Origin: Fidelibacterota bacterium | GTDB taxonomy: Bacteria; Fidelibacterota; SORT01 | DNA length: 64,000 bases | Assembly: GCA_022573815.1 (NCBI GenBank) | Contig: JACZTG010000001.1 | Coordinates: 859 to 64,858 of the forward strand | Direction: 5' to 3' | Part shown: positions 1-64,000 of the stretch, in pieces | How positions within the stretch are numbered: position 1 is the stretch's first letter | Layout of the letters: each line of letters starts with the position of its first letter | Made by a program: the position numbers and the translations under genes | The notes under the pieces: model-generated | Seen by the model: the letters and a program-made list of their open reading frames with translations, nothing else | What the model was told of the DNA's origin: nothing | Databases searched by the model: none

Positions 1-93
1 AACAGCGGTTGCGTGATTATGATTTGTCTGAGGAATATTTGCTCATGCATTCATTGTAAAGAATCCCTAATCGGGATTAGGTAAGACTTAATA

Positions 94-129
94 AGGTCAT
101 CGATATAAAATTCGATGACCTTGCTTTTT
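94..129 (+). terminator. Perfect 9-bp inverted repeat (ggtcatcga / tcgatgacc, 8-nt loop) followed by a T-rich run. Either a rho-independent terminator for the truncated upstream gene or an operator-like palindrome about 50 bp upstream of the first sHdr-locus gene.
   Basis: Read directly: ggtcatcgatataaaattcgatgacc then ttgcttttt. A second small hairpin, aatccc-taatc-gggatt, lies at 62-78. Confidence 0.45.
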
Positions 130-174
130 AGCTTACAAAATATGTCGAACGTTTTTGATTGAGGATTACTAATT

Positions 175-549
175 ATGGTAGAAGAAGGAAAGGTAACAAT
201 TTTTGTGACGTTCGGACCTGAGATGCCTCAACGGTGCGCTACACCGTTTTATATGGCAAATGTGGCTATGGCTATGGACAATGAGGCGGAAATGATATTT
301 CAGATAGACGGTACGTTGTTACTGAAAAAAGGTGTTGCAGAGGGAATAGTAGCCAAAGAAGGGGGAAAGAAAATAATTGATTTTATAAGAGAAGCAAAAG
401 AAGCAGGTGTGAAAATGCGCGTTTGTTCCGCGTCTCTTCAGCTCCACGATATGACAGAAGATGATTTGATCGAAGAAGTGGACGGCGTGGTAGGAGCCGC
501 TTATATGACAGATGTAGGTATGGACAGCGACTTAGTTTTAAGTTATTAA
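175..549 (+). CDS. DsrE/DsrF/TusD-family sulfur-carrier protein (DsrE3-like)
   Basis: 124 aa. The C-terminal AGVKMRVCSASL is typical of the conserved Cys loop of the DsrE/TusD fold, with a further Cys in QRCATPF. Its position directly upstream of the GcvH-like and hdrCBA genes matches the known sHdr locus context. Confidence 0.55.
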   Translation: MVEEGKVTIFVTFGPEMPQRCATPFYMANVAMAMDNEAEMIFQIDGTLLLKKGVAEGIVAKEGGKKIIDFIREAKEAGVKMRVCSASLQLHDMTEDDLIEEVDGVVGAAYMTDVGMDSDLVLSY

Positions 550-603
550 AAGGGGAGAAGCCTCATCGCCGAAATAAATAATTGTGTACTGCCGGATGAC
601 CTG

Positions 604-1026
604 ATGTATCATATTGATTTTAACGTTTGGGTCAGGGATAACGGCGATGGCACTCTGAATATCGGCTTGACGGATATAGCGCAAACAATGGCAGGCTCGG
701 TTATTCACTGCATGCCTAAAAAGGTCGGTAAAGTAGTCAAAAAAGGAAAAAGTCTCTCTACAGTTGAAAGCGGGAAATGGGTAGGTCCTATCAAATCACC
801 TTTTGGAGGCGAAATTATCGCCGTAAATGAAGAAGCACAAAAGGATGCCACTATTTTAAATCGAAGTCCTTATAAGGACGGATGGATAGTGCAACTTAAA
901 CCTAATAATTACGAAGAGGATAAAGCCGAATTACATACAGCCGAGGATGCGATACCTCTTTTTGCGGCATATATGTCCGAAAACGATCTGGGGGAATGTA
1001 TTCATTGCGAGGGATTTGAAAGCTGA
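604..1026 (+). CDS. lbpA: Glycine-cleavage-H-like lipoate-binding protein (LbpA-type)
   Basis: 140 aa. TVESGKWVGPIKSPFGGEI matches the GcvH lipoyl-lysine motif (E-S-x-K, with K the lipoylation site) and GcvH-like hybrid-barrel spacing. It sits in the sHdr locus. Confidence 0.6.
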   Translation: MYHIDFNVWVRDNGDGTLNIGLTDIAQTMAGSVIHCMPKKVGKVVKKGKSLSTVESGKWVGPIKSPFGGEIIAVNEEAQKDATILNRSPYKDGWIVQLKPNNYEEDKAELHTAEDAIPLFAAYMSENDLGECIHCEGFES

Positions 1027-1087
1027 GGGGAGCTTAAACTGATAATTCATATCAATACGCCAGGAATCAGAAAGGTTCGCTTATTTT

Positions 1088-1375
1088 TTGGAAAATAATA
1101 AAGATCTGCTCATTAAGGTATTTACACATCCTGCCTGCAGCGGCTGCGGGAGAGCGGTTGAACTTGCATGGAATCTCACACAGGAATACACTTCGTTGAA
1201 ATTGGTGACAATTAAACTCGAAAATAAAGAAGGTCTCCGGATGGCTCACGACGCAAAAATAAAAACAATCCCTACAGTGATTTATTATTCAGGTGAAGAA
1301 GAAAAAATACGAATTGTCGGAACGCCTAAAGGATCTGAACTGAAAGATTCTTATCTGAAATTGTTAGAAAATTAA
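1088..1375 (+). CDS. Small thioredoxin-fold protein with a CxxC motif (CSGC)
   Basis: 95 aa with a TTG start. HPACSGCGRAVE carries the CxxC motif. It occupies the slot where a TusA-like carrier is usually found in sHdr loci. Confidence 0.45.
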   Translation: MENNKDLLIKVFTHPACSGCGRAVELAWNLTQEYTSLKLVTIKLENKEGLRMAHDAKIKTIPTVIYYSGEEEKIRIVGTPKGSELKDSYLKLLEN

Positions 1376-1473
1376 AAGAACAGGAGAAAGCTCTGTCAAT
1401 TTATAAAGACGCAAAGTATCAGGACGTACCTTATGAAGAGAAGAAGGCTCTTTTCGATGAAGTTAAAGGCGAT

Positions 1474-2112
1474 ATGCGTTGGGATCACATATTCAATGGT
1501 TGTTATGAATGCGGCATCTGTGTAGCAGCGTGCCCTTCAGCAAGGTTCTACGACTTTAGTCCCCGTGTGTTCGTTCAAACTCTCGAGCGGGAAGATATTG
1601 ACACGTTTTATGAACTGATGAATGATTCCGTTTGGGATTGTTCCCAGTGTTTCTCCTGCACTCGCTGTCCGAGGCAGTCAAATCCCGGCGCTCTTATAAC
1701 CGTAATGCGGGAAGTAGCTGTGAACAACGGCCTGCAATCCGCCAAAGATGCGCTGAAATCATACAGTCGAATTATTTATAAAATTATGTCAACCGGAACG
1801 CAGGTGGCTCCTGATATGCTGCAGCCGGATGCGTTCCCCGATTGGGGTCCTCGTGTGAAGGAGATATCCGATAATCTTGAAGATTGGAGAAGAGCAATTC
1901 CGCCCGAGACGCTGCACACAGTTGAGCTCGCATGGGACGTAAGTATAAAAACGCGCTTGGAACTATTTATGATTTGGAAGCTTACAGGAAATCTTGATAT
2001 GATTCAAAATATCGATGAAGGAATATTTATGATACTTGAGGAAGTGATGGAAGAACTCCTTGAAGAACATGGATATGATATTGATGATTATGATAATATC
2101 ATCGATGATTAA
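1474..2112 (+). CDS. hdrC: Heterodisulfide reductase subunit C-like protein (sHdrC1)
   Basis: Two ferredoxin-type motifs: CGICVAACP and CSQCFSCTRCP. It is followed by the hdrB- and hdrA-like genes. Confidence 0.7.
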   Translation: MRWDHIFNGCYECGICVAACPSARFYDFSPRVFVQTLEREDIDTFYELMNDSVWDCSQCFSCTRCPRQSNPGALITVMREVAVNNGLQSAKDALKSYSRIIYKIMSTGTQVAPDMLQPDAFPDWGPRVKEISDNLEDWRRAIPPETLHTVELAWDVSIKTRLELFMIWKLTGNLDMIQNIDEGIFMILEEVMEELLEEHGYDIDDYDNIIDD

Positions 2113-2135
2113 AAGTTAAAAGAAAGGAACAGATA

Positions 2136-3332
2136 ATGTCCGGCATAACAGTGGATTCGGTAATACCTAAGGTAAGCATGAGAAAGTTCGAAAGAACTGA
2201 AGCGCCGCCTACCGAAGATTATAGAGAAAAATTATTCGAGCTGGAAAAAGCGGGCGAAATCGAAGTGATAAGAGTTCCAGAGCCTTACGTGGAAGTCGAA
2301 ACAAAATACGGAAGATTGAAAAAAATCCCGTTGGACCATACCTGGCATCATAAATCATGCGGTCAATGCGGGCATATTCCCGGATATTCAACGGCAATTT
2401 TCTGGCTCAACAGACAATTCGGTTTTGATTATCACGACCCGAGAGACCAGACCTCATGTACTGCATGGAATTATTATGCTTCTGCCACATCAAATTCAGC
2501 CGCTCAGGCATCAGTGGCAGTTCGAAATTTCGCACAGGCAAAAATTGACGGATATTTTCCGATAATCCATTGTGGTACTAGCTACGGACACTATAAAGAA
2601 GTGCGTTCGGATCTGTTGGAATTTCCTGAATTGAGAGAAAAAGTTCGTAAGGTATTAGCCCGAATGGGAAAAACTTTGGTATTCCCGGAAGAGATTGTGC
2701 ATTATTCGGAATGGGTTCACGTGATGCGACATAAAATTGCAGATAGACAAGTTTTGGACTTCAGCAATTTGACGATTACCGTTCATCCGGCGTGCCATTA
2801 TCATAAACTCGTGGTGGAAGACGCTATTTACGATAAAGAGCTATATAATGGTCAGCGAACTGCTATTGTCAGCGGATTGGTTAAGGCGATGGGAGCGAAA
2901 CTCGCTGATTACTCTACGTGGCATGATTGTTGTGGCTTCGGTTTCCGCCATATACTGGTCAGCAGAGATTTTTCACGTTCATTTGCAACATTGAGAAAAA
3001 TCGAAGTAATGATTAAAGAGGCTAACCCGGATCTTACGCTCACTCATGATACGGGCTGCGTGACTACTCTTGATCAGAGTCAGTTTGCCGCCAAAGCCCA
3101 CAACAAAAAAGTCGGAATTCCCGTGATGTCTGATGCTCAATTTGCGGCATTGTCTATGGGAGCGCATCCATTCAAAGTGTGCCAATTACACTGGCATAAT
3201 ATGGAAATAAGAACAATACTCGAAAAAATGGGAATTGATTATGATAAGGCTTGGGCTGAATTTCAGCTACAAGTCGATCGGATCAAGTCCGGAGAAATTG
3301 ATTACCTAACCTGGGAGGATGCAGATGCCTGA
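2136..3332 (+). CDS. hdrB: Heterodisulfide reductase subunit B-like protein (sHdrB1), two CCG domains
   Basis: 398 aa. It has the Cys-rich CCG signatures HKSCGQCGH and WHDCCGFGFRH and overlaps the start of hdrA by 14 nt. Confidence 0.7.
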   Translation: MSGITVDSVIPKVSMRKFERTEAPPTEDYREKLFELEKAGEIEVIRVPEPYVEVETKYGRLKKIPLDHTWHHKSCGQCGHIPGYSTAIFWLNRQFGFDYHDPRDQTSCTAWNYYASATSNSAAQASVAVRNFAQAKIDGYFPIIHCGTSYGHYKEVRSDLLEFPELREKVRKVLARMGKTLVFPEEIVHYSEWVHVMRHKIADRQVLDFSNLTITVHPACHYHKLVVEDAIYDKELYNGQRTAIVSGLVKAMGAKLADYSTWHDCCGFGFRHILVSRDFSRSFATLRKIEVMIKEANPDLTLTHDTGCVTTLDQSQFAAKAHNKKVGIPVMSDAQFAALSMGAHPFKVCQLHWHNMEIRTILEKMGIDYDKAWAEFQLQVDRIKSGEIDYLTWEDADA

Positions 3333-4386
3333 TCTGCCTGTTTTAGTTATCGGGGGAGGTCCGTGCGGGTTGGAGGCGACCCGGGGAATATCAGACCTTG
3401 GATATAATGTCATACTTGTTGATAAAGCCGAGTTTTTAGGCGGAACGCCTATTTCGGCAGACTACGCTGCGCTGACGCCTGATATGAGAAGCGCGGAAGA
3501 CGCTATGAATGAGATGATCGATGCCATAAAAGATAATCCGTTAGTTGACCTTCGCCTGAATTCATCAGTGATCTCGACTGAGGGCGACGCACCTGATTTG
3601 AAAATCGGAATCAAAAATGGAAAGGGTGAAGAAGTGGTAGATGTAGGCAGTGTCATCGTTTCTACCGGCTTTCAGCATTTTGATCCGGGCAAAGAAACAC
3701 AGATGTACGGATATTATGAATACGACGATGTAATAACTCTTGTGGATGTGGAGCGTATGCTGAAGGCGGGTACTTTCGTCCGTCCTTCCACAGGAGAAAA
3801 ACCGAAACAGGTTTGCTTTATCCAATGTGTTGGAAGCAGGGATCGGCAAATAGGAAATCAGTGGTGTTCCAAAGTGTGCTGCGGAGTCGCAACAAAAGAA
3901 GCAATTGAAATCCGGGATATGGTGCCCGATTGCCGGGTATTCGTTTTTTATATCGACATGAGAATGTATGGATTTTGGGAGGACGAGCTCTACTGGAAAG
4001 CGCAGGAAGAAAAACAGGTGAATTTCATCAGAGGCATTGTCACAGAGATAACGATGCGCGGAGATACTCTTGTGGTCAAAGGTGAAGATACTACTATGGG
4101 CAGACCGATGGAGATACCAATGGATGTTGTAATTTTATCAATTGGTATGGAACCGAGTAAAGGCTCAAAAGATATGGCAAAAATCTTCAAATTACCTTTG
4201 GAACCACACGGTTTTATTGAAACGATCGGTGGAGCGCTGAACACGGTTCAAACTTCCGTTAAAGGAGTATTCGCAGCCGGCGCATCCACAGGACCGGCGG
4301 ATTTGGAAGACTCGATATCAATGGGCGGCGCCGCCGCAATGAAGGCGTGCGCATTCATCAGAAAATCACAATTAGAGACTGCCTAA
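3319..4386 (+). CDS. hdrA: HdrA-like FAD-dependent FeS flavoprotein (short sHdrA type without ferredoxin domains)
   Basis: 355 aa. It has an N-terminal VIGGGPCGLEA dinucleotide fold and the HdrA-specific cluster motif CVGSRD...CSKVCC. Confidence 0.7.
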   Translation: MQMPDLPVLVIGGGPCGLEATRGISDLGYNVILVDKAEFLGGTPISADYAALTPDMRSAEDAMNEMIDAIKDNPLVDLRLNSSVISTEGDAPDLKIGIKNGKGEEVVDVGSVIVSTGFQHFDPGKETQMYGYYEYDDVITLVDVERMLKAGTFVRPSTGEKPKQVCFIQCVGSRDRQIGNQWCSKVCCGVATKEAIEIRDMVPDCRVFVFYIDMRMYGFWEDELYWKAQEEKQVNFIRGIVTEITMRGDTLVVKGEDTTMGRPMEIPMDVVILSIGMEPSKGSKDMAKIFKLPLEPHGFIETIGGALNTVQTSVKGVFAAGASTGPADLEDSISMGGAAAMKACAFIRKSQLETA

Positions 4387-4390
4387 CCGA

Positions 4391-5149
4391 TTGCTTTACG
4401 ACTCAATCACATTTAAGGAAATAGTAGATGCGGATTCCGCTCAGGAATTTATGAAAGAAGCAACCAAGCTAGCCAAAACGTGGGAGCTGGAGGATATTGG
4501 GAGAAAGCTCGAGGCTAAAAGCGCGATAATTTCCGGGATTCTTGCAGAGGATAAGATTGATTCGTTAAATGAAGATGATCTAAAAAAGGTCATCGGAATG
4601 ATTTTTACGATTCGCCGTAAAACCAAAAGGATATTGAAAGCGAACGGTCTTGATAATATCAGATCATCAATAACTGATTTACTTTACGGTGAAAAGCGAT
4701 TAGAAGACCGTTTTGATGAATTCGTCAATTCAATAGAATCTGTAGAGATGAAAATGCGGCTCAACTTTGCCGGCGAGCTCCTGCACTATAGCAACCCCGA
4801 TAAATATTGGTTATGGACGAATTGGATTTGGGATCCTGATACTAAAACAGGTTCTCTGCCGTTAGTGATACAGGATTTTTCCAATCTATCGGGAACGTCA
4901 TTAGGGGATACATATTTGCGAGTTGGTAAAGCTACTCTAATGGTGAATGCAGTTGGACATAAGGTAAGTTTTTCGGATATGGCAAAAGGACTTTTCGGAA
5001 CAAATTTATTCTTAGCGTGTGTTTACGCTGTATATATGTACACGGTGTTTAAAGTGAAATTATCTCAAGAATTCAATAGGATTTTACCCGAGTTGGCGGA
5101 ACTGACACAAAGGGTATTGGGTGTTTACCAAATGGAGCTTAAGAACTAA
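4391..5149 (+). CDS. Conserved hypothetical protein occupying the 'hyp' position of shdrC1B1A-hyp-... loci
   Basis: 252 aa with no recognisable motif. The call rests on position only, as I recall the sHdr locus architecture. Its stop overlaps the next gene's ATG by 1 nt. Confidence 0.4.
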   Translation: MLYDSITFKEIVDADSAQEFMKEATKLAKTWELEDIGRKLEAKSAIISGILAEDKIDSLNEDDLKKVIGMIFTIRRKTKRILKANGLDNIRSSITDLLYGEKRLEDRFDEFVNSIESVEMKMRLNFAGELLHYSNPDKYWLWTNWIWDPDTKTGSLPLVIQDFSNLSGTSLGDTYLRVGKATLMVNAVGHKVSFSDMAKGLFGTNLFLACVYAVYMYTVFKVKLSQEFNRILPELAELTQRVLGVYQMELKN

Positions 5150-6444
5150 TGGGAGATCATAAATACGAAAAATTCGTCCAATTAGATAACGCTATTGTTG
5201 ACGGTGTGGACATTTCAGGTGAATGGAACAAGATGTACGAACCCAGGGAAATCATGGAATATGATTTAACTTATCTGGACAAGGTTATTAATACTCCCGG
5301 CGGTGAATCTATGGGTTGGTGCTATCAATGCGCCAAGTGCATAGGCGTTTGTCCCGTAGATAATGTGGGAAGCTACGGGCCGAGAAAGATATACCGGAAA
5401 CTCCAAACCGGTTATAATCTTTTTGAGGAAGCTGATCTTTGGCTCTGTACTTCCTGCAATAACTGTCTGCGTGTATGTCCAAAAGAAGTTGATATGATGA
5501 AGATAATGCCGGCAATTCGCGAGCAAGCTGTCCTTGACGGAAACGTTCCCGAAGAATTGCAGACTATGCTTCAAAACGTAGCCGAATACGGCAATCCGAT
5601 GGGCGAGTCGCCGCGGAAAAGAGTCAAGTGGACAAAAGATTTGGATGAGACTGTTCGCGATCTTACAAAAGAAGAAGATCCCGGCGCTGTTGATGTCCTC
5701 TGGTATGTAAGCGATTATTTCAGCTATCATAATCGCGGTAATGACGCAGCCAAGGCGATGGTTCGTGTATTCAACAAATTGAATATTGATTACGGTATTT
5801 TAGGAAAAGAGGAAAGGTGCGACGGCGATTCTCAGCGGTTAGTAGGAGAATCAGGTCTTTTTGAACAGCTCGCCGAGCATAACGACGGACTCTTTCAGAA
5901 ATTCGAGCATAACACGCTTGTGGTAAGCGACCCTCACGCCTTTAACGCTTTCAAAAACTTCTATCCAAAAGTCACGGGCAATGAGTACAATGTTCAGCAT
6001 TATACTCAATTCCTGTCGGGCAAGGTGGAAGAATTGAAGTCACTCTATACAACGGAATTCAAGAAAAAAGTCACCTTTCATGACCCGTGCTACTTAGGAA
6101 GACACAACGGAGAGTTTGAGGCTCCCCGCGATCTGATAAATTCAATTCCCGGTGTTGAGTTTGTCGAAATGTACAGGAATCGTCAGCAGGGGTATTGTTG
6201 CGGCGGCGGCGGCGGTGGAATGTGGTTAGATGGATTGGTCGCCGATCATACGACCGAACGTCTGTCGGAAAACAGGGTAAAGGAAGCTGTGGAAGTAGGA
6301 GCGGAGGTATTGGTTGTATGCTGTCCCTACGAAGTGTCCCGTTTTGAAGATGCGGTAAAATCAACCAACAATGACGAAAATCTTGAAGTGTGGGATATTA
6401 TTGAGATAATTGATTTCTGCATCTCCGGCGGAGCTGCAGCGTAA
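5149..6444 (+). CDS. Fused HdrC-HdrB-like protein (ferredoxin-type dicluster N-terminus plus CCG domain C-terminus; sHdrB3 / C2B2-fusion-like)
   Basis: CYQCAKCIGVCP and CTSCNNCLRVCP form the 2x[4Fe-4S] region. The C-terminus has HDPCYLGRHNGEFEAPRDL...GYCCGGGGGGMW, a CCG domain. Confidence 0.65.
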   Translation: MGDHKYEKFVQLDNAIVDGVDISGEWNKMYEPREIMEYDLTYLDKVINTPGGESMGWCYQCAKCIGVCPVDNVGSYGPRKIYRKLQTGYNLFEEADLWLCTSCNNCLRVCPKEVDMMKIMPAIREQAVLDGNVPEELQTMLQNVAEYGNPMGESPRKRVKWTKDLDETVRDLTKEEDPGAVDVLWYVSDYFSYHNRGNDAAKAMVRVFNKLNIDYGILGKEERCDGDSQRLVGESGLFEQLAEHNDGLFQKFEHNTLVVSDPHAFNAFKNFYPKVTGNEYNVQHYTQFLSGKVEELKSLYTTEFKKKVTFHDPCYLGRHNGEFEAPRDLINSIPGVEFVEMYRNRQQGYCCGGGGGGMWLDGLVADHTTERLSENRVKEAVEVGAEVLVVCCPYEVSRFEDAVKSTNNDENLEVWDIIEIIDFCISGGAAA

Positions 6445-6497
6445 GATTTTATTAAGCGTTGAAAGACAAAATAACAATTAAAGAGAACGGCTGACCT

Positions 6498-7004
6498 ATG
6501 GAAAATTCACTTGCTGTCAATTTAGCGGATGCATCCTGGCAACGGTTGCGTTCTATGGCATTGGCAACCGAACGGTATGAAAACTTTGTGGCGCTGGGTT
6601 CATCGAATATGTCAGATGATAAAAGTAACGGGAAATGGACACCGAATTTAAAGATAAACCCGCCTGAGGCTCTGGCGCTGGATTATCTGTCTATGACCAT
6701 AAGAGACGCGTTTGAAAGAGAAAATTCTGAGATAATGCTCCAACTTTCAGGAACCGAGCAAATCCAGCCTCTGGCTTTATCCGAGAAATTGGGAATGGCA
6801 GAACTTTCCTTGAGAGAAAGACTCGGAAATCTTTCTCAATGCGGATTAGTAATGAAAAATCTTGAGAGCGGGGGATATTTACTTACCGATGCGGGTGACG
6901 CTGTTGCGAACCTGATTCGAGATGCGGTGACCAATTTATCCCTGCGGATCGAGAAGGAACTCCCGGAACTCAATATAAAAAAAGAAGAACTCAAACATTG
7001 CTGA
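6498..7004 (+). CDS. Putative winged-helix transcriptional regulator (ArsR/MarR-like fold suspected)
   Basis: 168 aa. The segment IQPLALSEKLGMAELSLRERLGNLSQCGLVMKNLESGGYLLTD resembles an HTH followed by a wing. sHdr loci are known to carry ArsR-type repressors. This is a weak pattern-only call. Confidence 0.3.
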   Translation: MENSLAVNLADASWQRLRSMALATERYENFVALGSSNMSDDKSNGKWTPNLKINPPEALALDYLSMTIRDAFERENSEIMLQLSGTEQIQPLALSEKLGMAELSLRERLGNLSQCGLVMKNLESGGYLLTDAGDAVANLIRDAVTNLSLRIEKELPELNIKKEELKHC

Positions 7005-7241
7005 TTGGCGAGCGCATTGAATTGGGTGATTGTGGAATGGGGATGCCTGTCATCCGCGCATGGCAGGCGCTGAAGAAACAGCCCGTCGGGGGAATAGTCT
7101 GGTTGACGAGTTCACATCCGTGAGCGGAGCCCGATATCAACGCCTGGTGCAGGTCGTCCGGACAGAAGTTGCTGAAGATGGAAGAGGACGCTGAAGGAAA
7201 ACATTTTTACGTTCAAAGGATGAACTGATAAGGGAGAAATA

Positions 7242-7985
7242 TTGAAAATAGTTGTTCCAATGCAATTAGTGCCTGATTTAGTGGAAGACCTTGAAGTAGA
7301 TAACACAGGAAAGGCTTTAAATGAGGAAGATCTAAAATTAAAACTTAATGAATTTGACGATCACGCTCTCGAAGAAGCGATACAGCTGAAGGAATCGGAC
7401 GGCGCTGAAGTGGTGGCGATGACTCTTGACGGAGAAGGCGCAGACAAACTTCTTTTTACCGCTCTGGCAAAAGGCGCCGACAAATGTCTGAAGATAACGG
7501 GTGCCGCAGCATCTGATTCACATCAACGGGCAAAGGTTTTTGCCAATGCTATCAGTTCCGAAGGTTACGATCTTGTGCTTACGGGTGTTCAATCAGTGGA
7601 CGATAGAGACGGTCAGCTGGGTCCTATCTTGGCAACTTATCTCGATGTTCCAAGCGTGAGCGTTGTTTCTAATGTCTCGATATCCGGTAGCACGGTAACT
7701 CTCCGCAAGGAATATTCAGGCGGCTACATGGCTGAGTATGATGTTGAAACGCCTGCTGTGCTTGGAATACAAGCCGCGCGGCAAACGCCGCGATATGCTC
7801 CTGTGAGTAAGATAAAACAGATACAGGAAACTATGAGTATTGACAATACGGAGGCTGGAGATTCAGGGTCAGGAAGTGGAAGCGAAATCACGAAAATGGC
7901 GCCCCCTGCAAAGGGAGAAGGAGCAAAGATGCTTGATTCTGTTGACGAGCTGATTGAAGTGCTGAAAAATGCGGGCGCACTTTAG
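7242..7985 (+). CDS. etfB: Electron transfer flavoprotein beta subunit
   Basis: 247 aa. It has an EtfB-like N-terminus (MKIVVPMQLVPD...), the usual size, and is followed by etfA. Confidence 0.75.
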   Translation: MKIVVPMQLVPDLVEDLEVDNTGKALNEEDLKLKLNEFDDHALEEAIQLKESDGAEVVAMTLDGEGADKLLFTALAKGADKCLKITGAAASDSHQRAKVFANAISSEGYDLVLTGVQSVDDRDGQLGPILATYLDVPSVSVVSNVSISGSTVTLRKEYSGGYMAEYDVETPAVLGIQAARQTPRYAPVSKIKQIQETMSIDNTEAGDSGSGSGSEITKMAPPAKGEGAKMLDSVDELIEVLKNAGAL

Positions 7986-8036
7986 TGAACAGTATTAAAA
8001 AACAGATATTAATTTTATATAATAAATGGAATATAT

Positions 8037-8972
8037 ATGAGCGAACTTTTTGTAGTAACTGAACATCTTAATGGCGATTTCCAGGATATAACGTTTGAAA
8101 TGTTAGGAAAAGCAAAGGAATTGTCAAACGGTGGGAAATGTACAGCCATTGTATTTGGGAATATGAAAGATAAATATGCGGAATTGGGAGCTGCCGATAA
8201 TGTTTTATCCGTAGGTGGAAGCAGCGAATATAATCCCGAAGAATATGCCGCAGCGGTGAAGTCGGCTGTGAGTGAGAAGAATCCGGATTTAGTTCTAATA
8301 GGTTCAACCTCAATGGGGATGGACATCGCATCTCCGGTGGGTACGGGTCTCAATATTCCTGTGGTAGCGTATTGTACGGCTATTGAAGCGTCTGATGGCG
8401 GTTTTTCGTGTACAAGTCAACTTTACGGCGGCAAGATGGACGTGGTTTCTAATGTTCCTTCGCCGGCTATAGTTATGGTGAGTTCCGGAGCGTTCGATGC
8501 CGCAGCAGGAAAAGTTTCCGGTTCGCCCGCCGTTGAAGAATTCAGCGGCGACGCAGGTGCCGGCAAGGTGACGTTCAAATCGCTTATTGAGCCGGAAGCA
8601 GCCGATGTTGACATCACTCAAAGTAATATTATAGTGGCGATCGGAAGAGGAATAGGAAGTAAGGATGATGTAGAAGTTGCTGAAGAGATCGCCGAAGCTT
8701 TGAACGCCGATGTTGCCGGAACAAGACCGCTTATAGATGCGGGTTGGCTGCCGAAATCAAGGCAGGTAGGGAAATCCGGGCTAAAAGTTAAGCCTAAGGT
8801 TTATATCGCTCTCGGAATATCAGGCGCTCCCGAACATATAGAGGGAATGAAAGAATCGTCCACTATAATCGCGATTAACACTGACAAAAACGCTCCGATT
8901 TTCGACGTGGCTCATTATGGAATGACGGAAGACCTTTTTGACGTGTGTGAGGATTTATTGGATAAACTGTAA
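8037..8972 (+). CDS. etfA: Electron transfer flavoprotein alpha subunit
   Basis: 311 aa. The C-terminal FAD-binding region VYIALGISGAPEHIEGM matches the EtfA signature. Confidence 0.75.
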   Translation: MSELFVVTEHLNGDFQDITFEMLGKAKELSNGGKCTAIVFGNMKDKYAELGAADNVLSVGGSSEYNPEEYAAAVKSAVSEKNPDLVLIGSTSMGMDIASPVGTGLNIPVVAYCTAIEASDGGFSCTSQLYGGKMDVVSNVPSPAIVMVSSGAFDAAAGKVSGSPAVEEFSGDAGAGKVTFKSLIEPEAADVDITQSNIIVAIGRGIGSKDDVEVAEEIAEALNADVAGTRPLIDAGWLPKSRQVGKSGLKVKPKVYIALGISGAPEHIEGMKESSTIIAINTDKNAPIFDVAHYGMTEDLFDVCEDLLDKL

Positions 8973-9051
8973 TCCGGTTGTCATATTGAGATATTCCATT
9001 TGGTCTGTCTCGTTGCTTCATTATTAATAACCTGTTAAATGCGAGTAAACT

Positions 9052-11097
9052 TTGTTAACGCAAACAGAACAGATAGCGTTTATACTTCTCACCGTTGTTA
9101 GCATAGCGTTTGCATGGCGTGGTTTCAGCCGATTATTCAAGATTGTCAAGAGTGGAGCTGATACCGACCGGAGCGACGGATTAAGCGTCAGATTCATAAA
9201 GGCTCTTTTTGAAGTTGGAATTCAGAAACCTGTCTTTAAAGCCCGTCGCTGGGTAAGCGTTTTTCACTCATTCATCTTTTTCGGGTTCAGCTTTTACCTC
9301 TTGGTGAACGTGAATGACATCTTGGAAGCGTATGTTGACGGGTGGCATCTTATCGGAGCCGGTACCTTAGCCGGAGTGTTCAATCTCTTTGCGGACATAT
9401 TCAGCATCTTCGTTATTGTCGGAATGAATTTTTTTCTTTATCGGCGATTTGTTACAAAACCGAAAGAACTTGGTTACAACGATAATGTTATGCTTCATCC
9501 CGGTGTAGATTCAGGGGGAATAAAACGGGATTCTCTGTTAGTGGGTGTGTTTATTCTGTTGCATGTGGGCTCAAGATGGCTCGGCACTGTTTTCCATATA
9601 GCGGAATTGGGGCATGGCGATCCGTGGCTTCCTATTGCCAATTTATTTGCGCCTCTCTTTTCATTTATGAGCCATGAGTCCCTTGAAATTGCGATTCATA
9701 TTACGTGGTGGCTTGCAATGGGTTTGATAGTAATTTTTATACCGTATTTCCCGAGGAGCAAACATCTTCATCTAATGGTTGCGCCTGTCAACTTAGCGTT
9801 AGGGCGAAAAACTCCCCCAGGGAGGATGGACGATGTACTGAATATATCTTCTCCGGGAGCTGCGTCTCTCACCGACCTTCCTTGGCCGCAGGTGCTGGAC
9901 GCTTATGCCTGTATAATGTGTAACAGATGTCAGGAAGTCTGTCCCGCTCACACGTCAGGAACTCCACTGAGTCCAGCGGCGTTGGAGATAAACAAGCGGT
10001 ATTTTATCAACGAAAAAGGCGATGAAGTTCTCAACGGCGCAGGCGCGCAAAGTCTGATCGATTATGCTATTTCAGATGAAGCCGTATGGGCCTGCACAAC
10101 CTGCTATGCGTGCGTTCAGGTCTGTCCGGTGGGAAACGAGCCTCTTATGGATATACTGGAATTACGTCGGAATATGGTTTTTGACGGTAGGATGCCGGAC
10201 GAGCTTGCCGATGTGCTTCGGAGCTTAGACGAGCAGGGCAATTCGTTCAGGGAATCTGCAAGAAGGCGAACGCGTTGGACGAAGGATTTAGATTTTGAAA
10301 TAAAAGACGCTAAATCGGAACCCGTGAAGTATTTATGGTATGTAGGCGATTTTGCGTCATACAACCAATCGTGCAGGGACGTGAGCAGAAAATTAGCGCG
10401 GATTCTCCATTCGGCGGGAGTGGATTTCGGAATTATTATGAAAGGCGAAAAATCTGCGGGCAACGATGTTCGCAGGGTTGGCGAAGAAGGATTATTCGAA
10501 GCATTGGCGGAAGAAAATATTGAAACTCTCGCTCAGTGCGATTACGAGGAGATTTTTACTACCGATCCTCATACATATAACGCGCTGCATAACGAATACG
10601 GAAAATTTGGCGCTGAATATAAGATTAAACACTACTCCACACTGTTGAATGAGCTGATTGAAAGCGGAATGATAGAAATTAAAAAGAAAATCGACGCAAA
10701 AGCCACTTATCACGATCCATGCTATCTCGGTCGTTATAACGGAAATTATGAAGCTCCGCGTGACTTGATGAAAAGTTGCGGGGTAGAGCTGGTAGAGATG
10801 CCTCGGAACAGAGAAAACTCTTTCTGCTGCGGCGCGGGAGGCGGAAGAATCTGGATGAAAGACCACGATGATATGACACAGCGTCCGAGTGAGAACAGAA
10901 TAGAGGAGGCGATGGCTCTCGGTGGGATCGAATATTTCACAGTTTCCTGTCCGAAGGACTTTACGATGTATTCCGATGCGGTGAAAACATCCGGCAACGA
11001 AGGGAAGATAGAAGTCAGGGATATTGTTGATTATCTGATGGAAGCAATGGATTTACATGAAGAATCTGCGGCGAAAGAACCTCTGATTACAGAATAG
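9052..11097 (+). CDS. Membrane-anchored HdrD/DsrK-like FeS/CCG oxidoreductase (candidate Etf:quinone oxidoreductase, Emo-like)
   Basis: 681 aa with a TTG start. The N-terminal ~250 aa form 5-6 hydrophobic helices. Then come CIMCNRCQEVCP and CTTCYACVQVCP (two [4Fe-4S] motifs) and a C-terminal CCG domain, YHDPCYLGRYNGNYEAPRDL...FCCGAGGG. Confidence 0.6.
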   Translation: MLTQTEQIAFILLTVVSIAFAWRGFSRLFKIVKSGADTDRSDGLSVRFIKALFEVGIQKPVFKARRWVSVFHSFIFFGFSFYLLVNVNDILEAYVDGWHLIGAGTLAGVFNLFADIFSIFVIVGMNFFLYRRFVTKPKELGYNDNVMLHPGVDSGGIKRDSLLVGVFILLHVGSRWLGTVFHIAELGHGDPWLPIANLFAPLFSFMSHESLEIAIHITWWLAMGLIVIFIPYFPRSKHLHLMVAPVNLALGRKTPPGRMDDVLNISSPGAASLTDLPWPQVLDAYACIMCNRCQEVCPAHTSGTPLSPAALEINKRYFINEKGDEVLNGAGAQSLIDYAISDEAVWACTTCYACVQVCPVGNEPLMDILELRRNMVFDGRMPDELADVLRSLDEQGNSFRESARRRTRWTKDLDFEIKDAKSEPVKYLWYVGDFASYNQSCRDVSRKLARILHSAGVDFGIIMKGEKSAGNDVRRVGEEGLFEALAEENIETLAQCDYEEIFTTDPHTYNALHNEYGKFGAEYKIKHYSTLLNELIESGMIEIKKKIDAKATYHDPCYLGRYNGNYEAPRDLMKSCGVELVEMPRNRENSFCCGAGGGRIWMKDHDDMTQRPSENRIEEAMALGGIEYFTVSCPKDFTMYSDAVKTSGNEGKIEVRDIVDYLMEAMDLHEESAAKEPLITE

Positions 11098-11106
11098 GAG
11101 AGAAGT

Positions 11107-11553
11107 ATGAGCGACAGCACACAACTAAAATTTCCTGCCGACCGATATTACCATTCATCCAATCATATGTGGGCTAAGGAGACGGATGAAAACGGTGAAA
11201 TACTGGTAGGCATTGATGCGTTAGCGCTCGATTCGCTGGGTGAAATAGCCTATGCGTCTTTTGTTGAGATAAATACGGAAGTTAAAGCAGGCGACTCTAT
11301 CGGTACGCTTGAATCCGCCAAGATGACCACCGAAATATTCTCTCCCATATCCGGCGTGGTATCAGCTGTGAACGACATAGTACCGGAAACTCCGCTGCTT
11401 ATCAACGAACAGCCCTACGGTGAGGGTTGGCTGGTTGTTATCCGTGCGTCAGCTTGGGAAGCTGAATGCGCTGATTTAATATCTGGCGAAGAGATTTTTG
11501 AATGGTCACAGAATGAAATCGCAAGATATGAAACGGAAAATAATCAGAACTGA
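11107..11553 (+). CDS. lbpA: Second GcvH-like lipoate-binding protein (LbpA paralog)
   Basis: 148 aa. GTLESAKMTTEIFSPISGVV carries the lipoyl-lysine motif. Its TGATG overlap couples it to the downstream ligase gene. Confidence 0.6.
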   Translation: MSDSTQLKFPADRYYHSSNHMWAKETDENGEILVGIDALALDSLGEIAYASFVEINTEVKAGDSIGTLESAKMTTEIFSPISGVVSAVNDIVPETPLLINEQPYGEGWLVVIRASAWEAECADLISGEEIFEWSQNEIARYETENNQN

Positions 11554-12677
11554 TGGACTTGCGTCTTATAAAAGAGAACGGAGTCAGTGGCAGTTCCGGT
11601 TTAGCTGCTGACGAATCAATGGCTCTCAGGGTGGGGAGTGAAAAATCCCGTCCAACCCTAAGGCTCTATACCTATGATTCCTACAGCGCTCTTGTAGGAA
11701 GATTCCAAAACATTCAGAAAGAACTTAATCTCGAATATTGTCTCCAAAACTGTGTGGAATTTAACAGGCGACCCACAGGCGGAGGCGCAATTATTATGGG
11801 CGCAGACCAGCTCGGCGTCGCGTTAGCGTTGAAAGGAAACAAAACCGATACATATCATCGCGCTCGAGTATTGATGAAACAGTTTTCTGAGGGAACGGTG
11901 AAAACGCTTTCGAAGTTCGGTATCGAAGCTTCGTTCCGCGGGAAGAATGATATTGAGGTTGATGGAAGAAAAATCGCCGGATTGGGACTGCATAAAACAA
12001 GGACAGGCGGTCTTCTTTTTCACGCTTCAATTCTTGTAAACCTTGACGTGGAGCTAATGCTCAACGTATTGAGAACTCCCCTTAAAAGAATAACTGATAA
12101 AGCGGTTAAACTCGTTTCCGGCAGGATTACAACTGTGCGTAAACTTTTATCAAATGATATAACTGTAGATGAATTCAGCGCCGAGTTGGAAAAAGGTTTT
12201 TCTAAAGTATTCGGAGTAAATCTGATAAAGGGAGACTGGAGCAGTGAAGAAATCGGAGAATCTAATAAGTTGGAAGCAGAAAAATATCTGACAGAAAAAT
12301 GGATCTATTCTAAATCAAATGTCAAGGAGATGAATGGGAGAGCGGTCAGAAAAACAGAGGGTGGATTATTAGAGGTATCTGTAAATTTAGCGGGAAACAC
12401 GCTCAAAAAAGTGCAGATCGGCGGAGACATTTACGTTTCCGAAAACGCGCTGGCAGATTTGGAGTTCAGCCTCGCCTGGCATTCCGCTGCCTCTGATAAG
12501 ATAAAGGAAACTTTGAAACGGGTGTATAAAAAAAGAGAAAATGAATTTTCCAGGATCAGCTTTGATGACTTATATAACGGCGTACAGGATGCTGTGAAAG
12601 ACGCTTCTAATAACAGAACGGATATTGAAACCATGCCTTACGGCTGTTTCGTTAAAACGGATGGAAGTTATGCCTGA
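11553..12677 (+). CDS. lplA: Lipoate-protein ligase A-like enzyme (sLpl(AB)-type), with a C-terminal accessory domain
   Basis: 374 aa. NRRPTGGGAIIMG and IEVDGRKIAGLG match the BPL/LplA/LipB catalytic domain, including the conserved Lys. Confidence 0.65.
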   Translation: MDLRLIKENGVSGSSGLAADESMALRVGSEKSRPTLRLYTYDSYSALVGRFQNIQKELNLEYCLQNCVEFNRRPTGGGAIIMGADQLGVALALKGNKTDTYHRARVLMKQFSEGTVKTLSKFGIEASFRGKNDIEVDGRKIAGLGLHKTRTGGLLFHASILVNLDVELMLNVLRTPLKRITDKAVKLVSGRITTVRKLLSNDITVDEFSAELEKGFSKVFGVNLIKGDWSSEEIGESNKLEAEKYLTEKWIYSKSNVKEMNGRAVRKTEGGLLEVSVNLAGNTLKKVQIGGDIYVSENALADLEFSLAWHSAASDKIKETLKRVYKKRENEFSRISFDDLYNGVQDAVKDASNNRTDIETMPYGCFVKTDGSYA

Positions 12678-13644
12678 GCTCCTAACTCTGCCGGAAAATG
12701 TGACCGAGTTCCAAGTTGACCCGAATTGTATGTCTATTCGTCGGAGGAATTTTTCAAACGAAATTACTTTTCATATGCCCGGCCTCAAGACGCACCGGAC
12801 TTCAGAAATTGAAGGTTCATTGACGGAATTTGTTTCTCTGAGTGTGACGGGTTCAGCCTGCGCATTGAGCTGCGAGCACTGCAAAACGGAAGTGCTGAAG
12901 GGAATGGTGGATCTGACAGCCGAAGGGGGTTCTTTATATGATACCTGCCAGCGATTAGCGGAAAAGGGCGCACGGGGAGTTTTGGTCTCAGGCGGCAGTG
13001 ACCTGAAAGGCAGAGTCCCACTGTTGCAGCACGTGCCCGATTTGATAAGGATTCGAAAGGAATTAGGTTTGATTATTCGTTTGCATGTCGGACTTCCCGA
13101 CGAGGAAACGTGCGCGGCTATCTCGGAAATCGGCATAGACGGAGCGATGCTGGATATCATCGGTGATCAGGAAACAATATCCGATGTCTATCATCTGTCG
13201 GCTACGCCGGATGATTACGGAATGGCATTGGAAAATCTACAGCGATACAATGTGCCGACAATTCCGCATATTATCATCGGGCATTATTTCGGAAAGATGA
13301 AAGGTGAATGGAACGCGCTTCAGATGATTAAGAATAACCCGCCGAAAATTTTGGTACTGGTAATATTGATGCCGCTCACGGGAACGCCTATGGCAAACGT
13401 TTTACCTCCTTCAATGGACGAAATCGGATTGTTTTTTCAGACAGCCCGGATTGCATTACCAGAGACTCCTGTTATGCTGGGATGCGCCAAGCCGATAGGC
13501 GAAATGAAGCTGGGAGTAGATAAATTAGCCCTTGAAACGGGATTGAACGGAATCGCTTACCCCGCTGACGGGATAGTGGGTCAATCCGAACAACTCGGAT
13601 TAAAGCCGAATATCGTAAATGCTTGTTGTGGAGTAACCTGGTAA
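12661..13644 (+). CDS. Radical SAM protein (LipS1/LipS2-type lipoyl synthase candidate)
   Basis: The CALSCEHC motif (CxxxCxxC) lies near the N-terminus. I moved the start to ATG 12661 (MEVMPELL), which removes most of the overlap with the ligase gene. The longest ORF begins at 12625. Confidence 0.5.
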   Translation: MEVMPELLTLPENVTEFQVDPNCMSIRRRNFSNEITFHMPGLKTHRTSEIEGSLTEFVSLSVTGSACALSCEHCKTEVLKGMVDLTAEGGSLYDTCQRLAEKGARGVLVSGGSDLKGRVPLLQHVPDLIRIRKELGLIIRLHVGLPDEETCAAISEIGIDGAMLDIIGDQETISDVYHLSATPDDYGMALENLQRYNVPTIPHIIIGHYFGKMKGEWNALQMIKNNPPKILVLVILMPLTGTPMANVLPPSMDEIGLFFQTARIALPETPVMLGCAKPIGEMKLGVDKLALETGLNGIAYPADGIVGQSEQLGLKPNIVNACCGVTW

Positions 13645-13655
13645 AAGGGATAATA

Positions 13656-14747
13656 ATGGCAACTGAGATGTTAGCTCTGAGTGAGCAAAAGGAAATGCGG
13701 AATTTAAGCCCCGATTATGTGAGGATAAGCGCGGCGGCGGCAATCGAGCTGGGGCTAAAGCCGGGTCGGCTTGACAGGTGTAACTGTGGATGTATCAACT
13801 TGCTTCAGAATTATCCTGAAGGCTGTTACGCGAATTGCAGCTATTGCGGATTGGCCAGGGAACGTCCCGGTATTGCAGAAGAAAATTCGTTTATCAGAGT
13901 TGATTGGCCCCTTTATCCAACGGAGCAGGTGGCGGAGAAAATAGCTGAAAGGGAAGCGAATGGCGGGGTCGGAAGAGTTTGTATTGCGCAGGTGCAGGAT
14001 CATCGGGCAAACGCAGATCTTCTAAGTATGACGAAAATTGTTCACAGCGCGGCTCCTGACGTGCCTATCTCTGCTTTGGTTACAGCGACACTGATGGACA
14101 GACAGGTTCTTGCGGAGATAAAAGAAGCCGGAGCGGATATTATCGGAATCGGGATGGACGCCGCCACAGAAGAGATTTTTTATAATACCCGCGGAAAAGG
14201 CGCAAAGGGTCCCCACGATTGGAATTATCACTGGGAAATTGTAAATCTTGCCCGCGAGATGTACGGCGCTTATAAAGTGAATTGCCATATCATCATCGGA
14301 TTGGGCGAGACCGACAGGGATTTGACGAACATCTTTTATAAATGTAAGGAAGAGCAGTTGTCGTGCTACCTGTTCTCATTCAATCCTGAGCCGGGAACGG
14401 CATTGCAGGATTCGGAACGTCAGCCGATAGCCAGGCATCGGCGTATTCAGCTGGTCAAACAGTTGATAGAAAATAATGGACTTTCAAAAGACGCATTGGA
14501 ATTTGATAAAAACGGATTTATCTCGAATATAGATTATTCCGCTGATATTATTAATTTAACAGTGAATGAAGGAATCGCGTTTATGACGGACGGATGTCCC
14601 GATAGAGATGGTGTGATGGCGTGCAACAGACCATGCGGTTCCTACAGACCCGGAGAGGAATTCCGGGATTATCCATTTCCGCCAATGTCGAAAGATATAG
14701 AAGTGATTCAAAACGAGATGCGTCTAAATGAGGTAATCACCGCGTAA
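13656..14747 (+). CDS. Radical SAM protein with an extra N-terminal Cys cluster (LipS1/LipS2-type candidate)
   Basis: CYANCSYC is the radical SAM CxxxCxxC motif, preceded by the CNCGC extra Cys cluster and followed by a second Cys group (CPDRDGVMACNRPC). The start was set at ATG 13656, which has an aaagggataata RBS. The longest ORF begins at 13623. Confidence 0.5.
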   Translation: MATEMLALSEQKEMRNLSPDYVRISAAAAIELGLKPGRLDRCNCGCINLLQNYPEGCYANCSYCGLARERPGIAEENSFIRVDWPLYPTEQVAEKIAEREANGGVGRVCIAQVQDHRANADLLSMTKIVHSAAPDVPISALVTATLMDRQVLAEIKEAGADIIGIGMDAATEEIFYNTRGKGAKGPHDWNYHWEIVNLAREMYGAYKVNCHIIIGLGETDRDLTNIFYKCKEEQLSCYLFSFNPEPGTALQDSERQPIARHRRIQLVKQLIENNGLSKDALEFDKNGFISNIDYSADIINLTVNEGIAFMTDGCPDRDGVMACNRPCGSYRPGEEFRDYPFPPMSKDIEVIQNEMRLNEVITA

Positions 14748-14750
14748 ATT

Positions 14751-15743
14751 ATGGTAAAACCGATACGATTGATAGATTTAGGAGCGATTGACGGCATAAT
14801 GACTCAGGCGGTGTATCACGCGGTAGCGGAGAAAATGGATGAGTCAACGCCCGATACCATAATACTGAACAGCACAAAATCTCCGTATGTTTGTTTTGGC
14901 TATCATCAGGATGCGGAAAGTGTCATAGATTTGGATGTGTGCAGAAAATTAAATGTACCTGCGGTTCGCCGTAAATTGGGCGGAGGCGCTACTTATCTTG
15001 ATGAAAATCAGCTCTTTTACCAGCTGGTATTTCAAAAATCGGAATTGCCGGCAAATTTCAGGAATGTTTATGCGAAAATGTTGGAAGCGCCCGTGAAAAC
15101 CCTAAAATCGTTTGGACTTAACGCAAAACTAAAAGATATAAACGAGATAGAGGTTGACGGCAAACGGATTGCCGGAACGGGTGGCGGGCAAATAGGCGAT
15201 GCGTGTGTTGTTGTGGGGAACTTTTTATTCGATTTCGATTTTGAAGCTATGTCTTCATTATGGAAAGCTCCATGGGATTCTTTCCGAACACTTGCGGGAA
15301 AAGCGCTTAGGAACCACATTACAACTCTTTGGGAATACGACAGTTCATTCAGCAAAGAAATCATATCGTCGCAACTGATAATAGATTTTTCAGCTGTTTT
15401 TCAAAGACCGATTCAGCCGGGAGAATTAACTTCAGATGAGAAAGAACTCTCGGAGGAATTATCTGAGAAATTGAGCTCAACAGAGTTTGTTGTTGATACC
15501 AATAAAAACGGTGCGTCGCCAAGACCGCTTAAAATTTCTAACGGAGTTTTTATACACGCTGAAAATTATTCTTTGGGAGTAAATAGAATACGCGGCAGCT
15601 TTACGGTGGCAAATAATTTCATAGAAGAATCAATAATCGAGCTGCGGAATGGCAATTTATGGGAAGCAATTGATGTTGATCTTTATGGAATAGAGATTGC
15701 TGATTGGACAAATCATATTAAAATTGAATTGCGTGCTGCCTGA
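14751..15743 (+). CDS. Second LplA/LipB-family protein (lipoate/octanoyl transferase paralog)
   Basis: 330 aa. RRKLGGGATYLDENQLFYQ and IEVDGKRIAGTG parallel the motifs of the ligase at 11553. Confidence 0.5.
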   Translation: MVKPIRLIDLGAIDGIMTQAVYHAVAEKMDESTPDTIILNSTKSPYVCFGYHQDAESVIDLDVCRKLNVPAVRRKLGGGATYLDENQLFYQLVFQKSELPANFRNVYAKMLEAPVKTLKSFGLNAKLKDINEIEVDGKRIAGTGGGQIGDACVVVGNFLFDFDFEAMSSLWKAPWDSFRTLAGKALRNHITTLWEYDSSFSKEIISSQLIIDFSAVFQRPIQPGELTSDEKELSEELSEKLSSTEFVVDTNKNGASPRPLKISNGVFIHAENYSLGVNRIRGSFTVANNFIEESIIELRNGNLWEAIDVDLYGIEIADWTNHIKIELRAA

Positions 15744-16906
15744 TGGTTAAACTGCTAAAAAAATATCTGTCTGACCCGTTCCTGAAGCGGCTTTACAGTG
15801 AGATTCGAAAAGCAGGCTCTCTCCGGTCCATCTCTGTGGACATCACTCACGAGTGCAATATCCGGTGCAGAGGGTGTTATTTTTTCAGCGAGGGAATGGA
15901 AGAGTCTGAGTCTCCTCCCGATGAAAACAAATTTGATGCGTTTATAGAACGAGAGCTCGAACGGGGAACTAATTTTGTCACTGTTGTGGGAGGCGAACCG
16001 AGTCTCATGCTGGGGAGACTGAAAAAACTTCATTCAAATTTTCATATAAATGTTTCAACAAACGGTCTTATAAAAATACCATATGAAGGGTTCGAGTCAA
16101 TGCCTATCGGTGTTTCGGTATGGGGAGATAATCAGACAGACAGATATATGCGAGGCGGCGGAAACGTTGATACATTCGCGATAGCGCTGAAGAATTACAA
16201 AGACGATCCAAGAGCGTTCTGGTACTATACTGTGGCTCCGGGACGGAAGAATGAGATTGAGCGGGTAGTGGAGAAGTGTATAAACAACGGTAATCAGGTT
16301 TTATTTAATTTTTACGGCGATTTGTTAGGATTTGGCGGGGAATTGGATTCCGGCAGCGGTTTTGACGAAGTGAGAATTGAGATAGACCGAATGATCAGCC
16401 TCTACCCTGATAAGATGTTTATGAGTTCTTACCTGAGTAAAATCGTTTCAACAGGCACTTTATACGGTTTGAAATGGGGACATGAAGTATGCACGAGTTT
16501 GAGCGCGAATCACGAGGCGAATTTCGAAAGATTGAAAAACGGAAATCCTTATAACCCGCACTTCAGAGCTTATAATGCTGATTTGGAATCTACTCGTAGA
16601 TGCTGTACCGGAATCAACCGTTCGTGCCATACTTGTTTCGATGTCTGGGAGCATTTTTCGTGGGTAATTCTCAATATGAAAAAACATATCGGATCTAAGC
16701 AGGAATTCAGTAACTGGCTAACGACTATGTATCTGTTTTATCTTATAAACCGATTGGTGAATTTTGATGAAGGGATCAAGCTACTGCCGGAAATCCACAA
16801 ACGGCTTGGAAATACGACTAAGAGAGAATCACATAATATAGATAGAATCAAAATTTCTGCTTTCGCTACCGTGGAAAGCGGGTTAATGGAGATTACCGAT
16901 CCCTGA
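15743..16906 (+). CDS. Third radical SAM enzyme, carrying an additional C-terminal Cys cluster
   Basis: ITHECNIRCRGCYF is the radical SAM motif. The C-terminal RRCCTGINRSCHTCFD cluster could hold an auxiliary FeS cluster. Confidence 0.5.
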   Translation: MVKLLKKYLSDPFLKRLYSEIRKAGSLRSISVDITHECNIRCRGCYFFSEGMEESESPPDENKFDAFIERELERGTNFVTVVGGEPSLMLGRLKKLHSNFHINVSTNGLIKIPYEGFESMPIGVSVWGDNQTDRYMRGGGNVDTFAIALKNYKDDPRAFWYYTVAPGRKNEIERVVEKCINNGNQVLFNFYGDLLGFGGELDSGSGFDEVRIEIDRMISLYPDKMFMSSYLSKIVSTGTLYGLKWGHEVCTSLSANHEANFERLKNGNPYNPHFRAYNADLESTRRCCTGINRSCHTCFDVWEHFSWVILNMKKHIGSKQEFSNWLTTMYLFYLINRLVNFDEGIKLLPEIHKRLGNTTKRESHNIDRIKISAFATVESGLMEITDP

Positions 16907-16934
16907 TTTTGATTCAAAACAGGAGGAGCGAAAA

Positions 16935-17951
16935 ATGATAAACAATAACCATCGTTACTTGTCGTTGTTGGTAACACTGTTTTTCTTAGTCTCAATCCCG
17001 GCATTCAGCGACGCAGCCAAAAAGGAATACAGAGTGTATGAGTTCGTAATTGAATCTGTCGAGGGTACATTTGAAGCGGCGGCAGACAGCCTTTCTTCGG
17101 CGATAGCAATGTCGGATTGGAAGCTGCTTACTACTATCAATTCCGGTGTTCCGGAAGATTGTGGATTCCGTGCTATAGTATTTGTTTTATATGATTCGAC
17201 ATTCGCGGCGAAAATAATGGATGCGAACCATAAAACAGGGGCTTACGGCACTGTTGACCGGATAAATCTCTTTGAAGATGAAAACGGATTTCACGTGTCG
17301 ATTGCAAACCGCAAATCAACTGACCGGACGGTCTTGTTGGATGATGAGTCATTCGAGGGAACTACTAAGGCGCAGCATGATAATCTCCGGCTGCTTATTG
17401 AATCAGCCCTAAAGGGCACATCAAGCAACAAAGAATATGGTCAGAAGCGTAAAAAAGGATATATCGGACGAACAATGGGCGTTATGGCCGGCGGAAGTTT
17501 TGATGGCAAGATTGGTAATATTATTGAATTACCCGGAGCAAACTTTGACGATGTGGTCGGTAAAGCTCGCCAGGGTTTATCTATGACCGGTGAGAAATGG
17601 GGGATGCACTTAGTTTACGAATTAAATCTTCCCGGATATAAAACTGTGGTATTCGGAAGTACGGGGACTCCGATGGACAGGAAATCATTCGATATAGTTA
17701 AGGCGGGTTCGGACAAATCACGCAAAAAGGGAAAGTGTCCCGGAATTGCTCATGCCGCCGCTTTTCCGATTGAAATCGTAGTACAGGAAGAAAACGGAGT
17801 TATCAATGTCAGTAGCGTTAATGCGATGTACAGGATGAAGATGTATTTTGAGGACGCCGGGAAATGGGCGTTTATGAAAAATATGACTATGCCCGGTTCA
17901 ATAGGAAGTGAATTGGAAGATCAGATCGAAGGAGTATTGGAAGAAGAATGA
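16935..17951 (+). CDS. Secreted protein with two DUF302-like repeats (tentative)
   Basis: The signal peptide is MINNNHRYLSLLVTLFFLVSIPAFSDA. Two segments have a DUF302-like pattern: AIVFVLYDS...GTVDRINLFEDENGFHVS and TVVFGSTGTPMD...FPIEIVVQEENGVINVS. Its stop overlaps the next gene (ATGA). Confidence 0.3.
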   Translation: MINNNHRYLSLLVTLFFLVSIPAFSDAAKKEYRVYEFVIESVEGTFEAAADSLSSAIAMSDWKLLTTINSGVPEDCGFRAIVFVLYDSTFAAKIMDANHKTGAYGTVDRINLFEDENGFHVSIANRKSTDRTVLLDDESFEGTTKAQHDNLRLLIESALKGTSSNKEYGQKRKKGYIGRTMGVMAGGSFDGKIGNIIELPGANFDDVVGKARQGLSMTGEKWGMHLVYELNLPGYKTVVFGSTGTPMDRKSFDIVKAGSDKSRKKGKCPGIAHAAAFPIEIVVQEENGVINVSSVNAMYRMKMYFEDAGKWAFMKNMTMPGSIGSELEDQIEGVLEEE

Positions 17952-19531
17952 ACTTAGCATTCACAATAGATAATCGGAAGTGTATCGGCTGTCATGCTTG
18001 CACGGTAGCATGTAAGTCAGAGCATGATATTCCATTAGGAGTCAACAGAACATGGGTAAAGTATGTGGAAAAGGGCGTTTATCCCGATACCCGCAGACTT
18101 TTCTCGGTTCTTCGGTGCAACCATTGTGAAGATGCTCCTTGCATTGATATATGCCCGACCAATGCTCTGCACACTCTCGATAACGGTATTGTGGACTTTG
18201 ATACTGATCGGTGTATAGGCTGCAAATCATGCATGCAAGCGTGTCCGTATGACGCGTTATATATCAATCCGGAAACTCACGTGGCAGAAAAATGTAATTT
18301 CTGCGCCCACCGGATAGAAGCGCAAATGGCGCCGGCATGCGTGATTGTATGTCCCGTTGAGGCGATTGGATTTGGCGATATAAGTGACCCGAACGCCGAT
18401 ATTACGAAACTTATCGCAATGGAAGCTGTTACCGTGCGAAAAGCGGAAAAAGGAACAAAGCCGAAAGTGTTTTATATTAACGGTGACAGCGCTTCGCTTG
18501 ATCCCGGCTCAACTGCAAAAAAAGACGAATATATGTGGAGCGAGCAATCACGCGGTGTGGGACATTTCGCTCATTACGCCGACCAACGGAGCTCTGAAAA
18601 AGACCCTGAAGATCTGCTCGTGCAACTCGCTCTTGATAATAAGGGTAAACATGGGAAAGAGATTCAGGAGACGCTGAAATCCGGGGATGCCCGAAGAGTT
18701 TACGACAGTCCGAGCAAGGGCGTTCTCTGGGGCTGGGAAGTATCCGCTTATGTTTGGACAAAGGCTATTTCAGCGGGTCTGTTTATGGTATTGGCTTTAG
18801 GAAGCTTGTTCGGATGGTTTGAGATAAGCGCTGGATTGAGAGAAAAATCTCTCTGGTCGTCAATGCTCTTTTTGGTCATTACCGGCGGACTGTTGGTTAA
18901 GGACCTTGACCAACCGAAACGGTTTCTCTATGTCCTGCTCCGACCTCATTGGTCATCGTGGTTGGTCAAAGGAGCTTATTTCATCACGGCGTTCGGGGCA
19001 ATCTTATCTCTTTCCATATTGAATCTTTATTTCCCAACAGGAATAGACAGTCGTCTGTTTGATATTATCGGAGGCTTGATTGCCTTTATGGTAGCCATAT
19101 ACACGGCGTTACTTTTCGCTCAGGCGAAGGGAAGAGATTTTTGGCAGTCGCCGATTGCGCCGGCGCAAATGGGTGTGAATTCACTGCTTGCCGGAACTGC
19201 GCTTCTGCTGATGCTCGGCTCCGGCTTAGGCAGCGGGATAATCAATCTCGCAATAGCTCTTCTGATTACAAACCTGTTATTCACCGCACTTGAGCTGTTC
19301 ACGCCGCATATGACGGACGACGCAAAATCGGTTGCGGATATGATTCTTAAAGGGAGATACGGCAGACAATTCTGGATAACGATAATTTTTTCAAGAGTAG
19401 TACCGCTATTATTGTTTATGTTCGCGCCGCAATTATTGCCAATAGATTTAGTGGCGTTGATAGTATTAGCGGGAATATTAAGTACTGAACATATCTGGGT
19501 CAGAGCTCCGCAACTGATAACCTTGAGTTGA
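17948..19531 (+). CDS. Fusion of a four-cluster ferredoxin subunit (PsrB/NrfC/DmsB-like) with an NrfD/PsrC-like integral membrane anchor
   Basis: 527 aa. The N-terminal ~180 aa hold four Cys clusters: CIGCHACTVAC, CNHCEDAPCIDICP, CIGCKSCMQACP and CNFCAHRIEAQMAPACVIVCP. The C-terminal ~330 aa form about 8 hydrophobic helices. No signal or Tat motif is visible. Confidence 0.6.
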   Translation: MNLAFTIDNRKCIGCHACTVACKSEHDIPLGVNRTWVKYVEKGVYPDTRRLFSVLRCNHCEDAPCIDICPTNALHTLDNGIVDFDTDRCIGCKSCMQACPYDALYINPETHVAEKCNFCAHRIEAQMAPACVIVCPVEAIGFGDISDPNADITKLIAMEAVTVRKAEKGTKPKVFYINGDSASLDPGSTAKKDEYMWSEQSRGVGHFAHYADQRSSEKDPEDLLVQLALDNKGKHGKEIQETLKSGDARRVYDSPSKGVLWGWEVSAYVWTKAISAGLFMVLALGSLFGWFEISAGLREKSLWSSMLFLVITGGLLVKDLDQPKRFLYVLLRPHWSSWLVKGAYFITAFGAILSLSILNLYFPTGIDSRLFDIIGGLIAFMVAIYTALLFAQAKGRDFWQSPIAPAQMGVNSLLAGTALLLMLGSGLGSGIINLAIALLITNLLFTALELFTPHMTDDAKSVADMILKGRYGRQFWITIIFSRVVPLLLFMFAPQLLPIDLVALIVLAGILSTEHIWVRAPQLITLS

Positions 19532-19535
19532 TAAA

Positions 19536-22394
19536 ATGAGTCATAATATAAAAAAATCAATGATCGAACGGGTATGCGAATCGATAGGCTTGTTAAAAAG
19601 TATCGAACAGTCCGGCGAATTAATAAATGAATTTACGGAAGCACCGGCTGATTTCTCGAATTATCCACCACCTGAGAAATGGGACGACTGGACCGAGTAC
19701 GATGCGAACTCGTGGCCGCGAAGGGTAAAGAAGAGCTACTCGATAGTTCCAACGACCTGCTTCAACTGCGAATCAGCATGCGGTATGCTGGCGTATATTG
19801 ATAAGGAAAATGGCACAATCAGGCGGTTTGAAGGTAATCCGTATCATCCGGGAAGCAGAGGAAGAAATTGCGCTAAAGGTCCCGCTACTATAAATCAGAT
19901 CAATGATCCCGAGAGGATATTATACCCGCTGAAACGTAAAGGCGAGAGAGGCAGCGGTGAATGGGAACGGGTTTCATGGGAAGACGCTCTTAACGATATA
20001 TCAGGAAAATTAAGAAAATCGTTGCAGGAAGGGCGACAAAATAATATAGCCTATCATGTAGGAAGACCGGGTCATGAAGGATACACGGAAAGGGTTCTTC
20101 AGGCGTGGGGAGTGGATGGGCATAATTCGCATACCAATATATGCTCTGCCGGAGCGCGGACAGGATATGCTCTCTGGCAAATGTTCGACAGACCCTCTCC
20201 CGACCACGCCAACGCAAAGACGATCTTACTCATCAGTTCACATTTGGAAACGGGACACTATTTCAATCCGCACGCGCAAAGGATAATTGAAGGGATGATG
20301 GACGGCGCGAAACTCATAGTTATGGATCCGCGACTTTCGAATACTGCGAGTATGGCGGATGTATGGATGCCGACTTATCCGGGTTCTGAAGCGGCTGTAC
20401 TGCTTGCAATTGCGAAAATCATTCTCGATGAAGGCAAATATGACAGACAATATATGGAAACATGGGTAAACTGGCAGGATTATATGGCGAAAGTTCATCC
20501 TTCTGATAATCCGACTTTTGATAACTTTATAGGACGACTCAAAAAAGAGTATGAAGAATTCACACCTGAATTCGCGGCGGCTGAGGCTAATATCACACCT
20601 GAGTCTATCGTACAGGCAGCTAAAATGGTGGCGGATGCGGGAAGTAAACTCTCAACGCACAACTGGCGTTCCGCGGGAAGCGGGAACCTCGGCGGATGGC
20701 AGGTAGCGCGTTGTCTCCACTTTCTGAATGTATTGACAGGCAGCGTTGGAACTGTAGGCGGCACATCTCCCAGCGGTTGGAATAAATTCAAGCCTAAATT
20801 CTTCGATGTTCCTCCGGCACAGAAATTCTGGAATGAACTGCACTATCCCGCTGAATATCCGATAGCGCACCATGAAATGAGTTTTCTTCTCCCGCATTTT
20901 CTAAAGGAGGGAAGAGGGGAATTAGACGTTTACTTCACCCGGGTTTTTAATCCTGTCTGGACTTATCCGGACGGATTCACATGGATAGAAGCGTTGAAGG
21001 ATGAATCAAAAATAAAATTACACGTTGCGATGACTCCCACATGGAACGAAACGGCTTATTGGGCGGATTATGTGCTTCCCATGGGGCATGCAGGCGAGCG
21101 GCACGACCTTAATTCCTACGAAACACATTCAGGAATGTGGATAGCGTTCCGTCAGCCGGTGCTACGGGAGTTTGCCCGCAGAGAAGGAAAAGAGGTTGAG
21201 TTTACTTATGAAGTGAACCCCGGTGAGGTATGGGAAGAAGATGAGTTTTGGATAGAGCTTTCGTGGAAGATAGACCCGGATGAATCGCTCGGCATAAGAA
21301 AACATTTCAAGTCTCCTTATCGTGATGGCGAAAAAATCAGTGTGGACGAATATTATCAATATATCTTTGAAAATATTCCGGGCTTGAAGGATAAAGCCGC
21401 TGAGGAAGATTTGGCTCCGCTTGACTATATGAGAAAATACGGCGCATTTGAAATTGAAGAAACTTCATACGAAAAAAACCGAAACCCGCTGGATGAATCA
21501 CAAATGGAAGGCACGGAACTGAACAGCGCCGGTCAGATCGTTAAAGACGGTAAAATTATCGGGGTTCAGGATGGCGAAGTAGCTGTCACCGGGTTTCCGA
21601 CACCATCGAAAAAACAGGAATTCTACTCCAACACAATGGCTGAATGGAAATGGGAAGAATTTACCATCCCTAAATATATCAAGAGTCACATTCACCCCGA
21701 GAATCTTGATAAATCGAAAAACGAATACGTCCTTGTGCCCACTTTCAGACTACCTACCTTGATTCACAGCCGGTCGGGAAACGCTAAATGGCTCGTTGAG
21801 ATTGCGCACCGAAATCCAATATGGATCCATCCTTCCACAGCTGAAAAAGTAGGTATAAAAAACAGCAGCGATCTACTGAAGATTGAAACAGAAATCGGCT
21901 ATTTCATAGACAAGGTATGGATAACGGAGGGGATGAAGCCCGATGTTATCGCCTGTTCCCATCATATCGGCAGATGGCGTCGCCGGCAGGATATGAAAGG
22001 AAACAGTTGGGCAATGAATACGGTTTCTATCGAAGAGGTAGAGCCGGGTAAGTATAAAATGTCGGTTTTGGATTCTGTTAAGCCATTTGACAGCAGCGAC
22101 AGCGACTCGAAACGTATCTGGTGGCGTGACGGCGGAGTGCATCAAAATATTACATTCCCTGTCCATCCCGATCCTATATCGGGTATGCATTGCTGGCATC
22201 AGAAAGTATCCATCAGCGTTCCGAAGGATGGGGAGAAATACGGCGATATATTCGTGGACACGAATAAGTCCCATGAGGTTTATAAAGAGTGGCTGAAGTT
22301 GACCCGTCCCGGCCCCGGCCCTGACGGCTTGAGACGTCCTCTCTGGTTTGCCCGGACTCTGAGACCGGCGGAAGAAACTTTCTACGTTAAATAA
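19536..22394 (+). CDS. Molybdopterin oxidoreductase catalytic subunit (MopB superfamily; Psr/Phs/Ttr/Arr-like branch suspected), apparently without a Tat signal
   Basis: 952 aa. CFNCESACGM...C provides the N-terminal FeS0 site. GNPYHPGSRGRNCAKG is a MopB signature and ICSAG is a candidate Mo-ligand Cys. The N-terminus has no RRxFLK motif. Confidence 0.7.
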   Translation: MSHNIKKSMIERVCESIGLLKSIEQSGELINEFTEAPADFSNYPPPEKWDDWTEYDANSWPRRVKKSYSIVPTTCFNCESACGMLAYIDKENGTIRRFEGNPYHPGSRGRNCAKGPATINQINDPERILYPLKRKGERGSGEWERVSWEDALNDISGKLRKSLQEGRQNNIAYHVGRPGHEGYTERVLQAWGVDGHNSHTNICSAGARTGYALWQMFDRPSPDHANAKTILLISSHLETGHYFNPHAQRIIEGMMDGAKLIVMDPRLSNTASMADVWMPTYPGSEAAVLLAIAKIILDEGKYDRQYMETWVNWQDYMAKVHPSDNPTFDNFIGRLKKEYEEFTPEFAAAEANITPESIVQAAKMVADAGSKLSTHNWRSAGSGNLGGWQVARCLHFLNVLTGSVGTVGGTSPSGWNKFKPKFFDVPPAQKFWNELHYPAEYPIAHHEMSFLLPHFLKEGRGELDVYFTRVFNPVWTYPDGFTWIEALKDESKIKLHVAMTPTWNETAYWADYVLPMGHAGERHDLNSYETHSGMWIAFRQPVLREFARREGKEVEFTYEVNPGEVWEEDEFWIELSWKIDPDESLGIRKHFKSPYRDGEKISVDEYYQYIFENIPGLKDKAAEEDLAPLDYMRKYGAFEIEETSYEKNRNPLDESQMEGTELNSAGQIVKDGKIIGVQDGEVAVTGFPTPSKKQEFYSNTMAEWKWEEFTIPKYIKSHIHPENLDKSKNEYVLVPTFRLPTLIHSRSGNAKWLVEIAHRNPIWIHPSTAEKVGIKNSSDLLKIETEIGYFIDKVWITEGMKPDVIACSHHIGRWRRRQDMKGNSWAMNTVSIEEVEPGKYKMSVLDSVKPFDSSDSDSKRIWWRDGGVHQNITFPVHPDPISGMHCWHQKVSISVPKDGEKYGDIFVDTNKSHEVYKEWLKLTRPGPGPDGLRRPLWFARTLRPAEETFYVK

Positions 22395-22402
22395 TTATCT
22401 GG

Positions 22403-22450
22403 TTTGTGCGGGTTAGGGCCGCCGCTTGAAGCGGGATTTACTTGCCCTGA
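22403..22450. repeat. Copy A of a 45-nt palindromic element (TTGTGCGGGTTAGGGCCGCCGCTTGAAGCGGGATTTACTTGCCCT). It is identical to the copy at 25990-26036 and related to the one at 27798-27830.
   Basis: Direct sequence comparison. The element contains the inner hairpin ccgcttgaagcgg. Confidence 0.7.
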
Positions 22451-22461
22451 ATGCACATAAG

Positions 22462-22498
22462 AAAAAATCCCGTGCGACTGTTCTGCACGGGATTTTTT
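22462..22498. terminator. Bidirectional rho-independent terminator between the convergent MopB and FadL-like genes
   Basis: aatcccgtgc-gactgttct-gcacgggatt is flanked by an A-run on one side and a T-run on the other. Confidence 0.6.
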
Positions 22499-22527
22499 AA
22501 GAAATGAAACTTTCTAAATCAGTTCAT

Positions 22528-23823
22528 TTAGAATGAGTATCCAACTTCAACCTCCCATTGATCCATCTCAAGGGTAATAGTCTGCTGAGAAGGAGCTTCT
22601 AATGGATTAGGACCTGAAATCGAATTTGACAATGCACGAGTAACTGCCAAGCTGACAGCATGACCGTTATTCATTGTTTTGGTAGCGCCGACGGAGATAT
22701 GAGTTTCCACCACTGCCGGAGCGAGTATATTAAACATTAAAGCAGTACTTGTGTCGCCGTCAGGTATGGGCTGACCACCGAATGAAAAACCGCCTCTAAG
22801 TGTGAGGCTTTCGTCCATAACGTATTGAATGCCTATTTTGATGATGGTCATATCTTCCCATCCGAATCCGGCGCCGTTATCTGCACCAAGAGGGTTTGTC
22901 GGCGCTCCGGTCGCAGGATCGAATTGAAGAAACGGGTTGCTGATTGATGCAACACCGCTGTATAAAATCTGCTGAACATCCGCCACAAGAGTAATATCAT
23001 CATTGGGACTCAGAGCAACGCCCGCTGTCCATGTGGCTGGAACGTCAAAATCACCCTGTTCGGCAAATAATCCGGCGTACTCGTCAAATTCACTCATCGC
23101 TGTTTTTAATTGGTATGAAGCCCCAACAGACAGCATTTCAGAAAGCTCGCCGAGATAACCGACTTTTAGACCGAACCCGATTGAAGTAGAATAATCATTG
23201 TCCGTTATATTAGCGCCATCGGAGGAAAATGGTGCGAATGCTCCCAAACCTTCCGCTCTGAAACGCTGAAATGCCAAAATCACGCCTGCTCCAACAGAAT
23301 GTTGTGAAGTAAGCTTGATAGCATACGTAGGTTGGATGAAGAGCTGCGCAAAATCAAGACCCGTTGGATTAAAACCGAAAACCGGTGATTCGTAATCAGA
23401 ATTCATACCGCCGTTGCCGTAAATAGAAACACCATATGAACTTGTCTCATTCAGCATCCTGTTAAATCCTAATGAAGGGATGATAAAAGTAGTGGAACTG
23501 CTTTCAACGGTGCCCGGCGCTAAACCGAAAGTACCCGGAAATCCTGACGGATTACCGTCAACAGTGAAATTTCTATTCGGGTTGAAGTAGGCGACGCTGA
23601 GGTCGTAGCGATTTCCAAGCCCTACCATAGATGCCGGATTAGTGGCGGCGGCTAAAGTGCTCAAAGAAAGAGCAACTCCTGCTCCGGCTAAACCTTTATA
23701 AGCGGTGCCGTATCCGCTGGAAAAATATCCGTTTGTTGCATTGGCAACCGGTGCCGTTATTAGAACTGCAACCAGAATAATTGCAGTTAGAGTTGTGAAA
23801 TTACGCATCTTTGATGTGATCAT
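22528..23823 (-). CDS. FadL/TodX/OmpP1-family outer-membrane beta-barrel transporter
   Basis: 431 aa with a signal peptide. The N-terminus, NGYFSSGYGTAYKGLAGAGVALS...NPASM, follows the FadL pattern. The C-terminus ends in EVGYSF, i.e. a terminal Phe. Confidence 0.55.
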   Translation of the reverse strand: MITSKMRNFTTLTAIILVAVLITAPVANATNGYFSSGYGTAYKGLAGAGVALSLSTLAAATNPASMVGLGNRYDLSVAYFNPNRNFTVDGNPSGFPGTFGLAPGTVESSSTTFIIPSLGFNRMLNETSSYGVSIYGNGGMNSDYESPVFGFNPTGLDFAQLFIQPTYAIKLTSQHSVGAGVILAFQRFRAEGLGAFAPFSSDGANITDNDYSTSIGFGLKVGYLGELSEMLSVGASYQLKTAMSEFDEYAGLFAEQGDFDVPATWTAGVALSPNDDITLVADVQQILYSGVASISNPFLQFDPATGAPTNPLGADNGAGFGWEDMTIIKIGIQYVMDESLTLRGGFSFGGQPIPDGDTSTALMFNILAPAVVETHISVGATKTMNNGHAVSLAVTRALSNSISGPNPLEAPSQQTITLEMDQWEVEVGYSF

Positions 23824-24264
23824 TTCATCTTCTCCTTATTTTGTTCATCATTGTTCGGTTAGTATCAGAGTAACTGTTTATTATTGAGATTAAAAGGGTG
23901 AAAAATGGAGCAGTGGGGGGCTGAACTTGGGATATTTCTTCGAAAATCGTCTGACGTTCTGAAATCAGCAATTTCCGTACAAAGATAGAATAATTAAATT
24001 AATTTGGTTGTTACCCTCCAAGCATCTCCGTCTAATGCTATTCACATATATATAATACATATTATATTAGAAAAGTGATATATAAAGATAACCTTATAGC
24101 TGTTATTTGACAAGGAAAATATCAGTGTTTTTAAGAAAATATTATGTTGATATTAAATGGTTAAAGTAACGCGCAGTGTCTATGAATTAATTTTCTTGGA
24201 TTATTAATCCAAAAATAGTAATATGAATTAGAATCTTGAATCAATTCCAACCGGGGGGGATAAG

Positions 24265-25131
24265 ATGAAAATCCTGCAAAGGTTATCGTTAGTGAGTATT
24301 CTTTTATTATTTGTTGTCTTAACAGCCTGTTCAGATGAATCCAAAAATGTTGCTACATCCGCAGATGGTGTACCCATAAGCTTTAGTGTATATGGTGAAG
24401 GGACACCGGCAATCGTTTTAATTCACGGCTGGTGCTGGGGTCAGAATAACTGGATTGGGCAAATCCGGGAATTGTCACGGCAGAATAAAATTATTACAAT
24501 TGATCTTGCGGGTTTCGGAGGATCCGGTCATGGTCGTACCGATTGGACTATGAAAGCTTTTGGAGAGGATGTGGTTTCGGTTGTTGAGAAACTCGGTCTC
24601 GAGCAGGTAGTGCTTGTAGGATTCTCAATGGGTGACAAAGTTATAGTCGAAGCTGCGCGGATTATGCCGGAACGTATTATTGGTTTGGTAGGGGTTGACA
24701 ATTTCCATAATGTGGAATCGAAACTTACAGATGAACAGATTGCTGGATTCATGGCCCCGTTTCGTGCTGATTTTGCCGGAGCTTTAAATGCAATGTTACT
24801 TTCCATGGTCCTCCCAAATGCTGATTCTACTAAGGTTCTGGAAAAAGTGAGAGCTGATTATGGTGGATGCGCCGCTCCACCTGATATTGCAATAGCTGTA
24901 CTGGAAAATTATATAAAACACGATATGACAGAGTCACTCAGGGAGATAAAAGCTCCTATTCACTGCATAAACTCTGATTTTGTTCCCACAGATATTGAAG
25001 CCGCTCAACGCTATGTTTCCTCCTTCAAGGTCGAAATAATGTCGGGAGTGGGTCATTTACTTCTCTGGGAAGATACTGCTACGTTTAATCGATTACTCGG
25101 TGAAATTGTTAAGACATTTGAAGCGTCTTAA
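24265..25131 (+). CDS. Alpha/beta-hydrolase-fold lipoprotein
   Basis: Lipobox LTAC. It has the VLIHGW oxyanion region and the GFSMGD nucleophile elbow (GxSxG). Confidence 0.55.
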   Translation: MKILQRLSLVSILLLFVVLTACSDESKNVATSADGVPISFSVYGEGTPAIVLIHGWCWGQNNWIGQIRELSRQNKIITIDLAGFGGSGHGRTDWTMKAFGEDVVSVVEKLGLEQVVLVGFSMGDKVIVEAARIMPERIIGLVGVDNFHNVESKLTDEQIAGFMAPFRADFAGALNAMLLSMVLPNADSTKVLEKVRADYGGCAAPPDIAIAVLENYIKHDMTESLREIKAPIHCINSDFVPTDIEAAQRYVSSFKVEIMSGVGHLLLWEDTATFNRLLGEIVKTFEAS

Positions 25132-25216
25132 TGCCGGCGCTTTACGGCTGATATGTATTCTATAACCTGTTGATCAGAATTCTATAGATATATAACAATT
25201 CTTATGAATATTTGGT

Positions 25217-25260
25217 GTGGCGAAAACGAACCGGCCAAAGCGTCACAAAACAATATCAAA
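25217..25260. repeat. Copy 1 of a ~45-bp intergenic stem-loop motif (GTGGCGAAAAnGArCCrrCCnAAAnnGTCACnAAACAnCAtCAAAc)
   Basis: Aligned by eye with three other copies. The GTGGCG and CGTCAC arms can pair around a ~20-nt A-rich loop. Confidence 0.6.
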
Positions 25261-25296
25261 TATCTCGGTAAAAATTTATCAGAAACAAAAATATAA

Positions 25297-25380
25297 AAGA
25301 GGGCAAGAATGATTTCCTTCCGCGTAGGAGGTTTCCAATGGGACTTGGCAAACCTTAGCGATCTTACCCTCTTTTAATTC
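25297..25380. terminator. Long-loop inverted repeat (aagagggcaaga ... tcttaccctctt) flanked by T-runs. It is the candidate terminator of the convergent 25419-25805 gene.
   Basis: Read directly from the sequence. Confidence 0.35.
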
Positions 25381-25418
25381 AGATTTCTTATAACAAGAAA
25401 ATCTTTACAAAATGTAAA

Positions 25419-25805
25419 TTACGGTAATGTGATCGTCGGTGTGCCCGAAACTCCCTGCTGAGTAATAGTGGCGACGATAATAACGCCTTCGTTAGAGCCT
25501 GTAGCTGTAAGGACGAACGATGTGGCCGTAACAGACGACATAAGGAAATTGCCGTTGGCGTTTGATGAATCAGCGCCAAAAGTTATTACATCGGTTGTTC
25601 CAACAAAGCTTCTCGCTCCACCGCCTAATGCCGCCGGTTTGCGCCAATAAGAAGCTGCTGACGATGCGACGTTATTCACATCCTGTAAAAGCGCGTCTCG
25701 CTCTGCGTTAACGGCGCCTGTCGTGAACATATTGATACCCACAACAACCGCAACACCAACGATAATGGTGCCGAGTACGATTAGTAGTAATTGCTGCTGT
25801 CCCAT
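25419..25805 (-). CDS. Small membrane-anchored or secreted hypothetical protein (N-terminal hydrophobic helix, Ser/Thr/Gly-rich body)
   Basis: 128 aa. MGQQQLLLIVLGTIIVGVAVVVGI is hydrophobic. There is no conserved pilin E5, so this is only weakly pilin-like. Confidence 0.3.
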   Translation of the reverse strand: MGQQQLLLIVLGTIIVGVAVVVGINMFTTGAVNAERDALLQDVNNVASSAASYWRKPAALGGGARSFVGTTDVITFGADSSNANGNFLMSSVTATSFVLTATGSNEGVIIVATITQQGVSGTPTITLP

Positions 25806-25896
25806 TAATCTATCTCCTTTTTCAGGTTAGATGTTCCATAATACTGCTTAACTATTCCTTTAATATATGATAGTTTTCAAGAACCAAAAAAGCAAG

Positions 25897-25940
25897 AAAA
25901 TTCAGTGTGGCGAAAAAGAGCCAACCTGAAAGTCACGAAA
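25897..25940. repeat. Copy 2 of the GTGGCGAAAA...GTCAC...AAACAA motif
   Basis: gtggcgaaaaagagccaacctgaaagtcacgaaacaacactaac. Confidence 0.6.
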
Positions 25941-25989
25941 CAACACTAACCTACAAATAGAAAAATCCCTAAAATTATTGGGTGGCGGT

Positions 25990-26105
25990 TAGGGCAAGTA
26001 AATCCCGCTTCAAGCGGCGGCCCTAACCCGCACAAAAAAGTGCTGAATTCGTAACTGAAATCAAGGATTTTGGTTCTATTACTTTTGTAGCGGGGGAATG
26101 TTGAA
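25990..26105. repeat. Direct-repeat block: 45-nt palindromic element copy B, a degenerate terminator region, and a degenerate duplicate of the tRNA-Met 3' end (ggttctattacttttgtagcgggggaatgttgaac)
   Basis: It matches 27798-27900 segment by segment. This is an att-like duplication of the tRNA 3' end. Confidence 0.6.
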
Positions 26106-26231
26106 CTACAATGATTCTTTTATATCAGTTGGAATTCCAAGCACACATTTAATTCTTCAAGTCATTTCTCGGCTTGATAGGCAAGCAATTTGTAGGTAAA
26201 TTTCACGTACCGATCATACAAGGAGCATAGT

Positions 26232-26435
26232 ATGTTAGTGCGTGATCTAATGAATCAACACCCCGACGGAGCTTGGGAGGCAAAGCAAATCATCGTTATT
26301 AACCATCCGAGCGGAGAGAAGATTACTCTGCGCCCCGGAATTAAAATGAATCCAGGATTTATGGCAATGGGATTTGATATAATTAAACTTCTTGATATTG
26401 AACTCGATGAAAAGGATTCTCAAAACCCAAAATAA
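26232..26435 (+). CDS. Small hypothetical protein (67 aa)
   Basis: An ORF with a plausible RBS (caaggagcatagtATG). No recognisable features. Confidence 0.2.
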   Translation: MLVRDLMNQHPDGAWEAKQIIVINHPSGEKITLRPGIKMNPGFMAMGFDIIKLLDIELDEKDSQNPK

Positions 26436-26494
26436 TTTAATGATATTTAAAGAAATAGCTACACTACTGTCAAGTCAGGATTTATATATTCGGA

Positions 26495-26540
26495 GTGGCG
26501 AAAATGAGCCGACCAAAACGTCACATAACAACATCAAACA
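26495..26540. repeat. Copy 3 of the GTGGCGAAAA...GTCAC...AAACAA motif
   Basis: gtggcgaaaatgagccgaccaaaacgtcacataacaacatcaaaca. Confidence 0.6.
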
Positions 26541-26726
26541 ACACTTAATTGCTTAATACAATAATTGGGATACCCACGGTTTTAAAGGGCTACTTTTTGC
26601 TCTATTATTGATTTTTGTCACATCTATTAGGTATAGCTGAAATATACTTGTGATAAAAATAGAATTAGAGTAGATTTAACGATACTCAATAACAATTAAT
26701 TAATAACTTCAAAGGGAAATGTCGAT

Positions 26727-27140
26727 ATGCGAAATATCATAATATTGAAATTCTCACTTTTACTTCTATTACTTGGAACGCTCGGTTGTGCGCACATGAA
26801 TTTTGATTCCGGGAACTCAGAATCAAGCATCTTGATGGGAAGAGGAGGTGAAAGTGTCGAATATACCCGAATGGGAGAATTCAACGTAGTTAAAGTGGGG
26901 GGATGGCTATTCTGGGGTATAACCAAAACAAGTCATCCGAATATTGGAGCGCTGATTGATAAAGAGGTATCAACATTGAGTGGTAATGGCGTCATAAACC
27001 TGGAGATTAAATCGACGAGAACATTTCTCGATGGATTTTTAGGAGTGATTACTCTCGGCATTTATACGAGAAGAACAGTACTGATTAGCGGCACTGTCGT
27101 GAAATTTACAAGTAGTGTGGGCTCTGTCCTTGGTGATTGA
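26727..27140 (+). CDS. Small lipoprotein (paralog 1)
   Basis: Lipobox LGTLGCAH. GNGVINLEIKSTRTF...RRTVLISGTVVKF parallels the next gene. Confidence 0.4.
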   Translation: MRNIIILKFSLLLLLLGTLGCAHMNFDSGNSESSILMGRGGESVEYTRMGEFNVVKVGGWLFWGITKTSHPNIGALIDKEVSTLSGNGVINLEIKSTRTFLDGFLGVITLGIYTRRTVLISGTVVKFTSSVGSVLGD

Positions 27141-27184
27141 TCGTTTGATATCCAATCAAAACTTCAATATGGAGATTTAATCTC

Positions 27185-27652
27185 ATGAAAGAGAAATCAT
27201 TTATCATTACTATAGCTTTGTCATTCGTATCATTCTTTTTTAGCTGTGAAAGTGTTATTTACGAAGCACATTCCTTGGAAAATTTCGTCTCCATGACAAC
27301 ACCGAAGGATATTGGTGAATATGAAGTGGTTGGAAAACTAAAATATGATACGAAAGCGGTCTTTCTCGTTCTGCAATTAATAACCATAAGAGACGCGGAA
27401 ATTGATAATGCTATTCAAAAACAGGTGGGGAAATACGAAGGTGATGGTGTAATAAACCTGAAGATTCATGAACAATATAAAATTGTTGATATCATAATTG
27501 CCGCTTTTGTAGGGGGATTGTTAAATACGAGAACTGTGGAAGTAAGAGGCGATATTATAAGGATAAATCCGGCATCCACAGTCGAGATACCTGAATTAAC
27601 TGACCAGATCGAACTTGCAATTCTTGATTATAACGAAGGTGTGGTTAGATAA
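27185..27652 (+). CDS. Small lipoprotein (paralog 2 of 26727-27140)
   Basis: Lipobox FFSCES. GDGVINLKIHEQYKI...TRTVEVRGDIIRI aligns with the previous protein. Confidence 0.4.
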   Translation: MKEKSFIITIALSFVSFFFSCESVIYEAHSLENFVSMTTPKDIGEYEVVGKLKYDTKAVFLVLQLITIRDAEIDNAIQKQVGKYEGDGVINLKIHEQYKIVDIIIAAFVGGLLNTRTVEVRGDIIRINPASTVEIPELTDQIELAILDYNEGVVR

Positions 27653-27692
27653 CCTCACTCAAATAATCAAATCTTTAATTAAAATATTCTAA

Positions 27693-27738
27693 TGTGGCGA
27701 AAATGAACCAGCCTAATAGTCACTAAACAGCATCAAAC
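27693..27738. repeat. Copy 4 of the GTGGCGAAAA...GTCAC...AAACAA motif
   Basis: gtggcgaaaatgaaccagcctaatagtcactaaacagcatcaaaca. Confidence 0.6.
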
Positions 27739-27797
27739 AATGGTAGGGTTCGTGGTGGTTGGGGCTTGCCCCGACACCAGTATTATTAGTTGAATGC

Positions 27798-27830
27798 GGT
27801 CAGGGCAAGCCCTAACCCGCACAAAAAAAT
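27798..27830. repeat. Diverged copy C of the palindromic element (cagggcaagccctaacccgcacaaaaaaa), immediately 3' of the tRNA-Met terminator
   Basis: It shares the GGGCAAG...CCCTAACCCGCACAAA ends with copies A and B. Confidence 0.5.
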
Positions 27831-27862
27831 CCCTGATTTCTTAAGTGAATTCAGGGATTGTG
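27823..27862 (-). terminator. Rho-independent terminator downstream of tRNA-Met (aatccctga-loop-tcagggatt + T7 on the minus strand)
   Basis: Read directly from the sequence. Confidence 0.55.
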
Positions 27863-27877
27863 GTACTATTACTTTCG

Positions 27878-27951
<74 letters not shown>

Positions 27952-28044
27952 ATCATCGGGAAGAATAATATAGCATCGGCTGATTACAGTCAAGCTTTGA
28001 ATTGGGGCTGAAACGAATTTTGAAAGAAAATTCGGTTATAAAGG

Positions 28045-28653
28045 TCAGTTGATGATAGCAGAGCCATGTGTAGCGTCTATGAGTTCTGATCTTAGGTTAT
28101 CCAGTTCGCTGTTTCTTACTGACAGCTGCACAAAAGCTTTGTCTCCCTTGTAGCCTTGACTGATCTCCGCCTTGAAAGCTGAAGCGGTCTTCAGCACAGC
28201 GCTCAGGAGGTTATAGTCCACTAATACCTCTAATTTTGCTCTGGCGATCTGTTCTACGATTTCCGCATTATTGATTAGTTCTTTTACGCAACCGCCGTAA
28301 GCTCTCGCCAATCCACCAACGCCTAATTTAGTACCTCCGTAATAGCGCGTCACCACGGCTAATATGTTAGTTAAGCCGGCGCCTTCCAATACGGCAAGCA
28401 TGGGAGCGCCCGCGGAACCCGACGGTTCTCCGTCATCGCTGGAAATTGCGCGAATATCATCGCCGATACCAATTCTGTATGCGTAGCAGTGATGTGTGGC
28501 ATCGCGCGATTTTTTCCGTATAAGATCGAGATTCGTTTTGACCTCATTTTCATCGTTGATGCGGGTCGCAAAGCCGATGAATTTTGAGCCTTTTTCTTTC
28601 AGGAGCGAATCAGAATCGCCTTTAATTGTGAGGAAGCTGTCTGCTTCGGGCAT
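28045..28653 (-). CDS. yigZ: IMPACT/YigZ-family protein
   Basis: 202 aa. The segment GEPSGSAGAPMLAVLEGAGLTNILAVVTRYYGGTKLGVGGLARAY is typical of UPF0029/IMPACT proteins. Confidence 0.65.
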   Translation of the reverse strand: MPEADSFLTIKGDSDSLLKEKGSKFIGFATRINDENEVKTNLDLIRKKSRDATHHCYAYRIGIGDDIRAISSDDGEPSGSAGAPMLAVLEGAGLTNILAVVTRYYGGTKLGVGGLARAYGGCVKELINNAEIVEQIARAKLEVLVDYNLLSAVLKTASAFKAEISQGYKGDKAFVQLSVRNSELDNLRSELIDATHGSAIIN

Positions 28654-28656
28654 AGA

Positions 28657-30378
28657 TTATCGCAGAAGAGTAAACTTACCGTTAATCTCCACTTCATCTC
28701 CCGAAATGCGGAAGAAATAAATGCCGCTGGCCAGGTTATCGGCGGGCGAATAGACTATTCTGTTCTCGCCTTTCAAGAAAAAACCCTTCGTTTGCCGATG
28801 GACAGTCTGGCCGAGCAGATTATAGACGGTGAATGTTATATCAGTATTATCGGCTTTGAGCTCAAATGTAATGTCTGTTTGTGTCTTAAATGGATTCGGA
28901 TAGAGCGCAATCAGGTTTGCGGGAGGAGCGCCTGTGATAGCCACTTCAAGGCTGTAAGTTTCTCGAACCGATCCACCGTCTCCTTCTATCGAACCATTAC
29001 TGACGGCAACAATTAATCCTTCGATATTGCTGACTTCATTCACATTCACAGCTGAACCGGGATTTAAAAAGGTAATATCCGGCGGACCGGCGGTTAAAGT
29101 CGTACTCCAGACATTTGGATTTCCGGCAGCCGTAAATGCCGCTTTAATTCGCGCATCATCAATGGGAATGAACCTGTTTATCCGAAACGAGAGTTCTTCT
29201 AAGCCGAAAAACGGTATATTCAGTACGGAACCCGAGAAAGTCGTATCACTGTAAGGTTCTAACTCAGGATATAATTCTCCCTCTTCAAAAAATGCGCCGG
29301 GTACTTTCCTGCTTCCTGTGAACCAGTTCCAGATAGCGAATTTACCCCATGCAGCCTTCAGACCGCCTTCGGGTTCATATGCGGCATTTTCTTTAAGCGC
29401 CAGGTCTAAAGCAATCTCAGCTTTGTTCGTAAGCATTTTTTCCCATGCGCCTCTGATTACATGAGCATCATAATTCTCTTGAATAAACTTCCCGAATATC
29501 GCCACATTGAAGCCGTTTGTATAATGTAATCCCTTATCGGTATCTGAATAATAAAACTCGATATATTGCAAATAATCGTTTATTGAGTCATAACCCAGGT
29601 CTTCAATCCAGGTTGCTGTGAGCTCAAAAAACCAGACATCGTTTGGTCTGAAAGTGTACCCGAGTTGGAATACATGAAAGAGTTCGTGAACAGCGGTTAC
29701 GCGCATGCCGTCTAAACCGTTGGAAAAATAGATGCTTTCGCTGAAATCATCATCCATCTCAATAAATGTTATGCTTGGCGCATTTTGAGCGAAGCCTGTA
29801 TCATCGACAGCATATGTAGTGCCGTAAGCCAAGGTAGGAGATAACTCCCTTATGAATACATCAATTTGATCACCGTCAATAGTGTCAACGGGAGGTATCT
29901 GATATCCGAGTGAATCAACAAACATACTCCAACCTCTTTCATATGCGCGACCCGTATAAAAAATCCAGTCCGGTACCGCATTTCCTAAGAGATTAGTCGT
30001 ATCAACTGCATTGACTCCTGTGGTATCATAATGGATTTTAAAATGTCCTTCTTCCGTTTTATAACTTGCCTGCGACAGCGGTCTGCCCTTGGCAAATGTT
30101 TTAGCGGACTTTTCGAGCGAACTTGAATGTTTTATCGCTTCAACCTGAATAGGGAAGAGACATTTGATATTACTTTCTCCCGCTTCAGGGGAATATTGTC
30201 CGGATTGCAATGCGGAATACAATGATTTGACCTTTGAAGAATAAACTTTTTTGTCTATCTCACCGGTTTGGTAACGTAGTTTCAATTTAGTGTAAACATC
30301 CTGAGCAAAGAGATCAGATCGGCTAATTCCAAGAAATTGTACCGCTAAATATAATATAATAATAGTCTTCATAGTCAA
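28657..30378 (-). CDS. Secreted HExxH-type metallopeptidase-like protein with a type IX secretion (Por) C-terminal sorting domain
   Basis: Signal peptide. VTAVHELFHVFQ carries the HExxH motif. The C-terminal ~80 aa (...GIYFFRISGDEVEINGKFTLLR) match the T9SS CTD pattern. Confidence 0.5.
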   Translation of the reverse strand: MTMKTIIILYLAVQFLGISRSDLFAQDVYTKLKLRYQTGEIDKKVYSSKVKSLYSALQSGQYSPEAGESNIKCLFPIQVEAIKHSSSLEKSAKTFAKGRPLSQASYKTEEGHFKIHYDTTGVNAVDTTNLLGNAVPDWIFYTGRAYERGWSMFVDSLGYQIPPVDTIDGDQIDVFIRELSPTLAYGTTYAVDDTGFAQNAPSITFIEMDDDFSESIYFSNGLDGMRVTAVHELFHVFQLGYTFRPNDVWFFELTATWIEDLGYDSINDYLQYIEFYYSDTDKGLHYTNGFNVAIFGKFIQENYDAHVIRGAWEKMLTNKAEIALDLALKENAAYEPEGGLKAAWGKFAIWNWFTGSRKVPGAFFEEGELYPELEPYSDTTFSGSVLNIPFFGLEELSFRINRFIPIDDARIKAAFTAAGNPNVWSTTLTAGPPDITFLNPGSAVNVNEVSNIEGLIVAVSNGSIEGDGGSVRETYSLEVAITGAPPANLIALYPNPFKTQTDITFELKADNTDITFTVYNLLGQTVHRQTKGFFLKGENRIVYSPADNLASGIYFFRISGDEVEINGKFTLLR

Positions 30379-30524
30379 TAGTTAGTTGGGTAAAGTTAAA
30401 CAAGAATAAGTATTTAATCAATTACGCGAATTTAAGAGTTTGAGACCTTGTAATATCAATTTTTCGGATTAAATTTAATTCGCCTTAACATAATTAACGA
30501 AATTAATATAGGTGAAATATTACT

Positions 30525-31142
30525 TTGATGAAAATATTAACTCTGTCTCTTTCAATTATTTTTTTTCTTATGAATTCGGGTTGTGAATCAGATTCGGAAA
30601 CGGTAATGTTGAAGATGGAAACAGAGCTGGGGGAAATAACGATTGAGATATATCTCGATAAAGCGCCCATCACCGCTCTGAATTTTCTGAAATACGTTGA
30701 CGACGGAGTGTTTAAGAATTCCAAATTTTACAGGGTTGTAAGAGATGACAACCAACCTGATAATGATGTAACAATTGATGTGATTCAAGGCGGGCTCTCC
30801 ACGGAAGAGGAAATGTATCCGCCGATTGAGCATGAAACCACGTTAAAAACAGGAATCAGACATAAAGACGGCGCGATTTCAATGGCGAGACTTGAACCGG
30901 GCACCGCTACGTCGGAGTTTTTCATATGTGTGGGCGACCAACCTGAACTTGATTTCGGAGGTCATCGCAATCCGGATGGACAGGGATTTGCGGCTTTCGG
31001 AAAAGTAGTTGAAGGAATGGAGGTTGTGAGAAAAATCCATCAGCAGCCTGTAGATGGACAGATATTGAATCCTGAAATATTAATTGTAAACCTGACGCGT
31101 CTTGAACGGGCAGGAACTCAAATTAGAAGTAAGTATTATTAA
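30525..31142 (+). CDS. Cyclophilin-type peptidyl-prolyl cis-trans isomerase (lipoprotein)
   Basis: FYRVV...GAISMARLEPGTATSEFFICVGDQPELDF is a cyclophilin signature. Lipobox NSGC. Confidence 0.7.
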   Translation: MMKILTLSLSIIFFLMNSGCESDSETVMLKMETELGEITIEIYLDKAPITALNFLKYVDDGVFKNSKFYRVVRDDNQPDNDVTIDVIQGGLSTEEEMYPPIEHETTLKTGIRHKDGAISMARLEPGTATSEFFICVGDQPELDFGGHRNPDGQGFAAFGKVVEGMEVVRKIHQQPVDGQILNPEILIVNLTRLERAGTQIRSKYY

Positions 31143-31241
31143 TCGTATAAAAAGTAGAATAATTTACTTGCGTTACCCTAAAAGAGTTATTAGATTTTTT
31201 CGTAATTATAAACTGAGTGACTAAAATGTGGAATAAAATAT

Positions 31242-32264
31242 ATGGCAATTAAAGTGGGAATAAACGGATTCGGCAGAATAGGACGTTCAGTCGTAAGAGC
31301 CGCAAAACTCATACGTAAAGCGGATTTTGATTTTGTAGCGATAAATGACCTTACGGATCCTTCAAAACTTTGTACAGTACTGAAATATGATTCTGTTCAC
31401 GGAACTTATCCCGGAGAAGTGATAATTGACGATGGTGATCTGTCGGTTGATGGCGATAAAATTAAAATGGTTTCAGAAAAAGATCCGGCGAATCTTCCGT
31501 GGGGAGAACTTGGAGTTGAGATAGTTGTTGAATCTACCGGTCTTTTTCGAGAAAGGTCTCAATTGGAGAAGCATCTGAGCGCAGGCGCGAAAAAGGTCAT
31601 TCTTACAGTTCCTCCTAAAGACGATATAGATGCAACTATAGTTCTCGGTGTTAACGATGATATATTGACAGGTGACGAGAAAATTGTCTCCAACGCCTCT
31701 TGCACAACAAATTGCGCGGCGTCTGTCACAAAAGTCATCCATGAAGCATTTAATATCAAGAAAGGATTTCTAAGTACGATACACGCTTACACGATGGATC
31801 AAAAGCTGTTAGACTCTCCTCATCCGGATATGCGAAGAGCAAGGGCTGCATCACTTTCGATAATTCCTACTTCCACAGGAGCTGCCAAAACACTTGGAGT
31901 TGTTCTTCCGAGCCTTGCCGGAAAAATTGACGGAATGTCCTTCAGAGTTCCAATTCCTGACGGTTCTATCGTTGACCTGATATTTGTAATAGAAAAATCA
32001 ACAACTGTTGAAGAGATAAATAAAGTTATGAAGGAAGCAGCGGAAGGCGAAATGAAAGGGATTATCGAGTATACGGAAGATCCCATTGTTTCTGTGGATA
32101 TTACAGGAAACGTTAATTCTGCCATATTTGACGCCGGTTTGACTCGCGCAATGGATGATAAATTCATTAAAGTATCGGCATGGTATGATAATGAAATGGG
32201 TTATGCTTGCAGAGTGGTGGACCTGATCACAAAGCTTCATTCGCTGTCAGCGGGAAGCGCTTAA
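31242..32264 (+). CDS. gap: Glyceraldehyde-3-phosphate dehydrogenase (type I)
   Basis: INGFGRIGR is the NAD-binding motif and SNASCTTNC carries the active-site Cys. 340 aa. Confidence 0.85.
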   Translation: MAIKVGINGFGRIGRSVVRAAKLIRKADFDFVAINDLTDPSKLCTVLKYDSVHGTYPGEVIIDDGDLSVDGDKIKMVSEKDPANLPWGELGVEIVVESTGLFRERSQLEKHLSAGAKKVILTVPPKDDIDATIVLGVNDDILTGDEKIVSNASCTTNCAASVTKVIHEAFNIKKGFLSTIHAYTMDQKLLDSPHPDMRRARAASLSIIPTSTGAAKTLGVVLPSLAGKIDGMSFRVPIPDGSIVDLIFVIEKSTTVEEINKVMKEAAEGEMKGIIEYTEDPIVSVDITGNVNSAIFDAGLTRAMDDKFIKVSAWYDNEMGYACRVVDLITKLHSLSAGSA

Positions 32265-33091
32265 TTTCTTGCGCGAAGAATTGTTTGTTTTTTAACGATG
32301 CCTTCTTTATTGATTATAGCCCTGCTGACCCATGTATTTCTCGGTCCTAAGGGAGGGAGTAATTGTTCATCAAGATAGATAGCGACAGATCTGGTTTTAC
32401 TGATTCTCAAAGAAAATTGGTCGTTAGCCTTCCAGGTACGTTCCTCTCCAAGTCTTTGGAAAGTAATATCATCGGGTTCTCCATCATCGGTAATAACTAC
32501 GACCCGAACGCGCACGCTGTCCATAGACATAATCCGCAGGGACATTGGGACGGGAGTAACGAACTCTACAGCATCTATAGAATCGGAAACAACGGAATCT
32601 GCGGCGGCTAAGGTGTCAGAAATAATAGATGACTTATCGGAGGACGAAACATCCCCACTCTCTACGGATTCTTCAAAAGAAGTTTTTATCGGTTCTTCAA
32701 CACCGCAAAATTTTACAGAGACCAATAATATTCCGAAAACTATGACAATTCCAGCCCACATAAGTCGCGGTGTAAATTTTGAATCTGAGTCGTCGCCGGA
32801 TTTAGTATCGCCTTCGGCAAGCTCGCGTCTGGCTCTGCGTTTTTCCTTTGGTAATTGTTCCGCCGCCCTGAAGAGGCGATATCTCCTGGCTGCATCATCA
32901 GGATCCATCCCTATTTCTTTGGCATAAGCTCTGATGAAAAGTACAATATACGGTTCAGGCAACACTTCATATTCGCCGGATTCAACAGCGTGCAGGTATA
33001 TCGGATTTATTTTGGTAACGCTTGCGATATCCTCAATTGAGAGACCTCGTGCAAGTCTGCTTTCGCGTAACTCTTCATAGAAATTTGCCAT
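32261..33091 (-). CDS. RodZ-like protein (N-terminal HTH, transmembrane segment, C-terminal domain)
   Basis: The HTH region is RLARGLSIEDIASVTKINPIYLHAVESGEY. A central hydrophobic helix and a low-complexity linker follow. Confidence 0.45.
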   Translation of the reverse strand: MANFYEELRESRLARGLSIEDIASVTKINPIYLHAVESGEYEVLPEPYIVLFIRAYAKEIGMDPDDAARRYRLFRAAEQLPKEKRRARRELAEGDTKSGDDSDSKFTPRLMWAGIVIVFGILLVSVKFCGVEEPIKTSFEESVESGDVSSSDKSSIISDTLAAADSVVSDSIDAVEFVTPVPMSLRIMSMDSVRVRVVVITDDGEPDDITFQRLGEERTWKANDQFSLRISKTRSVAIYLDEQLLPPLGPRNTWVSRAIINKEGIVKKQTILRARN

Positions 33092-33205
33092 TAAAACGAT
33101 TACTCCGTGTATGAAAGATGAATAATACTGAACCCTTTATTGAGAGTCAAATATAAAATATATGATGACGATTATATCAATACCGATTAACTTGGCTGAT
33201 AGCTT

Positions 33206-35371
33206 ATGAAGGGTCGTTTGAACATAGCTTTTCTTATTCACTATCACCAACCTTACTATGCCGCTCCGGATGATATGACAAATTCGCAGCCTTGGGTGAG
33301 GCTTCATGCAGCGCGGGATTACCTGAATATCGGGTCGCTCTTAAAACAATATCCAAACATCAGAGTTACATTCAGTTTTAGTTCTTCCCTTCTTGAGCAG
33401 CTAAAAGAATATTCAGATAACGAATATCAGGACAGGTTTCAGCAGCTTACGATAAAAGACCCCGGCAAAATGAACCTTGAAGAAAAAGAATTTCTATTAT
33501 CCAATATTTTTGATCTCTATTCTACCAAATCAGGAATTGATTTTCCCGGATGGAATAAATTAAGCAATATCTGGGCCGAAAGGGTCCAAGCGTACGGGGT
33601 TGAAAAGGCTGTTGAACAAACTTCGGACGGCGAGCTGCTTGACGCTCAGGTTCTTCACCTGCTCAGCTGGAGTGGTTGGGATATAATCCAAACAGAATCT
33701 ATCCGGGATCTATTGACAAAAACCGATAAGTTTACAGAGAATGATAAGGAAATAATCTTAGCTGTTCACAGTGATGTTTTGAAGCAAATTATTCCAATGT
33801 TCAATGAATTATCAGATTCCGGGCAAGCGGAATTAGCTATGTCACCATACTATAATCCAATACTGCCGCTTCTGATAGACAACGATTACGGTAAAATCGC
33901 TGATCGTTATTGTGATGAATCATCACTTCATTTCGCTCATCCCGAAGATGCATTATATCAGATACATAGCGCATTGAATTTTTGCAATACACGGTTTGGC
34001 GATATCCCGAACGGAATGTGGCTGCCTGAAGGATCAGTATGTTATGAAACTCTTGAGCATGCAGCGAAAGAAGGTCTTAAATGGTTGATAAGTGACGATC
34101 AGGTGTTGAGTCACACGCTTAAGGAACAGATGTCCGATGAAAAAAAATACCAAGCACACAAGATTAACGGAATTGAAAATTGTCCAGCGCTATTTTTTAG
34201 ATCTTCTGAATTATCCGATGCAATATCATTCAATTATTCGAAGCTTTCGCCGGAGCAAGCGGTAAAGGAACTGATACGGAATTTGGAGGAAATCCGAGAA
34301 TCTCTTTCCGGTGACGAAACGGAATACCTTGTAACGATAGTCTTGGACGGTGAAAATAGTTGGGAATATTATCCTAAGAATGGTTACCTGTTTTTTAACG
34401 AGCTCTTCTCCGTATTGAGCGAATCTGACACCTTAAAAACGATCTCATTTGATGAATACCTTAAAAACACCGCTGATATTCAGCAGCTGGAAACGCTCTC
34501 CCCCGGTTCAAGTGTGGATTGCAATTTTAATTCCTGGATAGGTCAGGAGCAAACCAATAGGGCATGGGATGTTCTTGCCGAAGCGAGAGAAGTTCTGAAA
34601 GAAGCAAAGCAGATGGATAACGTGGATAAAGAACCGTTTAAGGGAATGTATAACGCTGCGCATAAACATTTAATGGCCGCTGAAGGCGCTGATTGGTTCT
34701 GGTGGTATGGAAAGAACCGTTTTTTATCACATTCCATCTTGTTTGATAATCTGTTCAGAGCTCATTTGCAGAAGGTTTACTCCTATCTGAATCTGCCCGT
34801 GCCGGACGGTATATCGGAACCCCTTGAATCAAGTATCTCCGAAGAAGAGGCTCCGCCCGAAGCTGAATTTTCTCCGGAGATAGATGGAATAGAAACCGAA
34901 AGCGATGAATGGCAGTATGCAGGGCACCTCAAATTAGAAGAAAGCACGGGTAATCACGCTTCTCATATAATAAAGGGGGTCAAATATGGCTTTGACACTG
35001 ATTATATCTATCTGAGGCTTGATGGAGATATGGGAATTTTGAAATCAACCGAAGAATCGGTCAGAATAGAACTATGCGTTGTAAAACCAATTGAAGTCGT
35101 AATAAGTATCCCTCTTTCAGAAAATACGGGAAAGATTCAATTGGTCTCCCATAATGTGCAAAAGGAACTATCAGAAGGGAAGGTTGCATTTCAAGAGTTT
35201 ATTGAAATTAAGATACCTATGGATGATTTGAGTATGAATTTGGATGAAAAATTTTATTTCTTTATCAGATTGAAATCAGAAGATAAAGAACTGGAAAGAT
35301 TACCTCTGCAAGGCGTAATAAAGGCGAATTTCTCTTTTTCCAAAGAAAATAATTTAAGAAGGTATCAGTAA
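33206..35371 (+). CDS. Glycoside hydrolase family 57 enzyme (alpha-glucan-active)
   Basis: The N-terminal NIAFLIHYHQPYY has the GH57 H-Q-P signature. 721 aa. Confidence 0.55.
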   Translation: MKGRLNIAFLIHYHQPYYAAPDDMTNSQPWVRLHAARDYLNIGSLLKQYPNIRVTFSFSSSLLEQLKEYSDNEYQDRFQQLTIKDPGKMNLEEKEFLLSNIFDLYSTKSGIDFPGWNKLSNIWAERVQAYGVEKAVEQTSDGELLDAQVLHLLSWSGWDIIQTESIRDLLTKTDKFTENDKEIILAVHSDVLKQIIPMFNELSDSGQAELAMSPYYNPILPLLIDNDYGKIADRYCDESSLHFAHPEDALYQIHSALNFCNTRFGDIPNGMWLPEGSVCYETLEHAAKEGLKWLISDDQVLSHTLKEQMSDEKKYQAHKINGIENCPALFFRSSELSDAISFNYSKLSPEQAVKELIRNLEEIRESLSGDETEYLVTIVLDGENSWEYYPKNGYLFFNELFSVLSESDTLKTISFDEYLKNTADIQQLETLSPGSSVDCNFNSWIGQEQTNRAWDVLAEAREVLKEAKQMDNVDKEPFKGMYNAAHKHLMAAEGADWFWWYGKNRFLSHSILFDNLFRAHLQKVYSYLNLPVPDGISEPLESSISEEEAPPEAEFSPEIDGIETESDEWQYAGHLKLEESTGNHASHIIKGVKYGFDTDYIYLRLDGDMGILKSTEESVRIELCVVKPIEVVISIPLSENTGKIQLVSHNVQKELSEGKVAFQEFIEIKIPMDDLSMNLDEKFYFFIRLKSEDKELERLPLQGVIKANFSFSKENNLRRYQ

Positions 35372-35488
35372 AGAACAAAAGTGGGGAAGGCTAATCTTGC
35401 AATAGGGCTCCATTGTCACCAACCTGTGCACAAAAAGATTCTGATCGGCTTCGCATGCATAAGTTACTATAAATTACATTGATTTATC

Positions 35489-36232
35489 TTGGATAGTATT
35501 ACGTCAAATAATTTAGAAGACACAGGCGAACGGATGATTCCCCCTCAAAAAGGGGAATTAAGCGTAGTTTATGAACATCACAAATATGCTTATGAAGAAA
35601 CACTACAATATGTAACTGATAAGATCGTCTTAGATGTTGGATGCGGCACAGGATATGGCGTAAAAATTTGTTCAGAAACTGCTAAATTCGTAGTCGGCTT
35701 AGATTATGATTTATCTGCCGTCAAATATTGTAATGATAATTTTGCTACTGAGAACAACTCATTCATAAACTCAAATGCTTTATTATTATCTATTGGAACT
35801 GATTCTTTTGATGTAGCCATCACATTCCAGGTCATAGAGCATATTTCTGATTCTTTAAAATTTATTGAAGAGCTGAAGAGGGTTGTAAAACCCTCCGGTT
35901 TAATAATTATTTCAACGCCAAACGTCACTGACTCCGCAAAGAGGAAATTTGGTAATCCATTTCATATAAATGAGATGGGATATGACGATCTTGAGGATCT
36001 ATTAAGAAAATCATTTGAGTCCTTTGAGATATTCGGGCACACCTACAAATCTCAGGGTACTTTAATGAAAATGATACGAAAACTCCCATTGTATAAAATA
36101 GGCGCTTGGTTCAGGAGGAGCAGTATTATTAAAAAACAAGTCTCCAAATCATTAGGAATGACAAAGTTTAGAACGGTTCGAGACAACGTTGAAAATTCAA
36201 TGGATCTTTACGCTGTTTGTAAAAATGAATGA
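35489..36232 (+). CDS. Class I SAM-dependent methyltransferase
   Basis: VLDVGCGTGYG is motif I. TTG start; an internal ATG (MIPPQKG) is also possible. Confidence 0.55.
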   Translation: MDSITSNNLEDTGERMIPPQKGELSVVYEHHKYAYEETLQYVTDKIVLDVGCGTGYGVKICSETAKFVVGLDYDLSAVKYCNDNFATENNSFINSNALLLSIGTDSFDVAITFQVIEHISDSLKFIEELKRVVKPSGLIIISTPNVTDSAKRKFGNPFHINEMGYDDLEDLLRKSFESFEIFGHTYKSQGTLMKMIRKLPLYKIGAWFRRSSIIKKQVSKSLGMTKFRTVRDNVENSMDLYAVCKNE

Positions 36233-36252
36233 ACTGCTAAAGCCAAGAAAAG

Positions 36253-36858
36253 TTATTCGCTTAAACTCAGTCGCTTCCGATTGTCAGGATCGATCATCAT
36301 CTCATAAAAGCGGGTAAGCGGGAATCCCATTACATTATTATAACAGCCTTCTATTTTTTGAACAAATAACGCTCCCGAGTCTTGAATCCCATAAGCTCCG
36401 GCTTTATCAAGCGGTTTTGCCGTATCAACGTATAACATAATCTCTTTTTCGCTGAGCGCCCTGAAATAAACTTTAGTCTGCACATAATCTGTGATAGAAT
36501 ATGATGAGGGAGTTGACAATATAAAAATCGCCGTTAAAACGGTGTGCATTTTCCCGCTGAGTTCTCTCAACATATTTATCGCTTCGTCCCGGCCGGCAGG
36601 TTTCCCGATTACTCTGTCCCCCAATGCCACGATTGTATCCGCGCTGATTATAATGCCATCCTCAACTTTCTCGGCAATTGACCTTCCTTTTGATTCCGCC
36701 AATTTCTGAATTAAGTGGATTATCGATGAATCCGTTACCTCATCTTCATTGATCTTCGGAGGAATAACTTCAGGTTCCAAGCCTATCTGCCTAAGAAGTT
36801 GTAGTCGTCGTGGTGACTCTGATGCAAGAACGAGTCGGCGATTAATTTTTAGTAGCAT
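36253..36858 (-). CDS. maf: Maf-family nucleoside triphosphate pyrophosphatase
   Basis: The N-terminus is RLVLASESPRRLQLLRQIGL. Confidence 0.7.
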   Translation of the reverse strand: MLLKINRRLVLASESPRRLQLLRQIGLEPEVIPPKINEDEVTDSSIIHLIQKLAESKGRSIAEKVEDGIIISADTIVALGDRVIGKPAGRDEAINMLRELSGKMHTVLTAIFILSTPSSYSITDYVQTKVYFRALSEKEIMLYVDTAKPLDKAGAYGIQDSGALFVQKIEGCYNNVMGFPLTRFYEMMIDPDNRKRLSLSE

Positions 36859-36868
36859 TGAAACAGAA

Positions 36869-37057
36869 TTAACTTTTTAAGATTCGTAGAAGTTTCTTCT
36901 TGTTGATTTTATGCTTGAAAGCGATCTCCCCGTCAATTTCGATAACAGGGATTTCAATATCGAATTTCTTCATAAGTTCTTCGTCTTGAGTAATATCAAT
37001 GGAGCTGAATTGGAAGTCCGCTTCTTCAGCTGCATGCTCAATTATATTCAGAGCCAC
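36869..37057 (-). CDS. Glutaredoxin-like small protein (YruB/DUF836-like). The annotated ORF looks N-terminally truncated relative to the conserved CxxC motif.
   Basis: The 62-aa ORF starts at GTG. The in-frame upstream translation ...TDIYHTVKFYTKEGCHLCD is Grx-like but has no ATG/GTG/TTG before the CxxC. It is bounded by a TGA at 37136-37138. Confidence 0.4.
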   Translation of the reverse strand: MALNIIEHAAEEADFQFSSIDITQDEELMKKFDIEIPVIEIDGEIAFKHKINKKKLLRILKS

Positions 37058-37113
37058 GTCGCACAGGTGACATCCTTCTTTCGTATAAAATTTAACGGTG
37101 TGATAAATATCAG

Positions 37114-40100
37114 TTACCGGGCTATTGCCAATTTTTCAATTACCTCGACCCATTGGCCCGTGAAGGAAGATTTCACTCTTAATCTGTAGATATAAACGCC
37201 ATTTGCGAGCCGGTCGCCTACTTCGTCTCTGCCGTCCCACCTTATTTTTTGAAAGCCGATAGAAACAGAAGAGAAATCATTTATTTTTCGAATGAGCCTG
37301 CCTGCTACGGTATAAATATTAATCTCTATTTCTTCAACCGGCTGACTTAGAAAATAGGTAAAGTCCGTGGAGGTTGACATTGGATTCGGGTAATTATAAA
37401 CACGCTCGATAGAAAGCTCATCGCTTGTGGCGATATTGAAAACAACCGATTCCTCGGTAAAATTATTGTAACTATCCCAAGCTTTTACGGTGAGAGAGTG
37501 CTCTCCGGCGTCAAGAATCGGCAAGGGATAGCTGATGTTACCTTTTTGATAACTGTCAATATCATATTCAAAGAACTGTGTAATATTAAACTTATTATTG
37601 AAATCTTCATCAATTGTCAAAGTGATTTTGTGACCGACTTCTTCCGCCAAATTTATTCCATTCTCATCATTTAAAGATATTTCGAGCAAGGCGTCCTGTG
37701 GCACTATATCTCCGGGTCGAAAAAACAGACCCTGAAATCCGACAGATATTTCAGGTCCAAGGTTATCCGCGGTGGCAGCCGCAGTTCCATCGTATTCTAT
37801 ATTACCAATCGCTCCCGCTCCATCCAATCCGGAGGCTTCGTCCCACCAATATATTATGGTCTTACCGCTGTTACCGCCATAGCTGATGTCACGCGGAACG
37901 ATAAACGAGCTTTCATAGCTTCCGGCGGTAGCGCTTACAGGTCCGCTGAATATACGAGGACCCGGCAATTTATAACTGATTGAACCTGTAACGCCATTAT
38001 GTGTTTCTGATCGTGTCACTGATTTTTCGGAATCAAATACATTTACGGCGACAGAGACCGATCCGAGATTCAAAATGTTACCGTTTTTATCAAGAATTTT
38101 ACCGCGTATGCTTGCTTTGCCGAGAGCCTGCAAAACAGGAGGGTCTATGCTTTCTATGGTAGCGCGCCCCTGAGGTAATGCTACCCGCATAGTCGGATCT
38201 CCAAGATAATGATATTTTTGATCGTTACTGTCATCGGAGCGGGCAAGTTTTGTGGCTAAAAGCGCCGCACCTACACGCGGCGCATTACTTGAGAAAGGTT
38301 GTTCCGGAAGTAACATATTAAAGAATTTCGCAGTTATGGTAGCATTCGGTCCCGAATATACAAGTCGAGATGCCGCGAACATTCCAATAGCGCCATTCTG
38401 CTTTTGGACGAGGAGATCCTCAGCCATTGATTGGATATTCGGGTCATCATATCTTCCGAATTCACAAGTTCCCGCCACCCAAATGGGAAGTTTTTGTCCT
38501 GTGTTAATAATATTTAAGTCGCGTTCGCTTGTCAGAAGTCGCTCTTGCGCTAATACGGTGGGCCCTCCATGACCTATGTAAATGAGAAACGTCGTTCCCC
38601 TGTTTAATTGCTCCAAAAGAGCCGAAGTGGCATCCGGTTTTCTTACTCCGAATACTGCGGCATCAGTTTCAACTTTAAATTCGGTCATATATATTTTTCT
38701 GATATCACTACTCTGCGGAAGCGTTTTTATGATCTTATCTTCCGAATCTCTGATGTGATTTGTCTCCGGATTTTTCGATGGTCGAAACAGATCATCGGCA
38801 ACAATGGTGACGGTATTTTTCCAGTTTCCGAAAATTGGTTCGGACTCGTATAAAATCAGCTTTTCCACAAAGTTAGCGGCATCTTCCGGAGTTCTTGATA
38901 CTATCCTTCCGAGAGAAATATCAGCTTTTCTGTCTGTGCCTGATATAAATGCAAAATGGTCATCCGCTGCCCGAGAGTCTATGAAACTGATATGAGTTGT
39001 AGTTGTAGAAGTGTCATCAATAAGTTGATATGTAAGTATAAAATTTGTCGACTCACCTGTGATATTTCGATAATCGTAATCACCGTCGCCGAAGAGGAGA
39101 GCAAAGCTGGGTTTAGGAGCATTCCAGTTTTCATAAGCGTGCTTGAAAAAATATCTGAGAGCCATAGGGTCAATCTGTCCGGCGCTAAATTCATTTATTA
39201 TGTCGTCAATATCAATTACAATCGTTTTAAGCCGGTCATCCGGTTTGGCTTCAAAACTTCTATAATCAGCCAATTGGTCGGCGGATTCTCTGAAATCTTT
39301 GTGAGTAACGATAATGTAATCTGCCTGAATACCGCTGATTCTTGCCCTCGGAGTGCCAAGTCCGTCAACTTTGGTAATCTCCGATACGGATAAATATGCT
39401 GAAGACGCTGAAACGTAATATTCATTTCGCATACCCGGATTCACCTGTTCCTGCCAGATTATGCTTGAAGATGAAATGGTAGTAGGGGAAATTTTATAGG
39501 TCTCTCCGATATTGGAAATATTGAATATGTTCACATCGTTTGAAGAAAATCCTGATGCATTATATTTCATTAAACCGCTATCGGAGGAGGTGAAAAAATG
39601 AAGTATATCCGACTCAGCCTTCATTAATCTGGTATATCTAATCTCAAACCAATCTAAAAACCCCTTGGAAGGAGAATCAACACCCTCATATGCTAATATG
39701 AATCTATTCACTCCTGATTTCAGAGGGCTGTTAGACACCGTTTTTCGCCGAAAATTTACTCTATAGTTACTAACAATACTTGTAGAAAGTAATTGCGTGC
39801 CATCGAGGCTAAGTATAAACCTGCCTCCAAAAGATGCATCTTCTATACCGCTGCGGGTTCGCATAGAAAACTTACTATTTTGCGAACTGACCACATCATT
39901 TAACATTATTGGGTACTCCTGAAAATCGGAAATACCGGTAAGGCTTACTCCAAAAAAACCTGTTCCGGTTCGGAGAAAATTAATGAACTCATCTTCCTGA
40001 TGGTAGAATGCTTCGTATTGCGATATGTCCGAATCAGGAATACCGGCTGTTGAGGGAGTCGTTATCATCTCTTTTCCGGGCGAGGAGCCGGTAGGCGCAA

Positions 40101-41163
40101 CGTTTAGCCAATAAAATGATAAGTTTGAATACGGATTTTGAGAAAACCTAATCTGATTCTTCAGGCTATTGAATTCGAAACCGGAGGCGCCCTTACCGTA
40201 AAATATAACTTCATCGTTTGAATCAAAATTACCGTCTGAATTATTATCCTGTCTCCATGCCGGGATTTCAATTAGGTTATCAGTTACTACAGCTCCGATT
40301 TTTCCGTTCATTACTCTACCGCCGAAATAGGGTGAATAGATTTTTAGACGATTTAAATCGATGTTATTCAGATTTATACCAAATGAACTTAGGTCATCAG
40401 TCGTTAACTTATATATACCGTCATTTAATAGAGTCATTTTATACCAATCTCCCGGACCGAAAGAGACTGTTTTGTTAAATGGAGAATATCTTTTGTTCTC
40501 CACAAGCCAATCTTTCGACTGATTAAAATTGACGATAGCGGCGCTGTATATCTCTTCTTCGGCTGAGGAAATCCGTTGAATACTTTTTTTGGCTGAAGGT
40601 ATGTCACCGAAGGATATTTCGACTGAAATCTCATTAAAAAGATTTATTCCGTCAGATGAAGCGGAAACCTCGTACGGGTGGATAATAACCTGAAAAATCC
40701 GTTGCTGCCGGAAATAACCCACGTCTTTAATTGTGACCAAATTAATCTTCGGGATGCTATTAGAATTAATATTGCTTTTATCCATGAAAAAAACGGGGAC
40801 TCCGGTTGATCTGCTTATCGAATTAGGGTGACGAGCCGGAATACCTTTTAATGTTTTACCACCACTTTTACTTACACCTGTTATCCTTGGAACTGCTCCG
40901 TCTGGAACTCCAAAGGTATAAACCGCCGCAGGCAGGGCGATCTCGCCGGGGGAACCGGTAATTTCAGATTCTCCCTGGAACGAAATATCAAGCGTTCGGG
41001 AATTAAGTTTGTTTTCATTGAATACAGGCCTGAGAGTTATGCTCAGTCCCCTTTCAGAAGTTTTTATAGTTGAAGGTTTTCTGTTCAGATTTTCCGACTG
41101 GGTCGCAGGAGTGGAGCCGTCGGATGCAAACTGTAAAAGAGCAAGGATAATAAGCGCAGGCAT
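37114..41163 (-). CDS. Very large secreted peptidase-C25 (gingipain)-like protein with a T9SS C-terminal sorting domain
   Basis: Signal peptide. IYIGHGGPT and VAGTCEFG are candidate catalytic His and Cys in C25-like spacing. The C-terminal ...NGVYIYRLRVKS...KLAIAR matches the CTD. 1349 aa. Confidence 0.5.
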   Translation of the reverse strand: MPALIILALLQFASDGSTPATQSENLNRKPSTIKTSERGLSITLRPVFNENKLNSRTLDISFQGESEITGSPGEIALPAAVYTFGVPDGAVPRITGVSKSGGKTLKGIPARHPNSISRSTGVPVFFMDKSNINSNSIPKINLVTIKDVGYFRQQRIFQVIIHPYEVSASSDGINLFNEISVEISFGDIPSAKKSIQRISSAEEEIYSAAIVNFNQSKDWLVENKRYSPFNKTVSFGPGDWYKMTLLNDGIYKLTTDDLSSFGINLNNIDLNRLKIYSPYFGGRVMNGKIGAVVTDNLIEIPAWRQDNNSDGNFDSNDEVIFYGKGASGFEFNSLKNQIRFSQNPYSNLSFYWLNVAPTGSSPGKEMITTPSTAGIPDSDISQYEAFYHQEDEFINFLRTGTGFFGVSLTGISDFQEYPIMLNDVVSSQNSKFSMRTRSGIEDASFGGRFILSLDGTQLLSTSIVSNYRVNFRRKTVSNSPLKSGVNRFILAYEGVDSPSKGFLDWFEIRYTRLMKAESDILHFFTSSDSGLMKYNASGFSSNDVNIFNISNIGETYKISPTTISSSSIIWQEQVNPGMRNEYYVSASSAYLSVSEITKVDGLGTPRARISGIQADYIIVTHKDFRESADQLADYRSFEAKPDDRLKTIVIDIDDIINEFSAGQIDPMALRYFFKHAYENWNAPKPSFALLFGDGDYDYRNITGESTNFILTYQLIDDTSTTTTHISFIDSRAADDHFAFISGTDRKADISLGRIVSRTPEDAANFVEKLILYESEPIFGNWKNTVTIVADDLFRPSKNPETNHIRDSEDKIIKTLPQSSDIRKIYMTEFKVETDAAVFGVRKPDATSALLEQLNRGTTFLIYIGHGGPTVLAQERLLTSERDLNIINTGQKLPIWVAGTCEFGRYDDPNIQSMAEDLLVQKQNGAIGMFAASRLVYSGPNATITAKFFNMLLPEQPFSSNAPRVGAALLATKLARSDDSNDQKYHYLGDPTMRVALPQGRATIESIDPPVLQALGKASIRGKILDKNGNILNLGSVSVAVNVFDSEKSVTRSETHNGVTGSISYKLPGPRIFSGPVSATAGSYESSFIVPRDISYGGNSGKTIIYWWDEASGLDGAGAIGNIEYDGTAAATADNLGPEISVGFQGLFFRPGDIVPQDALLEISLNDENGINLAEEVGHKITLTIDEDFNNKFNITQFFEYDIDSYQKGNISYPLPILDAGEHSLTVKAWDSYNNFTEESVVFNIATSDELSIERVYNYPNPMSTSTDFTYFLSQPVEEIEINIYTVAGRLIRKINDFSSVSIGFQKIRWDGRDEVGDRLANGVYIYRLRVKSSFTGQWVEVIEKLAIAR

Positions 41164-41527
41164 TTGGATTACTTATTTTCCGTGAAAAGATAAAAGTTGG
41201 TTTTCGATTCTACCCCGAAGCAATCGGATAAATTTGAAAAGCCGCGCAGAATATTATACATTCCCATAACTGATCCTTATTATAGATAAAATTCTGTAAC
41301 TATTTTCTTGGCTTTTCCTCAATATGTGTGAGCAAATATATTCAGAAAGTTCAACTCTGTCAAGCCTATTTAGTTCCAATAGATGAATATAAATAAAGCG
41401 ATAGTAAAATAATATTTAACTCCTTAATTTAATGTAAGACGGTTTACATTATCATAATTAGCGTAAAAAGAAGTGAAAGATAGAAAAACTGTTCGATTAA
41501 ATGAAAAATCAATAGGAAGAAGGAAAA

Positions 41528-42070
41528 GTGGAAAACCTAATAAAAGAATTATTAGAAATTATAGGTGAAGACCCTAACCGGGAAGGATTGCTGAAAACAC
41601 CTTCAAGAGTATCAAAATCGCTGAAATTTTTGACTAAAGGCTACAATGAAAGTGTAGAAGAAGTATTGAACGGTGCGATTTTCACAGAAAAATTTGATGA
41701 AATGATAATCGTAAAAGATATTGATTTGTACAGCCTATGTGAACATCATTTATTACCGTTTTTCGGAAAATGCCACGTTGCGTATATTCCGAATAAAAAG
41801 ATAATAGGCTTGAGTAAAATACCGAGAATTGTGGAAATATTCGCCCGACGATTGCAAGTTCAGGAACGCTTGACAACTCAAATAGCCGAAGCGGTTCAGT
41901 CAGCAATAAATCCACTTGGAGTGGCTGTAACCATTGAAGCTACTCACCTTTGTACAGTTATGAGAGGTGTAGAAAAACAAAACGCTGTAGCTGTGACCAA
42001 TTCCATGCTTGGCAATTTTAAAACGGACCCGAAAACGAGAATGGAATTCCTGTCGATGATCAGTTCCTGA
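41528..42070 (+). CDS. folE: GTP cyclohydrolase I
   Basis: [18 protein letters not shown] matches the FolE signature. GTG start. Confidence 0.8.
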
Positions 42071-42092
42071 ATTAATTCGGAAGAAGAAAAAG

Positions 42093-42755
42093 ATGCAAAA
42101 GTCTTTCAAAAATCCATTTTTTGATTTTGATAAAGAGGCGGAGCTCAGGATATTGTACAGCGGGGGAATTGAAAGTTCAGTAATGGTCGGAAAAGCTGTT
42201 GAAGAGGGACTGAATCCAACACCGGTTTATGTTTCTATCGGCACGCGATGGGAAGATGCTGAAATCAAAGCGGCAAAAAACTATCTGGAAGCTCTTGAAA
42301 CAGGGTTTTCAGAAAATATGGTGATAATAAAAACCCGTACGAATCAAAATTATCCGGATTGGGTTTATGGCGGAGAGGGTTTCCCGATTTCTGATGCGGG
42401 TGTATCAAGTTTGGAGCTGCCCGATAGAAACGAAACCCTCATTCGGGAGGCGCTGAATTACAAAGATGGGCAAAATTCGCTGAATATTTTCATTGGAACT
42501 ACTGCGGACAATCCATTTGACGACGGTACGGCAGAATTTTTTCTGAATTTAGAGGCTCAGCTTTTCAATGAAAAGAAACGGAAAGTGAAGATAATTGCTC
42601 CGCTGCACCATTTAAATAAGAAAGAGGTTATAGAGTTGGGTAAACGATTTCCGTTAGAACTGACTCTTTCGTGCGTTGCGCCGATAGAAGGAAAACCGTG
42701 CAAGAAATGTATCAAATGCGCTATAAGAAATGAAGCGTTTCTGTTAGCAGGCTAA
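42093..42755 (+). CDS. QueC-like PP-loop ATPase (7-cyano-7-deazaguanine synthase family, divergent)
   Basis: LYSGGIESSV is a PP-loop (QueC has SGGxDS). The C-terminal CVAPIEGKPCKKCIKC is a Zn motif like that of QueC. It lies 22 nt after folE. Confidence 0.5.
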   Translation: MQKSFKNPFFDFDKEAELRILYSGGIESSVMVGKAVEEGLNPTPVYVSIGTRWEDAEIKAAKNYLEALETGFSENMVIIKTRTNQNYPDWVYGGEGFPISDAGVSSLELPDRNETLIREALNYKDGQNSLNIFIGTTADNPFDDGTAEFFLNLEAQLFNEKKRKVKIIAPLHHLNKKEVIELGKRFPLELTLSCVAPIEGKPCKKCIKCAIRNEAFLLAG

Positions 42756-42777
42756 AATAATAAAGAAAGGATTAAAT

Positions 42778-43233
42778 ATGAATCTAACTGTTGGAGATAA
42801 TGCTCCCGAGTTCAATTTGAAAGACCAAAACGGAAATGATATTAGTTTAAGCGGTTTGAAAGGGAAGAGAGTAATTTTGTATTTCTATCCAAAAGATGAT
42901 ACGCCCGGATGTACTGTCGAAGCATGCAATTTCAGAGATGATTTCTCGCTTTATACGGACAACGATACAGTCATATTGGGTGTAAGCCCCGATGGTGAAC
43001 AATCACACCAAAAATTCATCAAGAAATTTGACCTTCCTTTTTCACTTTTATGCGATGAAGATCATTCCGTTGCCGAAAAATATGGCGCATGGGATGAAAA
43101 AAGTATGTATGGCAGAAAATATATGGGAATTATCAGGACTACCGTGCAAATCGATAAAGATGGAAAAGTCGAAAAAGTCTATGAAAAAGTCAAAGCGAAA
43201 GACCATAGCAAGGAAGTGCTTGAATCTTTTTAA
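42778..43233 (+). CDS. bcp: Bcp-type peroxiredoxin (thiol peroxidase)
   Basis: FYPKDDTPGCTVEAC carries the peroxidatic and resolving Cys. Confidence 0.8.
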   Translation: MNLTVGDNAPEFNLKDQNGNDISLSGLKGKRVILYFYPKDDTPGCTVEACNFRDDFSLYTDNDTVILGVSPDGEQSHQKFIKKFDLPFSLLCDEDHSVAEKYGAWDEKSMYGRKYMGIIRTTVQIDKDGKVEKVYEKVKAKDHSKEVLESF

Positions 43234-43351
43234 ATATTAACGATTATGGATAGCCGGTATGAGGTCAAACGTATTGATTCAGAAGCAGAAAACACTTGCA
43301 AGGATAAACAAGATTATATAACTTTCTTGGCTTGAAACTACTTAGGAAAAT

Positions 43352-44689
43352 ATGTTTGAACAGTTAACTAATAGATTCACGGAAATTGTGAAAAATCTTC
43401 GGGGATTAGGAAAGATTACCGAGAAAAACGTAGAAGATACTCTGCGTTCGGTGAGGCGTACCCTCTTGGAGGCTGATGTAAATTACAAGGTGGTCAAGAA
43501 TTTCATTGAATCTGTAAAAGAGAAAGCGTTAGGCGAGAAAGTTGTAAAATCTATCACACCGGGGCAGCAACTTGTCAAAATCATTCATGACGAGCTGGTC
43601 GGTCTTATGGGCGGGAGTTCTGTCGGGGAGCCGGAATTGTCCCTTAGAAATCCAAGTGTGGTAATGATAGTTGGTTTGCAGGGTTCAGGAAAGACAACAT
43701 TTTGTGCAAAATATGCCAAACGACTGAAAAAATCCGGGAAAACGCCTTTATTGGTCGCTGCCGATGTTCAGCGCCCTGCCGCTATTGAACAGTTGAAACA
43801 ATTAGCGTCACAGGTCGGTGTTGAAGTTCATTCCCAAAAAGACGATTCACCGATTAAACTTTCGATGGATGCCGTAAATTATGCTAAGGAAAACGGCCAG
43901 GATGTGGTTATCATAGATACCGCGGGAAGACTTCAGATAGATAATCAAATGATGGATGAGCTAAAGCAGATAAAAGAGAGAGTGAATCCTGAACTTATTC
44001 TTTTTGTCGCCGATGGAATGAGCGGGCAAGACGCTGTTAACGCAGCCAGCGAATTTGCCGATCAGGTCGATTACAACGGAGTCGTTCTTACAAAGATGGA
44101 CGGAGATGCTCGCGGAGGCGCTGCGCTATCAATTCTTGCAGCTACAGGAAAACCAATATACTATGCAGGTATTGGTGAATCGCTTGATGCGCTTGAACTG
44201 TTTCATCCTGATAGGATGACGGGACGAATCCTCGGAATGGGGGATGTCGTAACACTTGTAGAGAAAGCACAGAGTGTAATCGATGAAGAAAGCGCTAAGA
44301 AAATAGAGGAAAAATTATTAAAGCAGACATTCACTTTGGAAGACTTTCTTGAACAACTGGGCAGCATAAAGAAAATGGGGCCTTTGGAAGATATTATCGG
44401 TATGATCCCCGGAATGGGAAGCAAACTGAAAGGAATCAATTTGAATGACAATGCCCTGACGAAAACCGAGGCTATAATACAATCTATGACCCCTGAAGAA
44501 CGCAATAATCCGGGCATATTAGACGGTAGCCGTCGAAAAAGAATTTCAACAGGCAGTGGCACGTCGGTAAACGAAGTAAATAAGGTACTTAACCAGTTCA
44601 GTCAAATGAAAAAAATGATGAAGATGTTCGGATCAGGTAAGATGCGGAAAGGAATAAGCATCCCCGGACCTACAATGTTTACAGGGTAA
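43352..44689 (+). CDS. ffh: Signal recognition particle protein Ffh
   Basis: GLQGSGKTT is the P-loop, DTAGR follows, and the M domain is Met-rich. Confidence 0.9.
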   Translation: MFEQLTNRFTEIVKNLRGLGKITEKNVEDTLRSVRRTLLEADVNYKVVKNFIESVKEKALGEKVVKSITPGQQLVKIIHDELVGLMGGSSVGEPELSLRNPSVVMIVGLQGSGKTTFCAKYAKRLKKSGKTPLLVAADVQRPAAIEQLKQLASQVGVEVHSQKDDSPIKLSMDAVNYAKENGQDVVIIDTAGRLQIDNQMMDELKQIKERVNPELILFVADGMSGQDAVNAASEFADQVDYNGVVLTKMDGDARGGAALSILAATGKPIYYAGIGESLDALELFHPDRMTGRILGMGDVVTLVEKAQSVIDEESAKKIEEKLLKQTFTLEDFLEQLGSIKKMGPLEDIIGMIPGMGSKLKGINLNDNALTKTEAIIQSMTPEERNNPGILDGSRRKRISTGSGTSVNEVNKVLNQFSQMKKMMKMFGSGKMRKGISIPGPTMFTG

Positions 44690-44712
44690 ACCCCTAAAAA
44701 GGAGGATATAAC

Positions 44713-45759
44713 TTGGCAGTAAGGTTGCGATTAAGAAGAACGGGAAAAAAGAAGCAGGTTCACTATCGTTTAGTGGCTGCGGATGCCAGATTTCCACGCG
44801 ATGGAAGATTTTTAGAAACTGTGGGACATTTCAATCCACGAATGAATCCACCTACAGCTGTGGTAAATGAAGAGAGAGTATTTTATTGGCTGGACAAAGG
44901 CGCGGAAATGTCAGAAGCATTCCGTGGTGTGCTGAAAAATAAGGGACTCCTTCTAAAATATGAATTGATAAAAAAGGATACTCCTGAAGCAAAAATAGAT
45001 GAAGAAATGCAAAAGTGGGCAATGTCCTATGAATTACGTCAGAAGAAGAAATCTGAAAAATTAACGAAAACCAAGAAGAAAAAAGCGAAAATGGAAGCGG
45101 AAGCCGCCGAGTCAGTAGATGAGAAAACTGCTGTAGCGGAAGAAACCGCAGAAGAAGTAAAAGCAGAAGAAACAGCTACCGAAGATGCTCCTGCTGAGAC
45201 AGAAGAAAAGGCTGAGACTGAAAAGTCTGCGGCGGAAGAACCCGCGGAAGAAGTAAAGGCAGAAGAAACAGCTGCCGAAGAAGCTCCTGCTGAGGCTGAG
45301 AAGCCTGCGGCTGAAGAGCCTGCGGCAGAAGAACCTGCAGCTGAAGAGAAGGCTGAAGAGCCTGCTACGGAAGAACCCGCTAAAGAGGTAAAAGCAGAAG
45401 AAACAGCTGCCGAAGAAGTTCCGGCTGAGACAGAAGAAAAGGCTGAGACTGAAAAGTCTGAGGCGGAAGAACCCGCGGAAGAAGTAAAGGCAGAAGAAAC
45501 AGCTGCCGAAGATGCTCCTGCTGAGACAGAAGAAAAGCCTGCGGCGGAAGAACCCGCTGAAGAAGTAAAAGCAGAAGAAACACCTGCCGAAGAAGCTCCC
45601 GTCGAAAAGAAAAAGGCGAAAAAGAAACCCGCTAAGAAAAATGCAGACGACAAACCAAAAAAGATAGCTGCCGAAAAAGAGAGCGCAGCAGATAAAAAAC
45701 CGGAAAAGAAGAAAAAAGCGCCGGCAAAACCAAAGAAAAGCGATGATAGTAAGGAATAA
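44713..45759 (+). CDS. rpsP: 30S ribosomal protein S16 with a ~260-aa C-terminal E/A/K-rich repeat extension
   Basis: The N-terminus MAVRLRLRRTGKKKQVHYRLVAADARFPRDGRFLETVGHFNP is canonical S16. The remainder is low-complexity repeats ending in a Lys-rich tail. Confidence 0.8.
   Translation: MAVRLRLRRTGKKKQVHYRLVAADARFPRDGRFLETVGHFNPRMNPPTAVVNEERVFYWLDKGAEMSEAFRGVLKNKGLLLKYELIKKDTPEAKIDEEMQKWAMSYELRQKKKSEKLTKTKKKKAKMEAEAAESVDEKTAVAEETAEEVKAEETATEDAPAETEEKAETEKSAAEEPAEEVKAEETAAEEAPAEAEKPAAEEPAAEEPAAEEKAEEPATEEPAKEVKAEETAAEEVPAETEEKAETEKSEAEEPAEEVKAEETAAEDAPAETEEKPAAEEPAEEVKAEETPAEEAPVEKKKAKKKPAKKNADDKPKKIAAEKESAADKKPEKKKKAPAKPKKSDDSKE
45100..45600 (+). repeat. In-frame imperfect tandem repeats (~93-nt units encoding AEEPAEEVKAEETAAEEAPAETEEKAETEKS) inside rpsP
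   Basis: Recurring gaagaaacagctgccgaagaagctcctgctgag blocks, about five units. Confidence 0.7.
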
Positions 45760-45767
45760 AGGTCTAA

Positions 45768-46316
45768 ATGAGTAAGATAAAAAGCGATAAAGATAAATTT
45801 CATAAGGAAGATGATTTTAATTATGTAGGATCCATTGGAGGAGCAAGAGGTCTCAAGGGAGAGATTTTGGTAAATCTCTTCACAGCACATCCGGCGCATC
45901 TTGCCGGGCTGGAAAGTCTATACTTGAGGTTTGATGGATTACCAAAAATTCTTTACACTATTCAGAGGGCTAAATGGGACGGCTCAAAATTTATTCTCAA
46001 ATTGCACGATGTTGATGATCGGAATAAAGCAGAGTCACTTAAGGGAGCAAAAATATTTATACCTGAAAGTGCCGCTTATCAAACAGAAGAAAATGAATAT
46101 TTCATTGATGACCTTATAGGAATGAATGTGGTGGACACTACAGGAACCAAACTCGGTACGATACGGGATGTCCTGAATTATCCCGCTCATGATGTTTACG
46201 TTATTTCAGACGATAAAAAGGAGATTCTTGTTCCTGCCGTTCAGGAATATGTACGTGAAGTGAATCTAACTACCGGTACCGTTATGATATCAATTATAGA
46301 CGGGCTGTCTGATTAA
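45768..46316 (+). CDS. rimM: Ribosome maturation factor RimM
   Basis: It sits between rpsP and trmD and has a GKEILVPAV-type PRC-barrel C-terminus. Confidence 0.7.
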   Translation: MSKIKSDKDKFHKEDDFNYVGSIGGARGLKGEILVNLFTAHPAHLAGLESLYLRFDGLPKILYTIQRAKWDGSKFILKLHDVDDRNKAESLKGAKIFIPESAAYQTEENEYFIDDLIGMNVVDTTGTKLGTIRDVLNYPAHDVYVISDDKKEILVPAVQEYVREVNLTTGTVMISIIDGLSD

Positions 46317-46317
46317 G

Positions 46318-47007
46318 ATGCGAATTACTTTTATTACTCCGTTTCCTGAAATATTGAAAGGCGCTCTCTCGGCGAGTATACTCGGCCGGGCGGAAACGAA
46401 TGATATAGTTAAATACAATATCATAAATCTTCGTGAATTCGGGGATGGACCTCATAAAAAAGTAGATGACTATCCTTTTAGCGGCGGCCCCGGAATGGTA
46501 CTGACACCCGGACCGATTTTCAAGGCGTTTGAGGATTCGTTTGGCGAAAATCCAGAGGGGTTAAGAGTAATACTTCCCTCACCTTCAGGCAGACAGTTTA
46601 CTCAGCAGATGGCTAAAGAATTAACAGAAGAGAGTGAGATAGTGTTTATCTGCGGTCATTACAAAGGAGTGGACGAGAGAGTAATCGATTCTCTTGTCAC
46701 AGATGAAATATCAATAGGCGACTATGTATTGTCAGGCGGGGAGATACCTTCTCTGGCTATCAGCGATTCGATTGTGCGGTTACTCGACGGTGCGCTTAAT
46801 GACCCTGAATCAGCGGAAACCGACTCATTCACGCATCCTCTTTTAGATCAGCCTCACTACACTCGCCCATCAAATTTTAGGGGGATGGAAGTACCCGAAG
46901 TTTTACTTTCCGGCGATCATGAAAAAATCCGTTCATGGAAAGCGGAACAAAGACTTAAAAGAACTGAAGAGCGGAGGAGTGATCTTCTGCAGGACAAATT
47001 AAACTAA
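46318..47007 (+). CDS. trmD: tRNA (guanine37-N1)-methyltransferase TrmD
   Basis: MRITFITPFPE matches the TrmD N-terminus and GDYVLSGGE the SPOUT motif. Confidence 0.85.
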   Translation: MRITFITPFPEILKGALSASILGRAETNDIVKYNIINLREFGDGPHKKVDDYPFSGGPGMVLTPGPIFKAFEDSFGENPEGLRVILPSPSGRQFTQQMAKELTEESEIVFICGHYKGVDERVIDSLVTDEISIGDYVLSGGEIPSLAISDSIVRLLDGALNDPESAETDSFTHPLLDQPHYTRPSNFRGMEVPEVLLSGDHEKIRSWKAEQRLKRTEERRSDLLQDKLN

Positions 47008-47020
47008 AAAGATTTACTAA

Positions 47021-47383
47021 TTGGAGATTTTGGAAATGAATAAAGTACAAGAGTTTGGAAAAGCTCAGTTGAAAGATAAAATTACCGACTTTAGGGCCGG
47101 TGATACTTTAGAGATTGCCGTTAGAATTCGTGAAGGCGGGAAGGAAAGAACTCAGATGTTTGAAGGCGTAGTAATGCAGATTCGCGGTGACGGACTGAAC
47201 AAAACCTTTACAATCAGGAAAGTATCCGGCGGAGTGGGTGTAGAACGAATTTTTCCGCTGCATTCTCCAAGCGTTACCGGAATAAAGAAAATTAAAAGCG
47301 GAAGAGTGCGAAGAGCGAATATTTCCTATTTCAGGAAGCTAAAAGGAAGAGCTGCTCGAATCACGGAAAGAAGGGACCGATAA
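47021..47383 (+). CDS. rplS: 50S ribosomal protein L19
   Basis: FRAGDTLEIAVRIREGGKERTQMFEGVV is canonical L19. Confidence 0.85.
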   Translation: MEILEMNKVQEFGKAQLKDKITDFRAGDTLEIAVRIREGGKERTQMFEGVVMQIRGDGLNKTFTIRKVSGGVGVERIFPLHSPSVTGIKKIKSGRVRRANISYFRKLKGRAARITERRDR

Positions 47384-47425
47384 TTCCTCATATATAAGAT
47401 TAACCAATCAAATATTTCAGTGAGT

Positions 47426-47468
47426 ATTCGCCGCCTCCGTAAAAAAATCGGGCGGCGATTTATTTTAA
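47426..47468 (+). terminator. Rho-independent terminator after rplS (tcgccgcc-loop-ggcggcga + T-run)
   Basis: Read directly from the sequence. Confidence 0.55.
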
Positions 47469-47486
47469 AGGAATAAGAAAAGAGAG

Positions 47487-48674
47487 ATGGAAGACAAAAA
47501 ATTAAATTCGGATGAAAGAAAAACAATGGCTTTTGCGTCAACGGCGCATGCTCTTGTCCATTCGTTTATGCTTATATTTCCGGCTGTAATGCTTCCCGTT
47601 ATGAAAGAGTTTGACTTAACGAGTACCGATGCGGGATTTCTTGTTACGTTTTCATACCTGATGTTCGGGCTCGGAGCGATTCCGGCGGGATGGCTCACCG
47701 ATCATTTCGGTTCAAGAGGATTAATCGTGATATGTCTAATCGGCTCCGGCTTATCCTCAATTTTCATTGGAACGTCAGAGGATTATTTTCAGCTTGCCGC
47801 AGGACTGCTCTCTCTCGGCGCGTTCACAAGTATTTATCACCCGGCAGGTCTTGCATTGATATCAAGGAGAATTAGAAACAGACCTCGCGCTCTCGGGTAT
47901 CACGGAATATTCGGCAATTTAGGTTTAGCGGGAGCCCCTTTCGCAGCGGGAATTATTTCGAGTATCGGTCAATGGCGCGACGCCTATCTTCTGTTTGGTA
48001 TTATTTCTATAGTCGCAGCATCATATTTTCTTATTCGACCTGTCTCCGAACGCAAGATAGACGACAGTGGCGAAAACAGAGGCGAAGTTAAAACCAAGTT
48101 CCGCGAGGTAATCATATTATTTATGACAACTGTGATATTCGGGTTTATCTATCGCGGCGCATTGACGTTTATGCCGTATCTGTTTACCCATAACGTAACA
48201 CAGTGGACAGCTGTTGACCCTATCGTTATCGGAGGAAGTGTAACGGCGGCAGCGCTTCTTGTTGGTATATTCGGTCAATGGTTCGGAGGCAGGGTGGCGG
48301 AGAAATATTCGCTGACCTTCATTTTGACAATAATCTGGGCGGCGCTTATTCCGGCGCTCCTGCTAATGGGAACATTTGAACAATACCTGCTCATTGGTAC
48401 CGCATTCATATTCACAATATTCATATTCGCTTCCCAGCCTGTGGGGAATACGCTGCTTGCGACATACATCGCAATGAAAAGCAAAGGAATGGGTTACGGA
48501 TTGAACATAGCCATAGGTTTCGGAATCGGTTCTTTTGCTGCTCCCGTCTGCGGCTACATCGCGGAGAAGACTTCAGCAGGGGGAGTATTTATTTTCTTAG
48601 GTCTGCTTGCTCCTATAGGATTGGGATTGTCGCTATGGCTTAACCGGATTGAAAGAAAAAAATTGGTTGCCTGA
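47487..48674 (+). CDS. MFS-family transporter
   Basis: 395 aa. It has about 12 hydrophobic segments and an MFS-like loop 2-3 region. Confidence 0.6.
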   Translation: MEDKKLNSDERKTMAFASTAHALVHSFMLIFPAVMLPVMKEFDLTSTDAGFLVTFSYLMFGLGAIPAGWLTDHFGSRGLIVICLIGSGLSSIFIGTSEDYFQLAAGLLSLGAFTSIYHPAGLALISRRIRNRPRALGYHGIFGNLGLAGAPFAAGIISSIGQWRDAYLLFGIISIVAASYFLIRPVSERKIDDSGENRGEVKTKFREVIILFMTTVIFGFIYRGALTFMPYLFTHNVTQWTAVDPIVIGGSVTAAALLVGIFGQWFGGRVAEKYSLTFILTIIWAALIPALLLMGTFEQYLLIGTAFIFTIFIFASQPVGNTLLATYIAMKSKGMGYGLNIAIGFGIGSFAAPVCGYIAEKTSAGGVFIFLGLLAPIGLGLSLWLNRIERKKLVA

Positions 48675-48793
48675 TAACGAACTTTCGCGAAGTAGGGAAG
48701 TTATTCGCAGATGCTGAAACAAGAATTTCCACTATTGACTAATCTTATGAATATCAATATCTTTATTAGCTGTTATATAGTGTTTGTTATCAT

Positions 48794-50209
48794 ATGAATA
48801 GTAAAGACATCATTCAAAACAATTTGAAAAATCTTCCGTCGGTTGACTTGGTTTTGTCTCAGCAGGTACTTGCCGGACTTAAACTGCCCCACGAATTGAT
48901 ATTATCGGAAATTCAACGGCTGATAGCGGTTGAACGTGATAAGATGATGGATGATGGAGAAACGATTGAAGCAACAAAGGAATCATTGGCGAAAGAGCTA
49001 GCCGCAGAAGCTTCCAAGACACTTCGCAGAAATTATCTGCCGAGCCTTCGAAAGGTCATCAATGCCACCGGAGTTATCCTGCATACCAATTTAGGAAGGG
49101 CGCCCCTGTCTAAGAGCGTTGCGAAACGTGTGAGCGAAATTGCAGGAGGTTACACTAATCTTGAAATAGACCTCGAAAGCGGGAAACGTTCGGACCGGAC
49201 GCTGCATATTGAGCGATTACTCACATCGCTCACAGGTGGAGAATCCGCGGCTATAGTGAATAATAATGCTGCGGCTGTATTGCTTTCTATAAACTCTTTA
49301 GCGTATAAAAAAGAATGTATAGTCTCACGCGGTCAGCTGGTGGAGATTGGCGGGTCGTTCCGAATGCCTGATGTAATGGAGAGAGCCGGAACCCGAATGA
49401 TAGAGGTAGGCACCACAAATCGTACTCATCTGAAAGATTTCAAGAATGCTGTAAATGACGAGACAGGCGCCATTATCTTGGTTCATACAAGCAATTATAA
49501 GATAACAGGTTTTACCAATTTCCCGAGTCATTCGGAAATTGTCAATATAGCGCACGAGAATTCGATTCCGGTTATATACGATCTGGGAAGCGGCGCATTA
49601 ACGGATTTAAGCAGTTTCGGCCTGCCTCCGGAGGAACTCGTTTCTTCAGTTCTTAAATCGGGAGTGGATGTTGTTACATTCTCAGGCGATAAATTGCTTG
49701 GAGGACCGCAGGCGGGACTTTTGGTCGGCTCCACGAATGTGATAAAGAAGTGTAAAGAAAATCCGATGATGCGAGTCCTTCGATGTGATAAAATCACGCT
49801 TACCGCAATGGAAGAAACTCTGAAACTATTTGCCGACACGGAATCATTATCGGATAATCACGCAGTCTATTCACTTTTTTCTAAGACTATAGAAGCCTTA
49901 ACCGGAAGAGCGGAGAAAATTGTCGCTGATTCAGAAGGAAAAATTGACGAAGAATATACTTTGGAAATCGTCAGCGTTACGGGAGAAGCGGGCAGCGGCT
50001 CGCTTCCTGTTGCGGAGCTTCCAAGCATGGCAATCAGAATTCAATCCGAATCTAAAAGTATGAATAAAACTGCCCATAATTTCAGATCACTTGCTGTTCC
50101 CGTCATCGGTTACATCAAGGAGAACGCATTTTATCTTGATATGAGAACTCTGCTTGAAGAAGATATTGACTTACTTTCCAAATCAATAAAAGAGGTTTTG
50201 GGTAAATAA
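48794..50209 (+). CDS. selA: L-seryl-tRNA(Sec) selenium transferase
   Basis: The N-terminus is LPSVDLVL and [17 protein letters not shown] holds the PLP-Lys region. 471 aa, directly followed by selB. Confidence 0.8.
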
Positions 50210-52089
50210 TGAGCCACATTGTAATTGGAACAGCAGGACACATAGACCACGGTAAGACGGCGTTGGTCAAAGCGCTCACCGGAACCGATACCGACAGGCT
50301 TCCCGAAGAAAAATCCCGCGGCGTGACGATAGATATCGGGTTTGCGTTTCTTGGCGATAATATTACAATAATTGACGTGCCGGGGCATGAACGATTCATT
50401 AAGAATATGGTTACGGGAATCTCGTCAATTTCATATGTGATTTTAGTGATTGCGGCGGATGATGGAGTTATGCCGCAGACTCGAGAACACTTGGATATAC
50501 TTGATATTTTAGGTGTAAAAGATGGGTGCGTTGTACTGAATAAAACCGATCTTGTGAAGCCCGATTGGCTTGAATTAGTGGAAGCAGACGTGAAAAAACT
50601 TCTGAGAGGGACATTTCTTGAAAATGCAATGATATTAAAAGCGTCATCTGTAAATGGCAACGGCATAGAGGATATTAAGAAACACTTAAAGGACATTATA
50701 TCTAATAAAAGGGATAATATTGATAGAGGCTACTTCCGTTTACCGGTCGATCGCGCTTTTTCAGTTAAAGGATTCGGAACGGTTGTGACAGGAACGGTCA
50801 TATCCGGTTCAGTGAAAAAGGGTGACCTGCTCGATGCGCTCCCCGGCGGCTTAGAAGTGAAAGTACGCGGCATTCAAAAACATAATCGTGACGCAGAATC
50901 AGCCGAGATCGGAGAGAGAGCTGCGCTCAATCTTTCAGGTGTCAACCTGACCGAAGTGGGAAGGGGTCACCATCTGTCAGAAAAAGGATATTTGCGTTCT
51001 ACATCACTCTTGGAAGCAAATATTGAACTCCTTAAAAACGCTCCTAAAAAGTTAAGTAATCGGACTCGAGTGCGCTTGCATCTTGGAACCGGAGAAGTGA
51101 TGGGCAGGCTGTCAATTTTTGGCGGAAAAGATATTGAGCCGGGCGAGAGCGGATTGGTTCAAATATTCCTCGAAAAGGAATCGGCTGTCGCTGTGGCAGA
51201 CAAATTCATTATGAGAAGGTATTCGCCTTCTTTAACAATCGGCGGTGGAAAGGTTCTTCAAATCTCCAACAAAAGGTATAAGAGAAATGATGAACATATT
51301 CAGAATATTCTGTCTCAGTTAAATGAAGGGGACGAACTGAAGTCCGCAGAGCTTATCGCAAGGGAATGCCGCCAAAGCGGAATCAACGCAAAAGAGCTGG
51401 GAATAAAATTGGGCGTTTCCTCAACTCTTGGGTTGAGCTTACTAAAAGATCTGTCGAAATCGGGAAAGTTGGTGGTTTTGGAGAATGAATCAAAAGAGAG
51501 ATATTATTCTCCTGAAATGCTTGATGATCTGAAAGACCGATTAAGTGAGCAAATTGATTCATTATTCAAGAAAAATCCGTTATCGGGCGGTATAAAGAGC
51601 GTTGAGATAAAAGAACAGTTGGCATTACCAAACAAAGTGTTCGAGCATATCGTTGGACAGCTTATAAGTGAAAATAAAATTGCGAAAAGTGGTGATCTGA
51701 TTTCGAGAGTAGAAAATGGTGATGAAAAATCTGATAAAGAAACCGAAGAATTAGAAAAAGTCTTAATGTCGCGCAGCTACAATGCGTTCACTACGGAAGA
51801 ACTGTCCGAGAAAATAGATAGAGATAAAAAAGAGACTTTTCAGCTGGTCAAACGGCTTATATCTAACGGAAAAGCGATCAGACTTGACGGTGATTATTTC
51901 CTTCATACAGACCTTCTTGAGAATCTCAAAGAGAAAGTTGACAAACACTTTGAAGATAACGATGAACTAACAGTGTCTGACCTGAAACAACTAGCTGATG
52001 TATCAAGGAAATTCGCTATTCCGCTGTTGCTCTGGTTAGATGACAACGAGGTAACCCGACGCGATGGAAATATAAGGATAAAAGCCTGA
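50209..52089 (+). CDS. selB: Selenocysteine-specific elongation factor SelB
   Basis: [20 protein letters not shown] is the G-domain, followed by a long C-terminal winged-helix extension. 626 aa. Confidence 0.85.
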
Positions 52090-52090
52090 T

Positions 52091-54700
52091 ATGACATCGA
52101 ATATAATTGCTGAATCTACGCCTCTAATGCGGCAATATTCGAAAATCAAAGCCGCACACCCGGATTCCATCCTTCTCTACAGGATGGGGGATTTCTACGA
52201 GACATTTGAAGAAGACGCAAAAATCACCGCAAAGGTGTTGGGAATTACGCTTACCGCCCGCGCCAACGGTAAAGCCGGAAAGGTTGCTCTCGCCGGATTC
52301 CCATGGCACTCGCTTGATTCACATCTGTACAAATTGATTAATAGCGGTTACAAAGTGGCGATTTGTGAACAGGTGGAAGACCCGGCTGCTGCTAAGGGGA
52401 TAGTAAAAAGAGAAGTGGTGGAAGTAGTTACTCCCGGTTCCGCCGTTTCTGATAAGATGCTTGATGAAGGAAGAAATAATTATATTGCGGCTGTCACTAT
52501 AATGGAAAACGAGGTAGGGCTCGCATGGGCAGACGCTTCCACAGGTGCGTTTAAGGTTTGTGAGCTGGACTTGATGTCTTTGAAAGAAAAACTCCGGGCT
52601 ATCGAACCTTCGGAGATTTTAATCCAGGATTCTGTGGAGGACGATAAAGATGAGTTTCTTCCTGAGTCGCGAAGAGCTATGGTTTCCACGGTGGAAGATT
52701 GGGTATTCTCCTACGATTACGGCTATGAACTGCTGACAGGGCATTTTAATACTAAAAATCTGAAAGGCTACGGAATTGAATCTTTGCGTCTTGGGGTTCA
52801 AAGCGCCGGCGCTCTGCTGCACTATCTTGATCTGAATCATAAAGAAAGCTTACGGCATTTCACTACTATCTCCCTTCACAGTGATGATATGTACATGGGA
52901 CTTGACCAAACGACAGTTCGAAATTTAGAAATGTTCGAACCGTTGATGCAGGGAATTGAGCGCAGTTGTCTGCTTGACGTGTTAAACAGGACTAAAACAG
53001 CAATGGGCTCTCGATTGTTGCGAAGCTGGCTTCGGAATCCGCTTTCGCAAGCAGATGAAATTGATAAACGGTTAAACGTGATTGAAGCATTTTTTTCAGG
53101 AGGCGGCAAGCGGGAAGAGGTAAGAACCCTTTTAGGAAATATGAATGATATTGAGCGGTTGCTGTCGAGATTATCCTCAGGAAGGGCAATTCCCCGAGAC
53201 CTTTACGGTCTGAGGGTCAGCCTTGAATTGCTGCCTTCATTCAAAAAGCTGTTAGGAGAATTTAATAATGATTCAATAAATAAAATAGCAGCCGAATTTA
53301 CAGATATGGATCCCATCACAAATCTTATCAAAGAATCCCTGCGGGATGATCCGCCGGCATCGAAAACTGATGGGGGATATATAAAAGAGGGTTTTAATTC
53401 TGAACTTGACGACCTGCGTAAAATTTCTTCTTCAGGAAAAGACTGGATAGCCTCTATGCAGGAAAAAGAACGGGTGCGGCTCGGAATCCCGTCCTTGAAA
53501 GTCGGTTATAATAAAATTTTCGGTTATTTTCTCGAAGTGACTAAACCGCATGTTCATAAAGTTCCGGAAGATTTTATCCGAAAACAAACTCTCGTGAATT
53601 CCGAACGGTATATAACTCCCGACTTAAAGGAGTATGAAGAGAAAGTGTTGGGCGCGGAAGAGAAAATAAAGGCGTTGGAGCTGAAATTATTTGATGAAGT
53701 ACGCGATAAAGTTTTAGGGTACGCCGGTGAAATCCAATGGAATGCCGATGTTATAGCCCGCTTGGATGTTCTTTCCTCGTTGGGACTCATAGCGGAGAGT
53801 GAAAATTGGGTTCGCCCTGTTCTTGATGATTCTCTACGAATCGTTATCAAGGACGGGAGACATCCGGTAGTGGAATATTTAATGCCTCCGGGCGAATCGT
53901 TCATACCAAACGATCTCGAAATAGATAACAGTGAGCGACAAATTCTTATTGTGACAGGTCCTAATATGGCAGGGAAGTCCACTTATCTCAGGCAGATAGC
54001 GGTGATAATTCTAATGGCGCAAATGGGAAGTTTTGTGCCCGCAAGCGAAGCGAAAATCGGAATGGTAGATAAGCTCTTCACACGGGTGGGAGCATCGGAT
54101 AATTTAGCGGGCGGGGAGAGCACATTTCTTGTTGAGATGAACGAAACGGCAAATATATTGAATAACGCCACCGTTCGCAGCCTTATCCTGCTGGACGAAA
54201 TTGGACGAGGCACAAGCACTTATGACGGATTATCCATTGCCTGGGCTGTGACAGAATATCTTCATAACAATTCTTCTGTAGCGGCTAAAACCATATTCGC
54301 TACACACTATCACGAACTTGCCGAGCTTGAGGAACTGCTTCCGAGGGTATTCAATCTAAACGTTGCGGTAAAGGAATATGGAGACAAGATAGTGTTTCTG
54401 CGGAAAATAATTGAAGGCAGCGCCGACCACAGCTACGGTATTCAGGTGGCTCAGCTGGCGGGACTGCCGCAGACAGTTATCGAACGGGCAAAAGAAGTAT
54501 TGTGGTCGCTTGAGACTCAATATACCACTCTCCAAAGAAAGCGGGTAAAAAAAGAGGATGTTTCAAAATATCAAATTGGTATATTCGATGAGAAGGAAGC
54601 GAAGTTCAAAGCCGAGTTGAAAGCTGTGGATATTGATAATATGACACCATTGGAAGCGATGGCAAAACTAAATGATTTGAAAAAGAAATGGGGATTATGA
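52091..54700 (+). CDS. mutS: DNA mismatch repair protein MutS
   Basis: The N-terminal TPLMRQYSKIKAAHPDSILLYRMGDFYE region and the Walker A TGPNMAGKST. 869 aa. Confidence 0.9.
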   Translation: MTSNIIAESTPLMRQYSKIKAAHPDSILLYRMGDFYETFEEDAKITAKVLGITLTARANGKAGKVALAGFPWHSLDSHLYKLINSGYKVAICEQVEDPAAAKGIVKREVVEVVTPGSAVSDKMLDEGRNNYIAAVTIMENEVGLAWADASTGAFKVCELDLMSLKEKLRAIEPSEILIQDSVEDDKDEFLPESRRAMVSTVEDWVFSYDYGYELLTGHFNTKNLKGYGIESLRLGVQSAGALLHYLDLNHKESLRHFTTISLHSDDMYMGLDQTTVRNLEMFEPLMQGIERSCLLDVLNRTKTAMGSRLLRSWLRNPLSQADEIDKRLNVIEAFFSGGGKREEVRTLLGNMNDIERLLSRLSSGRAIPRDLYGLRVSLELLPSFKKLLGEFNNDSINKIAAEFTDMDPITNLIKESLRDDPPASKTDGGYIKEGFNSELDDLRKISSSGKDWIASMQEKERVRLGIPSLKVGYNKIFGYFLEVTKPHVHKVPEDFIRKQTLVNSERYITPDLKEYEEKVLGAEEKIKALELKLFDEVRDKVLGYAGEIQWNADVIARLDVLSSLGLIAESENWVRPVLDDSLRIVIKDGRHPVVEYLMPPGESFIPNDLEIDNSERQILIVTGPNMAGKSTYLRQIAVIILMAQMGSFVPASEAKIGMVDKLFTRVGASDNLAGGESTFLVEMNETANILNNATVRSLILLDEIGRGTSTYDGLSIAWAVTEYLHNNSSVAAKTIFATHYHELAELEELLPRVFNLNVAVKEYGDKIVFLRKIIEGSADHSYGIQVAQLAGLPQTVIERAKEVLWSLETQYTTLQRKRVKKEDVSKYQIGIFDEKEAKFKAELKAVDIDNMTPLEAMAKLNDLKKKWGL

Positions 54701-54737
54701 TATTATCAGGGAACCGTTTACGAGTTAAATCGTAAAA

Positions 54738-55832
54738 ATGGCATCAGGTATGTATTTGAAATTTAAAAATATAACTCCAATTGTATTAACATTAATTATT
54801 TTGTCGATACCAACTTCGGCAATACCGCAGAGCGTAGCAAAATATGCGGGAGAGTTCATTTCAACTGGTGTGGGAGCGCGCGCTCTCGGTATGGGAGGCG
54901 CATTCGTTAGCGTTGTGGACGATGTGACGGCGGGATATTGGAATGCTGCCGGTCTTTCAGAGATTAGATATCAACAAGCGGCAGCAATGCATTCGGAGCG
55001 GTTTGCGGGAATCGTTACCTATGATTACGCAGCTTACGCCCGGCCTTATGGCAACGACAGAACAATCGGTTTCAGTATGATACGGCTCGGTGTTGACGGC
55101 ATTTCAAATACCACGAACGCACTTCTTGATTATGGTACAGACGGAATTCCCGGTACTGACGATCCTGACGGAACGGAGGGGAATGGCCAGTTAGATGAAG
55201 GAGAAAGGCTGAACGAGGATGCTATAACGAAGTTTGGAGATTCGGAATGGGCGTTCTATGTTTCGTATGGAAGGCAATTAACTTCCCGGTTTTCTTACGG
55301 TGGAAGTGTGAAGTTTATTAGAAAAGCATTTGCGAACCATTCAGCCAACGGTCTGGGATTTGACGTTGCCTTCAAATACCGCTTTCGCGATAATATCTTT
55401 ATTGGAGCAAATTTTCAGGATGTAACTACCACGCTTCTCGCATGGGATACAGGCACAAAAGAGCTAATTTCTCCCACTCTTCGTTCAGGAATATCTACCC
55501 GACTTGAAATCCCGTTTACAAACAGCGCATGGATAATGCCGGCTATTGAGATAGTTACGCGAACTGACGGAGACAGACCATACTCGGATGGGATTAGTCT
55601 GGGTTCGGCCTTTAGCTCGCTTACGTTTGGGGCGGAACTGCATCTGAACGACCGACTCGTGCTGCGAGCGGGCAGAGGCGAAGTAGAGCCGTTCAGCGCG
55701 GGAATGGGAATAAAAGTAAGAGGCGCCATGGTTGATTACTCATTCGGGTCTGTCGGCTCTCAGGAAAATCTCGGTGACACGCACCGTGTCTCATTGATGG
55801 TGGATTTCAACAGCAGTCTTTGGGTTCGATAA
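54738..55832 (+). CDS. Putative FadL/PorV-like outer-membrane beta-barrel protein
   Basis: Signal peptide. GVGARALGMGGAFVSVVDDVTAGYWNAAGLS follows the FadL-family N-terminal pattern GxGxRAxxGxGA...NPAxL. This is a weak call. Confidence 0.35.
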   Translation: MASGMYLKFKNITPIVLTLIILSIPTSAIPQSVAKYAGEFISTGVGARALGMGGAFVSVVDDVTAGYWNAAGLSEIRYQQAAAMHSERFAGIVTYDYAAYARPYGNDRTIGFSMIRLGVDGISNTTNALLDYGTDGIPGTDDPDGTEGNGQLDEGERLNEDAITKFGDSEWAFYVSYGRQLTSRFSYGGSVKFIRKAFANHSANGLGFDVAFKYRFRDNIFIGANFQDVTTTLLAWDTGTKELISPTLRSGISTRLEIPFTNSAWIMPAIEIVTRTDGDRPYSDGISLGSAFSSLTFGAELHLNDRLVLRAGRGEVEPFSAGMGIKVRGAMVDYSFGSVGSQENLGDTHRVSLMVDFNSSLWVR

Positions 55833-55946
55833 AACAAATCCGGAACTTATCCGAATCTTCTTCGTTAAGACTTGAATATTCGTCTCTGTTTGCATAGATT
55901 TATCATATTAATAATCAATTGGAATTTAATAATTCAGAGGATAATT

Positions 55947-57992
55947 ATGAAAAATTATAGAACAGCTCTGGCAGTGCTAATGTCGGTTATGGTACTGTTT
56001 ATCTCCTGCTCAAAAAGGGATTCAAACAACATGACTGAAAAGAAGTATTTCTTAGAAAAAGTCAGAAACGTTCTTGTAGTTCAGGCATACGCTGATGAAT
56101 TTAAGGAATTAAGTCTGAAAGAAAAAATGCTCGCATGGCATCTATATCGCTCTTCAATCGCGGGCAGAAATATCTATTATGACCAAAACCACAAATACGG
56201 ATTGAAGATCAGAAATATTCTTGAAGGAGTTATTGAAAATGGGGACGGTATTGATGAAAATCTGTATGCGAGCGTCTTGGAATACACTAAAATGTTCTGG
56301 ATAAATAATGGACAGTATGATAATCTCACAGCAAAAAAGTTTGTTCCTAATTTCAACTATCTGGACTTTTCCAAAGCAGTGAATAGCGCAATGATCAATG
56401 GAGCTGATTTTGGTCTTGGTGAAAATGATAATATCGATGAGGTTTTAAGACACCTCAGACCGTATATTTTTGATAGTGATTTCGAATCGGTCAAAACGAA
56501 TAAAAGCCCGCCGGAAGGGAAAGATATGCTTGAAGCCAGCGCTGTTAATTTCTATGATGGCGTTACTTTGGCTGACTTAGAAGGCTTCGAGGAAATTAAT
56601 CCGCTGAACTCCAAAGTAGTAGTACAGGAAGGGAAATTAAAGGAGCTTGTTTACAGGGCAGGCGGTGATGGAATCGAACCCGGCTTATACGCAGAAGAAC
56701 TCGGTTTGGCGGCGAAAGAACTTGAGGAGGCGGCTGAATACGCTGATCCGGGACAGGCAAATGTCTTGAGGCTTCTGGCTAAATATTTCCGCACAGGAGA
56801 TCTTAAAGACTTCCAGACATATAACATCGCATGGGTGCAGGATAGTTCGTTCTTTGATATTATCAATGGATTTATCGAAGTATATGACGATCCGCGCGCG
56901 CAAAAGGGTTCTTATGAGGCGGTGCTTGAAATGATTGACACTGAAAATTCAAAGCTTATGAAACAATTTGCAAGCAACGCTTTGTATTTCGAAAATAAAG
57001 CTCCCTGGCCCGATGAATATAAAAGGAAGGAAATAAATCCACCGCTGGCTAATGTAATGACAATATTGGTGGAGACAGGAAACGCGGGACCGATTAGTCC
57101 CGGTGGAATTAACTTGCCTAACGAACAATTTATCAGACAGGAATACGGCTCAAAAAGTATATTGCTTGGGAATGTGGTCAAAGCCAGATTGGAAGCGGTG
57201 GCGGGTGAAGAAGTTGATGAATTTCTCTCTTCGGAAGTAGAAAAAGAGATATTAAAGAAATACAGCAATATTGAATACGACTTGAAAGTAGGCATGCATG
57301 AGGTAGTTGGACACGCTTCCGGGAAACAATCCGAATCGCTTGAGGGAGACCCTGCAGAGTATATAAAGGAGTATTACTCCACTCTTGAGGAAGCACGGGC
57401 TGACCTTGTGGCTCTTTGGAATTTCTTTGACGAAAAATTGGTGGAATTGGGTCTAACCCCATCAACGGAAGTTGGAAAGGCAGGCTACATTAAATACGCT
57501 ATGAGCGCTCTTACGCAGCATCGAACTGTTCCGAATGGCGACCAGTACGAGGAAGACCATGACCGGGGAACACAGATGATAGTAGAGTATATTAAAAGAA
57601 ATACGTCCGGTATTGAAGTGATAAAACGGGATGGAAAGACGTATTACAAGGTTGTGGATTTTGAAGAAATGCGCAGAGGTGTGGGTGAAATACTCTCTAA
57701 ATTGATGGTGATTAAGGCTACCGGCGATTATGAAGGAGCCAAAGCTCTGATAGAAGAGTACGGATTAAAGTTTGACACTGCGCTCAGGGATGAAGTTCTT
57801 GAGCGTTCCAGAGCTATTGGACTCACCGACTATACGGCAGTAGTATTCCCCCGACTGACGCCGGTTTACGATGCTGATGGAAATATTGAAGACATCTCAA
57901 TATCCTATCCAAAGGATCTGAAAACCCAGATGCTGGATTTCAAACACTTTTTTGATGAGGAAGAAGAGAAGGATGATGATCCGGTAATGTAG
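55947..57992 (+). CDS. Dipeptidyl-peptidase III (peptidase family M49) lipoprotein
   Basis: HEVVGH is the M49 HExxGH motif and EEARAD is the second Zn-ligand motif (EECRAE-like). The start was set at ATG 55947 (MKNYRTALAVLMSVMVLFISCSK, lipobox). The longest ORF begins at 55872. Confidence 0.65.
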   Translation: MKNYRTALAVLMSVMVLFISCSKRDSNNMTEKKYFLEKVRNVLVVQAYADEFKELSLKEKMLAWHLYRSSIAGRNIYYDQNHKYGLKIRNILEGVIENGDGIDENLYASVLEYTKMFWINNGQYDNLTAKKFVPNFNYLDFSKAVNSAMINGADFGLGENDNIDEVLRHLRPYIFDSDFESVKTNKSPPEGKDMLEASAVNFYDGVTLADLEGFEEINPLNSKVVVQEGKLKELVYRAGGDGIEPGLYAEELGLAAKELEEAAEYADPGQANVLRLLAKYFRTGDLKDFQTYNIAWVQDSSFFDIINGFIEVYDDPRAQKGSYEAVLEMIDTENSKLMKQFASNALYFENKAPWPDEYKRKEINPPLANVMTILVETGNAGPISPGGINLPNEQFIRQEYGSKSILLGNVVKARLEAVAGEEVDEFLSSEVEKEILKKYSNIEYDLKVGMHEVVGHASGKQSESLEGDPAEYIKEYYSTLEEARADLVALWNFFDEKLVELGLTPSTEVGKAGYIKYAMSALTQHRTVPNGDQYEEDHDRGTQMIVEYIKRNTSGIEVIKRDGKTYYKVVDFEEMRRGVGEILSKLMVIKATGDYEGAKALIEEYGLKFDTALRDEVLERSRAIGLTDYTAVVFPRLTPVYDADGNIEDISISYPKDLKTQMLDFKHFFDEEEEKDDDPVM

Positions 57993-58027
57993 AATCCGAT
58001 TTAATCAGATAATTCAGGTTATAGATT

Positions 58028-58052
58028 AAAGCCCGGCTATTGGTCGGGCTTT
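58028..58052. terminator. Short hairpin (aaagcccg-loop-cgggcttt) at the convergent junction of the DPP-III and rqcH-like genes. It overlaps the rqcH-like stop codon.
   Basis: Read directly from the sequence. Confidence 0.3.
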
Positions 58053-59674
58053 ACCATTATGGACTTTTCGTTCTTAATATGCACCGCGCCGGGCGCCGAC
58101 CCTTTTTTCTTCCAGACATATTTTCGTAAGGTGTAAATGACCGGAACAATACCGGAATGTTTCTGCGAACTGTATCGCGCGGCGAGTTGGGCCGCCTGAA
58201 TTATTACGTCTCGAGGGAAAGGGTCTCCCTTTTTTATTGCCGGAACTATCACGTGAGAGCCTTGACCTCCTTGCACGTGCAGCCAGAGGTCGTTCTTTTT
58301 AGCTACTTTGAAAGTGAGTTTATCGTTGTCTCTTGAGCTTTTACCAACCAATACTGAATATCCGTTACCTGCGTCAAACTTCCGATAAGGATAAGAACTG
58401 AATTCTTTTTTCTTCTTCAGTGGAGTTTTCTTTTTCTTTAGAATCTTTTCAAAAGCGTTCCATTCGTTTATTGATTTAACTTTTTCGATTTCAGTCAGCA
58501 GATTGCTGATATTCGGTATTTCTCTTTCGCCTTCCGCAATAACTTTTTCAAGTTTTTTCTCACCCGAACGGGCTGATTTAGCTTTTTTATAATATCGTTC
58601 GGCGTTAGCGGCAGGTGGTATGAGGGGGTCGAGTTTTATCTCCACTTCGTCTCCGTTAAAATCGGTTAAAGAAACAGTTGTCATCCCTTTTTTGAACAAT
58701 GTCAGGTTGGATATGAGAAGGTCGGCAATTTTATCCCAATCTTTTCGCTCTTTTAGTTTCGAGAGATCGACTTTCTGTTTTTTGGTTCTTTCAAATACGG
58801 ATTTTAATTTTGATTTCAATCCTTTTACAGCCTCTCTTTTCTTTTTGATTAAATTTTCATAACCATATACGGCTTTATTAGTTTCGATAATCGCATCATT
58901 TATGGATTTAAACTTCTCCGTCGAGACTCCCTGCAGGTGAGTCAACTCAATAAGAGAGAAAATCGGCGGGGAAGAATGATAGAGAAACTGTTTTGGATTA
59001 GAAAATGCCGACGTGATTGAGTTATATGCCGTGAAAAGTTTCTTATAACCGCTATCGGAAAGTGTGTGGCTCAGTGCGTCAGGTTGTAATCCCGCACTGA
59101 AAATCAGTTCATCGGCAATAGTTTTGTTCACCAAAGGAAGTGAATTACGAAGCGCCTTTTTAAGTTTGACGGACGTTTTAGATTTTAATGATTCTTTAAG
59201 TTTTTTAACGCTATTAAGTGTCTGAATGTTATTCGGCTGAAAAACGTCGCTATAATGTAAATTCATTAATTTTGCCGGGCTTTTGAATGAGTTCAGAATT
59301 TCAGATTCATTATTTAGAATCACCACATTTGGCAGGGAGCCGTAAAAGATAAACCGTAAAATCAAATTTCTTTCAAATCGAAAGGAAATTACCTTCTCAT
59401 CTCCGGAAATCAGATTGGAAATAAATTTCAAACCGTTTAATTCATTGAATAATCGCACTGTTTGTTTTTTCTTCGGCTTAAAACTTCCTGCAATGGCATA
59501 AAGATAAGATTTTCCTTTAACCGCATTGAAAAATAGTGTTTTTGTTTCTTTGCCTTCGAATTCCAAAAGTAATTCGTTCTTACGAAATGTGAAAGCTGAG
59601 GAGAATCGCATTCCTTTGAGCATAACCTCCAATTCAAGAGATAGGAGTTTCAATGTTTCATGATGATTAATCAT
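58037..59674 (-). CDS. NFACT-family protein (FbpA/RqcH-like ribosome quality-control factor)
   Basis: The C-terminal DLWLHVQGGQGSHVIV matches the NFACT-R (DUF814) motif. 545 aa with a Lys-rich coiled-coil middle region. Confidence 0.55.
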   Translation of the reverse strand: MINHHETLKLLSLELEVMLKGMRFSSAFTFRKNELLLEFEGKETKTLFFNAVKGKSYLYAIAGSFKPKKKQTVRLFNELNGLKFISNLISGDEKVISFRFERNLILRFIFYGSLPNVVILNNESEILNSFKSPAKLMNLHYSDVFQPNNIQTLNSVKKLKESLKSKTSVKLKKALRNSLPLVNKTIADELIFSAGLQPDALSHTLSDSGYKKLFTAYNSITSAFSNPKQFLYHSSPPIFSLIELTHLQGVSTEKFKSINDAIIETNKAVYGYENLIKKKREAVKGLKSKLKSVFERTKKQKVDLSKLKERKDWDKIADLLISNLTLFKKGMTTVSLTDFNGDEVEIKLDPLIPPAANAERYYKKAKSARSGEKKLEKVIAEGEREIPNISNLLTEIEKVKSINEWNAFEKILKKKKTPLKKKKEFSSYPYRKFDAGNGYSVLVGKSSRDNDKLTFKVAKKNDLWLHVQGGQGSHVIVPAIKKGDPFPRDVIIQAAQLAARYSSQKHSGIVPVIYTLRKYVWKKKGSAPGAVHIKNEKSIMVKPDQ

Positions 59675-59814
59675 AGTAAAATAAACTTAAACAATTATTT
59701 AGAAGAAAAATAATACTATTGACTATCCGTCCGGTAATATTTACTTTACCTTGCTTAATATAAAATGAGTTATAACGCTCATTTCAGGTAATAAAAAAGC
59801 GCTAAGGAGATAGT

Positions 59815-60687
59815 TTGCTCAGTAGTATGACAGGATACGGAAGAGGGGAATCCACCGGACCACACTGCACAGTTGCGGTGGAATTACGGTCGGTGAACAA
59901 TCGCTATTGCGACGTTGTTTTGAGAAATAACAAAGGTTTTATGCAATGGGATGACGAGGTAAGACGCATAATACAGAAAAATCTTAAGCGTGGGAAAATC
60001 TATGTTAATATAAATGTGGAAGCTACGAATTCAAACGGAGATGTTTCTAAATTAGATTCGGACGCGGTAAAAAAATATGCTTCTCTTTTAGAAGAGATTA
60101 AGAAACACGCAGGAATAGATGAGCCTATTCAGCTCAGTCATCTGCTCAGTAATAACAATATATATGCTCAGCCATCAGAGATAGACGAAGAAGATTTGCA
60201 CAAGTTAATGCTTAAAGCCCTTGAAAGCGCGCTTACTCAGGTAGAAAATATGCGGAGCGAAGAAGGGGAAAAATTATCAGCAGATATTACAGAAAGAATT
60301 AATTTGATAAAAGAAGAGGTTACAAGCATAAAGAATATATCTTCTGATAATGCGTCTACGCAATTCGAAAAATTAAAAGTAAGAGCCCAAGAGCTCATCG
60401 GCAATGAAATGGAGTTCGACCGGCTTAATCAAGAGCTCGCCCTGCTATCAGATAAATTGGATATTTCGGAAGAATGTGTAAGAATAGATAGTCATGTCGG
60501 TCAATTCACAGATTATTTAACAATTGACGAGCCTGTGGGTAAAAGACTTGATTTTTTATTGCAGGAAATGAATCGTGAATCCAATACGATTTCTTCTAAA
60601 AGTAATAATGTATCAATTTCTCATATAATAGTAGAAATGAGAAACGTAATTGAATCGTTACGAGAACAAGTACAAAATATAATTTAA
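59815..60687 (+). CDS. yicC: YicC-family stress-induced protein
   Basis: MLSSMTGYGRGE parallels the E. coli YicC N-terminus MIRSMTAYARRE. TTG start. Confidence 0.8.
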   Translation: MLSSMTGYGRGESTGPHCTVAVELRSVNNRYCDVVLRNNKGFMQWDDEVRRIIQKNLKRGKIYVNINVEATNSNGDVSKLDSDAVKKYASLLEEIKKHAGIDEPIQLSHLLSNNNIYAQPSEIDEEDLHKLMLKALESALTQVENMRSEEGEKLSADITERINLIKEEVTSIKNISSDNASTQFEKLKVRAQELIGNEMEFDRLNQELALLSDKLDISEECVRIDSHVGQFTDYLTIDEPVGKRLDFLLQEMNRESNTISSKSNNVSISHIIVEMRNVIESLREQVQNII

Positions 60688-60693
60688 ACGAAA

Positions 60694-61272
60694 TTGTCAT
60701 CAGGAAATAAAAGAGGTTTACTTGTGGTAGTATGCGCGCCATCCGGCTCCGGGAAAACATCAATCTGCAAAGCATTTATGAGCAGAAATTCACGTTCAGG
60801 CTATTCCATATCCCTCACAACGCGTCCGCCGAGAGCCGGGGAAGTGGACGGAGTTGACTTCCGATTTGTGAGTACCGAAGAATTTCAAAATGCGGTGAAT
60901 AATGATGAATTTGTTGAATATGAAAAGGTACATGATTCAATGTACGGCACTCGTAAGGACGACATAGAAACTGCTCTCAGCAATGGAAATATATTGTTAA
61001 TCGATATAGACGTGCATGGCGGCATGGCAATAAAAAATGAATACCCGGATGATACAATTACTATTTTTATAAAACCGCCGTCTATTGAGGAATTAAAACG
61101 AAGACTTCAGGCAAGAGGAACTGAATCGGAAGAAAAAATTATAAAGCGTTTGGAACGATACGAGTATGAACTTTTAAAATCAAAAGATTTTGATATAATA
61201 ATTAAAAACGAAGATTTTGATGTCGCAGTAAGTGATTTTGAAAACAGTATTAACAATAAAGGAGGAAGTTAG
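60694..61272 (+). CDS. gmk: Guanylate kinase
   Basis: VVVCAPSGSGKTS is the P-loop. It has the usual size and the yicC-gmk-rpoZ context. Confidence 0.85.
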   Translation: MSSGNKRGLLVVVCAPSGSGKTSICKAFMSRNSRSGYSISLTTRPPRAGEVDGVDFRFVSTEEFQNAVNNDEFVEYEKVHDSMYGTRKDDIETALSNGNILLIDIDVHGGMAIKNEYPDDTITIFIKPPSIEELKRRLQARGTESEEKIIKRLERYEYELLKSKDFDIIIKNEDFDVAVSDFENSINNKGGS

Positions 61273-61275
61273 CGA

Positions 61276-61608
61276 ATGGGGTTAGAAACAATAAGAATGC
61301 GAGACTTGGAAGGAAAAGCTAAAAACTTGTATGAGGCGGTTACTGTAATGGCAAAACGAGCCAAACATATAAATAACACCAGACTTTCAAAAAAAGAAGA
61401 AATTTTAGACCACGACGACGCAGAGGATTACTCGGCTGAACCGATAGTTCCGGTAATCAGCACAGTGAAAGAAACTAAAGTAGCTACTGTTGCGCTCAAC
61501 GAGTTTTTAAACGGCGAAATTGAATTCGAGTACGTAAAACCGATGCCTGTCTCTGAAGACGAAGAGTTGAGTGAAGGCGAAGAAGAAGAAAAAACCGAAA
61601 AATCCTAA
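61276..61608 (+). CDS. rpoZ: DNA-directed RNA polymerase subunit omega
   Basis: NLYEAVTVMAKRAKHIN is the omega core, followed by an acidic tail. It lies after gmk. Confidence 0.6.
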   Translation: MGLETIRMRDLEGKAKNLYEAVTVMAKRAKHINNTRLSKKEEILDHDDAEDYSAEPIVPVISTVKETKVATVALNEFLNGEIEFEYVKPMPVSEDEELSEGEEEEKTEKS

Positions 61609-61619
61609 AGCAGCGGAAG

Positions 61620-62822
61620 ATGATTTTCAAAGATCATAAAATAGTTCTCGGAGTGACCGGTGGCATAGCAATATATAAATCCGCTGCTCTATTGCGTGAG
61701 CTGGTGAATGAACATGGGGCAGAAGTACAGGTCATAATGAGCGACTCTGCCCTGAAATTTATGACTCCGCTGATATTCGAGACGTTCTCGGGGAAACCTG
61801 TCTGGACGAGCTTGTTCAGTGATGAAGAAGCTGTTGGCGTTCGTCATGTTACAATTTCAAAGTGGGCTGATGTAGTTCTTGTGTGCCCTGCTACTGCCAA
61901 TATCATTGGAAAAGCGGCGAATGGAATAGCTGACGATTTGCTTTCAACAGTAATTTGTGATGCCGGTACAAAAACAATATTTGCCGCCGCAATGGAAACA
62001 GGAATGTATTATAACCCGATTGTTCAGGGAAATGTTGCCCGATTAAAAGAAGCGGGTTTTGGATTTATCGAGCCTGAGACGGGAGAATTAGCGAGCGGTT
62101 CAATCGGGGTAGGCAGACTCGCAGAAAATAAAACAATAATTCATTCAGTGGAAAGACATTTGCAGCCGGGCAGCCTTAATGGTAAGAAAATATTGGTTAC
62201 GGCCGGTTCTACAAGAGAATTCATTGATCCTGTACGTTTTATTTCAAATCCCTCAACAGGGAAAATGGGATACGCGATTGCTGAAGCAGCTTCTCTTCAG
62301 GGCGCTGAAGTTACACTTGTAAGCGGACATTCTGAATTGGAAGAACCTGCAATTTCTAAATTAATTCGAGTATCAACCGCTGAGGAGATGAAAAACGCGG
62401 TGGTTAAGGAGTTTAAGAAATCAGATGCATTGATAATGGCTGCGGCAGTGGGTGATTACACAAATTCAGATATTAAAAAACACAAACTGAAAAAGAATTG
62501 GGGAACATTGAAACTCGAGCTAAAACCTACCGATGACATCCTGACACTGATCGGCAAAGATAAGGGAAATAAGAAAATTATAGGTTTTAGTCTGGAAACC
62601 GAAAATATGATCAAGAATTCAAAGGCCAAGCTGAAGAATAAGAACCTCGACCTTATCATCGCCAACAATCCCACTGAAGAGGGTGCGGGATTCGGATATG
62701 ATACAAATAAAGTCTCGATGATAAACTCTGCCGGCGAAGTGGAAAATTTTGATTTAATGAGCAAGAAAAAGCTATCACGTATAATCGTTGATAAGTTATC
62801 GAATATGATGAACGGAAATTAA
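61620..62822 (+). CDS. coaBC: Bifunctional phosphopantothenoylcysteine decarboxylase / phosphopantothenate-cysteine ligase
   Basis: [22 protein letters not shown] is the flavoprotein N-terminus. 400 aa. Confidence 0.85.
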
Positions 62823-62826
62823 TCGT

Positions 62827-63525
62827 TTGTCGCCTCCATTAAATAGCAAAGCAGCTCGATATTTTGAACAGCAGAAGGAATTGTATGGTTCGGAAATCCT
62901 GCTTGACGAAAAACTCAGACCGAATCGAAATGCCGATAAAAACGGTGATTCAGCGAAACTTCTTGAAGCATATTATAATGAAATTAAAGATTGCCAGCTC
63001 TGCTCACTTGGAAGCACTCGCACTAAATTTGTATTCGGAGTCGGTAATCCGAACGCCGACCTGCTGCTTATCGGCGAAGCGCCGGGACAAAATGAAGATC
63101 TTCAGGGAGAGCCGTTTGTAGGACGAGCAGGGCAATTACTCGACAAGATACTTCATTCGATAGGGCTTTCGAGAGAAGAAGTCTATATTGCAAATGTTTT
63201 GAAATGCAGACCTCCCAATAACAGGGACCCATTAAAAACTGAATCTGAAACCTGTAAGCCTTATCTTAAGAAACAAATAGAGATCATCAAACCAAAATTG
63301 ATTCTTGCTCTCGGGCGGATATCGGGTGTTTGGCTCATCGGCGAGGAAATGTCGCTTGGTGATATGAGAGGTAAAACTTTCTTTTTCGGTGACAGCGAGA
63401 TGATGGTCACATACCATCCGGCAGCCTTATTGAGGAATCCGAATTGGAAGAGACCATGTTGGGAAGATATGCAAAAGGTAAGGGATCGGTTAAAAGAATT
63501 GACAGCTAATTCGAGTATGGCATAA
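62827..63525 (+). CDS. Uracil-DNA glycosylase, family 4
   Basis: LLLIGEAPGQNEDLQGEPFVGRAGQLLDKIL is the family-4 UDG motif. Confidence 0.75.
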   Translation: MSPPLNSKAARYFEQQKELYGSEILLDEKLRPNRNADKNGDSAKLLEAYYNEIKDCQLCSLGSTRTKFVFGVGNPNADLLLIGEAPGQNEDLQGEPFVGRAGQLLDKILHSIGLSREEVYIANVLKCRPPNNRDPLKTESETCKPYLKKQIEIIKPKLILALGRISGVWLIGEEMSLGDMRGKTFFFGDSEMMVTYHPAALLRNPNWKRPCWEDMQKVRDRLKELTANSSMA

Positions 63526-64000
63526 ATGGCTAAATCAAAGGGTTCACAGGAAAAAGTACCTCCATATTCGAGGGAAGCGGAAGAATCTGTCCTCGGCGCA
63601 ATGATGCTGAGCAAAGAAGCGACATTTAAAGCATTCGAGCGGATTTGGGATACAAACGTATTTTATTTTGCCGAGCACAGATTCATCTATACCGCGATGA
63701 ATGAGCTTTTTAATGATTCTCAGCCCATAGATCAGATTACTGTATCCGATAAGCTGAAACAAAAGGGTCAGCTCGAAAAAGTGGGTGGAAGTTTTTATGT
63801 GACCGGATTATTGGAAAGTACCCCCTTAGCTTCAAATATTGATAAATACATTGATATAATTATCGAGAAGGTGCTGCTCCGAAATTTGATTTCCCTGGGA
63901 GGCAGAATGACCTCTGACGGATATGACGCTTCCACGGGAGTAAATGAGTTGATTGAATCTTACGAGCAAAAGATATTTCAGCTTACCGAAGGGAGATGGA
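63526..64000 (+). CDS. dnaB: Replicative DNA helicase DnaB, N-terminal part (truncated by the window end)
   Basis: PYSREAEESVLGAMMLSKEA is the DnaB N-terminal domain signature. Confidence 0.75.
   Translation, partial: MAKSKGSQEKVPPYSREAEESVLGAMMLSKEATFKAFERIWDTNVFYFAEHRFIYTAMNELFNDSQPIDQITVSDKLKQKGQLEKVGGSFYVTGLLESTPLASNIDKYIDIIIEKVLLRNLISLGGRMTSDGYDASTGVNELIESYEQKIFQLTEGRW

Follow-up and report, generated by a model that had tools for sequence, protein, structure and literature searches.

What can a second LplA-family protein and a third radical SAM enzyme contribute to a gene cluster that already encodes a lipoate:protein ligase and both subunits of a lipoyl synthase? The question is raised by positions 11107–16906 of a 64,000-nucleotide window, by which we mean the whole stretch of DNA that was analyzed. 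An earlier note had described this region as an expanded lipoate-assembly module within an sHdr cluster, and both the six open reading frames (ORFs) of the module and the type II genes that precede them bear this description out. The two additional proteins, here called LplA2 and rSAM3, were described neither in the literature that we searched nor in NCBIfam. Both are real, conserved components of the module.

The sHdr operon and its lipoate genes

All six ORFs of the module (LbpA2, sLpl(AB), LipS1, LipS2, LplA2, and rSAM3) lie on the plus strand and are translationally coupled. They follow a series of plus-strand genes at 175–11097, identified by Pfam and NCBIfam matches: dsrE (175–549), lbpA1 (604–1026), a thioredoxin-like gene (1088–1375), then shdrC1, shdrB1, shdrA, and hyp in that order, shdrB3 (a C2-B2 fusion, 5149–6444), a 168-aa ORF, etfB and etfA, and a gene for a membrane HdrD-like EMO (9052–11097). 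Type II clusters have been defined by the arrangement shdrC1B1AHB3-etfAB-emo (PMC11094781), and shdrC1B1AHB3 and etfAB occur here in one syntenic cluster at 1474–11097. The core order, the sHdrB3 fusion, EtfAB, and the upstream EMO all agree with the published type II cluster, whose description includes sulfur transferases and lipoate genes (PMC11094781). Unlike in that description, however, a third radical SAM enzyme, a second ligase paralog, and a Soe-like Mo enzyme travel with the cluster here.

Downstream of rSAM3, on the same strand, come a 338-aa protein with a signal-like N-terminus (16935–17951), a PsrB-like Fe-S/NrfD fusion (17948–19531), and a 952-aa Mo-bisPGD oxidoreductase that has no twin-arginine signal (19536–22394). 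Family searches gave no match for the 338-aa protein; it has homologues in three related clusters (L011, L014, and L136). Judged by their sequences, the genes at 17948–22394 probably encode a SoeABC-like cytoplasmic sulfite dehydrogenase, and the PsrB-like fusion and Mo enzyme genes also lie downstream of LplA2/rSAM3 in related loci. From lbpA2 to the Mo enzyme, every gene junction either overlaps or leaves a gap of at most 28 nt, and promoter and terminator signals across the scanned stretch (10500–24500) were no higher than in shuffled controls. The module thus makes up one half of a single type II sHdr operon for sulfur oxidation, the half devoted to cofactor maturation. Because its arrangement is seen again in many species and phyla, it is not due to chance.

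The first four genes of the module specify a familiar pathway. LbpA2 (11107–11553, 148 aa; PF01597, 95.7 bits) is a GcvH-like lipoate-binding carrier that scores under the cut-offs for true GcvH. Its lipoyl-lysine motif LESAK is intact, with the lysine at K72 by alignment with LbpA1, and both carriers contain the ES.K motif. The start of the sLpl(AB)-type lipoate:protein ligase gene (11553–12677, 374 aa; PF21948, 132 bits; TIGR00545, 164.7 bits) overlaps the lbpA2 stop (ATGA). This ligase combines a catalytic domain bearing the canonical motif ND...GRKIAG (N132, D133, and K140) with a fused LplB-like C-terminal domain, for which there is a weak PF10437 (Lip_prot_lig_C) match, and its neighbors are lipS1, lipS2, and lbpA, as befits an sLpl(AB). 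The two radical SAM enzymes that follow, earlier noted for LipS-like extra Cys clusters, match the LipS1 and LipS2 models (NF053742 and NF053743, respectively). LipS1 (12670–13644) just reaches the NF053742 cut-off (230.6 bits versus 230) and contains a CX3CX2C motif (CALSCEHC) as well as additional Cys residues in GCAKP and NACCG. Its start is probably the ATG at 12670, which yields a protein of 324 aa, rather than the mechanical ORF start TTG at 12625, because it is so called on an identical metagenome contig. LipS2 (13656–14747, its ORF opening at 13623 and its start probably at 13656) stays below the NF053743 cut-off (196.3 bits versus 270). That model is by far its best match (E 7.5e-58; the next, BioB, has 7.8e-11), the gene is syntenic with those for LipS1 and sLpl(AB), and the protein is 55–68% identical to the products of same-position genes in related loci. 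It contains the Cys motifs CNCGC and CYANCSYC as well as a group of Cys residues at the C-terminus.

As in the sLpl(AB)-LipS1/LipS2 pathway documented previously (PMC10332631; Cao et al. 2018, PMC6067878), genes for LbpA, a Lys-type fused Lpl(AB), LipS1, LipS2, and sHdr are clustered. The published set, ordered lipS1-slpl(AB)-lipS2-lipT (PMC10332631; PMC6067878), differs from the present one in that LipT is absent here, whereas an R-type LplA2 and rSAM3 have been added; neither addition is named or discussed in the literature on that pathway that we searched. The lack of a LipT-like reductase had been remarked on before, and we likewise found no LipT-like FAD oxidoreductase in the module or among nine other window ORFs of 288–471 aa, and no recurrent LipT-like gene in 29 related loci. 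It is not the peculiarity it was taken for. LipT is missing from 47% of LipS1/S2 bacteria (Tanabe 2023, PMC10332631, text and S4 Table) and from 7/7 Marinisomatota, 14/14 Bacteroidota, and 5/5 Calditrichota LipS1/S2 genomes (PMC10332631). Since published LipS1/S2 genomes of these phyla also lack it, its absence here is ordinary, as in the whole phylum.

An LplA paralog with an altered catalytic motif

LplA2 (14751–15743, plus strand, 330 aa) scores 106 bits with PF21948, well over the cut-off of 27, and gives a confident AF2 model (pLDDT 92.5). The possibility had been raised that this second LplA-like gene is a degenerate paralog without the catalytic Lys. The Lys is indeed gone: the motif ND...K has become N131-E132...R139, and R139 aligns to the catalytic Lys (E. 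coli K133 and T. acidophilum K145 serving as references) in HMMER, MAFFT, and hhalign alignments alike. Arg occupies the canonical Lys position in 118 of 120 LplA2 homologues. LplA2 therefore does not have the invariant Lys within G-x-K-h-x-G, preceded by ND, that marks an active lipoate:protein ligase. Single-residue evidence that the Lys of E. coli LplA is essential was reportedly obtained by Fujiwara in 2010. Degeneracy, on the other hand, is clearly not what we see, since over 60 positions are invariant in the clade, a complete Lpl(AB) fold is predicted with confidence, and the change from ND...K to NE...R conserves charge. H23, C48, H52, N131, E132, E134, R139, and G144–G146 are among the clade-invariant residues, the residue before R139 varies (K/R/Q/M/D/L), and the RRxxGGG acyl/nucleotide-binding motif is retained. 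Arg sometimes replaces Lys electrostatically, and adenylation by LplA2 might persist.

The C-terminal accessory (LplB-like) domain is also present by alignment. hhalign pairs LplA2 with sLpl(AB) at a probability of 99.5% over 271 columns that include this domain (to about residue 311), and HMMER aligns it to Mhp-Lpl (6jom) through residue 301; PF10437 itself gives no match. The nearest fold to the LplA2 model is T. acidophilum LplA (Foldseek E 7e-23, TMt 0.83–0.87). Membership in the LipM/LipL/LipB transferase families was considered and rejected: the NCBIfam LipL-type amidotransferase models do not match, the LipB match is far sub-threshold (20.3 bits versus a cut-off of 235), and the fold matches to LipM-like 2p5i and 2p0l and to LipB are weaker than that to LplA. 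No invariant Cys of LplA2 mapped to the approximate position of the Cys-Lys dyad.

The LplA2 family has about 400 matches, and its Chloroflexota members are about 47% identical to the window protein in full-length alignment. Its genomic position is strikingly constant. Metagenome loci that were selected by LplA2 and extend far enough upstream show lipS2 as the gene immediately before it in about 37 of 38 cases (∼97%), and LplA2 also directly follows lipS2 in L007–L009 and in seven loci selected by rSAM3. Wherever sampled loci had enough upstream sequence, sLpl(AB) accompanies the R-type LplA2 except in L128, L139, and L147, and in the sampled loci the R-type is never the sole ligase of a cluster. 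Members of LplA2′, a sister clade that keeps the Lys, can stand as the sole ligase of their cluster (L158–L167).

A radical SAM family of its own

The start of the gene for rSAM3 (15743–16906, plus strand, 387 aa), an uncharacterized radical SAM protein, overlaps the LplA2 stop (ATGA). It belongs to the superfamily by its PF04055 match (31.3 bits versus a cut-off of 29.5), its invariant SAM-cluster motif C38x3C42x2C45, and a partial TIM-barrel model (pTM 0.81). Six further invariant Cys residues (C179, C250, C287, C288, C295, and C298) are probable ligands of an auxiliary Fe-S cluster; the last four make up a CCx6CxxC motif, which had previously been read as CCx5CxxC. With LipA and BioB, rSAM3 would have in common the core of the superfamily and a second, auxiliary Fe-S cluster. 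Identification as LipA, LipS1, LipS2, or BioB fails, however: there is neither a qualifying family-model match nor significant pairwise similarity, and the likeness is limited to the radical SAM fold. For the same reason, a second sulfur-insertion role, as had been suggested for this enzyme, is not indicated.

The fold of rSAM3 is closest to twitch/SPASM enzymes rather than to LipA, LipS, or BioB, the nearest solved structures being SkfB, anSME, SuiB, and ChlB, which are largely peptide- or protein-modifying, and the nucleoside-modifying BlsE. Given these neighbors, a protein substrate is also plausible. Assignment to the SPASM/twitch maturases, including the anaerobic sulfatase maturases, was also rejected: the anSME model scores 15.8 bits against 349, there is no SPASM-domain or Pfam match of that kind, the Cys pattern differs from CX9-15GX4C...CX2CX5CX3C, and matches to ScmE, PapB, and SkfB-type NCBIfam models are confined to the N-terminus (residues ∼27–110) and far under their cut-offs. 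Identity to BlsE, SkfB, anSME, and MoaA is 13–18%, and the C250...CCx6CxxC pattern and conserved C-terminal helices are specific to the rSAM3 family.

We found 674 homologues of rSAM3, with 60–77% identity across Calditrichota, Bacteroidota, Marinimicrobia, Acidobacteria, and Chloroflexota. Of 51 species-level loci, 25 place the gene inside an sHdr/lipoate cluster, and these span about five phyla and no fewer than four gene orders: after lipS2 in 10 loci, after LplA2 in seven, after emo in four, and before LplA2′-dsrE-lbpA1 in three to four. In a neighbor-joining tree without bootstrap values, all sHdr-linked copies fall in one clade of their own. About half of the homologues lie outside sHdr clusters. 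The other clade adjoins FAAL/PKS/HMGS/ACP genes, a thioesterase-rSAM3 fusion exists, and a sister family (32–35% identity over the full length) is embedded in a FabA/ACP/TIGR04072/FabF/PlsY lipid cluster. By this company, rSAM3 is related to probable tailoring enzymes of fatty acids and polyketides. TIGR04072 is a lipid biosynthesis B12-binding/radical SAM family of the ladderane type, and in its cluster the sister of rSAM3 forms part of a radical SAM pair. Like that of rSAM3, the cluster of this sister encodes a dedicated carrier and enzymes acting on acyl chains; unlike in the rSAM3 setting, the carrier is an ACP rather than an LbpA, and sHdr and lipS genes are missing. Many rSAM3 clusters (in Saprospirales, Calditrichaceae, and one KSB1) lack an LplA2 gene within 10 kb, and Chloroflexota clusters have LplA2 with no S-clade rSAM3 nearby. 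Thus, the two proteins are not an obligate pair.

Possible roles on the acyl arm

Homology and synteny suggest how the core pathway would run here. In an ATP-driven reaction, sLpl(AB) would couple octanoate or lipoate, in free form, to the conserved Lys residue in the LbpA carriers, and LipS2 and LipS1 would then insert two sulfurs, steps that are established for homologues elsewhere. LplA2 and rSAM3 would belong to the same process, both most likely acting on the LbpA-carried acyl arm after sLpl(AB). We assign this explanation as a whole a probability of about 0.5. If it is correct, the enhanced gene content means that cofactor assembly here probably takes more steps than the published pathway.

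Within this scheme, LplA2 is most likely not an independent adenylating ligase, since its motif is remodeled to NE...R, sLpl(AB) is usually alongside, and in the sampled loci it is never the sole ligase. A role as a transferase, relay, or presentation factor is more probable. LplA2 might hand the octanoyl or lipoyl group, or an acyl-AMP that sLpl(AB) has made, to one particular LbpA; alternatively, it might keep acyl-LbpA in place for the radical SAM enzymes. In B. subtilis (LipM/LipL) and Plasmodium (LipL1/LipL2), one of two LplA-fold paralogs activates or loads the acyl group and its partner moves it on to other carriers. By analogy, the LplA-fold paralogs of this module would likewise divide labor, and an octanoyl-transfer relay between the two carriers, as proposed in the earlier note, is possible. 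LplA2 differs from those relay proteins in having Arg at the conserved Lys position and in being structurally nearer to archaeal LplA ligases than to 2p5i, 2p0l, or LipB. The sHdr-clade rSAM3 would most likely perform an extra radical C-H functionalization on the LbpA-bound octanoyl or lipoyl arm.

It is useful to weigh these roles against other explanations of the same genes. LplA2 could be a complete ATP-dependent ligase in which Arg replaces Lys, serving a different carrier, such as LbpA1, or a different acid. Its full Lpl(AB) architecture, ligase-like fold, RRxxGGG motif, and charge-conserving substitutions would all suit such an enzyme, as would the presence of at least two LbpA paralogs per cluster and the fact that the Lys-type LplA2′ adjoins dsrE-lbpA1 and can serve alone. 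We nevertheless consider it unlikely, given that the E. coli LplA triple mutant N121A/D122A/K133A is inactive (bioRxiv 10.1101/2024.11.22.624956) and given the near-constant company of sLpl(AB). Loss of the invariant Lys, together with the obligate place right after lipS2, could instead mean that LplA2 is a noncatalytic pseudoenzyme, a scaffold docking LbpA to LipS1/LipS2. The invariance of its active-site-region residues makes this distinctly improbable, since it points to a pocket kept for ligand binding or catalysis and not to mere scaffolding.

For rSAM3, the alternative is a task unconnected with lipoate, namely the maturation of some protein or cofactor within the machinery of sulfur oxidation. 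Its target could be the Soe-like Mo enzyme, the LbpA polypeptide, or, in sHdr or EMO, a residue or an Fe-S site, and it would act much as twitch/SPASM enzymes do on proteins. The loci in which it follows emo (four, all Bacteroidota) or is divergent from Soe-like genes (three) agree with this, as does the weak similarity of its N-terminus to MoaA and W-cofactor maturase models. Yet Chloroflexota clusters carry Soe-like genes without an adjacent rSAM3, and its commonest neighbor is lipS2 or LplA2 (17 of 25 loci). Moreover, its close paralogs (55–59% identity) and sister family reside in ACP/PKS/FabF clusters devoid of any sHdr, EMO, or Mo enzyme. We regard a non-lipoate role as doubtful. Finally, that so many rSAM3 homologues occur outside sHdr clusters might suggest that the extra genes are chance neighbors or the baggage of particular lineages, without a function in the operon. 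Synteny effectively refutes this: the genes are found again in about five phyla although their order is rearranged, the rSAM3 copies linked to sHdr have a clade to themselves, coding regions overlap at their start and stop codons, and the position of LplA2 after lipS2 hardly varies. The extra transferase-like gene and the third radical SAM are parts of the module, as the earlier note had it, and they are conserved and co-localized rather than accidental.

Some observations weigh against an action of the two proteins on the acyl arm. They can occur apart from each other, the solved folds nearest to rSAM3 belong largely to enzymes that modify peptides or proteins, and in four loci rSAM3 follows emo, not a lipoate gene. 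In type I organisms, moreover, LbpAs carry plain lipoate by mass spectrometry (PMC6067878).

Composition of the type II sHdr operon

Lipoate assembly seemed settled until the sLpl(AB)-LipS1/S2 route joined it in 2023. Our analysis adds two further dedicated, strongly conserved operon proteins, present in a large group of sHdr sulfur oxidizers that spans multiple phyla and takes in abundant marine Marinimicrobia as well as Bacteroidota, Planctomycetota, KSB1, Calditrichota, and Chloroflexota. One, LplA2, is a paralog with the LplA fold in which Arg replaces the catalytic Lys; the other, rSAM3, represents a radical SAM family with relatives in polyketide and unusual-lipid clusters.

Both genes lie in a tightly packed series on the + strand, at positions 175–22394 of the window. 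According to Pfam and NCBIfam, the upstream half encodes, in order and all on the + strand, DsrE, the GcvH-like carrier LbpA1, a thioredoxin-like protein, sHdrC1, sHdrB1, sHdrA, a hypothetical protein, an HdrC2-B2 fusion (sHdrB3), a 168-aa ORF, EtfB, EtfA, and a 681-aa membrane HdrD-like protein (EMO). The type II sHdr cluster has been defined as shdrC1B1AHB3-etfAB-emo (PMC11094781), and the gene set upstream of lbpA2 fits that definition. The 168-aa ORF between shdrB3 and etfB (6498–7004) gave only a weak match, to HVO_A0261_N, and its homologs adjoin emo in other scanned loci (L059, L128, L139, L147, L148, and L157).

The lipoate-assembly genes follow, also on the + strand. The second carrier, LbpA2 (11107–11553), retains the lipoyl-Lys motif ESAK, and directly after its gene come those for an Lpl(AB)-type ligase, here sLpl(AB) (11553–12677), LipS1 (probable start 12670; NF053742, 230.6 bits vs. 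a cut-off of 230), LipS2 (probable start 13656; NF053743, E = 7.5e-58, under its cut-off), LplA2 (14751–15743), and rSAM3 (15743–16906). This ORF and Pfam/NCBIfam check bore out the gene list that an earlier note had given for 11107–16906; the Cys motif near the C terminus of rSAM3, written there as CCx5CxxC, is actually CCx6CxxC. Farther downstream on the same strand, a 338-aa ORF with a signal-like N terminus (16935–17951) has no Pfam or NCBIfam match and has homologs in loci L011 (57%), L014 (40%), and L136 (35%). It is translationally coupled to the gene for a 527-aa PsrB-like Fe-S/NrfD fusion, which is followed by that for a 952-aa Mo-bisPGD enzyme (together 17948–22394). No twin-arginine (Tat) signal was found in the Mo enzyme, and we infer that the pair looks like a SoeABC-like, cytoplasm-facing sulfite dehydrogenase. 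The same pair co-travels with LplA2/rSAM3 genes in Marinimicrobia, KSB1, Chloroflexota, and Bacteroidota. From lbpA2 through the Mo-enzyme gene, stop and start codons overlap or lie ≤28 nt apart, and the frequency of promoter-like and terminator-like sites from 10500 to 24500 does not exceed that in shuffled sequence; the whole gene series reads as a single operon. A 17-kb metagenome contig carries an identical sequence. Judged by the rSAM3 tree and by identities of 65–77% to Marinimicrobia loci, the source organism is probably related to Marinisomatota.

The core operon is already known. In the searchable literature, we came across neither a third radical SAM nor an Arg-type ligase paralog described for sHdr/lipoate clusters. 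NCBIfam release 20 models LipS1, LipS2, and LplAB, and no model in it captures LplA2 or rSAM3. All ligases were pooled as “Lpl” by Tanabe et al. (PMC10332631), and the archaeal part of Supplement S5 to that study (Tanabe 2023, PMC10332631) records some archaea with two LplA genes. The earlier note had also remarked on the lack of a reductase like LipT, the FAD oxidoreductase of the published lipoate module. Among the other window ORFs that we tested, no LipT-like gene was found, and none recurs across 29 related loci. This is no peculiarity: LipT is encoded by only ∼53% of LipS1/S2 bacteria (Tanabe et al. 2023, PMC10332631), and none of the LipS1/S2 genomes of 14 Bacteroidota, 5 Calditrichota, and 7 Marinisomatota has it (S4 Table of the same paper). 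A missing LipT is not a distinguishing feature.

An LplA paralog with arginine at the catalytic position

In alignments, the universally conserved G-[RK]-K-h-x-G motif appears as DGKRIAG in LplA2, vs. DGRKIAG in the sLpl(AB) of the window. HMMER pairs R139 with the catalytic Lys of Mhp-Lpl (6jom), Streptococcus pneumoniae LplA (1vqz), and Thermoplasma acidophilum LplA (2ars), and both MAFFT and hhalign return the same pairing. Arg occupies the Lys position in 118 of 120 homologs. The residue before it varies (K, R, Q, M, D, or L) and therefore does not supply a shifted catalytic Lys; K138, considered for that role, is replaced by R, Q, M, D, or L in 31 of the 120. C152 was likewise rejected as a LipB/LipM-like catalytic Cys, being S, A, or E in many homologs. 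The upstream ND pair (N121 and D122 of Escherichia coli LplA) is NE in LplA2, and E132 is invariant. In E. coli LplA, K133 is essential by itself, and we know of no characterized LplA-family member whose catalytic Lys is exchanged for Arg. The E. coli triple mutant N121A/D122A/K133A is inactive (bioRxiv 10.1101/2024.11.22.624956).

The earlier note had allowed that the second ligase might be a degenerate pseudo-paralog lacking the catalytic Lys. The Lys is indeed missing, but the following observations speak against decay. Invariant positions number more than 60, among them H23, C48, H52, E134, and G144–G146; the AF2 model has a pLDDT of 92.5, and its closest structures are archaeal LplA ligases (TMt 0.83–0.87), ranking above the LipM-like 2p5i and 2p0l and LipB. 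In addition, hhalign shows the C-terminal domain to be a homolog of the LplB-like domain in sLpl(AB) (probability 99.5% over 271 columns).

A database search returned ∼400 full-length homologs of 325–335 aa, the majority from Chloroflexota/Anaerolineae and sharing ∼47% identity with LplA2 of the window. The order lbpA(x1–3)-slpl(AB)-lipS1-lipS2-LplA2 is seen in three long contigs from Chloroflexota or metagenomes, two of which continue with PsrBC-like and Mo-enzyme genes. A metagenome scan seeded with the LplA2 profile gave 80 loci. By an automatic test, lipS2 lies directly upstream in 34 of the 38 loci that have an Arg-bearing (R-type) LplA2 and at least 1 kb of upstream sequence, and the other four include three artifacts of ORF overlap or spacing. 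Where enough upstream sequence was present, sLpl(AB) accompanies R-type LplA2 with three exceptions (L128, L139, and L147), and in the sampled loci R-type LplA2 was never the only ligase of a cluster.

A sister clade, LplA2' (300–364 aa; 30–36% identical), keeps the Lys. Its genes (L025, L033, L034, L043, L053, L060, and L158–L167) occur either directly upstream of dsrE-lbpA1-shdr, in Planctomycetota and Bacteroidota, or after lbpA-lbpA, where LplA2' is the sole ligase. LplA2' may be an LbpA1-dedicated ligase lineage separate from sLpl(AB). Because the R-type protein is usually found alongside sLpl(AB) and never as the only ligase, whereas the Lys-type LplA2' can be, the simplest reading is that R-type LplA2 gave up independent adenylation and works after sLpl(AB). 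LplA2 now carries the name “lipoate--protein ligase,” an annotation practice that these results correct.

The rSAM3 family and its genomic contexts

We found 674 homologs of rSAM3; the best 120 of these are 60–77% identical and span Calditrichota, Bacteroidota, Marinimicrobia, Acidobacteria, and Chloroflexota. C38, C42, and C45 are invariant, as are C179, C250, C287, C288, C295, and C298. When 1.84 billion cluster representatives were searched with a profile, only 74 matched at E ≤ 1e-30, which fits a compact, highly conserved family. The earlier note had considered that the protein might fall firmly within an unrelated characterized family, and none emerged: no NCBIfam family came near its cut-off, and weak matches to viperin, ScmE, PapB, MoaA, and anSME are limited to the N-terminal cluster region. 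BLASTP comparisons with LipS1 and LipS2 were insignificant, and a PDB sequence search retrieved SkfB alone (E = 8.7e-5). With the AF2 model (pTM 0.81), Foldseek found generic radical SAM neighbors only (TM ≤ 0.47). These results place rSAM3 as a distinct family in the twitch/SPASM structural neighborhood, not among enzymes of LipA/LipS type.

A scan limited to one genome per species kept 80 loci, 51 of which share ≥46% identity with rSAM3 of the window. Nearly half of the latter (25 of 51) lie inside sHdr/lipoate clusters, in Marinimicrobia, KSB1, Calditrichaceae, several Bacteroidota orders, and Planctomycetota (including Brocadiaceae). There, rSAM3 sits directly after lipS2 (10 loci), after lipS2-LplA2 as in the window (seven loci), after emo (four loci), or divergent from Soe-like genes and upstream of LplA2'-dsrE-lbpA1 (three to four loci). 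All sHdr-linked copies form one clade (the S-clade) in a neighbor-joining tree without bootstrap values; the other loci fall in a second clade or on basal branches. LplA2 and rSAM3 are not an obligate pair, each being found without the other: Saprospirales and Calditrichaceae rSAM3 clusters have no LplA2 nearby, and Chloroflexota clusters have no S-clade rSAM3. The rSAM3-bearing sHdr clusters L043, L053, L059, and L060 share a small gene for an ArsR-type regulator (∼104 aa), and a gene for a 170-aa DsrE-like protein recurs in Bacteroidota loci L043, L053, and L060.

Ten of the loci outside the S-clade adjoin FAAL-ACP-KS-AT-DH-KR-ACP-TE megasynthases. Nostoc homologs (L026, L027, L029, and L040; 55–59% identity, at ∼6.6–17.5 kb), which are tandem duplicates in three of four loci and single in L040, are surrounded by a KS-AT/HMG-CoA-synthase/2x ECH/ACP/KS-ACP/FAAL-ACP-TE cluster, an uncharacterized polyketide/fatty-acid pathway with radical SAM tailoring. 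In one homolog, P0241 (724 aa), an rSAM3-family domain is naturally fused to a TubC-like docking domain and a type II thioesterase (GWSMGG), which links the family to carrier-protein assembly lines. A sister family, 32–35% identical, occurs as a tandem gene pair in L061–L089 (e.g., L063, 4232–15814) in Smithella, Syntrophaceae (Syntrophia), Desulfobacterota including Desulfobacterales, and Spirochaetota. Its conserved cluster also encodes a FabA-like protein, ACP, TIGR04072 (“lipid biosynthesis B12-binding/radical SAM”; 390.7 bits vs. a cut-off of 360), a deacetylase, two FabF proteins, a DH-like protein, and PlsY, and is identified with the “ladderane-type” lipid cluster. These contexts share an acyl chain borne by a swinging-arm carrier, LbpA being the carrier in sHdr clusters.

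Possible roles of LplA2 and rSAM3

Elsewhere, sLpl(AB) loads octanoate or lipoate on LbpA, and LipS2 and LipS1 add the sulfurs (PMC10332631); by homology, the window proteins would do the same. Most probably, LplA2 would then act after adenylation as a transferase, relay, or presentation factor, and rSAM3 would carry out an extra radical step on the carrier-bound arm. In the fullest form of this reading, to which we give a probability of roughly one in five, the carrier-bound cofactor of LipT-less type II sHdr organisms would not be plain lipoate: rSAM3, with relatives that would tailor acyl chains on ACP/PKS, would add a radical change to the octanoyl or lipoyl arm, and Arg-type LplA2 would be a novel type of acyl-lysine transferase or relay that serves LbpA paralogs and does not adenylate, the two together making a new lipoyl-derived cofactor or a third lipoate-assembly route.

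The same genes can be read otherwise. LplA2 could be a still-active, carrier-specific ligase, as its ligase fold might suggest; with R139 at the catalytic position and sLpl(AB) as its usual companion, we consider this improbable. A pure scaffold would accommodate the lost Lys, and would have to account for the invariant residues of the active-site region; we regard it as distinctly less probable still. That rSAM3 matures a protein or cofactor is also unlikely, in our estimate: MoaA is among its weak N-terminal matches, but its relatives keep company with acyl carriers. One specific version, a MoaA-like or Mo/W-cofactor maturase serving the adjacent Mo enzyme, was rejected, as paralogs occur in PKS/ACP clusters and no rSAM3 adjoins the Mo enzyme in Chloroflexota clusters. 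The two proteins provide testable handles on the loading of multiple LbpA carriers, on whether the type II cofactor differs, and on the chemistry of the widespread rSAM3 family on carrier-tethered acyl chains.

Elsewhere in the window, the gene for SelA (PF03841) precedes a 626-aa ORF that is possibly SelB (48794–52089), and selenoprotein synthesis is probable in this organism. In the 348-aa ORF for ribosomal protein S16 (44713–45759), the match to S16 is confined to the first ∼67 residues. At 44–46 kb, the AT skew is unusually high (0.34).

Follow-up and report, generated by a model that had tools for sequence, protein, structure and literature searches.

It is probable that the genes at 17948-22394 encode a two-gene, cytoplasm-facing sulfite:quinone oxidoreductase of the SoeABC/PSRLC3 type, and that the secreted DUF302 protein encoded immediately upstream is not a subunit of it but forms a separate pair with a FadL-type channel. 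The enzyme is an already known two-gene form and not a new kind.

Organization of the locus

Three genuine open reading frames lie on the plus strand of the window (the whole 64,000-nucleotide stretch of Fidelibacterota DNA that was analysed). ORF1 (16935-17951) encodes a secreted 338-aa tandem DUF302-fold protein. It is followed by a gene for a fused FeS-NrfD (BC) protein of 527 aa (17948-19531), assigned from Pfam, NCBIfam, Cys motifs, hydropathy and positive-inside counts, and by the gene for the 952-aa MopB catalytic subunit (A, 19536-22394), assigned from Pfam, PDB sequence alignment and a family alignment. Stop/start overlaps had been proposed at both junctions; the first (17948/17951) is a true ATGA overlap, but the second (19531/19536) is a 4-nt gap. 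A FadL/TodX-type outer-membrane channel (22528-23823, Pfam Toluene_X) is encoded on the minus strand, convergent with the Mo-enzyme genes.

The plus strand upstream of ORF1 carries a type II sHdr module (175-11097) in which Pfam identified DsrE (175-549), LbpA (604-1026), sHdrC1 (1474-2112), sHdrB1 (2136-3332), sHdrA (3319-4386), a fused C2B2-like sHdrB3 (5149-6444), EtfB/EtfA (7242-8972) and an EMO-like FeS/CCG protein (9052-11097); a hypothetical protein is encoded at 4391-5149. The cluster is complete and its gene order agrees with the published type II arrangement, shdrC1B1AHB3-etfAB-emo (PMC11094781). Beyond it are genes for a second LbpA (11107-11553), an LplA-like lipoate-assembly protein (11553-12677), LipS1 (12625-13644; NCBIfam 230.6 bits, cut-off 230), LipS2 (13623-14747; NCBIfam 196 bits, under the cut-off of 270), a second LplA-like protein (14751-15743) and a third radical-SAM protein (15743-16906), those given without scores being assigned from Pfam/NCBIfam. 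This plus-strand series of type II sHdr-LbpA and lipoate-assembly genes ends 28 nt before ORF1. An ortholog of the third radical-SAM protein, 64% identical, adjoins an ORF1 homologue at another locus (L094).

The catalytic subunit

Subunit A matches Molybdop_Fe4S4 (PF04879), Molybdopterin (PF00384) and Molydop_binding (PF01568), all over the Pfam cut-offs. The CxxCxxxC motif for cluster FS0 begins with C75, and the family alignment shows C112 to be invariant. The Cys of an ICSAG motif, put forward earlier as the candidate Mo ligand, is C203 (HTNICSAG; codon 20142-20144). It is invariant across the family alignment of MopB homologues and aligns opposite C173 of Thermus PsrA, which we take, after Jormakka et al. 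2008, to be the Mo ligand of that enzyme.

The sequence-only reading had found no twin-arginine signal on this subunit, and re-evaluation of the start codon bears this out. Neither an RR motif nor a hydrophobic stretch occurs in the first 60 residues, and a longer upstream start is impossible because in-frame stops stand directly upstream. A Tat-like motif or hydrophobic N-terminal stretch was found in 0 of 120 MopB homologues. Judged from these sequences, the family as a whole lacks a Tat signal, and an N-terminal extension of approximately 70 residues, not of Tat type, is conserved in it.

The fused FeS-membrane subunit

As had been noticed, the FeS subunit and the NrfD anchor are one polypeptide (Pfam Fer4_11, residues 52-144; NrfD, residues 257-511). 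A SoeB/PsrB-like four-cluster FeS domain (residues 1 to ~190), with 16 Cys arranged in four cluster motifs, is joined by a linker of ~65 residues to an eight-helix anchor of the SoeC/PsrC/NrfD type (~257-527), which accounts for eight hydrophobic segments. The NrfD match of the membrane domain is modest (E = 4e-11), which counts against a SoeABC/PSRLC3-type enzyme. A scan of 90 related loci showed the same fusion in about 75.

The FeS domain also has no signal, in agreement with the earlier claim. Its first Cys motif begins at residue 12 and its alignment to the TtrB, NrfC and DsrO profiles begins only at profile position ~41-45, so that the signal segment of these families, a leader of ~40 residues, is missing. 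The number of Lys plus Arg residues in the fused protein is 12/4/2/2/1 for cytoplasmic loops vs 0/0/0/0 for periplasmic loops. This positive-inside bias supports an N-in/C-in topology of the anchor, with the FeS domain lying on the cytoplasmic side. A cytoplasm-facing enzyme, as first suggested, is supported both by these charges and by the lack of a Tat or Sec signal on either subunit, here and family-wide.

Taken together, the two proteins have the features of a CISM enzyme: Mo-bisPGD domains, the FS0 motif, a Cys ligand, a four-cluster B domain and a haem-free NrfD/PsrC-type anchor, with B and C in one chain. Its orientation had been called unusual for Psr/Phs/Ttr-like CISM enzymes. This is true of Psr, Phs and Ttr themselves, but facing the cytoplasm is a defining trait of SoeABC (PMC8076601).

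Proposed role in sulfite oxidation

From gene context, the enzyme is most likely a cytoplasmic sulfite:quinone oxidoreductase completing the sHdr pathway. Context favours an oxidase whose sulfite comes from sHdr and whose electrons go to the quinone pool, rather than an enzyme that supplies sHdr. Among surveyed sulfur oxidizers, soeABC is present in every genome with a type I hdr cluster (PMC6397845). According to the published model, cytoplasmic sulfite would arise from protein-bound sulfane sulfur through oxidation by the type II sHdr-LbpA system encoded upstream. The Mo-bisPGD centre of the 952-aa subunit, with C203 as ligand by alignment, would then convert sulfite, the putative substrate, to sulfate. 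Two electrons would travel by way of FS0 and then the fused subunit's four [4Fe-4S] clusters, predicted from their motifs, and reach quinone at a site within the NrfD-type domain, whose inverted orientation is supported by the charge bias. As the substrate and quinone sites would both be on the N side, the quinone pool would probably be fed without a redox loop. To our knowledge no enzyme of the fused BC-A clade has been purified to date, and the substrate of the clade is therefore read from context alone. Counting against sulfite oxidation, the related Aquifex aeolicus enzyme can in addition reduce both tetrathionate and sulfur in vitro.

Were it instead a cytoplasm-facing reductase of polysulfide, thiosulfate or tetrathionate, or an enzyme acting reversibly on sulfane or thiosulfonate sulfur, electrons would pass from quinol to an intracellular sulfur compound. 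Such an activity is implied by the 'psr' annotation of the Marinimicrobia genes, which the literature read as psrABC, and the term 'psrBC' occurs 11 times in Wright et al. 2014; both count in its favour. By sequence the closest solved relative is PsrA of the Thermus thermophilus polysulfide/thiosulfate reductase (PDB 2vpw-2vpz, E = 1e-31), followed by ArrA; PhsA is the best NCBIfam match, and carriers of sulfane or thiosulfonate sulfur (TusA/DsrE) are often encoded next to the enzyme. However, every curated reductase model scores far under its NCBIfam cut-off (PhsA 195 vs 694, TtrA 104 vs 1750 and ArrA 92 vs 1600 bits), and respiratory Psr, Phs and Ttr are exported by Tat, whereas members of this family never are (0/120). 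The context is oxidative, with sHdr here and persulfide dioxygenase and sulfate permeases elsewhere, and a review warns that the direction of psr-like genes is not assignable from sequence. On this evidence a reductase is unlikely.

The tandem DUF302 protein and its channel

Upstream of the enzyme, ORF1 encodes a secreted tandem DUF302-like protein, as the sequence-only reading had it, with a Sec-type signal (residues ~1-25) and two DUF302-fold domains (N-domain ~30-160, C-domain ~190-338). One Cys is conserved in each half, namely C76, which is invariant, and C268, which occurs in at least 90% of sequences. The protein has the DUF302 alpha/beta fold. At the gathering score of Pfam DUF302 (PF03625) there was no hit for ORF1 itself, and sub-threshold matches were found in 10 of 38 ORF1 homologues (best E = 0.004, 17 bits vs a cut-off of 23).

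The coupling of this protein to the enzyme, also claimed earlier, turned out to be local: no homologue of ORF1 (E ≤ 1e-5) was found in the 90 related Mo-enzyme loci. ORF1 would be co-transcribed and translationally coupled with the BC gene here, yet would not contribute a subunit. A FadL-type channel gene, on the other hand, lies beside the ORF1 homologue in 6/6 other contexts, and in five of these six there is no Mo enzyme within 8-9 kb of that homologue. The channel of the window matches Toluene_X (PF03349) over residues 29-396 (E = 5e-25) and shares 52-55% identity, along its entire length, with the Toluene_X genes adjoining ORF1 homologues in L091-L094 and L096. By this similarity it is an ortholog of the channel gene paired with ORF1 homologues elsewhere.

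A functional partnership between the DUF302 protein and the Mo enzyme, in which the former might serve as a periplasmic subunit or as a sensor that docks on the NrfD domain, is quite improbable. In its favour, besides the 4-nt ATGA overlap of ORF1 with the fused BC gene, an ORF1 homologue is directly 5' of a fused BC gene in a KSB1 locus (L092), and Marinimicrobia loci have a different ORF of 312-314 aa, with a hydrophobic N-terminus, which overlaps the beginning of the BC gene just where ORF1 does. However, this Marinimicrobia ORF has no significant profile similarity to ORF1 (hhalign E = 0.14). The 0/90 count and the constant presence of the channel, mostly far from any Mo enzyme, also argue against a partnership, and the catalytic and FeS parts would be across the membrane from the secreted protein.

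The DUF302-FadL pair, apparently undescribed previously, is the sole element here that is possibly new. Sulfur genes neighbour it in other contexts; a sigma-54 regulator gene is nearby in four of the six, and in three of those a histidine kinase gene as well. The pair would probably have its role in the envelope, at a step preceding the cytoplasmic pathway. Very tentatively, it may be a module that takes up a putative hydrophobic sulfur substrate and hands it to YeeE-type importers of the inner membrane, from which sulfur would pass via TusA/DsrE to sHdr and then to the Soe-like enzyme; cyclo-octasulfur, organic polysulfanes and a volatile organosulfur compound are candidate substrates. The 6/6 adjacency, the sulfur neighbours, the sigma-54 genes and the occurrence of DUF302 genes in sox clusters point this way, but we regard the proposal as doubtful.

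Distribution and gene neighbourhood of the enzyme

More than 8000 homologues of the enzyme were found, their source names being just 'formate dehydrogenase' or 'molybdopterin-dependent oxidoreductase'. Among the matches listed, the fused-BC and A pair is 55-76% identical in Marinimicrobia, Bacteroidota, KSB1, Chlorobium, Chloroflexota, Actinomycetota, haloarchaea and MGII archaea. Cultured carriers include Rhodococcus jostii RHA1, Thermomicrobium roseum and Flavilitoribacter nigricans. A genome scan gave the 80 closest loci, and 90 related loci were scanned for neighbours; in nearly all loci the fused BC gene is directly 5' of the A gene. At least three Chlorobium/Chlorobiaceae loci, at 62-63% identity, each have a 521-aa fused BC gene. 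In Chlorobium sp. N1 (L059), for example, BC (521 aa) is 48% and A (955 aa) 62% identical to the proteins of the window. TusA and DsrE are encoded near the Chlorobium loci.

Among 1.84 billion cluster representatives there was one full-length representative at > 50% identity. The bSreA/SoeA lineage, described as cytoplasmic and Cys-ligated, is so highly conserved that clustering at 50% collapses it, and the family here behaves in the same way, as this one representative illustrates.

Elsewhere the usual neighbours of the pair are rhodanese-persulfide dioxygenase fusions (sulfite makers), TusA, DsrE and SulP or Na/sulfate-type permeases. PDO-rhodanese, TusA/DsrE, SulP, YeeE-type Sulf_transp and persulfide-type ArsR/CsoR regulators recur independently across phyla, in Marinimicrobia, Bacteroidota, Actinomycetota, Myxococcota, Chlorobium and Thermomicrobium. 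In a crude tblastn screen at least one sulfur-type neighbour was present in 26 of 51 long loci; in about half of the related loci the same kind of screen detected no sulfur gene within 6 kb, which counts against a sulfite oxidase. A substrate other than sulfur (an arsenite, selenite or nitrite oxyanion, or an organic compound), with sulfur genes nearby only by chance, would suit these loci, the uninformative homologue names and a clade whose substrate is deduced rather than measured, but it is highly improbable since the same sulfur neighbours recur independently in six groups and arsenic, selenium or nitrogen genes were not seen adjoining the enzyme loci.

Comparison with known systems

The peripheral subunits of SoeABC face the N side and its NrfD subunit is inverted (PMC8076601). 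Like SoeABC of Allochromatium vinosum and Aquifex aeolicus, the sulfite:quinone oxidoreductase proposed here is a CISM enzyme whose subunits all lack signal peptides and whose peripheral subunits face the cytoplasm; in both, Mo is ligated by Cys and the catalytic subunit has an FeS cluster at its N-terminus. Both accompany a cytoplasmic sulfite-producing system, which is Dsr or sHdr for SoeABC and, in the window, the type II sHdr-LbpA directly upstream. SoeABC subunits are ~109, 27 and 36 kDa, comparable to 952 aa plus 527 aa. However, SoeABC is encoded by three genes in the order A-B-C, whereas here the order is BC-A with B and C fused. SoeABC is an enzyme of Proteobacteria and Aquificae; the published SoeC census covers these and a few Clostridia (PMC8076601), and the FCB group, Chloroflexota, Actinomycetota and archaea found here are absent from it. 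The tie to SoeABC is putative and is drawn from orientation, architecture and context.

PSRLC3, named in green sulfur bacteria, is encoded by two genes and is inferred to be a cytoplasmic sulfite oxidase, functionally akin to SoeABC (PMC5473276, PMC6338057, PMC9324843). The window shares with it a two-gene locus, a PsrA-like gene with a fused PsrBC-like gene, and the lack of an export signal; PSRLC3 itself is known from its genes. From their architecture and the literature description, rather than from locus tags, we infer that the Chlorobium fused-BC loci are the PSRLC3 of the literature. The fusion is reportedly a defining trait of PSRLC3 (Frigaard & Bryant 2008; Gregersen 2011). In green sulfur bacteria PSRLC3 accompanies the Dsr system, whereas a type II sHdr cluster lies upstream here.

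Thermus PsrABC resembles the enzyme in its FS0 motif, in the Cys that ligates Mo (C173 opposite C203) and in having a four-cluster B and an eight-helix C. PsrA, however, is Tat-exported, periplasmic and ~190 residues shorter than the subunit of the window, good alignment is limited to the N-terminal third, and its B and C are separate.

E. coli FadL is only a distant relative of the channel (NCBIfam 30 bits vs a cut-off of 585). Elsewhere FadL/TodX channels take hydrophobic compounds, but the conserved neighbours of the window-type channel are genes of sulfur oxidation, not of fatty-acid or aromatic degradation. Single-domain DUF302 genes recur in sox clusters of Acidithiobacillia and Sulfitobacter, in the latter also beside YeeE/YedE, whereas ORF1 is outside sox genes and paired with a FadL-type channel. 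Compared with its DUF302 relatives TT1751 (1j3m) and APC35924 (1q9u), ORF1 joins two DUF302 folds in one secreted chain, as a built-in pseudo-dimer.

Gene content and junctions

The three ORFs that the sequence-only reading had placed in this region, all on the forward strand, were recovered at exactly those coordinates. ORF1 (16935-17951, 338 aa) has one hydrophobic segment followed by AFS/DA, a Sec-type signal. The BC gene (17948-19531, 527 aa) encodes a four-cluster ferredoxin domain (16 Cys in four motifs, with a Fer4_11 match) and a NrfD-type domain of eight hydrophobic segments, fused in a single chain. The MopB gene (19536-22394, 952 aa) encodes the catalytic subunit, with three MopB domains and the FS0 Cys motif. 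As each of the three proteins has hundreds to thousands of full-length homologues, these are real genes and not chance ORFs. Two stop/start overlaps had been claimed; that between ORF1 and BC is an ATGA overlap, but BC and MopB are separated by a 4-nt gap.

Orientation and active site of the molybdoenzyme

The proposal that the enzyme faces the cytoplasm is borne out by both absent signals and loop charges. Re-evaluation of the MopB start yielded no Tat signal, and none of 120 MopB homologues has a Tat-like motif or RR within the first 45 residues. A mis-called start masking such a signal is excluded, since in-frame stops directly upstream make a longer reading frame impossible and the N-terminus is conserved in the family: the first ~70 residues form a non-hydrophobic extension (IEKxAExLxLIP...YPPPEKWDDW) found family-wide. 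In the BC protein the first cluster motif begins at residue 12. Alignment of the FeS domain to the TtrB, NrfC and DsrO profiles starts at profile positions 41-45, showing that it lacks the leader of those proteins. Loops of the eight-helix domain have Lys+Arg counts of 12/4/2/2/1 on the FeS-domain side against 0/0/0/0 on the opposite side; by the positive-inside rule, this bias puts the FeS domain on the cytoplasmic side, together with the catalytic subunit. The Cys in ICSAG that had been put forward as the Mo ligand is C203, which aligns with C173 of Thermus PsrA and is invariant in the family alignment.

Spread and conservation of the enzyme pair

The catalytic subunit has > 8000 homologues, the best named matches being from Marinimicrobia and KSB1. 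Identity is 76% in Marinimicrobia, about 70% in Bacteroidota, KSB1, Calditrichota, SAR324 and Verrucomicrobiota, 60 to 63% in Chlorobium and MGII/Poseidoniales archaea, and 55 to 58% in Thermomicrobium roseum, Rhodococcus jostii RHA1 and haloarchaeal plasmids. Cultured carriers include R. jostii RHA1 (pRHL3), T. roseum, Flavilitoribacter nigricans DSM 23189, Lutibacter aestuarii and Chlorobium sp. N1. A library clustered at 50% identity yielded a single full-length MopB representative that is > 50% identical; the next full-length match, from Myxococcota, is at 40%. Nearly all loci with enough flanking sequence have a fused FeS-NrfD gene as the immediate upstream neighbour of the MopB gene. Because the fusion is conserved and the Tat signal is absent family-wide, these are traits of a large existing family rather than peculiarities of the window.

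A genome scan for MopB covered the best 80 of at least 594 loci, none of these 80 being proteobacterial. Among 72,556 plasmids, tblastn matches comprised the same fused family in Thermomicrobium, Rhodococcus and haloarchaea, together with unrelated MopB genes (B-C-A-TorD clusters of Azoarcus and Sulfurovum, and 726- to 732-aa enzymes of Rhizobium/Caballeronia); SoeA was not among them. The bacterial type of enzyme pair is also found, at 56 to 63% identity, in haloarchaea and marine group II (Poseidoniales/Thalassarchaeaceae; L006, L063, L068, L071, L077, L079, L082 and L083), a distribution implying that this highly conserved module has been transferred between domains.

Two variations in gene arrangement were observed. 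In a KSB1 genome (L092, 12209-13792) the BC and MopB genes are separated by one for a multicopper oxidase with a T9SS sorting tail. In R. jostii RHA1 (L005, 10799-11968) and Natrinema halophilum (L006, 11032-12192) the MopB gene is overlapped at its end by one for an Mrp/NBP35-family ATPase, possibly a dedicated factor for FeS-cluster maturation; neither the window nor the 80 genome loci screened have such a gene.

Gene neighbours and likely role of the enzyme

Sulfur-related genes recur around the enzyme pair. Marinimicrobia have TusA, DsrE, a rhodanese-persulfide dioxygenase fusion and a Na/sulfate-type permease beside it; a 5-Mb genome has two SulP permeases, a persulfide dioxygenase (PDO)-rhodanese, a YeeE-type transporter and a SoxA/TsdA cytochrome; and Rhodococcus pRHL3 has DsrE, TusA, MBL/PDO-type hydrolases and ArsR regulators. 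In Myxococcota the neighbours are PDO-rhodanese and YeeE-type genes, in Chlorobium they are TusA and DsrE, and in Thermomicrobium there is a CsoR-type regulator. A crude tblastn screen found at least one such sulfur-related neighbour in 26 of 51 long loci. Persulfide dioxygenase produces sulfite and sulfate permeases remove sulfate, so a cytoplasmic enzyme encoded between the two is most simply a sulfite dehydrogenase, converting sulfite to sulfate. There is some probability that it is instead a reductase, as genes of this kind in Marinimicrobia are read in the literature, where they are annotated 'psr'. The best solved relative is PsrA, with good alignment over the N-terminal third only, and scores against curated reductase models fall far under the cut-offs (PhsA, 195 of 694 bits; TtrA, 104 of 1750).

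Assignment as a sulfite dehydrogenase would replace the ambiguous 'psr' and 'formate dehydrogenase' labels carried by this gene pair, which is very widespread across Marinimicrobia, marine Bacteroidota, MGII archaea, KSB1, Chloroflexota and Actinomycetota. Ocean and sediment metagenomes would then be read as showing a potential for sulfite detoxification or oxidation instead of sulfur reduction.

In the window, the enzyme pair follows a complete type II sHdr (sulfur oxidation) cluster on the same strand. sHdr is thought to make sulfite in the cytoplasm, an idea supported by this adjacency. The sHdr and lipoate-assembly genes (175-16906) run continuously on one strand into the enzyme genes and comprise dsrE, lbpA, shdrC1B1A-hyp-B3, etfBA, an EMO-like emo, a second lbpA and lplA/lipS1/lipS2 (the full sLpl/LipS1/LipS2 set), an sHdr gene order that is the published type II arrangement (PMC11094781). 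Among surveyed sulfur oxidizers, soeABC was present in every genome with a type I hdr cluster (PMC6397845). Of the 80 related genome loci screened (L011-L090), not one has sHdr within 6 kb of the enzyme pair.

The secreted tandem-DUF302 protein and its FadL-type partner

The coupling of the DUF302 protein to the molybdoenzyme is local only, as none of 90 related Mo-enzyme loci carries an ORF1 homologue. In contrast, in all six other contexts examined for an ORF1 homologue (L091-L096), it adjoins a gene for a Toluene_X (FadL/TodX-type) outer-membrane channel. The first gene after the Mo enzyme in the window (22528-23823, minus strand) encodes an ortholog of these channels at 52 to 55% identity. 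Thus the conserved unit is 'FadL-type channel + secreted tandem DUF302', which in the window is split, its two genes flanking those of the Mo enzyme. Genes around the six contexts include TusA, DsrE, LbpA and sHdr genes, SulP, a type II sHdr/Etf/EMO cluster, and YeeE-type transporters with a multihaem cytochrome and cytochrome b. Four of the six (L091, L092, L093 and L096) also have a gene for a sigma-54 regulator, accompanied in L091, L092 and L096 by a histidine kinase.

ORF1 has 564 homologues of 330 to 340 aa. The N-terminus is signal-like in 116 of the 120 listed, and in 96 of them the mature part contains exactly two Cys; C76 of ORF1 is invariant and C268 nearly so. No Pfam domain was found in ORF1, and a PDB sequence search with its profile gave chance kinase matches only. 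Its description as tandem DUF302-like is correct at the level of fold. It rests on structure, since the N- and C-terminal halves have no detectable sequence similarity (hhalign, E = 0.042, probability 1%). Single-domain DUF302 genes are already known inside sox clusters.

It is an attractive but wholly inferential idea that the DUF302/FadL pair carries a hydrophobic sulfur compound through the envelope. Such a conserved module, with outer-membrane and periplasmic parts encoded next to sulfur-oxidation genes, would bear on the old question of how hydrophobic or zero-valent sulfur passes the envelope of Gram-negative bacteria. It would also give a first functional lead for DUF302. This pair is the element worth follow-up.

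Several related genes were seen nearby or in other loci. FadL-type genes also lie beside Soe-like pairs in Chlorobium sp. N1 (L059, 2401-3786; only 24% identical to the window channel) and in an unclassified MAG (L017, 2-943; 56% identical). At the position of ORF1, two loci (L001, 7461-8405; L099, 7467-8405) have a Marinimicrobia ORF of 312 to 314 aa with a hydrophobic N-terminus, which overlaps the BC start. It has no Pfam match and only 18 homologues, and its similarity to ORF1 is not significant (BLASTP E = 0.16, hhalign E = 0.14). Directly upstream of ORF1 in the window, a third radical-SAM protein (15743-16906, 387 aa) is neither LipS1 nor LipS2. L094, which also has a type II sHdr/Etf/EMO cluster, encodes a 64% identical ortholog (9502-10566) two genes downstream from its ORF1 homologue. 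The radical-SAM protein may be a further member of the lipoate-assembly set, or its substrate may be the two-Cys DUF302 protein.

Other features of the window

A 348-aa ORF (44713-45759) carries a ribosomal protein S16 domain (residues 9-67) with a C-terminal extension of about 280 residues, and the 2 kb around it has a strikingly high AT skew (0.34). A T9SS sorting-tail protein (28657-30378) and a 1349-aa C25 (gingipain-type) peptidase (37114-41163) are both encoded on the minus strand. These two proteins suggest a member of the FCB group, in keeping with the Marinimicrobia and KSB1 matches of the enzyme.

Comparison with SoeABC and PSRLC3

Cytoplasmic orientation and a Cys ligand are the parts of the original interpretation that stand, but enzymes of this kind are already known and widespread, and the DUF302 protein is not a conserved partner. 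SoeABC, a sulfite:quinone enzyme, is the CISM enzyme described as facing the cytoplasm, its NrfD subunit being inverted (PMC8076601). A superfamily survey found the bSreA/SoeA lineage to be cytoplasmic and Cys-ligated, with nearly all members removed by clustering at 50%, and the present family behaves in the same way. PSRLC3 of green sulfur bacteria, a '2-gene' complex, has been cited as an alternative sulfite-oxidizing system (PMC5473276, PMC6338057, PMC9324843). The Chlorobium loci have exactly this two-gene form with a fused BC, and the window enzyme, at 62% identity to them, is therefore filed by gene architecture and described traits in the PSRLC3/Soe-like group, as a putative relative of SoeA. 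Relative to canonical SoeABC, the window enzyme is distinguished by its B-C fusion and by the gene order BC-A.

Follow-up and report, generated by a model that had tools for sequence, protein, structure and literature searches.

A conserved DNA site of 45 bases, here called M, divides small gene cassettes that are stacked at a tRNA-Met gene and exchanged horizontally among deep-sea Marinimicrobia, as judged from sequence comparisons. Most likely, M is bound by the recombination machinery responsible for inserting these cassettes. More specifically, M may be the integrase-binding arm in the attachment region of miniature elements that target tRNA-Met in this clade, a reading to which we give roughly even weight. 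Marinimicrobia (SAR406) are abundant and uncultured, and their routes of gene exchange are little known. The M locus represents one concrete route: a tRNA-Met hotspot that stacks, reorders, and passes on single-gene units, with exchange spanning lineages that lie ~35% apart in core-gene DNA. Our literature searches returned no description of such a tRNA-Met/M array locus.

Four copies of M in a tRNA-Met islet

The stretch of DNA analyzed, hereafter the window, is 64 kb long and derives from a deep-sea Marinimicrobia relative. A degenerate pattern for M, allowing up to 3 mismatches, has exactly 4 matches in the window, all on the + strand, compared with 0 matches in 100 dinucleotide shuffles. 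The matches start at 25217, 25907, 26495, and 27694, and a profile HMM made from 40 distinct copies of M reports the same 4 sites and no others. The initial annotation had described four same-strand, intergenic copies, and all 4 are indeed both; its start for the second copy, 25897, was 10 nt too low. Identity averages 87% over the columns of M. The AAACAnCAtCAAAC tail of M is the beginning of a tandem 10-nt repeat, CAAACAACAY, which reaches up to 6 units beside M in other loci and whose period corresponds to one helical turn. In the window, this repeat falls below the tandem-repeat score threshold.

At the tRNA-distal end of the array, the conserved left flank is an alpha/beta-hydrolase lipoprotein gene (24265..25131, + strand) with an orthologue in locus L011. 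M copy 1 (25211..25264, core 25217-25261, + strand) lies between this gene and the first cassette; homology with L011 spans the hydrolase gene and M and ends after CATCAAA. The cassette gene, of family F6, specifies a 128-aa pilin-like protein (25419..25805, − strand) that is also found in L006 and L023. M copy 2 (25901..25954, core 25907-25951, + strand) is followed by a hairpin and by a decayed, displaced copy of the tRNA-Met terminator together with ~55 nt from the 3' part of the tRNA, extending through the anticodon arm (26034..26140). The similarity of this downstream block to the tRNA-proximal unit has a z-score of 32. The displaced copy directly adjoins the next cassette, a layout with a like in L017. 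That cassette carries a 67-aa ORF (26232..26435, + strand; family F1), present in 8 further loci with differing neighbors.

M copy 3 (26489..26543, core 26495-26539, + strand) forms the junction of the 67-aa cassette and a cassette encoding two paralogous lipoproteins, one of 137 aa with a Bor domain (26727..27140, + strand) and one of 155 aa (27185..27652, + strand). No significant tRNA or terminator similarity was found downstream of copy 3, making this a junction that lacks a tRNA fragment. M copy 4 (27689..27740, core 27694-27738, + strand) is the tRNA-proximal copy, and 137 nt separate its end from the tRNA-Met 3' end. Inserted between copy 4 and the terminator is a G+C-rich hairpin module, GGTTGGGGCTTGCCCC...GGGCAAGCCCTAACCCGCAC (27749..27825), that has a shorter relative at 25982-26033 and is seen only within arrays. 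The presumed terminator of the tRNA-Met gene, a hairpin with a T-run (27823..27858, read on the − strand), was recognized by reading the sequence and is absent from the terminator-scan list. It is repeated at 26034-26095 with 82% identity, and it is duplicated together with M as part of one unit. The tRNA-Met gene itself (anticodon CAT; 27877..27951, − strand) anchors the array. The conserved right flank is a YigZ/IMPACT-family gene (28045..28653, − strand), the orthologues of which were used to fetch syntenic loci.

Cassettes are shuffled and horizontally exchanged

M is not confined to the window. A profile search of related genomes and metagenomes revealed 57 copies at 18 independent loci. 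M orientation is uniform within every locus, the median spacing is 690 bp, and the position is nearly always just downstream of tRNA-Met(CAT). All loci long enough to reveal their flanks are the tRNA-Met/YigZ locus, and an intact tRNA-Met(CAT) beside YigZ anchors the arrays in the window and in L004, L023, L025, L028, L029, and L031. Thus, M does not follow the dispersed pattern of REP/BIME-type repeats: the 64-kb window has its 4 copies in one 2.5-kb islet, and elsewhere copies are clustered at the same locus and always co-oriented.

Intervals between M copies hold 1–2 small genes, encoding, for example, the 67-aa ORF, a DUF1059 protein, a glyoxalase, a pilin-like protein, or Bor-like lipoproteins; other cargo beside M includes a cyclopropane-fatty-acid synthase and a response regulator. 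The suggestion that M accompanies genes for secreted proteins and lipoproteins therefore describes the window, with its Bor-like lipoproteins and pilin-like protein, but not the loci elsewhere. The order of cassette families varies between strains, each family keeps a fixed orientation relative to M, and approximately half of the families face towards M and half away. Among 970 pairs of M copies taken from different loci, only the left flank is common to 16, only the right to 58, and both to 1. Between genomes, the DNA of the 67-aa cassette is 88–91% identical, compared with 63–64% for the adjacent YigZ gene. These comparisons demonstrate that the arrays are shuffled and that their cassettes move horizontally.

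M acts as DNA

The initial annotation proposed that M is a stem-loop, possibly a small RNA or RNA-stability element. On paper, the arms GTGGCG/CGTCAC are conserved and can pair, with pairing in 94% of cells. Single-sequence folds of M are nonetheless inconsistent among copies, with z-scores of −2.9 to +0.9 that are mostly near 0. Across 40 distinct copies, no pair of stem positions had changed on both sides, and every measure of covariation equaled that of shuffled controls. In an Rfam search, only the tRNA passes, and nothing overlaps M even at E ≤ 10. Because cargo faces either way along a fixed M orientation, and because there is no stem covariation, Rfam match, or consistent fold, M acts as DNA. 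As the initial annotation held, M is not terminator-like: the terminator scan found no G+C hairpin with a T-run there.

It is conceivable that M is transcribed as a stem-loop that stabilizes or processes cassette mRNAs, or that M is an operator for a regulator of secreted proteins. The conserved pairing arms would suit such a role, as would the finding that 3 of the 4 window copies come after a + strand gene. Given the absence of compensatory changes, folds that are mostly no better than those of shuffles, the lack of Rfam matches and terminator-like features, the mixed direction of the cargo, and its unrelated functions, we judge this explanation very unlikely. The idea of a dedicated regulator survives in part: a protein probably binds M, but the context favors recombination proteins over gene regulation.

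Two further candidates were discarded. A sigma-54, ECF, or Bacteroidetes-type promoter, assessed by eye, fits neither the spacing nor the variable positions, and M often has no same-strand gene after it. Nor is M a small peptide (MSQPKRHKTTSNN...): window copies 1 and 2 have no ATG, and substitutions do not follow a codon-like pattern.

A possible arm site for a lambda-like integrase

How could such a DNA site divide cassettes? We propose that very small integrative elements target the tRNA-Met(CAT) gene and that M is the protein-binding DNA module of their attachment region. An incoming element would bring 1–2 cargo genes plus its own block, composed of M, a short spacer or the 10-nt repeats, the terminator, and the tRNA-Met 3' part. 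Recombination between the element and the tRNA gene would be carried out by a lambda-type tyrosine integrase that has an N-terminal arm-binding domain, is usually encoded at another site, and acts with the help of an Xis-like protein. The tRNA would be left intact, and the earlier unit would move outward behind a displaced tRNA fragment. Since repeated integration would stack the units, each would have one M, in a constant direction. When both flanking M copies are good, the ~200 bp between them, including the tRNA fragment, could later be lost, so that one M remains to bound the cassettes; window copies 1 and 3 would be examples. Three parts of this scheme are inferences: the binding of M by the integrase, the placing of the crossover within the tRNA part, and the collapse of junctions through deletion of the DNA between M copies. 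Most junctions would require this collapse as an extra step, because ~2/3 of internal M copies are flanked by no tRNA fragment at all.

Fragments of the tRNA-Met 3' end, measuring 18, 24, 35, 37, and 48–51 nt, exist within arrays, at only ~1/3 of junctions, and several match the tRNA with 100% identity. A 236-aa cassette of L023 lies between the intact tRNA and a displaced block of M, repeats, terminator, and tRNA fragment. The tRNA-proximal arm of this integrated element has the right half of M only; thus, a full M is not strictly required there.

Arm-type sites could be expected on the far side of the tRNA fragments as well, and M-like sites do occur there in some cases. Specifically, L031 has an M-like site 17 nt beyond a 51-nt fragment, identical to M at 21/30 of the first 30 positions, and a perfect M 25 nt beyond a 37-nt fragment. 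In L017, an M-like site lies 46 nt beyond a 48-nt fragment, and weaker M-like sites lie beyond fragments in L023 and L019. In sum, 3–4 fragments have M-like sites 17–46 nt past them, one has a perfect M at 25 nt, and the other fragments have none. Decayed tRNA/terminator remnants seen by eye after window copies 1 and 3 and after the copy at L004:943 are not significant, and neither is the apparent mimicry of the tRNA-Met anticodon arm (ATGAGCCCAAC) by the M center (ATGAGCCAAC; p ~0.22).

A candidate enzyme comes from the L031 array, which carries a gene for a 348-aa tyrosine integrase and, adjacent to it, an HTH_17 (Xis-like) gene. An M copy lies 35 nt from the stop codon of the integrase gene, and C-terminal fragments of the same integrase family reside in arrays L001, L028, and L029. 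The adjacency of integrase and M comprises this one intact case and the three fragments. In an AlphaFold model (pLDDT 86), strands at residues 3–6, 13–19, and 22–27 and a helix at 33–48 precede a SAM-like domain, such that the predicted protein has an N-terminal three-strand-plus-helix domain followed by core-binding and catalytic domains. The best structural match is lambda integrase crystallized with its arm-binding domain (1Z1B, 1Z1G), which gives the longest alignments (359–376 columns) at 17–19% sequence identity. As modeled, the L031 protein is a tyrosine integrase of three domains with a lambda-like architecture, in which the N-terminal arm-binding domain is separate. The earlier suggestion that M is a recombination site organizing the islet thus gains support, as M bounds shuffled, exchanged cassettes at tRNA-Met and the arrays hold integrase genes and fragments.

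Besides the many fragment-free junctions, the half M of the L023 element, and the single intact case of integrase adjacency, three features sit less comfortably with an arm site. M consists of 45 nt of unbroken conservation, which exceeds one arm-type site; the ~130–250 nt that separate it from the presumed tRNA crossover are a rather long distance; and the 64-kb window encodes no recombinase.

A recognition protein for M could also be dispensed with altogether. M could be a conserved sequence downstream of tRNA-Met that is copied with segmental duplications, with cassettes gained, lost, and reordered by RecA-dependent recombination between the 45–55-bp repeats and conserved flanks following uptake of foreign DNA. 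M is always within the tRNA-proximal block, its polymorphisms are not cleanly tied to either neighbor, as would be the case were exchange points spread over M, and some copies decay (the copy at ~11480 in L028 is degenerate; its counterpart at position 430 in L004 is intact). This scheme leaves unexplained how unrelated genes each acquired M at an equal distance and in the same orientation, why the tRNA fragments have discrete lengths (18, 35, and 48–51 nt), and why integrase genes, Xis genes, and integrase fragments are present in the arrays. Moreover, M is 82–93% identical between genomes whose orthologous genes are 63–73% identical. We consider passive homology improbable.

Does crossover occur in M?

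Another possibility is that M itself holds the crossover point, making it an analog of the integron attC site. Single cassettes of cargo plus M would leave as circles through recombination between a pair of M copies, a dedicated tyrosine recombinase would insert them again at a further M, and the tRNA fragments would stem from separate tRNA-targeted events at the hotspot. The junctions provide the impetus for this proposal. Most consist of M alone, and the homology of neighbors stops exactly at the M edges (approximately −5 on the left and +40 to +50 on the right). The left junction of the 67-aa cassette, CATCAAACAA|YACAATTC, is identical behind five different upstream neighbors. Positions 40–45 of M travel with the right-hand neighbor, and the right edge abuts a wide range of unrelated sequences, one of which, in L002, is the 3' end of a small recombinase gene. 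In cassette size, one-gene content, cargo types, and the absence of a nearby integrase, the arrays also resemble integron arrays and CALINs.

Features of the site and of the enzymes argue in the other direction. M has no extended imperfect palindrome and no consistent fold, and neither its consensus nor the reverse complement contains the attC box pair RYYYAAC (R'')/GTTRRRY (R'). Against the integron integrase model TIGR02249, with its cutoff of 265, the two recombinases encoded near M at other loci reach 37 and 100 bits, and so neither is an integron integrase. An attempt to locate the crossover by polymorphism linkage revealed no single point within M: clear linkage, to the right-hand neighbor, is limited to the last 5–6 nt, and the interior is uninformative. 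The M-like sites on both sides of some tRNA fragments and the lambda-like integrase fit an arm-site role better. We regard crossover in an attC-like M as possible, albeit on the doubtful side. A more explicit version has M as the crossover site of an integron-like but unrelated system, sequence-defined and non-palindromic, with recognition on one side of the exchange point and the array seeded at tRNA-Met; this version we hold to be unlikely. If junctions free of tRNA fragments do arise by recombination at M, the arrays might work in the manner of an integron with a site and an enzyme unrelated to those of integrons, which would bear on the evolution of cassette capture. An uncultured marine phylum would then have arrived at the “integrase plus cassette array” strategy a second time and independently.

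Other recombination candidates fared poorly. The ~200-aa tyrosine recombinase whose gene abuts M in L002 was rejected as the array enzyme, as this adjacency is the only one and 5 other loci bearing the gene have no adjacent M. One of the loci with this recombinase gene, L019, has a sole M copy that is degenerate and ~7 kb away. M bears an apparent similarity to the TGTGGGCG... terminus of Tn7; a transposon end was nevertheless rejected, as the 176 kb of sequence with arrays contain no stretch of M in inverted orientation. An IS200/IS605-type hairpin end was likewise dismissed: the 5–6-bp stem and 18-nt conserved loop of M are unlike those ends, and no such transposase was seen. Neither M nor relatives of the integrase appear in IMG/VR, and a phage origin of M was set aside.

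Relation to known systems

Xer-dependent modules, such as IMEX at dif and the pdif modules of Acinetobacter plasmids, are small and integrase-less, have short conserved sites as boundaries, rely on a recombinase encoded elsewhere, and can build up in tandem. M arrays share with them the small integrase-less modules between short conserved sites and the tandem accumulation. The dif site has an 11-6-11 inverted-arm layout, and pdif sites alternate in orientation. In contrast, M never alternates in orientation. By eye, M also has no such inverted arms, and the islet is not at a GC-skew switch; a dif/Xer site was rejected on these two grounds.

Analogous to the proposed arm-site arrangement, lambda-type heterobivalent integrases have the three-domain layout predicted for the L031 integrase, which aligns to lambda integrase over its full length. 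The likeness extends to an HTH_17 Xis-like gene beside the integrase gene and to phased 10-nt repeats, and it may extend to direct sites on both sides of the presumed core, as seen at some tRNA fragments. The M system differs from lambda in its low integrase identity (the 17–19% above) and in its 45-nt M block up to ~200 nt from the core.

Tycheposon-type islands in marine Prochlorococcus are tRNA-adjacent, with one of the three tRNA-Met(CAT) genes among the targets; each further site-specific integration displaces the older elements outward, partial tRNA copies lie between elements, and scattered integrase fragments or remnants accompany adaptive cargo (Hackl et al., bioRxiv 10.1101/2020.12.28.424599). 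M arrays and tycheposons have in common an intact tRNA anchor at a conserved position, partial tRNA 3' copies, and integrase elements or remnants (L031; L001, L028, L029). By contrast, most M-array units are 0.35–2.5 kb long, with 1–2 genes and no integrase; the boundary that recurs between them is 45 bp long and lies outside the tRNA, the tRNA fragment has disappeared from most junctions, and the host phylum is Marinimicrobia.

CALINs are clusters of attC sites that lack an integrase (Cury et al. 2016, PMC4889954). Both CALINs or integron arrays and M arrays consist of small cassettes, most of them with a single gene, and every cassette ends in a co-oriented, recombination-associated site; the order is shuffled between strains, there is often no integrase nearby, and the cargo is of unknown or accessory function and includes a glyoxalase/bleomycin-resistance-fold protein. 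At attC, structure is kept (imperfect palindromes, R and L boxes, extrahelical bases) and sequence varies, whereas at M it is the sequence that is conserved, and these structural features are absent. Unlike integrons, M arrays lack IntI, are anchored at a tRNA gene, hold tRNA fragments, and have cargo in mixed orientation.

M in metagenomes

M arrays may explain apparent breaks in assemblies: most metagenome matches are on contigs of 1–3 kb, a length that is nonetheless near the typical size in the collection. Finally, the 45-bp site offers a sequence tag with which the mobile gene pool of this clade can be harvested from metagenomes, as attC does for integron cassettes.

Distribution of the Motif

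A degenerate pattern (up to three mismatches) places four copies of a conserved ~45-bp motif, here called M, on the forward strand of the window, at 25217, 25907, 26495, and 27694, and finds no match in 100 shuffles of the window. A repeat finder groups the same four sites into one 53-nt family, and a profile constructed from 40 distinct copies again recovers just these four in 64 kb. All four reside in intergenic DNA. Pattern scan, repeat finder, and profile thus confirm the initial annotation's report of four same-strand intergenic copies, with one correction: the position it assigned to the second copy, 25897, is 10 nt too low. The M consensus is GTGGCGAAAATGAGCCAACCTAAACGTCACAAAACAACATCAAAC. 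Information content is high from 3 nt ahead of the first G to approximately position 40, and then drops steeply.

When one genome per species was scanned with an exact pattern, M appeared in only three, all of them single-cell genomes of Candidatus Marinimicrobia from the Mariana Trench, apart from a chance match in Streptomyces. Metagenomes supplied eight more short contigs, and the viral collection that we scanned contained no M. Retrieval of the syntenic locus via orthologs of the neighboring YigZ gene (28045-28653, reverse strand) added the long scaffolds L023, L025, L028, L029, and L031, together with L026, which represents a near-identical strain. In total, a profile HMM identifies 57 copies at 18 independent loci. 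Copies are co-oriented inside each locus, and their spacing is 353-2464 bp (median 690 bp).

Cassette Arrays beside tRNA-Met

Every long locus, like the window, has an array that begins immediately downstream of tRNA-Met(CAT) (27877-27951, reverse strand, in the window), itself beside YigZ. Outward from the tRNA, the first unit consists of a terminator hairpin, a spacer, M, and cargo. The spacer varies between loci: it is a run of 2-6 tandem 10-nt CAAACAACAY repeats, a 95-nt block, or, in the window, a G+C-rich hairpin. Each interval between successive M copies houses one or two small genes. The window cargo comprises a pilin-like protein, a 67-aa ORF, and two Bor-type lipoproteins; elsewhere, cargo includes DUF1059, a glyoxalase, a cyclopropane-fatty-acid synthase, a HEAT-repeat protein, an RRM protein, a response regulator, and small membrane proteins.

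A hairpin with a 15-bp stem and T-runs on both strands (25294-25376), situated after M copy 1 and before the pilin-like gene ends, looks, from its sequence, like a bidirectional terminator of that cassette. The G+C-rich hairpin module (GGTTGGGGCTTGCCCC ... GGGCAAGCCCTAACCCGCAC) occurs at 25982-26033 and 27749-27825 and also in L023, L025, L028, and L029. It is seen only within cassette arrays, beside M copies, and could itself represent a small insert, either mobile or structural.

M had been proposed to form a stem-loop RNA with arms GTGGCG and CGTCAC. Across the 40 distinct copies, these arms pair in 94% of cells, but no pair is altered on both sides, and all covariation measures equal those of column shuffles. 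Folds of eight strands from the four window copies vary between copies and are mostly no better than shuffles, and Rfam reports tRNA alone at gathering score and nothing over M even at E ≤ 10. The stem-loop proposal is therefore not supported; the arms just share the conservation of the 18 nt between them. A promoter and terminator scan shows nothing at M, in agreement with the original remark that it is not terminator-like. The most telling point against an RNA, promoter, or terminator role is that the orientation of M is constant whereas adjoining genes point either way. We consider an RNA or regulatory role highly improbable.

Evidence for Cassette Movement

Clustering of the array ORFs yields 11 families that recur in differing orders (the 67-aa and 100-aa genes, for instance, occur in both), with each family always oriented the same way with respect to M. 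Of the 970 inter-locus pairs of M copies, 16 have homology in the left flank alone, 58 in the right flank alone, and 1 on both sides. When the same cassette is aligned across contexts, homology extends to M and ends at the M edges. At the DNA level, the 67-aa cassette reaches 88-91% identity between genomes in which the neighboring YigZ genes share 63-64%, a disparity that points to horizontal movement. M in the window shows 82-93% identity to M in genomes with orthologous genes that share 67-73%. M is dispensable to the host: one copy has decayed in L028, and its counterpart in L004 is intact.

M-bounded cassettes are also found outside the tRNA-Met locus. In L005, an IS3-type transposase with an rve domain (1-876) lies directly left of the M copy preceding the 67-aa cassette. 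In L001 (MT.SAG.3), the stretch 2490-7325 includes a block of a 234-aa ORF, M, repeats, a terminator, and an 18-nt tRNA-Met fragment, set within an island beside tRNA-Ser that also carries a DUF932 gene, an integrase fragment, and a serine recombinase.

tRNA Fragments and a Candidate Integrase

After approximately one-third of M copies, a second terminator copy and a 3'-end fragment of tRNA-Met appear within 60-260 nt; window copy 2 is one such case, with these remnants at 26034-26140. The fragments come in discrete lengths (18, 24, 35, 37, and 48-51 nt), several of them matching the tRNA at 100% identity. This arrangement is the classic footprint left when elements integrate serially into a tRNA gene. 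Tycheposon islands display the same footprint, and they, too, use a tRNA-Met(CAT) gene (bioRxiv 10.1101/2020.12.28.424599). In L023, a 236-aa cassette sits exactly between the intact tRNA and a displaced block of terminator copy and tRNA fragment. At all other junctions, window copies 1 and 3 among them, cargo directly follows M and no tRNA remnant is detectable.

M-like sites also occur on the far side of several tRNA fragments. In L031, one lies 17 nt past a 51-nt fragment and matches M at 21 of the first 30 positions, and a perfect M lies 25 nt past a 37-nt fragment. An M-like site lies 46 nt past a 48-nt fragment in L017, and weaker ones are present in L023 and L019. Separately, in some copies of the tRNA-Met 3' part, a hairpin-rich stretch of 25-70 nt (CCCGCTAAGAGCGGG, CCCGCCAAAGGCGGGG, GGAACTCCTTTGGAGGAACC) divides the T-loop: L023 12120-12180, L001 4700-4790, the L028 and L029 arrays, and L025 ~10780-10890. 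The L025 copy is nearly complete and lies 5 nt from the intact tRNA-Met.

Pfam searches of all window ORFs of at least 150 aa and tblastn with five tyrosine- and one serine-recombinase queries found no recombinase. The L031 array (MT.SAG.4) encodes a 348-aa tyrosine integrase, with 35 nt between its stop codon and an M copy. Past it are a small ORF (69-103 aa, by gene call) and an HTH_17 (Xis-like) gene. C-terminal fragments of this family occur in arrays L001, L028, and L029, and it has at least 387 relatives; of the few with a taxon name, most are Marinimicrobia. In the AlphaFold model (pLDDT 86), an N-terminal three-strand-plus-helix domain precedes the core-binding and catalytic domains, and lambda integrase crystallized with its arm-binding domain is the best structural match and gives the longest alignments. 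Lambda-type integrases possessing this domain bind arm-type sites that lie some way from the crossover, and the M-like sites beyond several tRNA fragments are in keeping with such binding.

A second tyrosine recombinase family, of ~200 aa, consists of the catalytic domain only (L018 9641-10249 and 759-1364; L020 1901-2629; L019 309-557; L021 944-1192; L022 114-362; L002 1-205). In many copies, either only an 82-aa C-terminal fragment is present or in-frame stop codons, differing in position, interrupt the gene, and most database relatives are just 49-123 aa, many of them 78-82 aa. Some fragments (L019, L021) adjoin tRNA-like sequences without an ARAGORN call, and that in L002 directly adjoins an M copy.

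Models for M

On the best-supported reading, M serves as the conserved arm, bound by protein, in the attachment region of miniature elements that target tRNA-Met. Our confidence in this reading is evenly balanced, since we infer both the binding and the collapse step described here. Most such elements would lack an integrase and be mobilized in trans, and serial integration would stack them. Wherever a displaced tRNA fragment lies between M copies, later loss of the short interval would leave a lone M. Loss between good M copies would also explain why, at junctions that retain a tRNA fragment, the second M tends to be degenerate or missing.

The main rival holds that M itself is the exchange site of an integron-like system with an unrelated site and enzyme. 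The M-cargo junctions are precise, and the right edge of M is joined to varied sequences, including the 3' end of the small recombinase gene in L002; both features favor this rival. Against it stand the lack of any attC-like structure in M and the evidence for an arm site, namely the M-like sites past several tRNA fragments and the lambda-like integrase architecture. We rate an exchange site as less likely than an arm site. The locus resembles an integron cassette array in appearance and functions like a tycheposon-type tRNA island; it fails the defining attC and IntI tests, and the L031 integrase is not an integron integrase. Passive homology is a doubtful explanation and, like an RNA or regulatory role, less likely than either the arm-site or the exchange-site reading. 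Of the options initially raised for M, only the last, a recombination site, is supported. Our literature searches found no account of this locus.

Other Features of the Window

A long same-strand cluster at 1474-22394 is devoted to core metabolism and is unrelated to M. It encodes Hdr-like CCG/4Fe-4S proteins, ETF alpha and beta, an NrfD/4Fe-4S fusion, and a 952-aa molybdopterin oxidoreductase, as well as two LplA-like ligases and two radical-SAM enzymes that resemble a lipoate-assembly set. Finally, a 348-aa ORF at 44713-45759 has a ribosomal protein S16 domain in its first 67 residues only; the rest is a long C-terminal extension.
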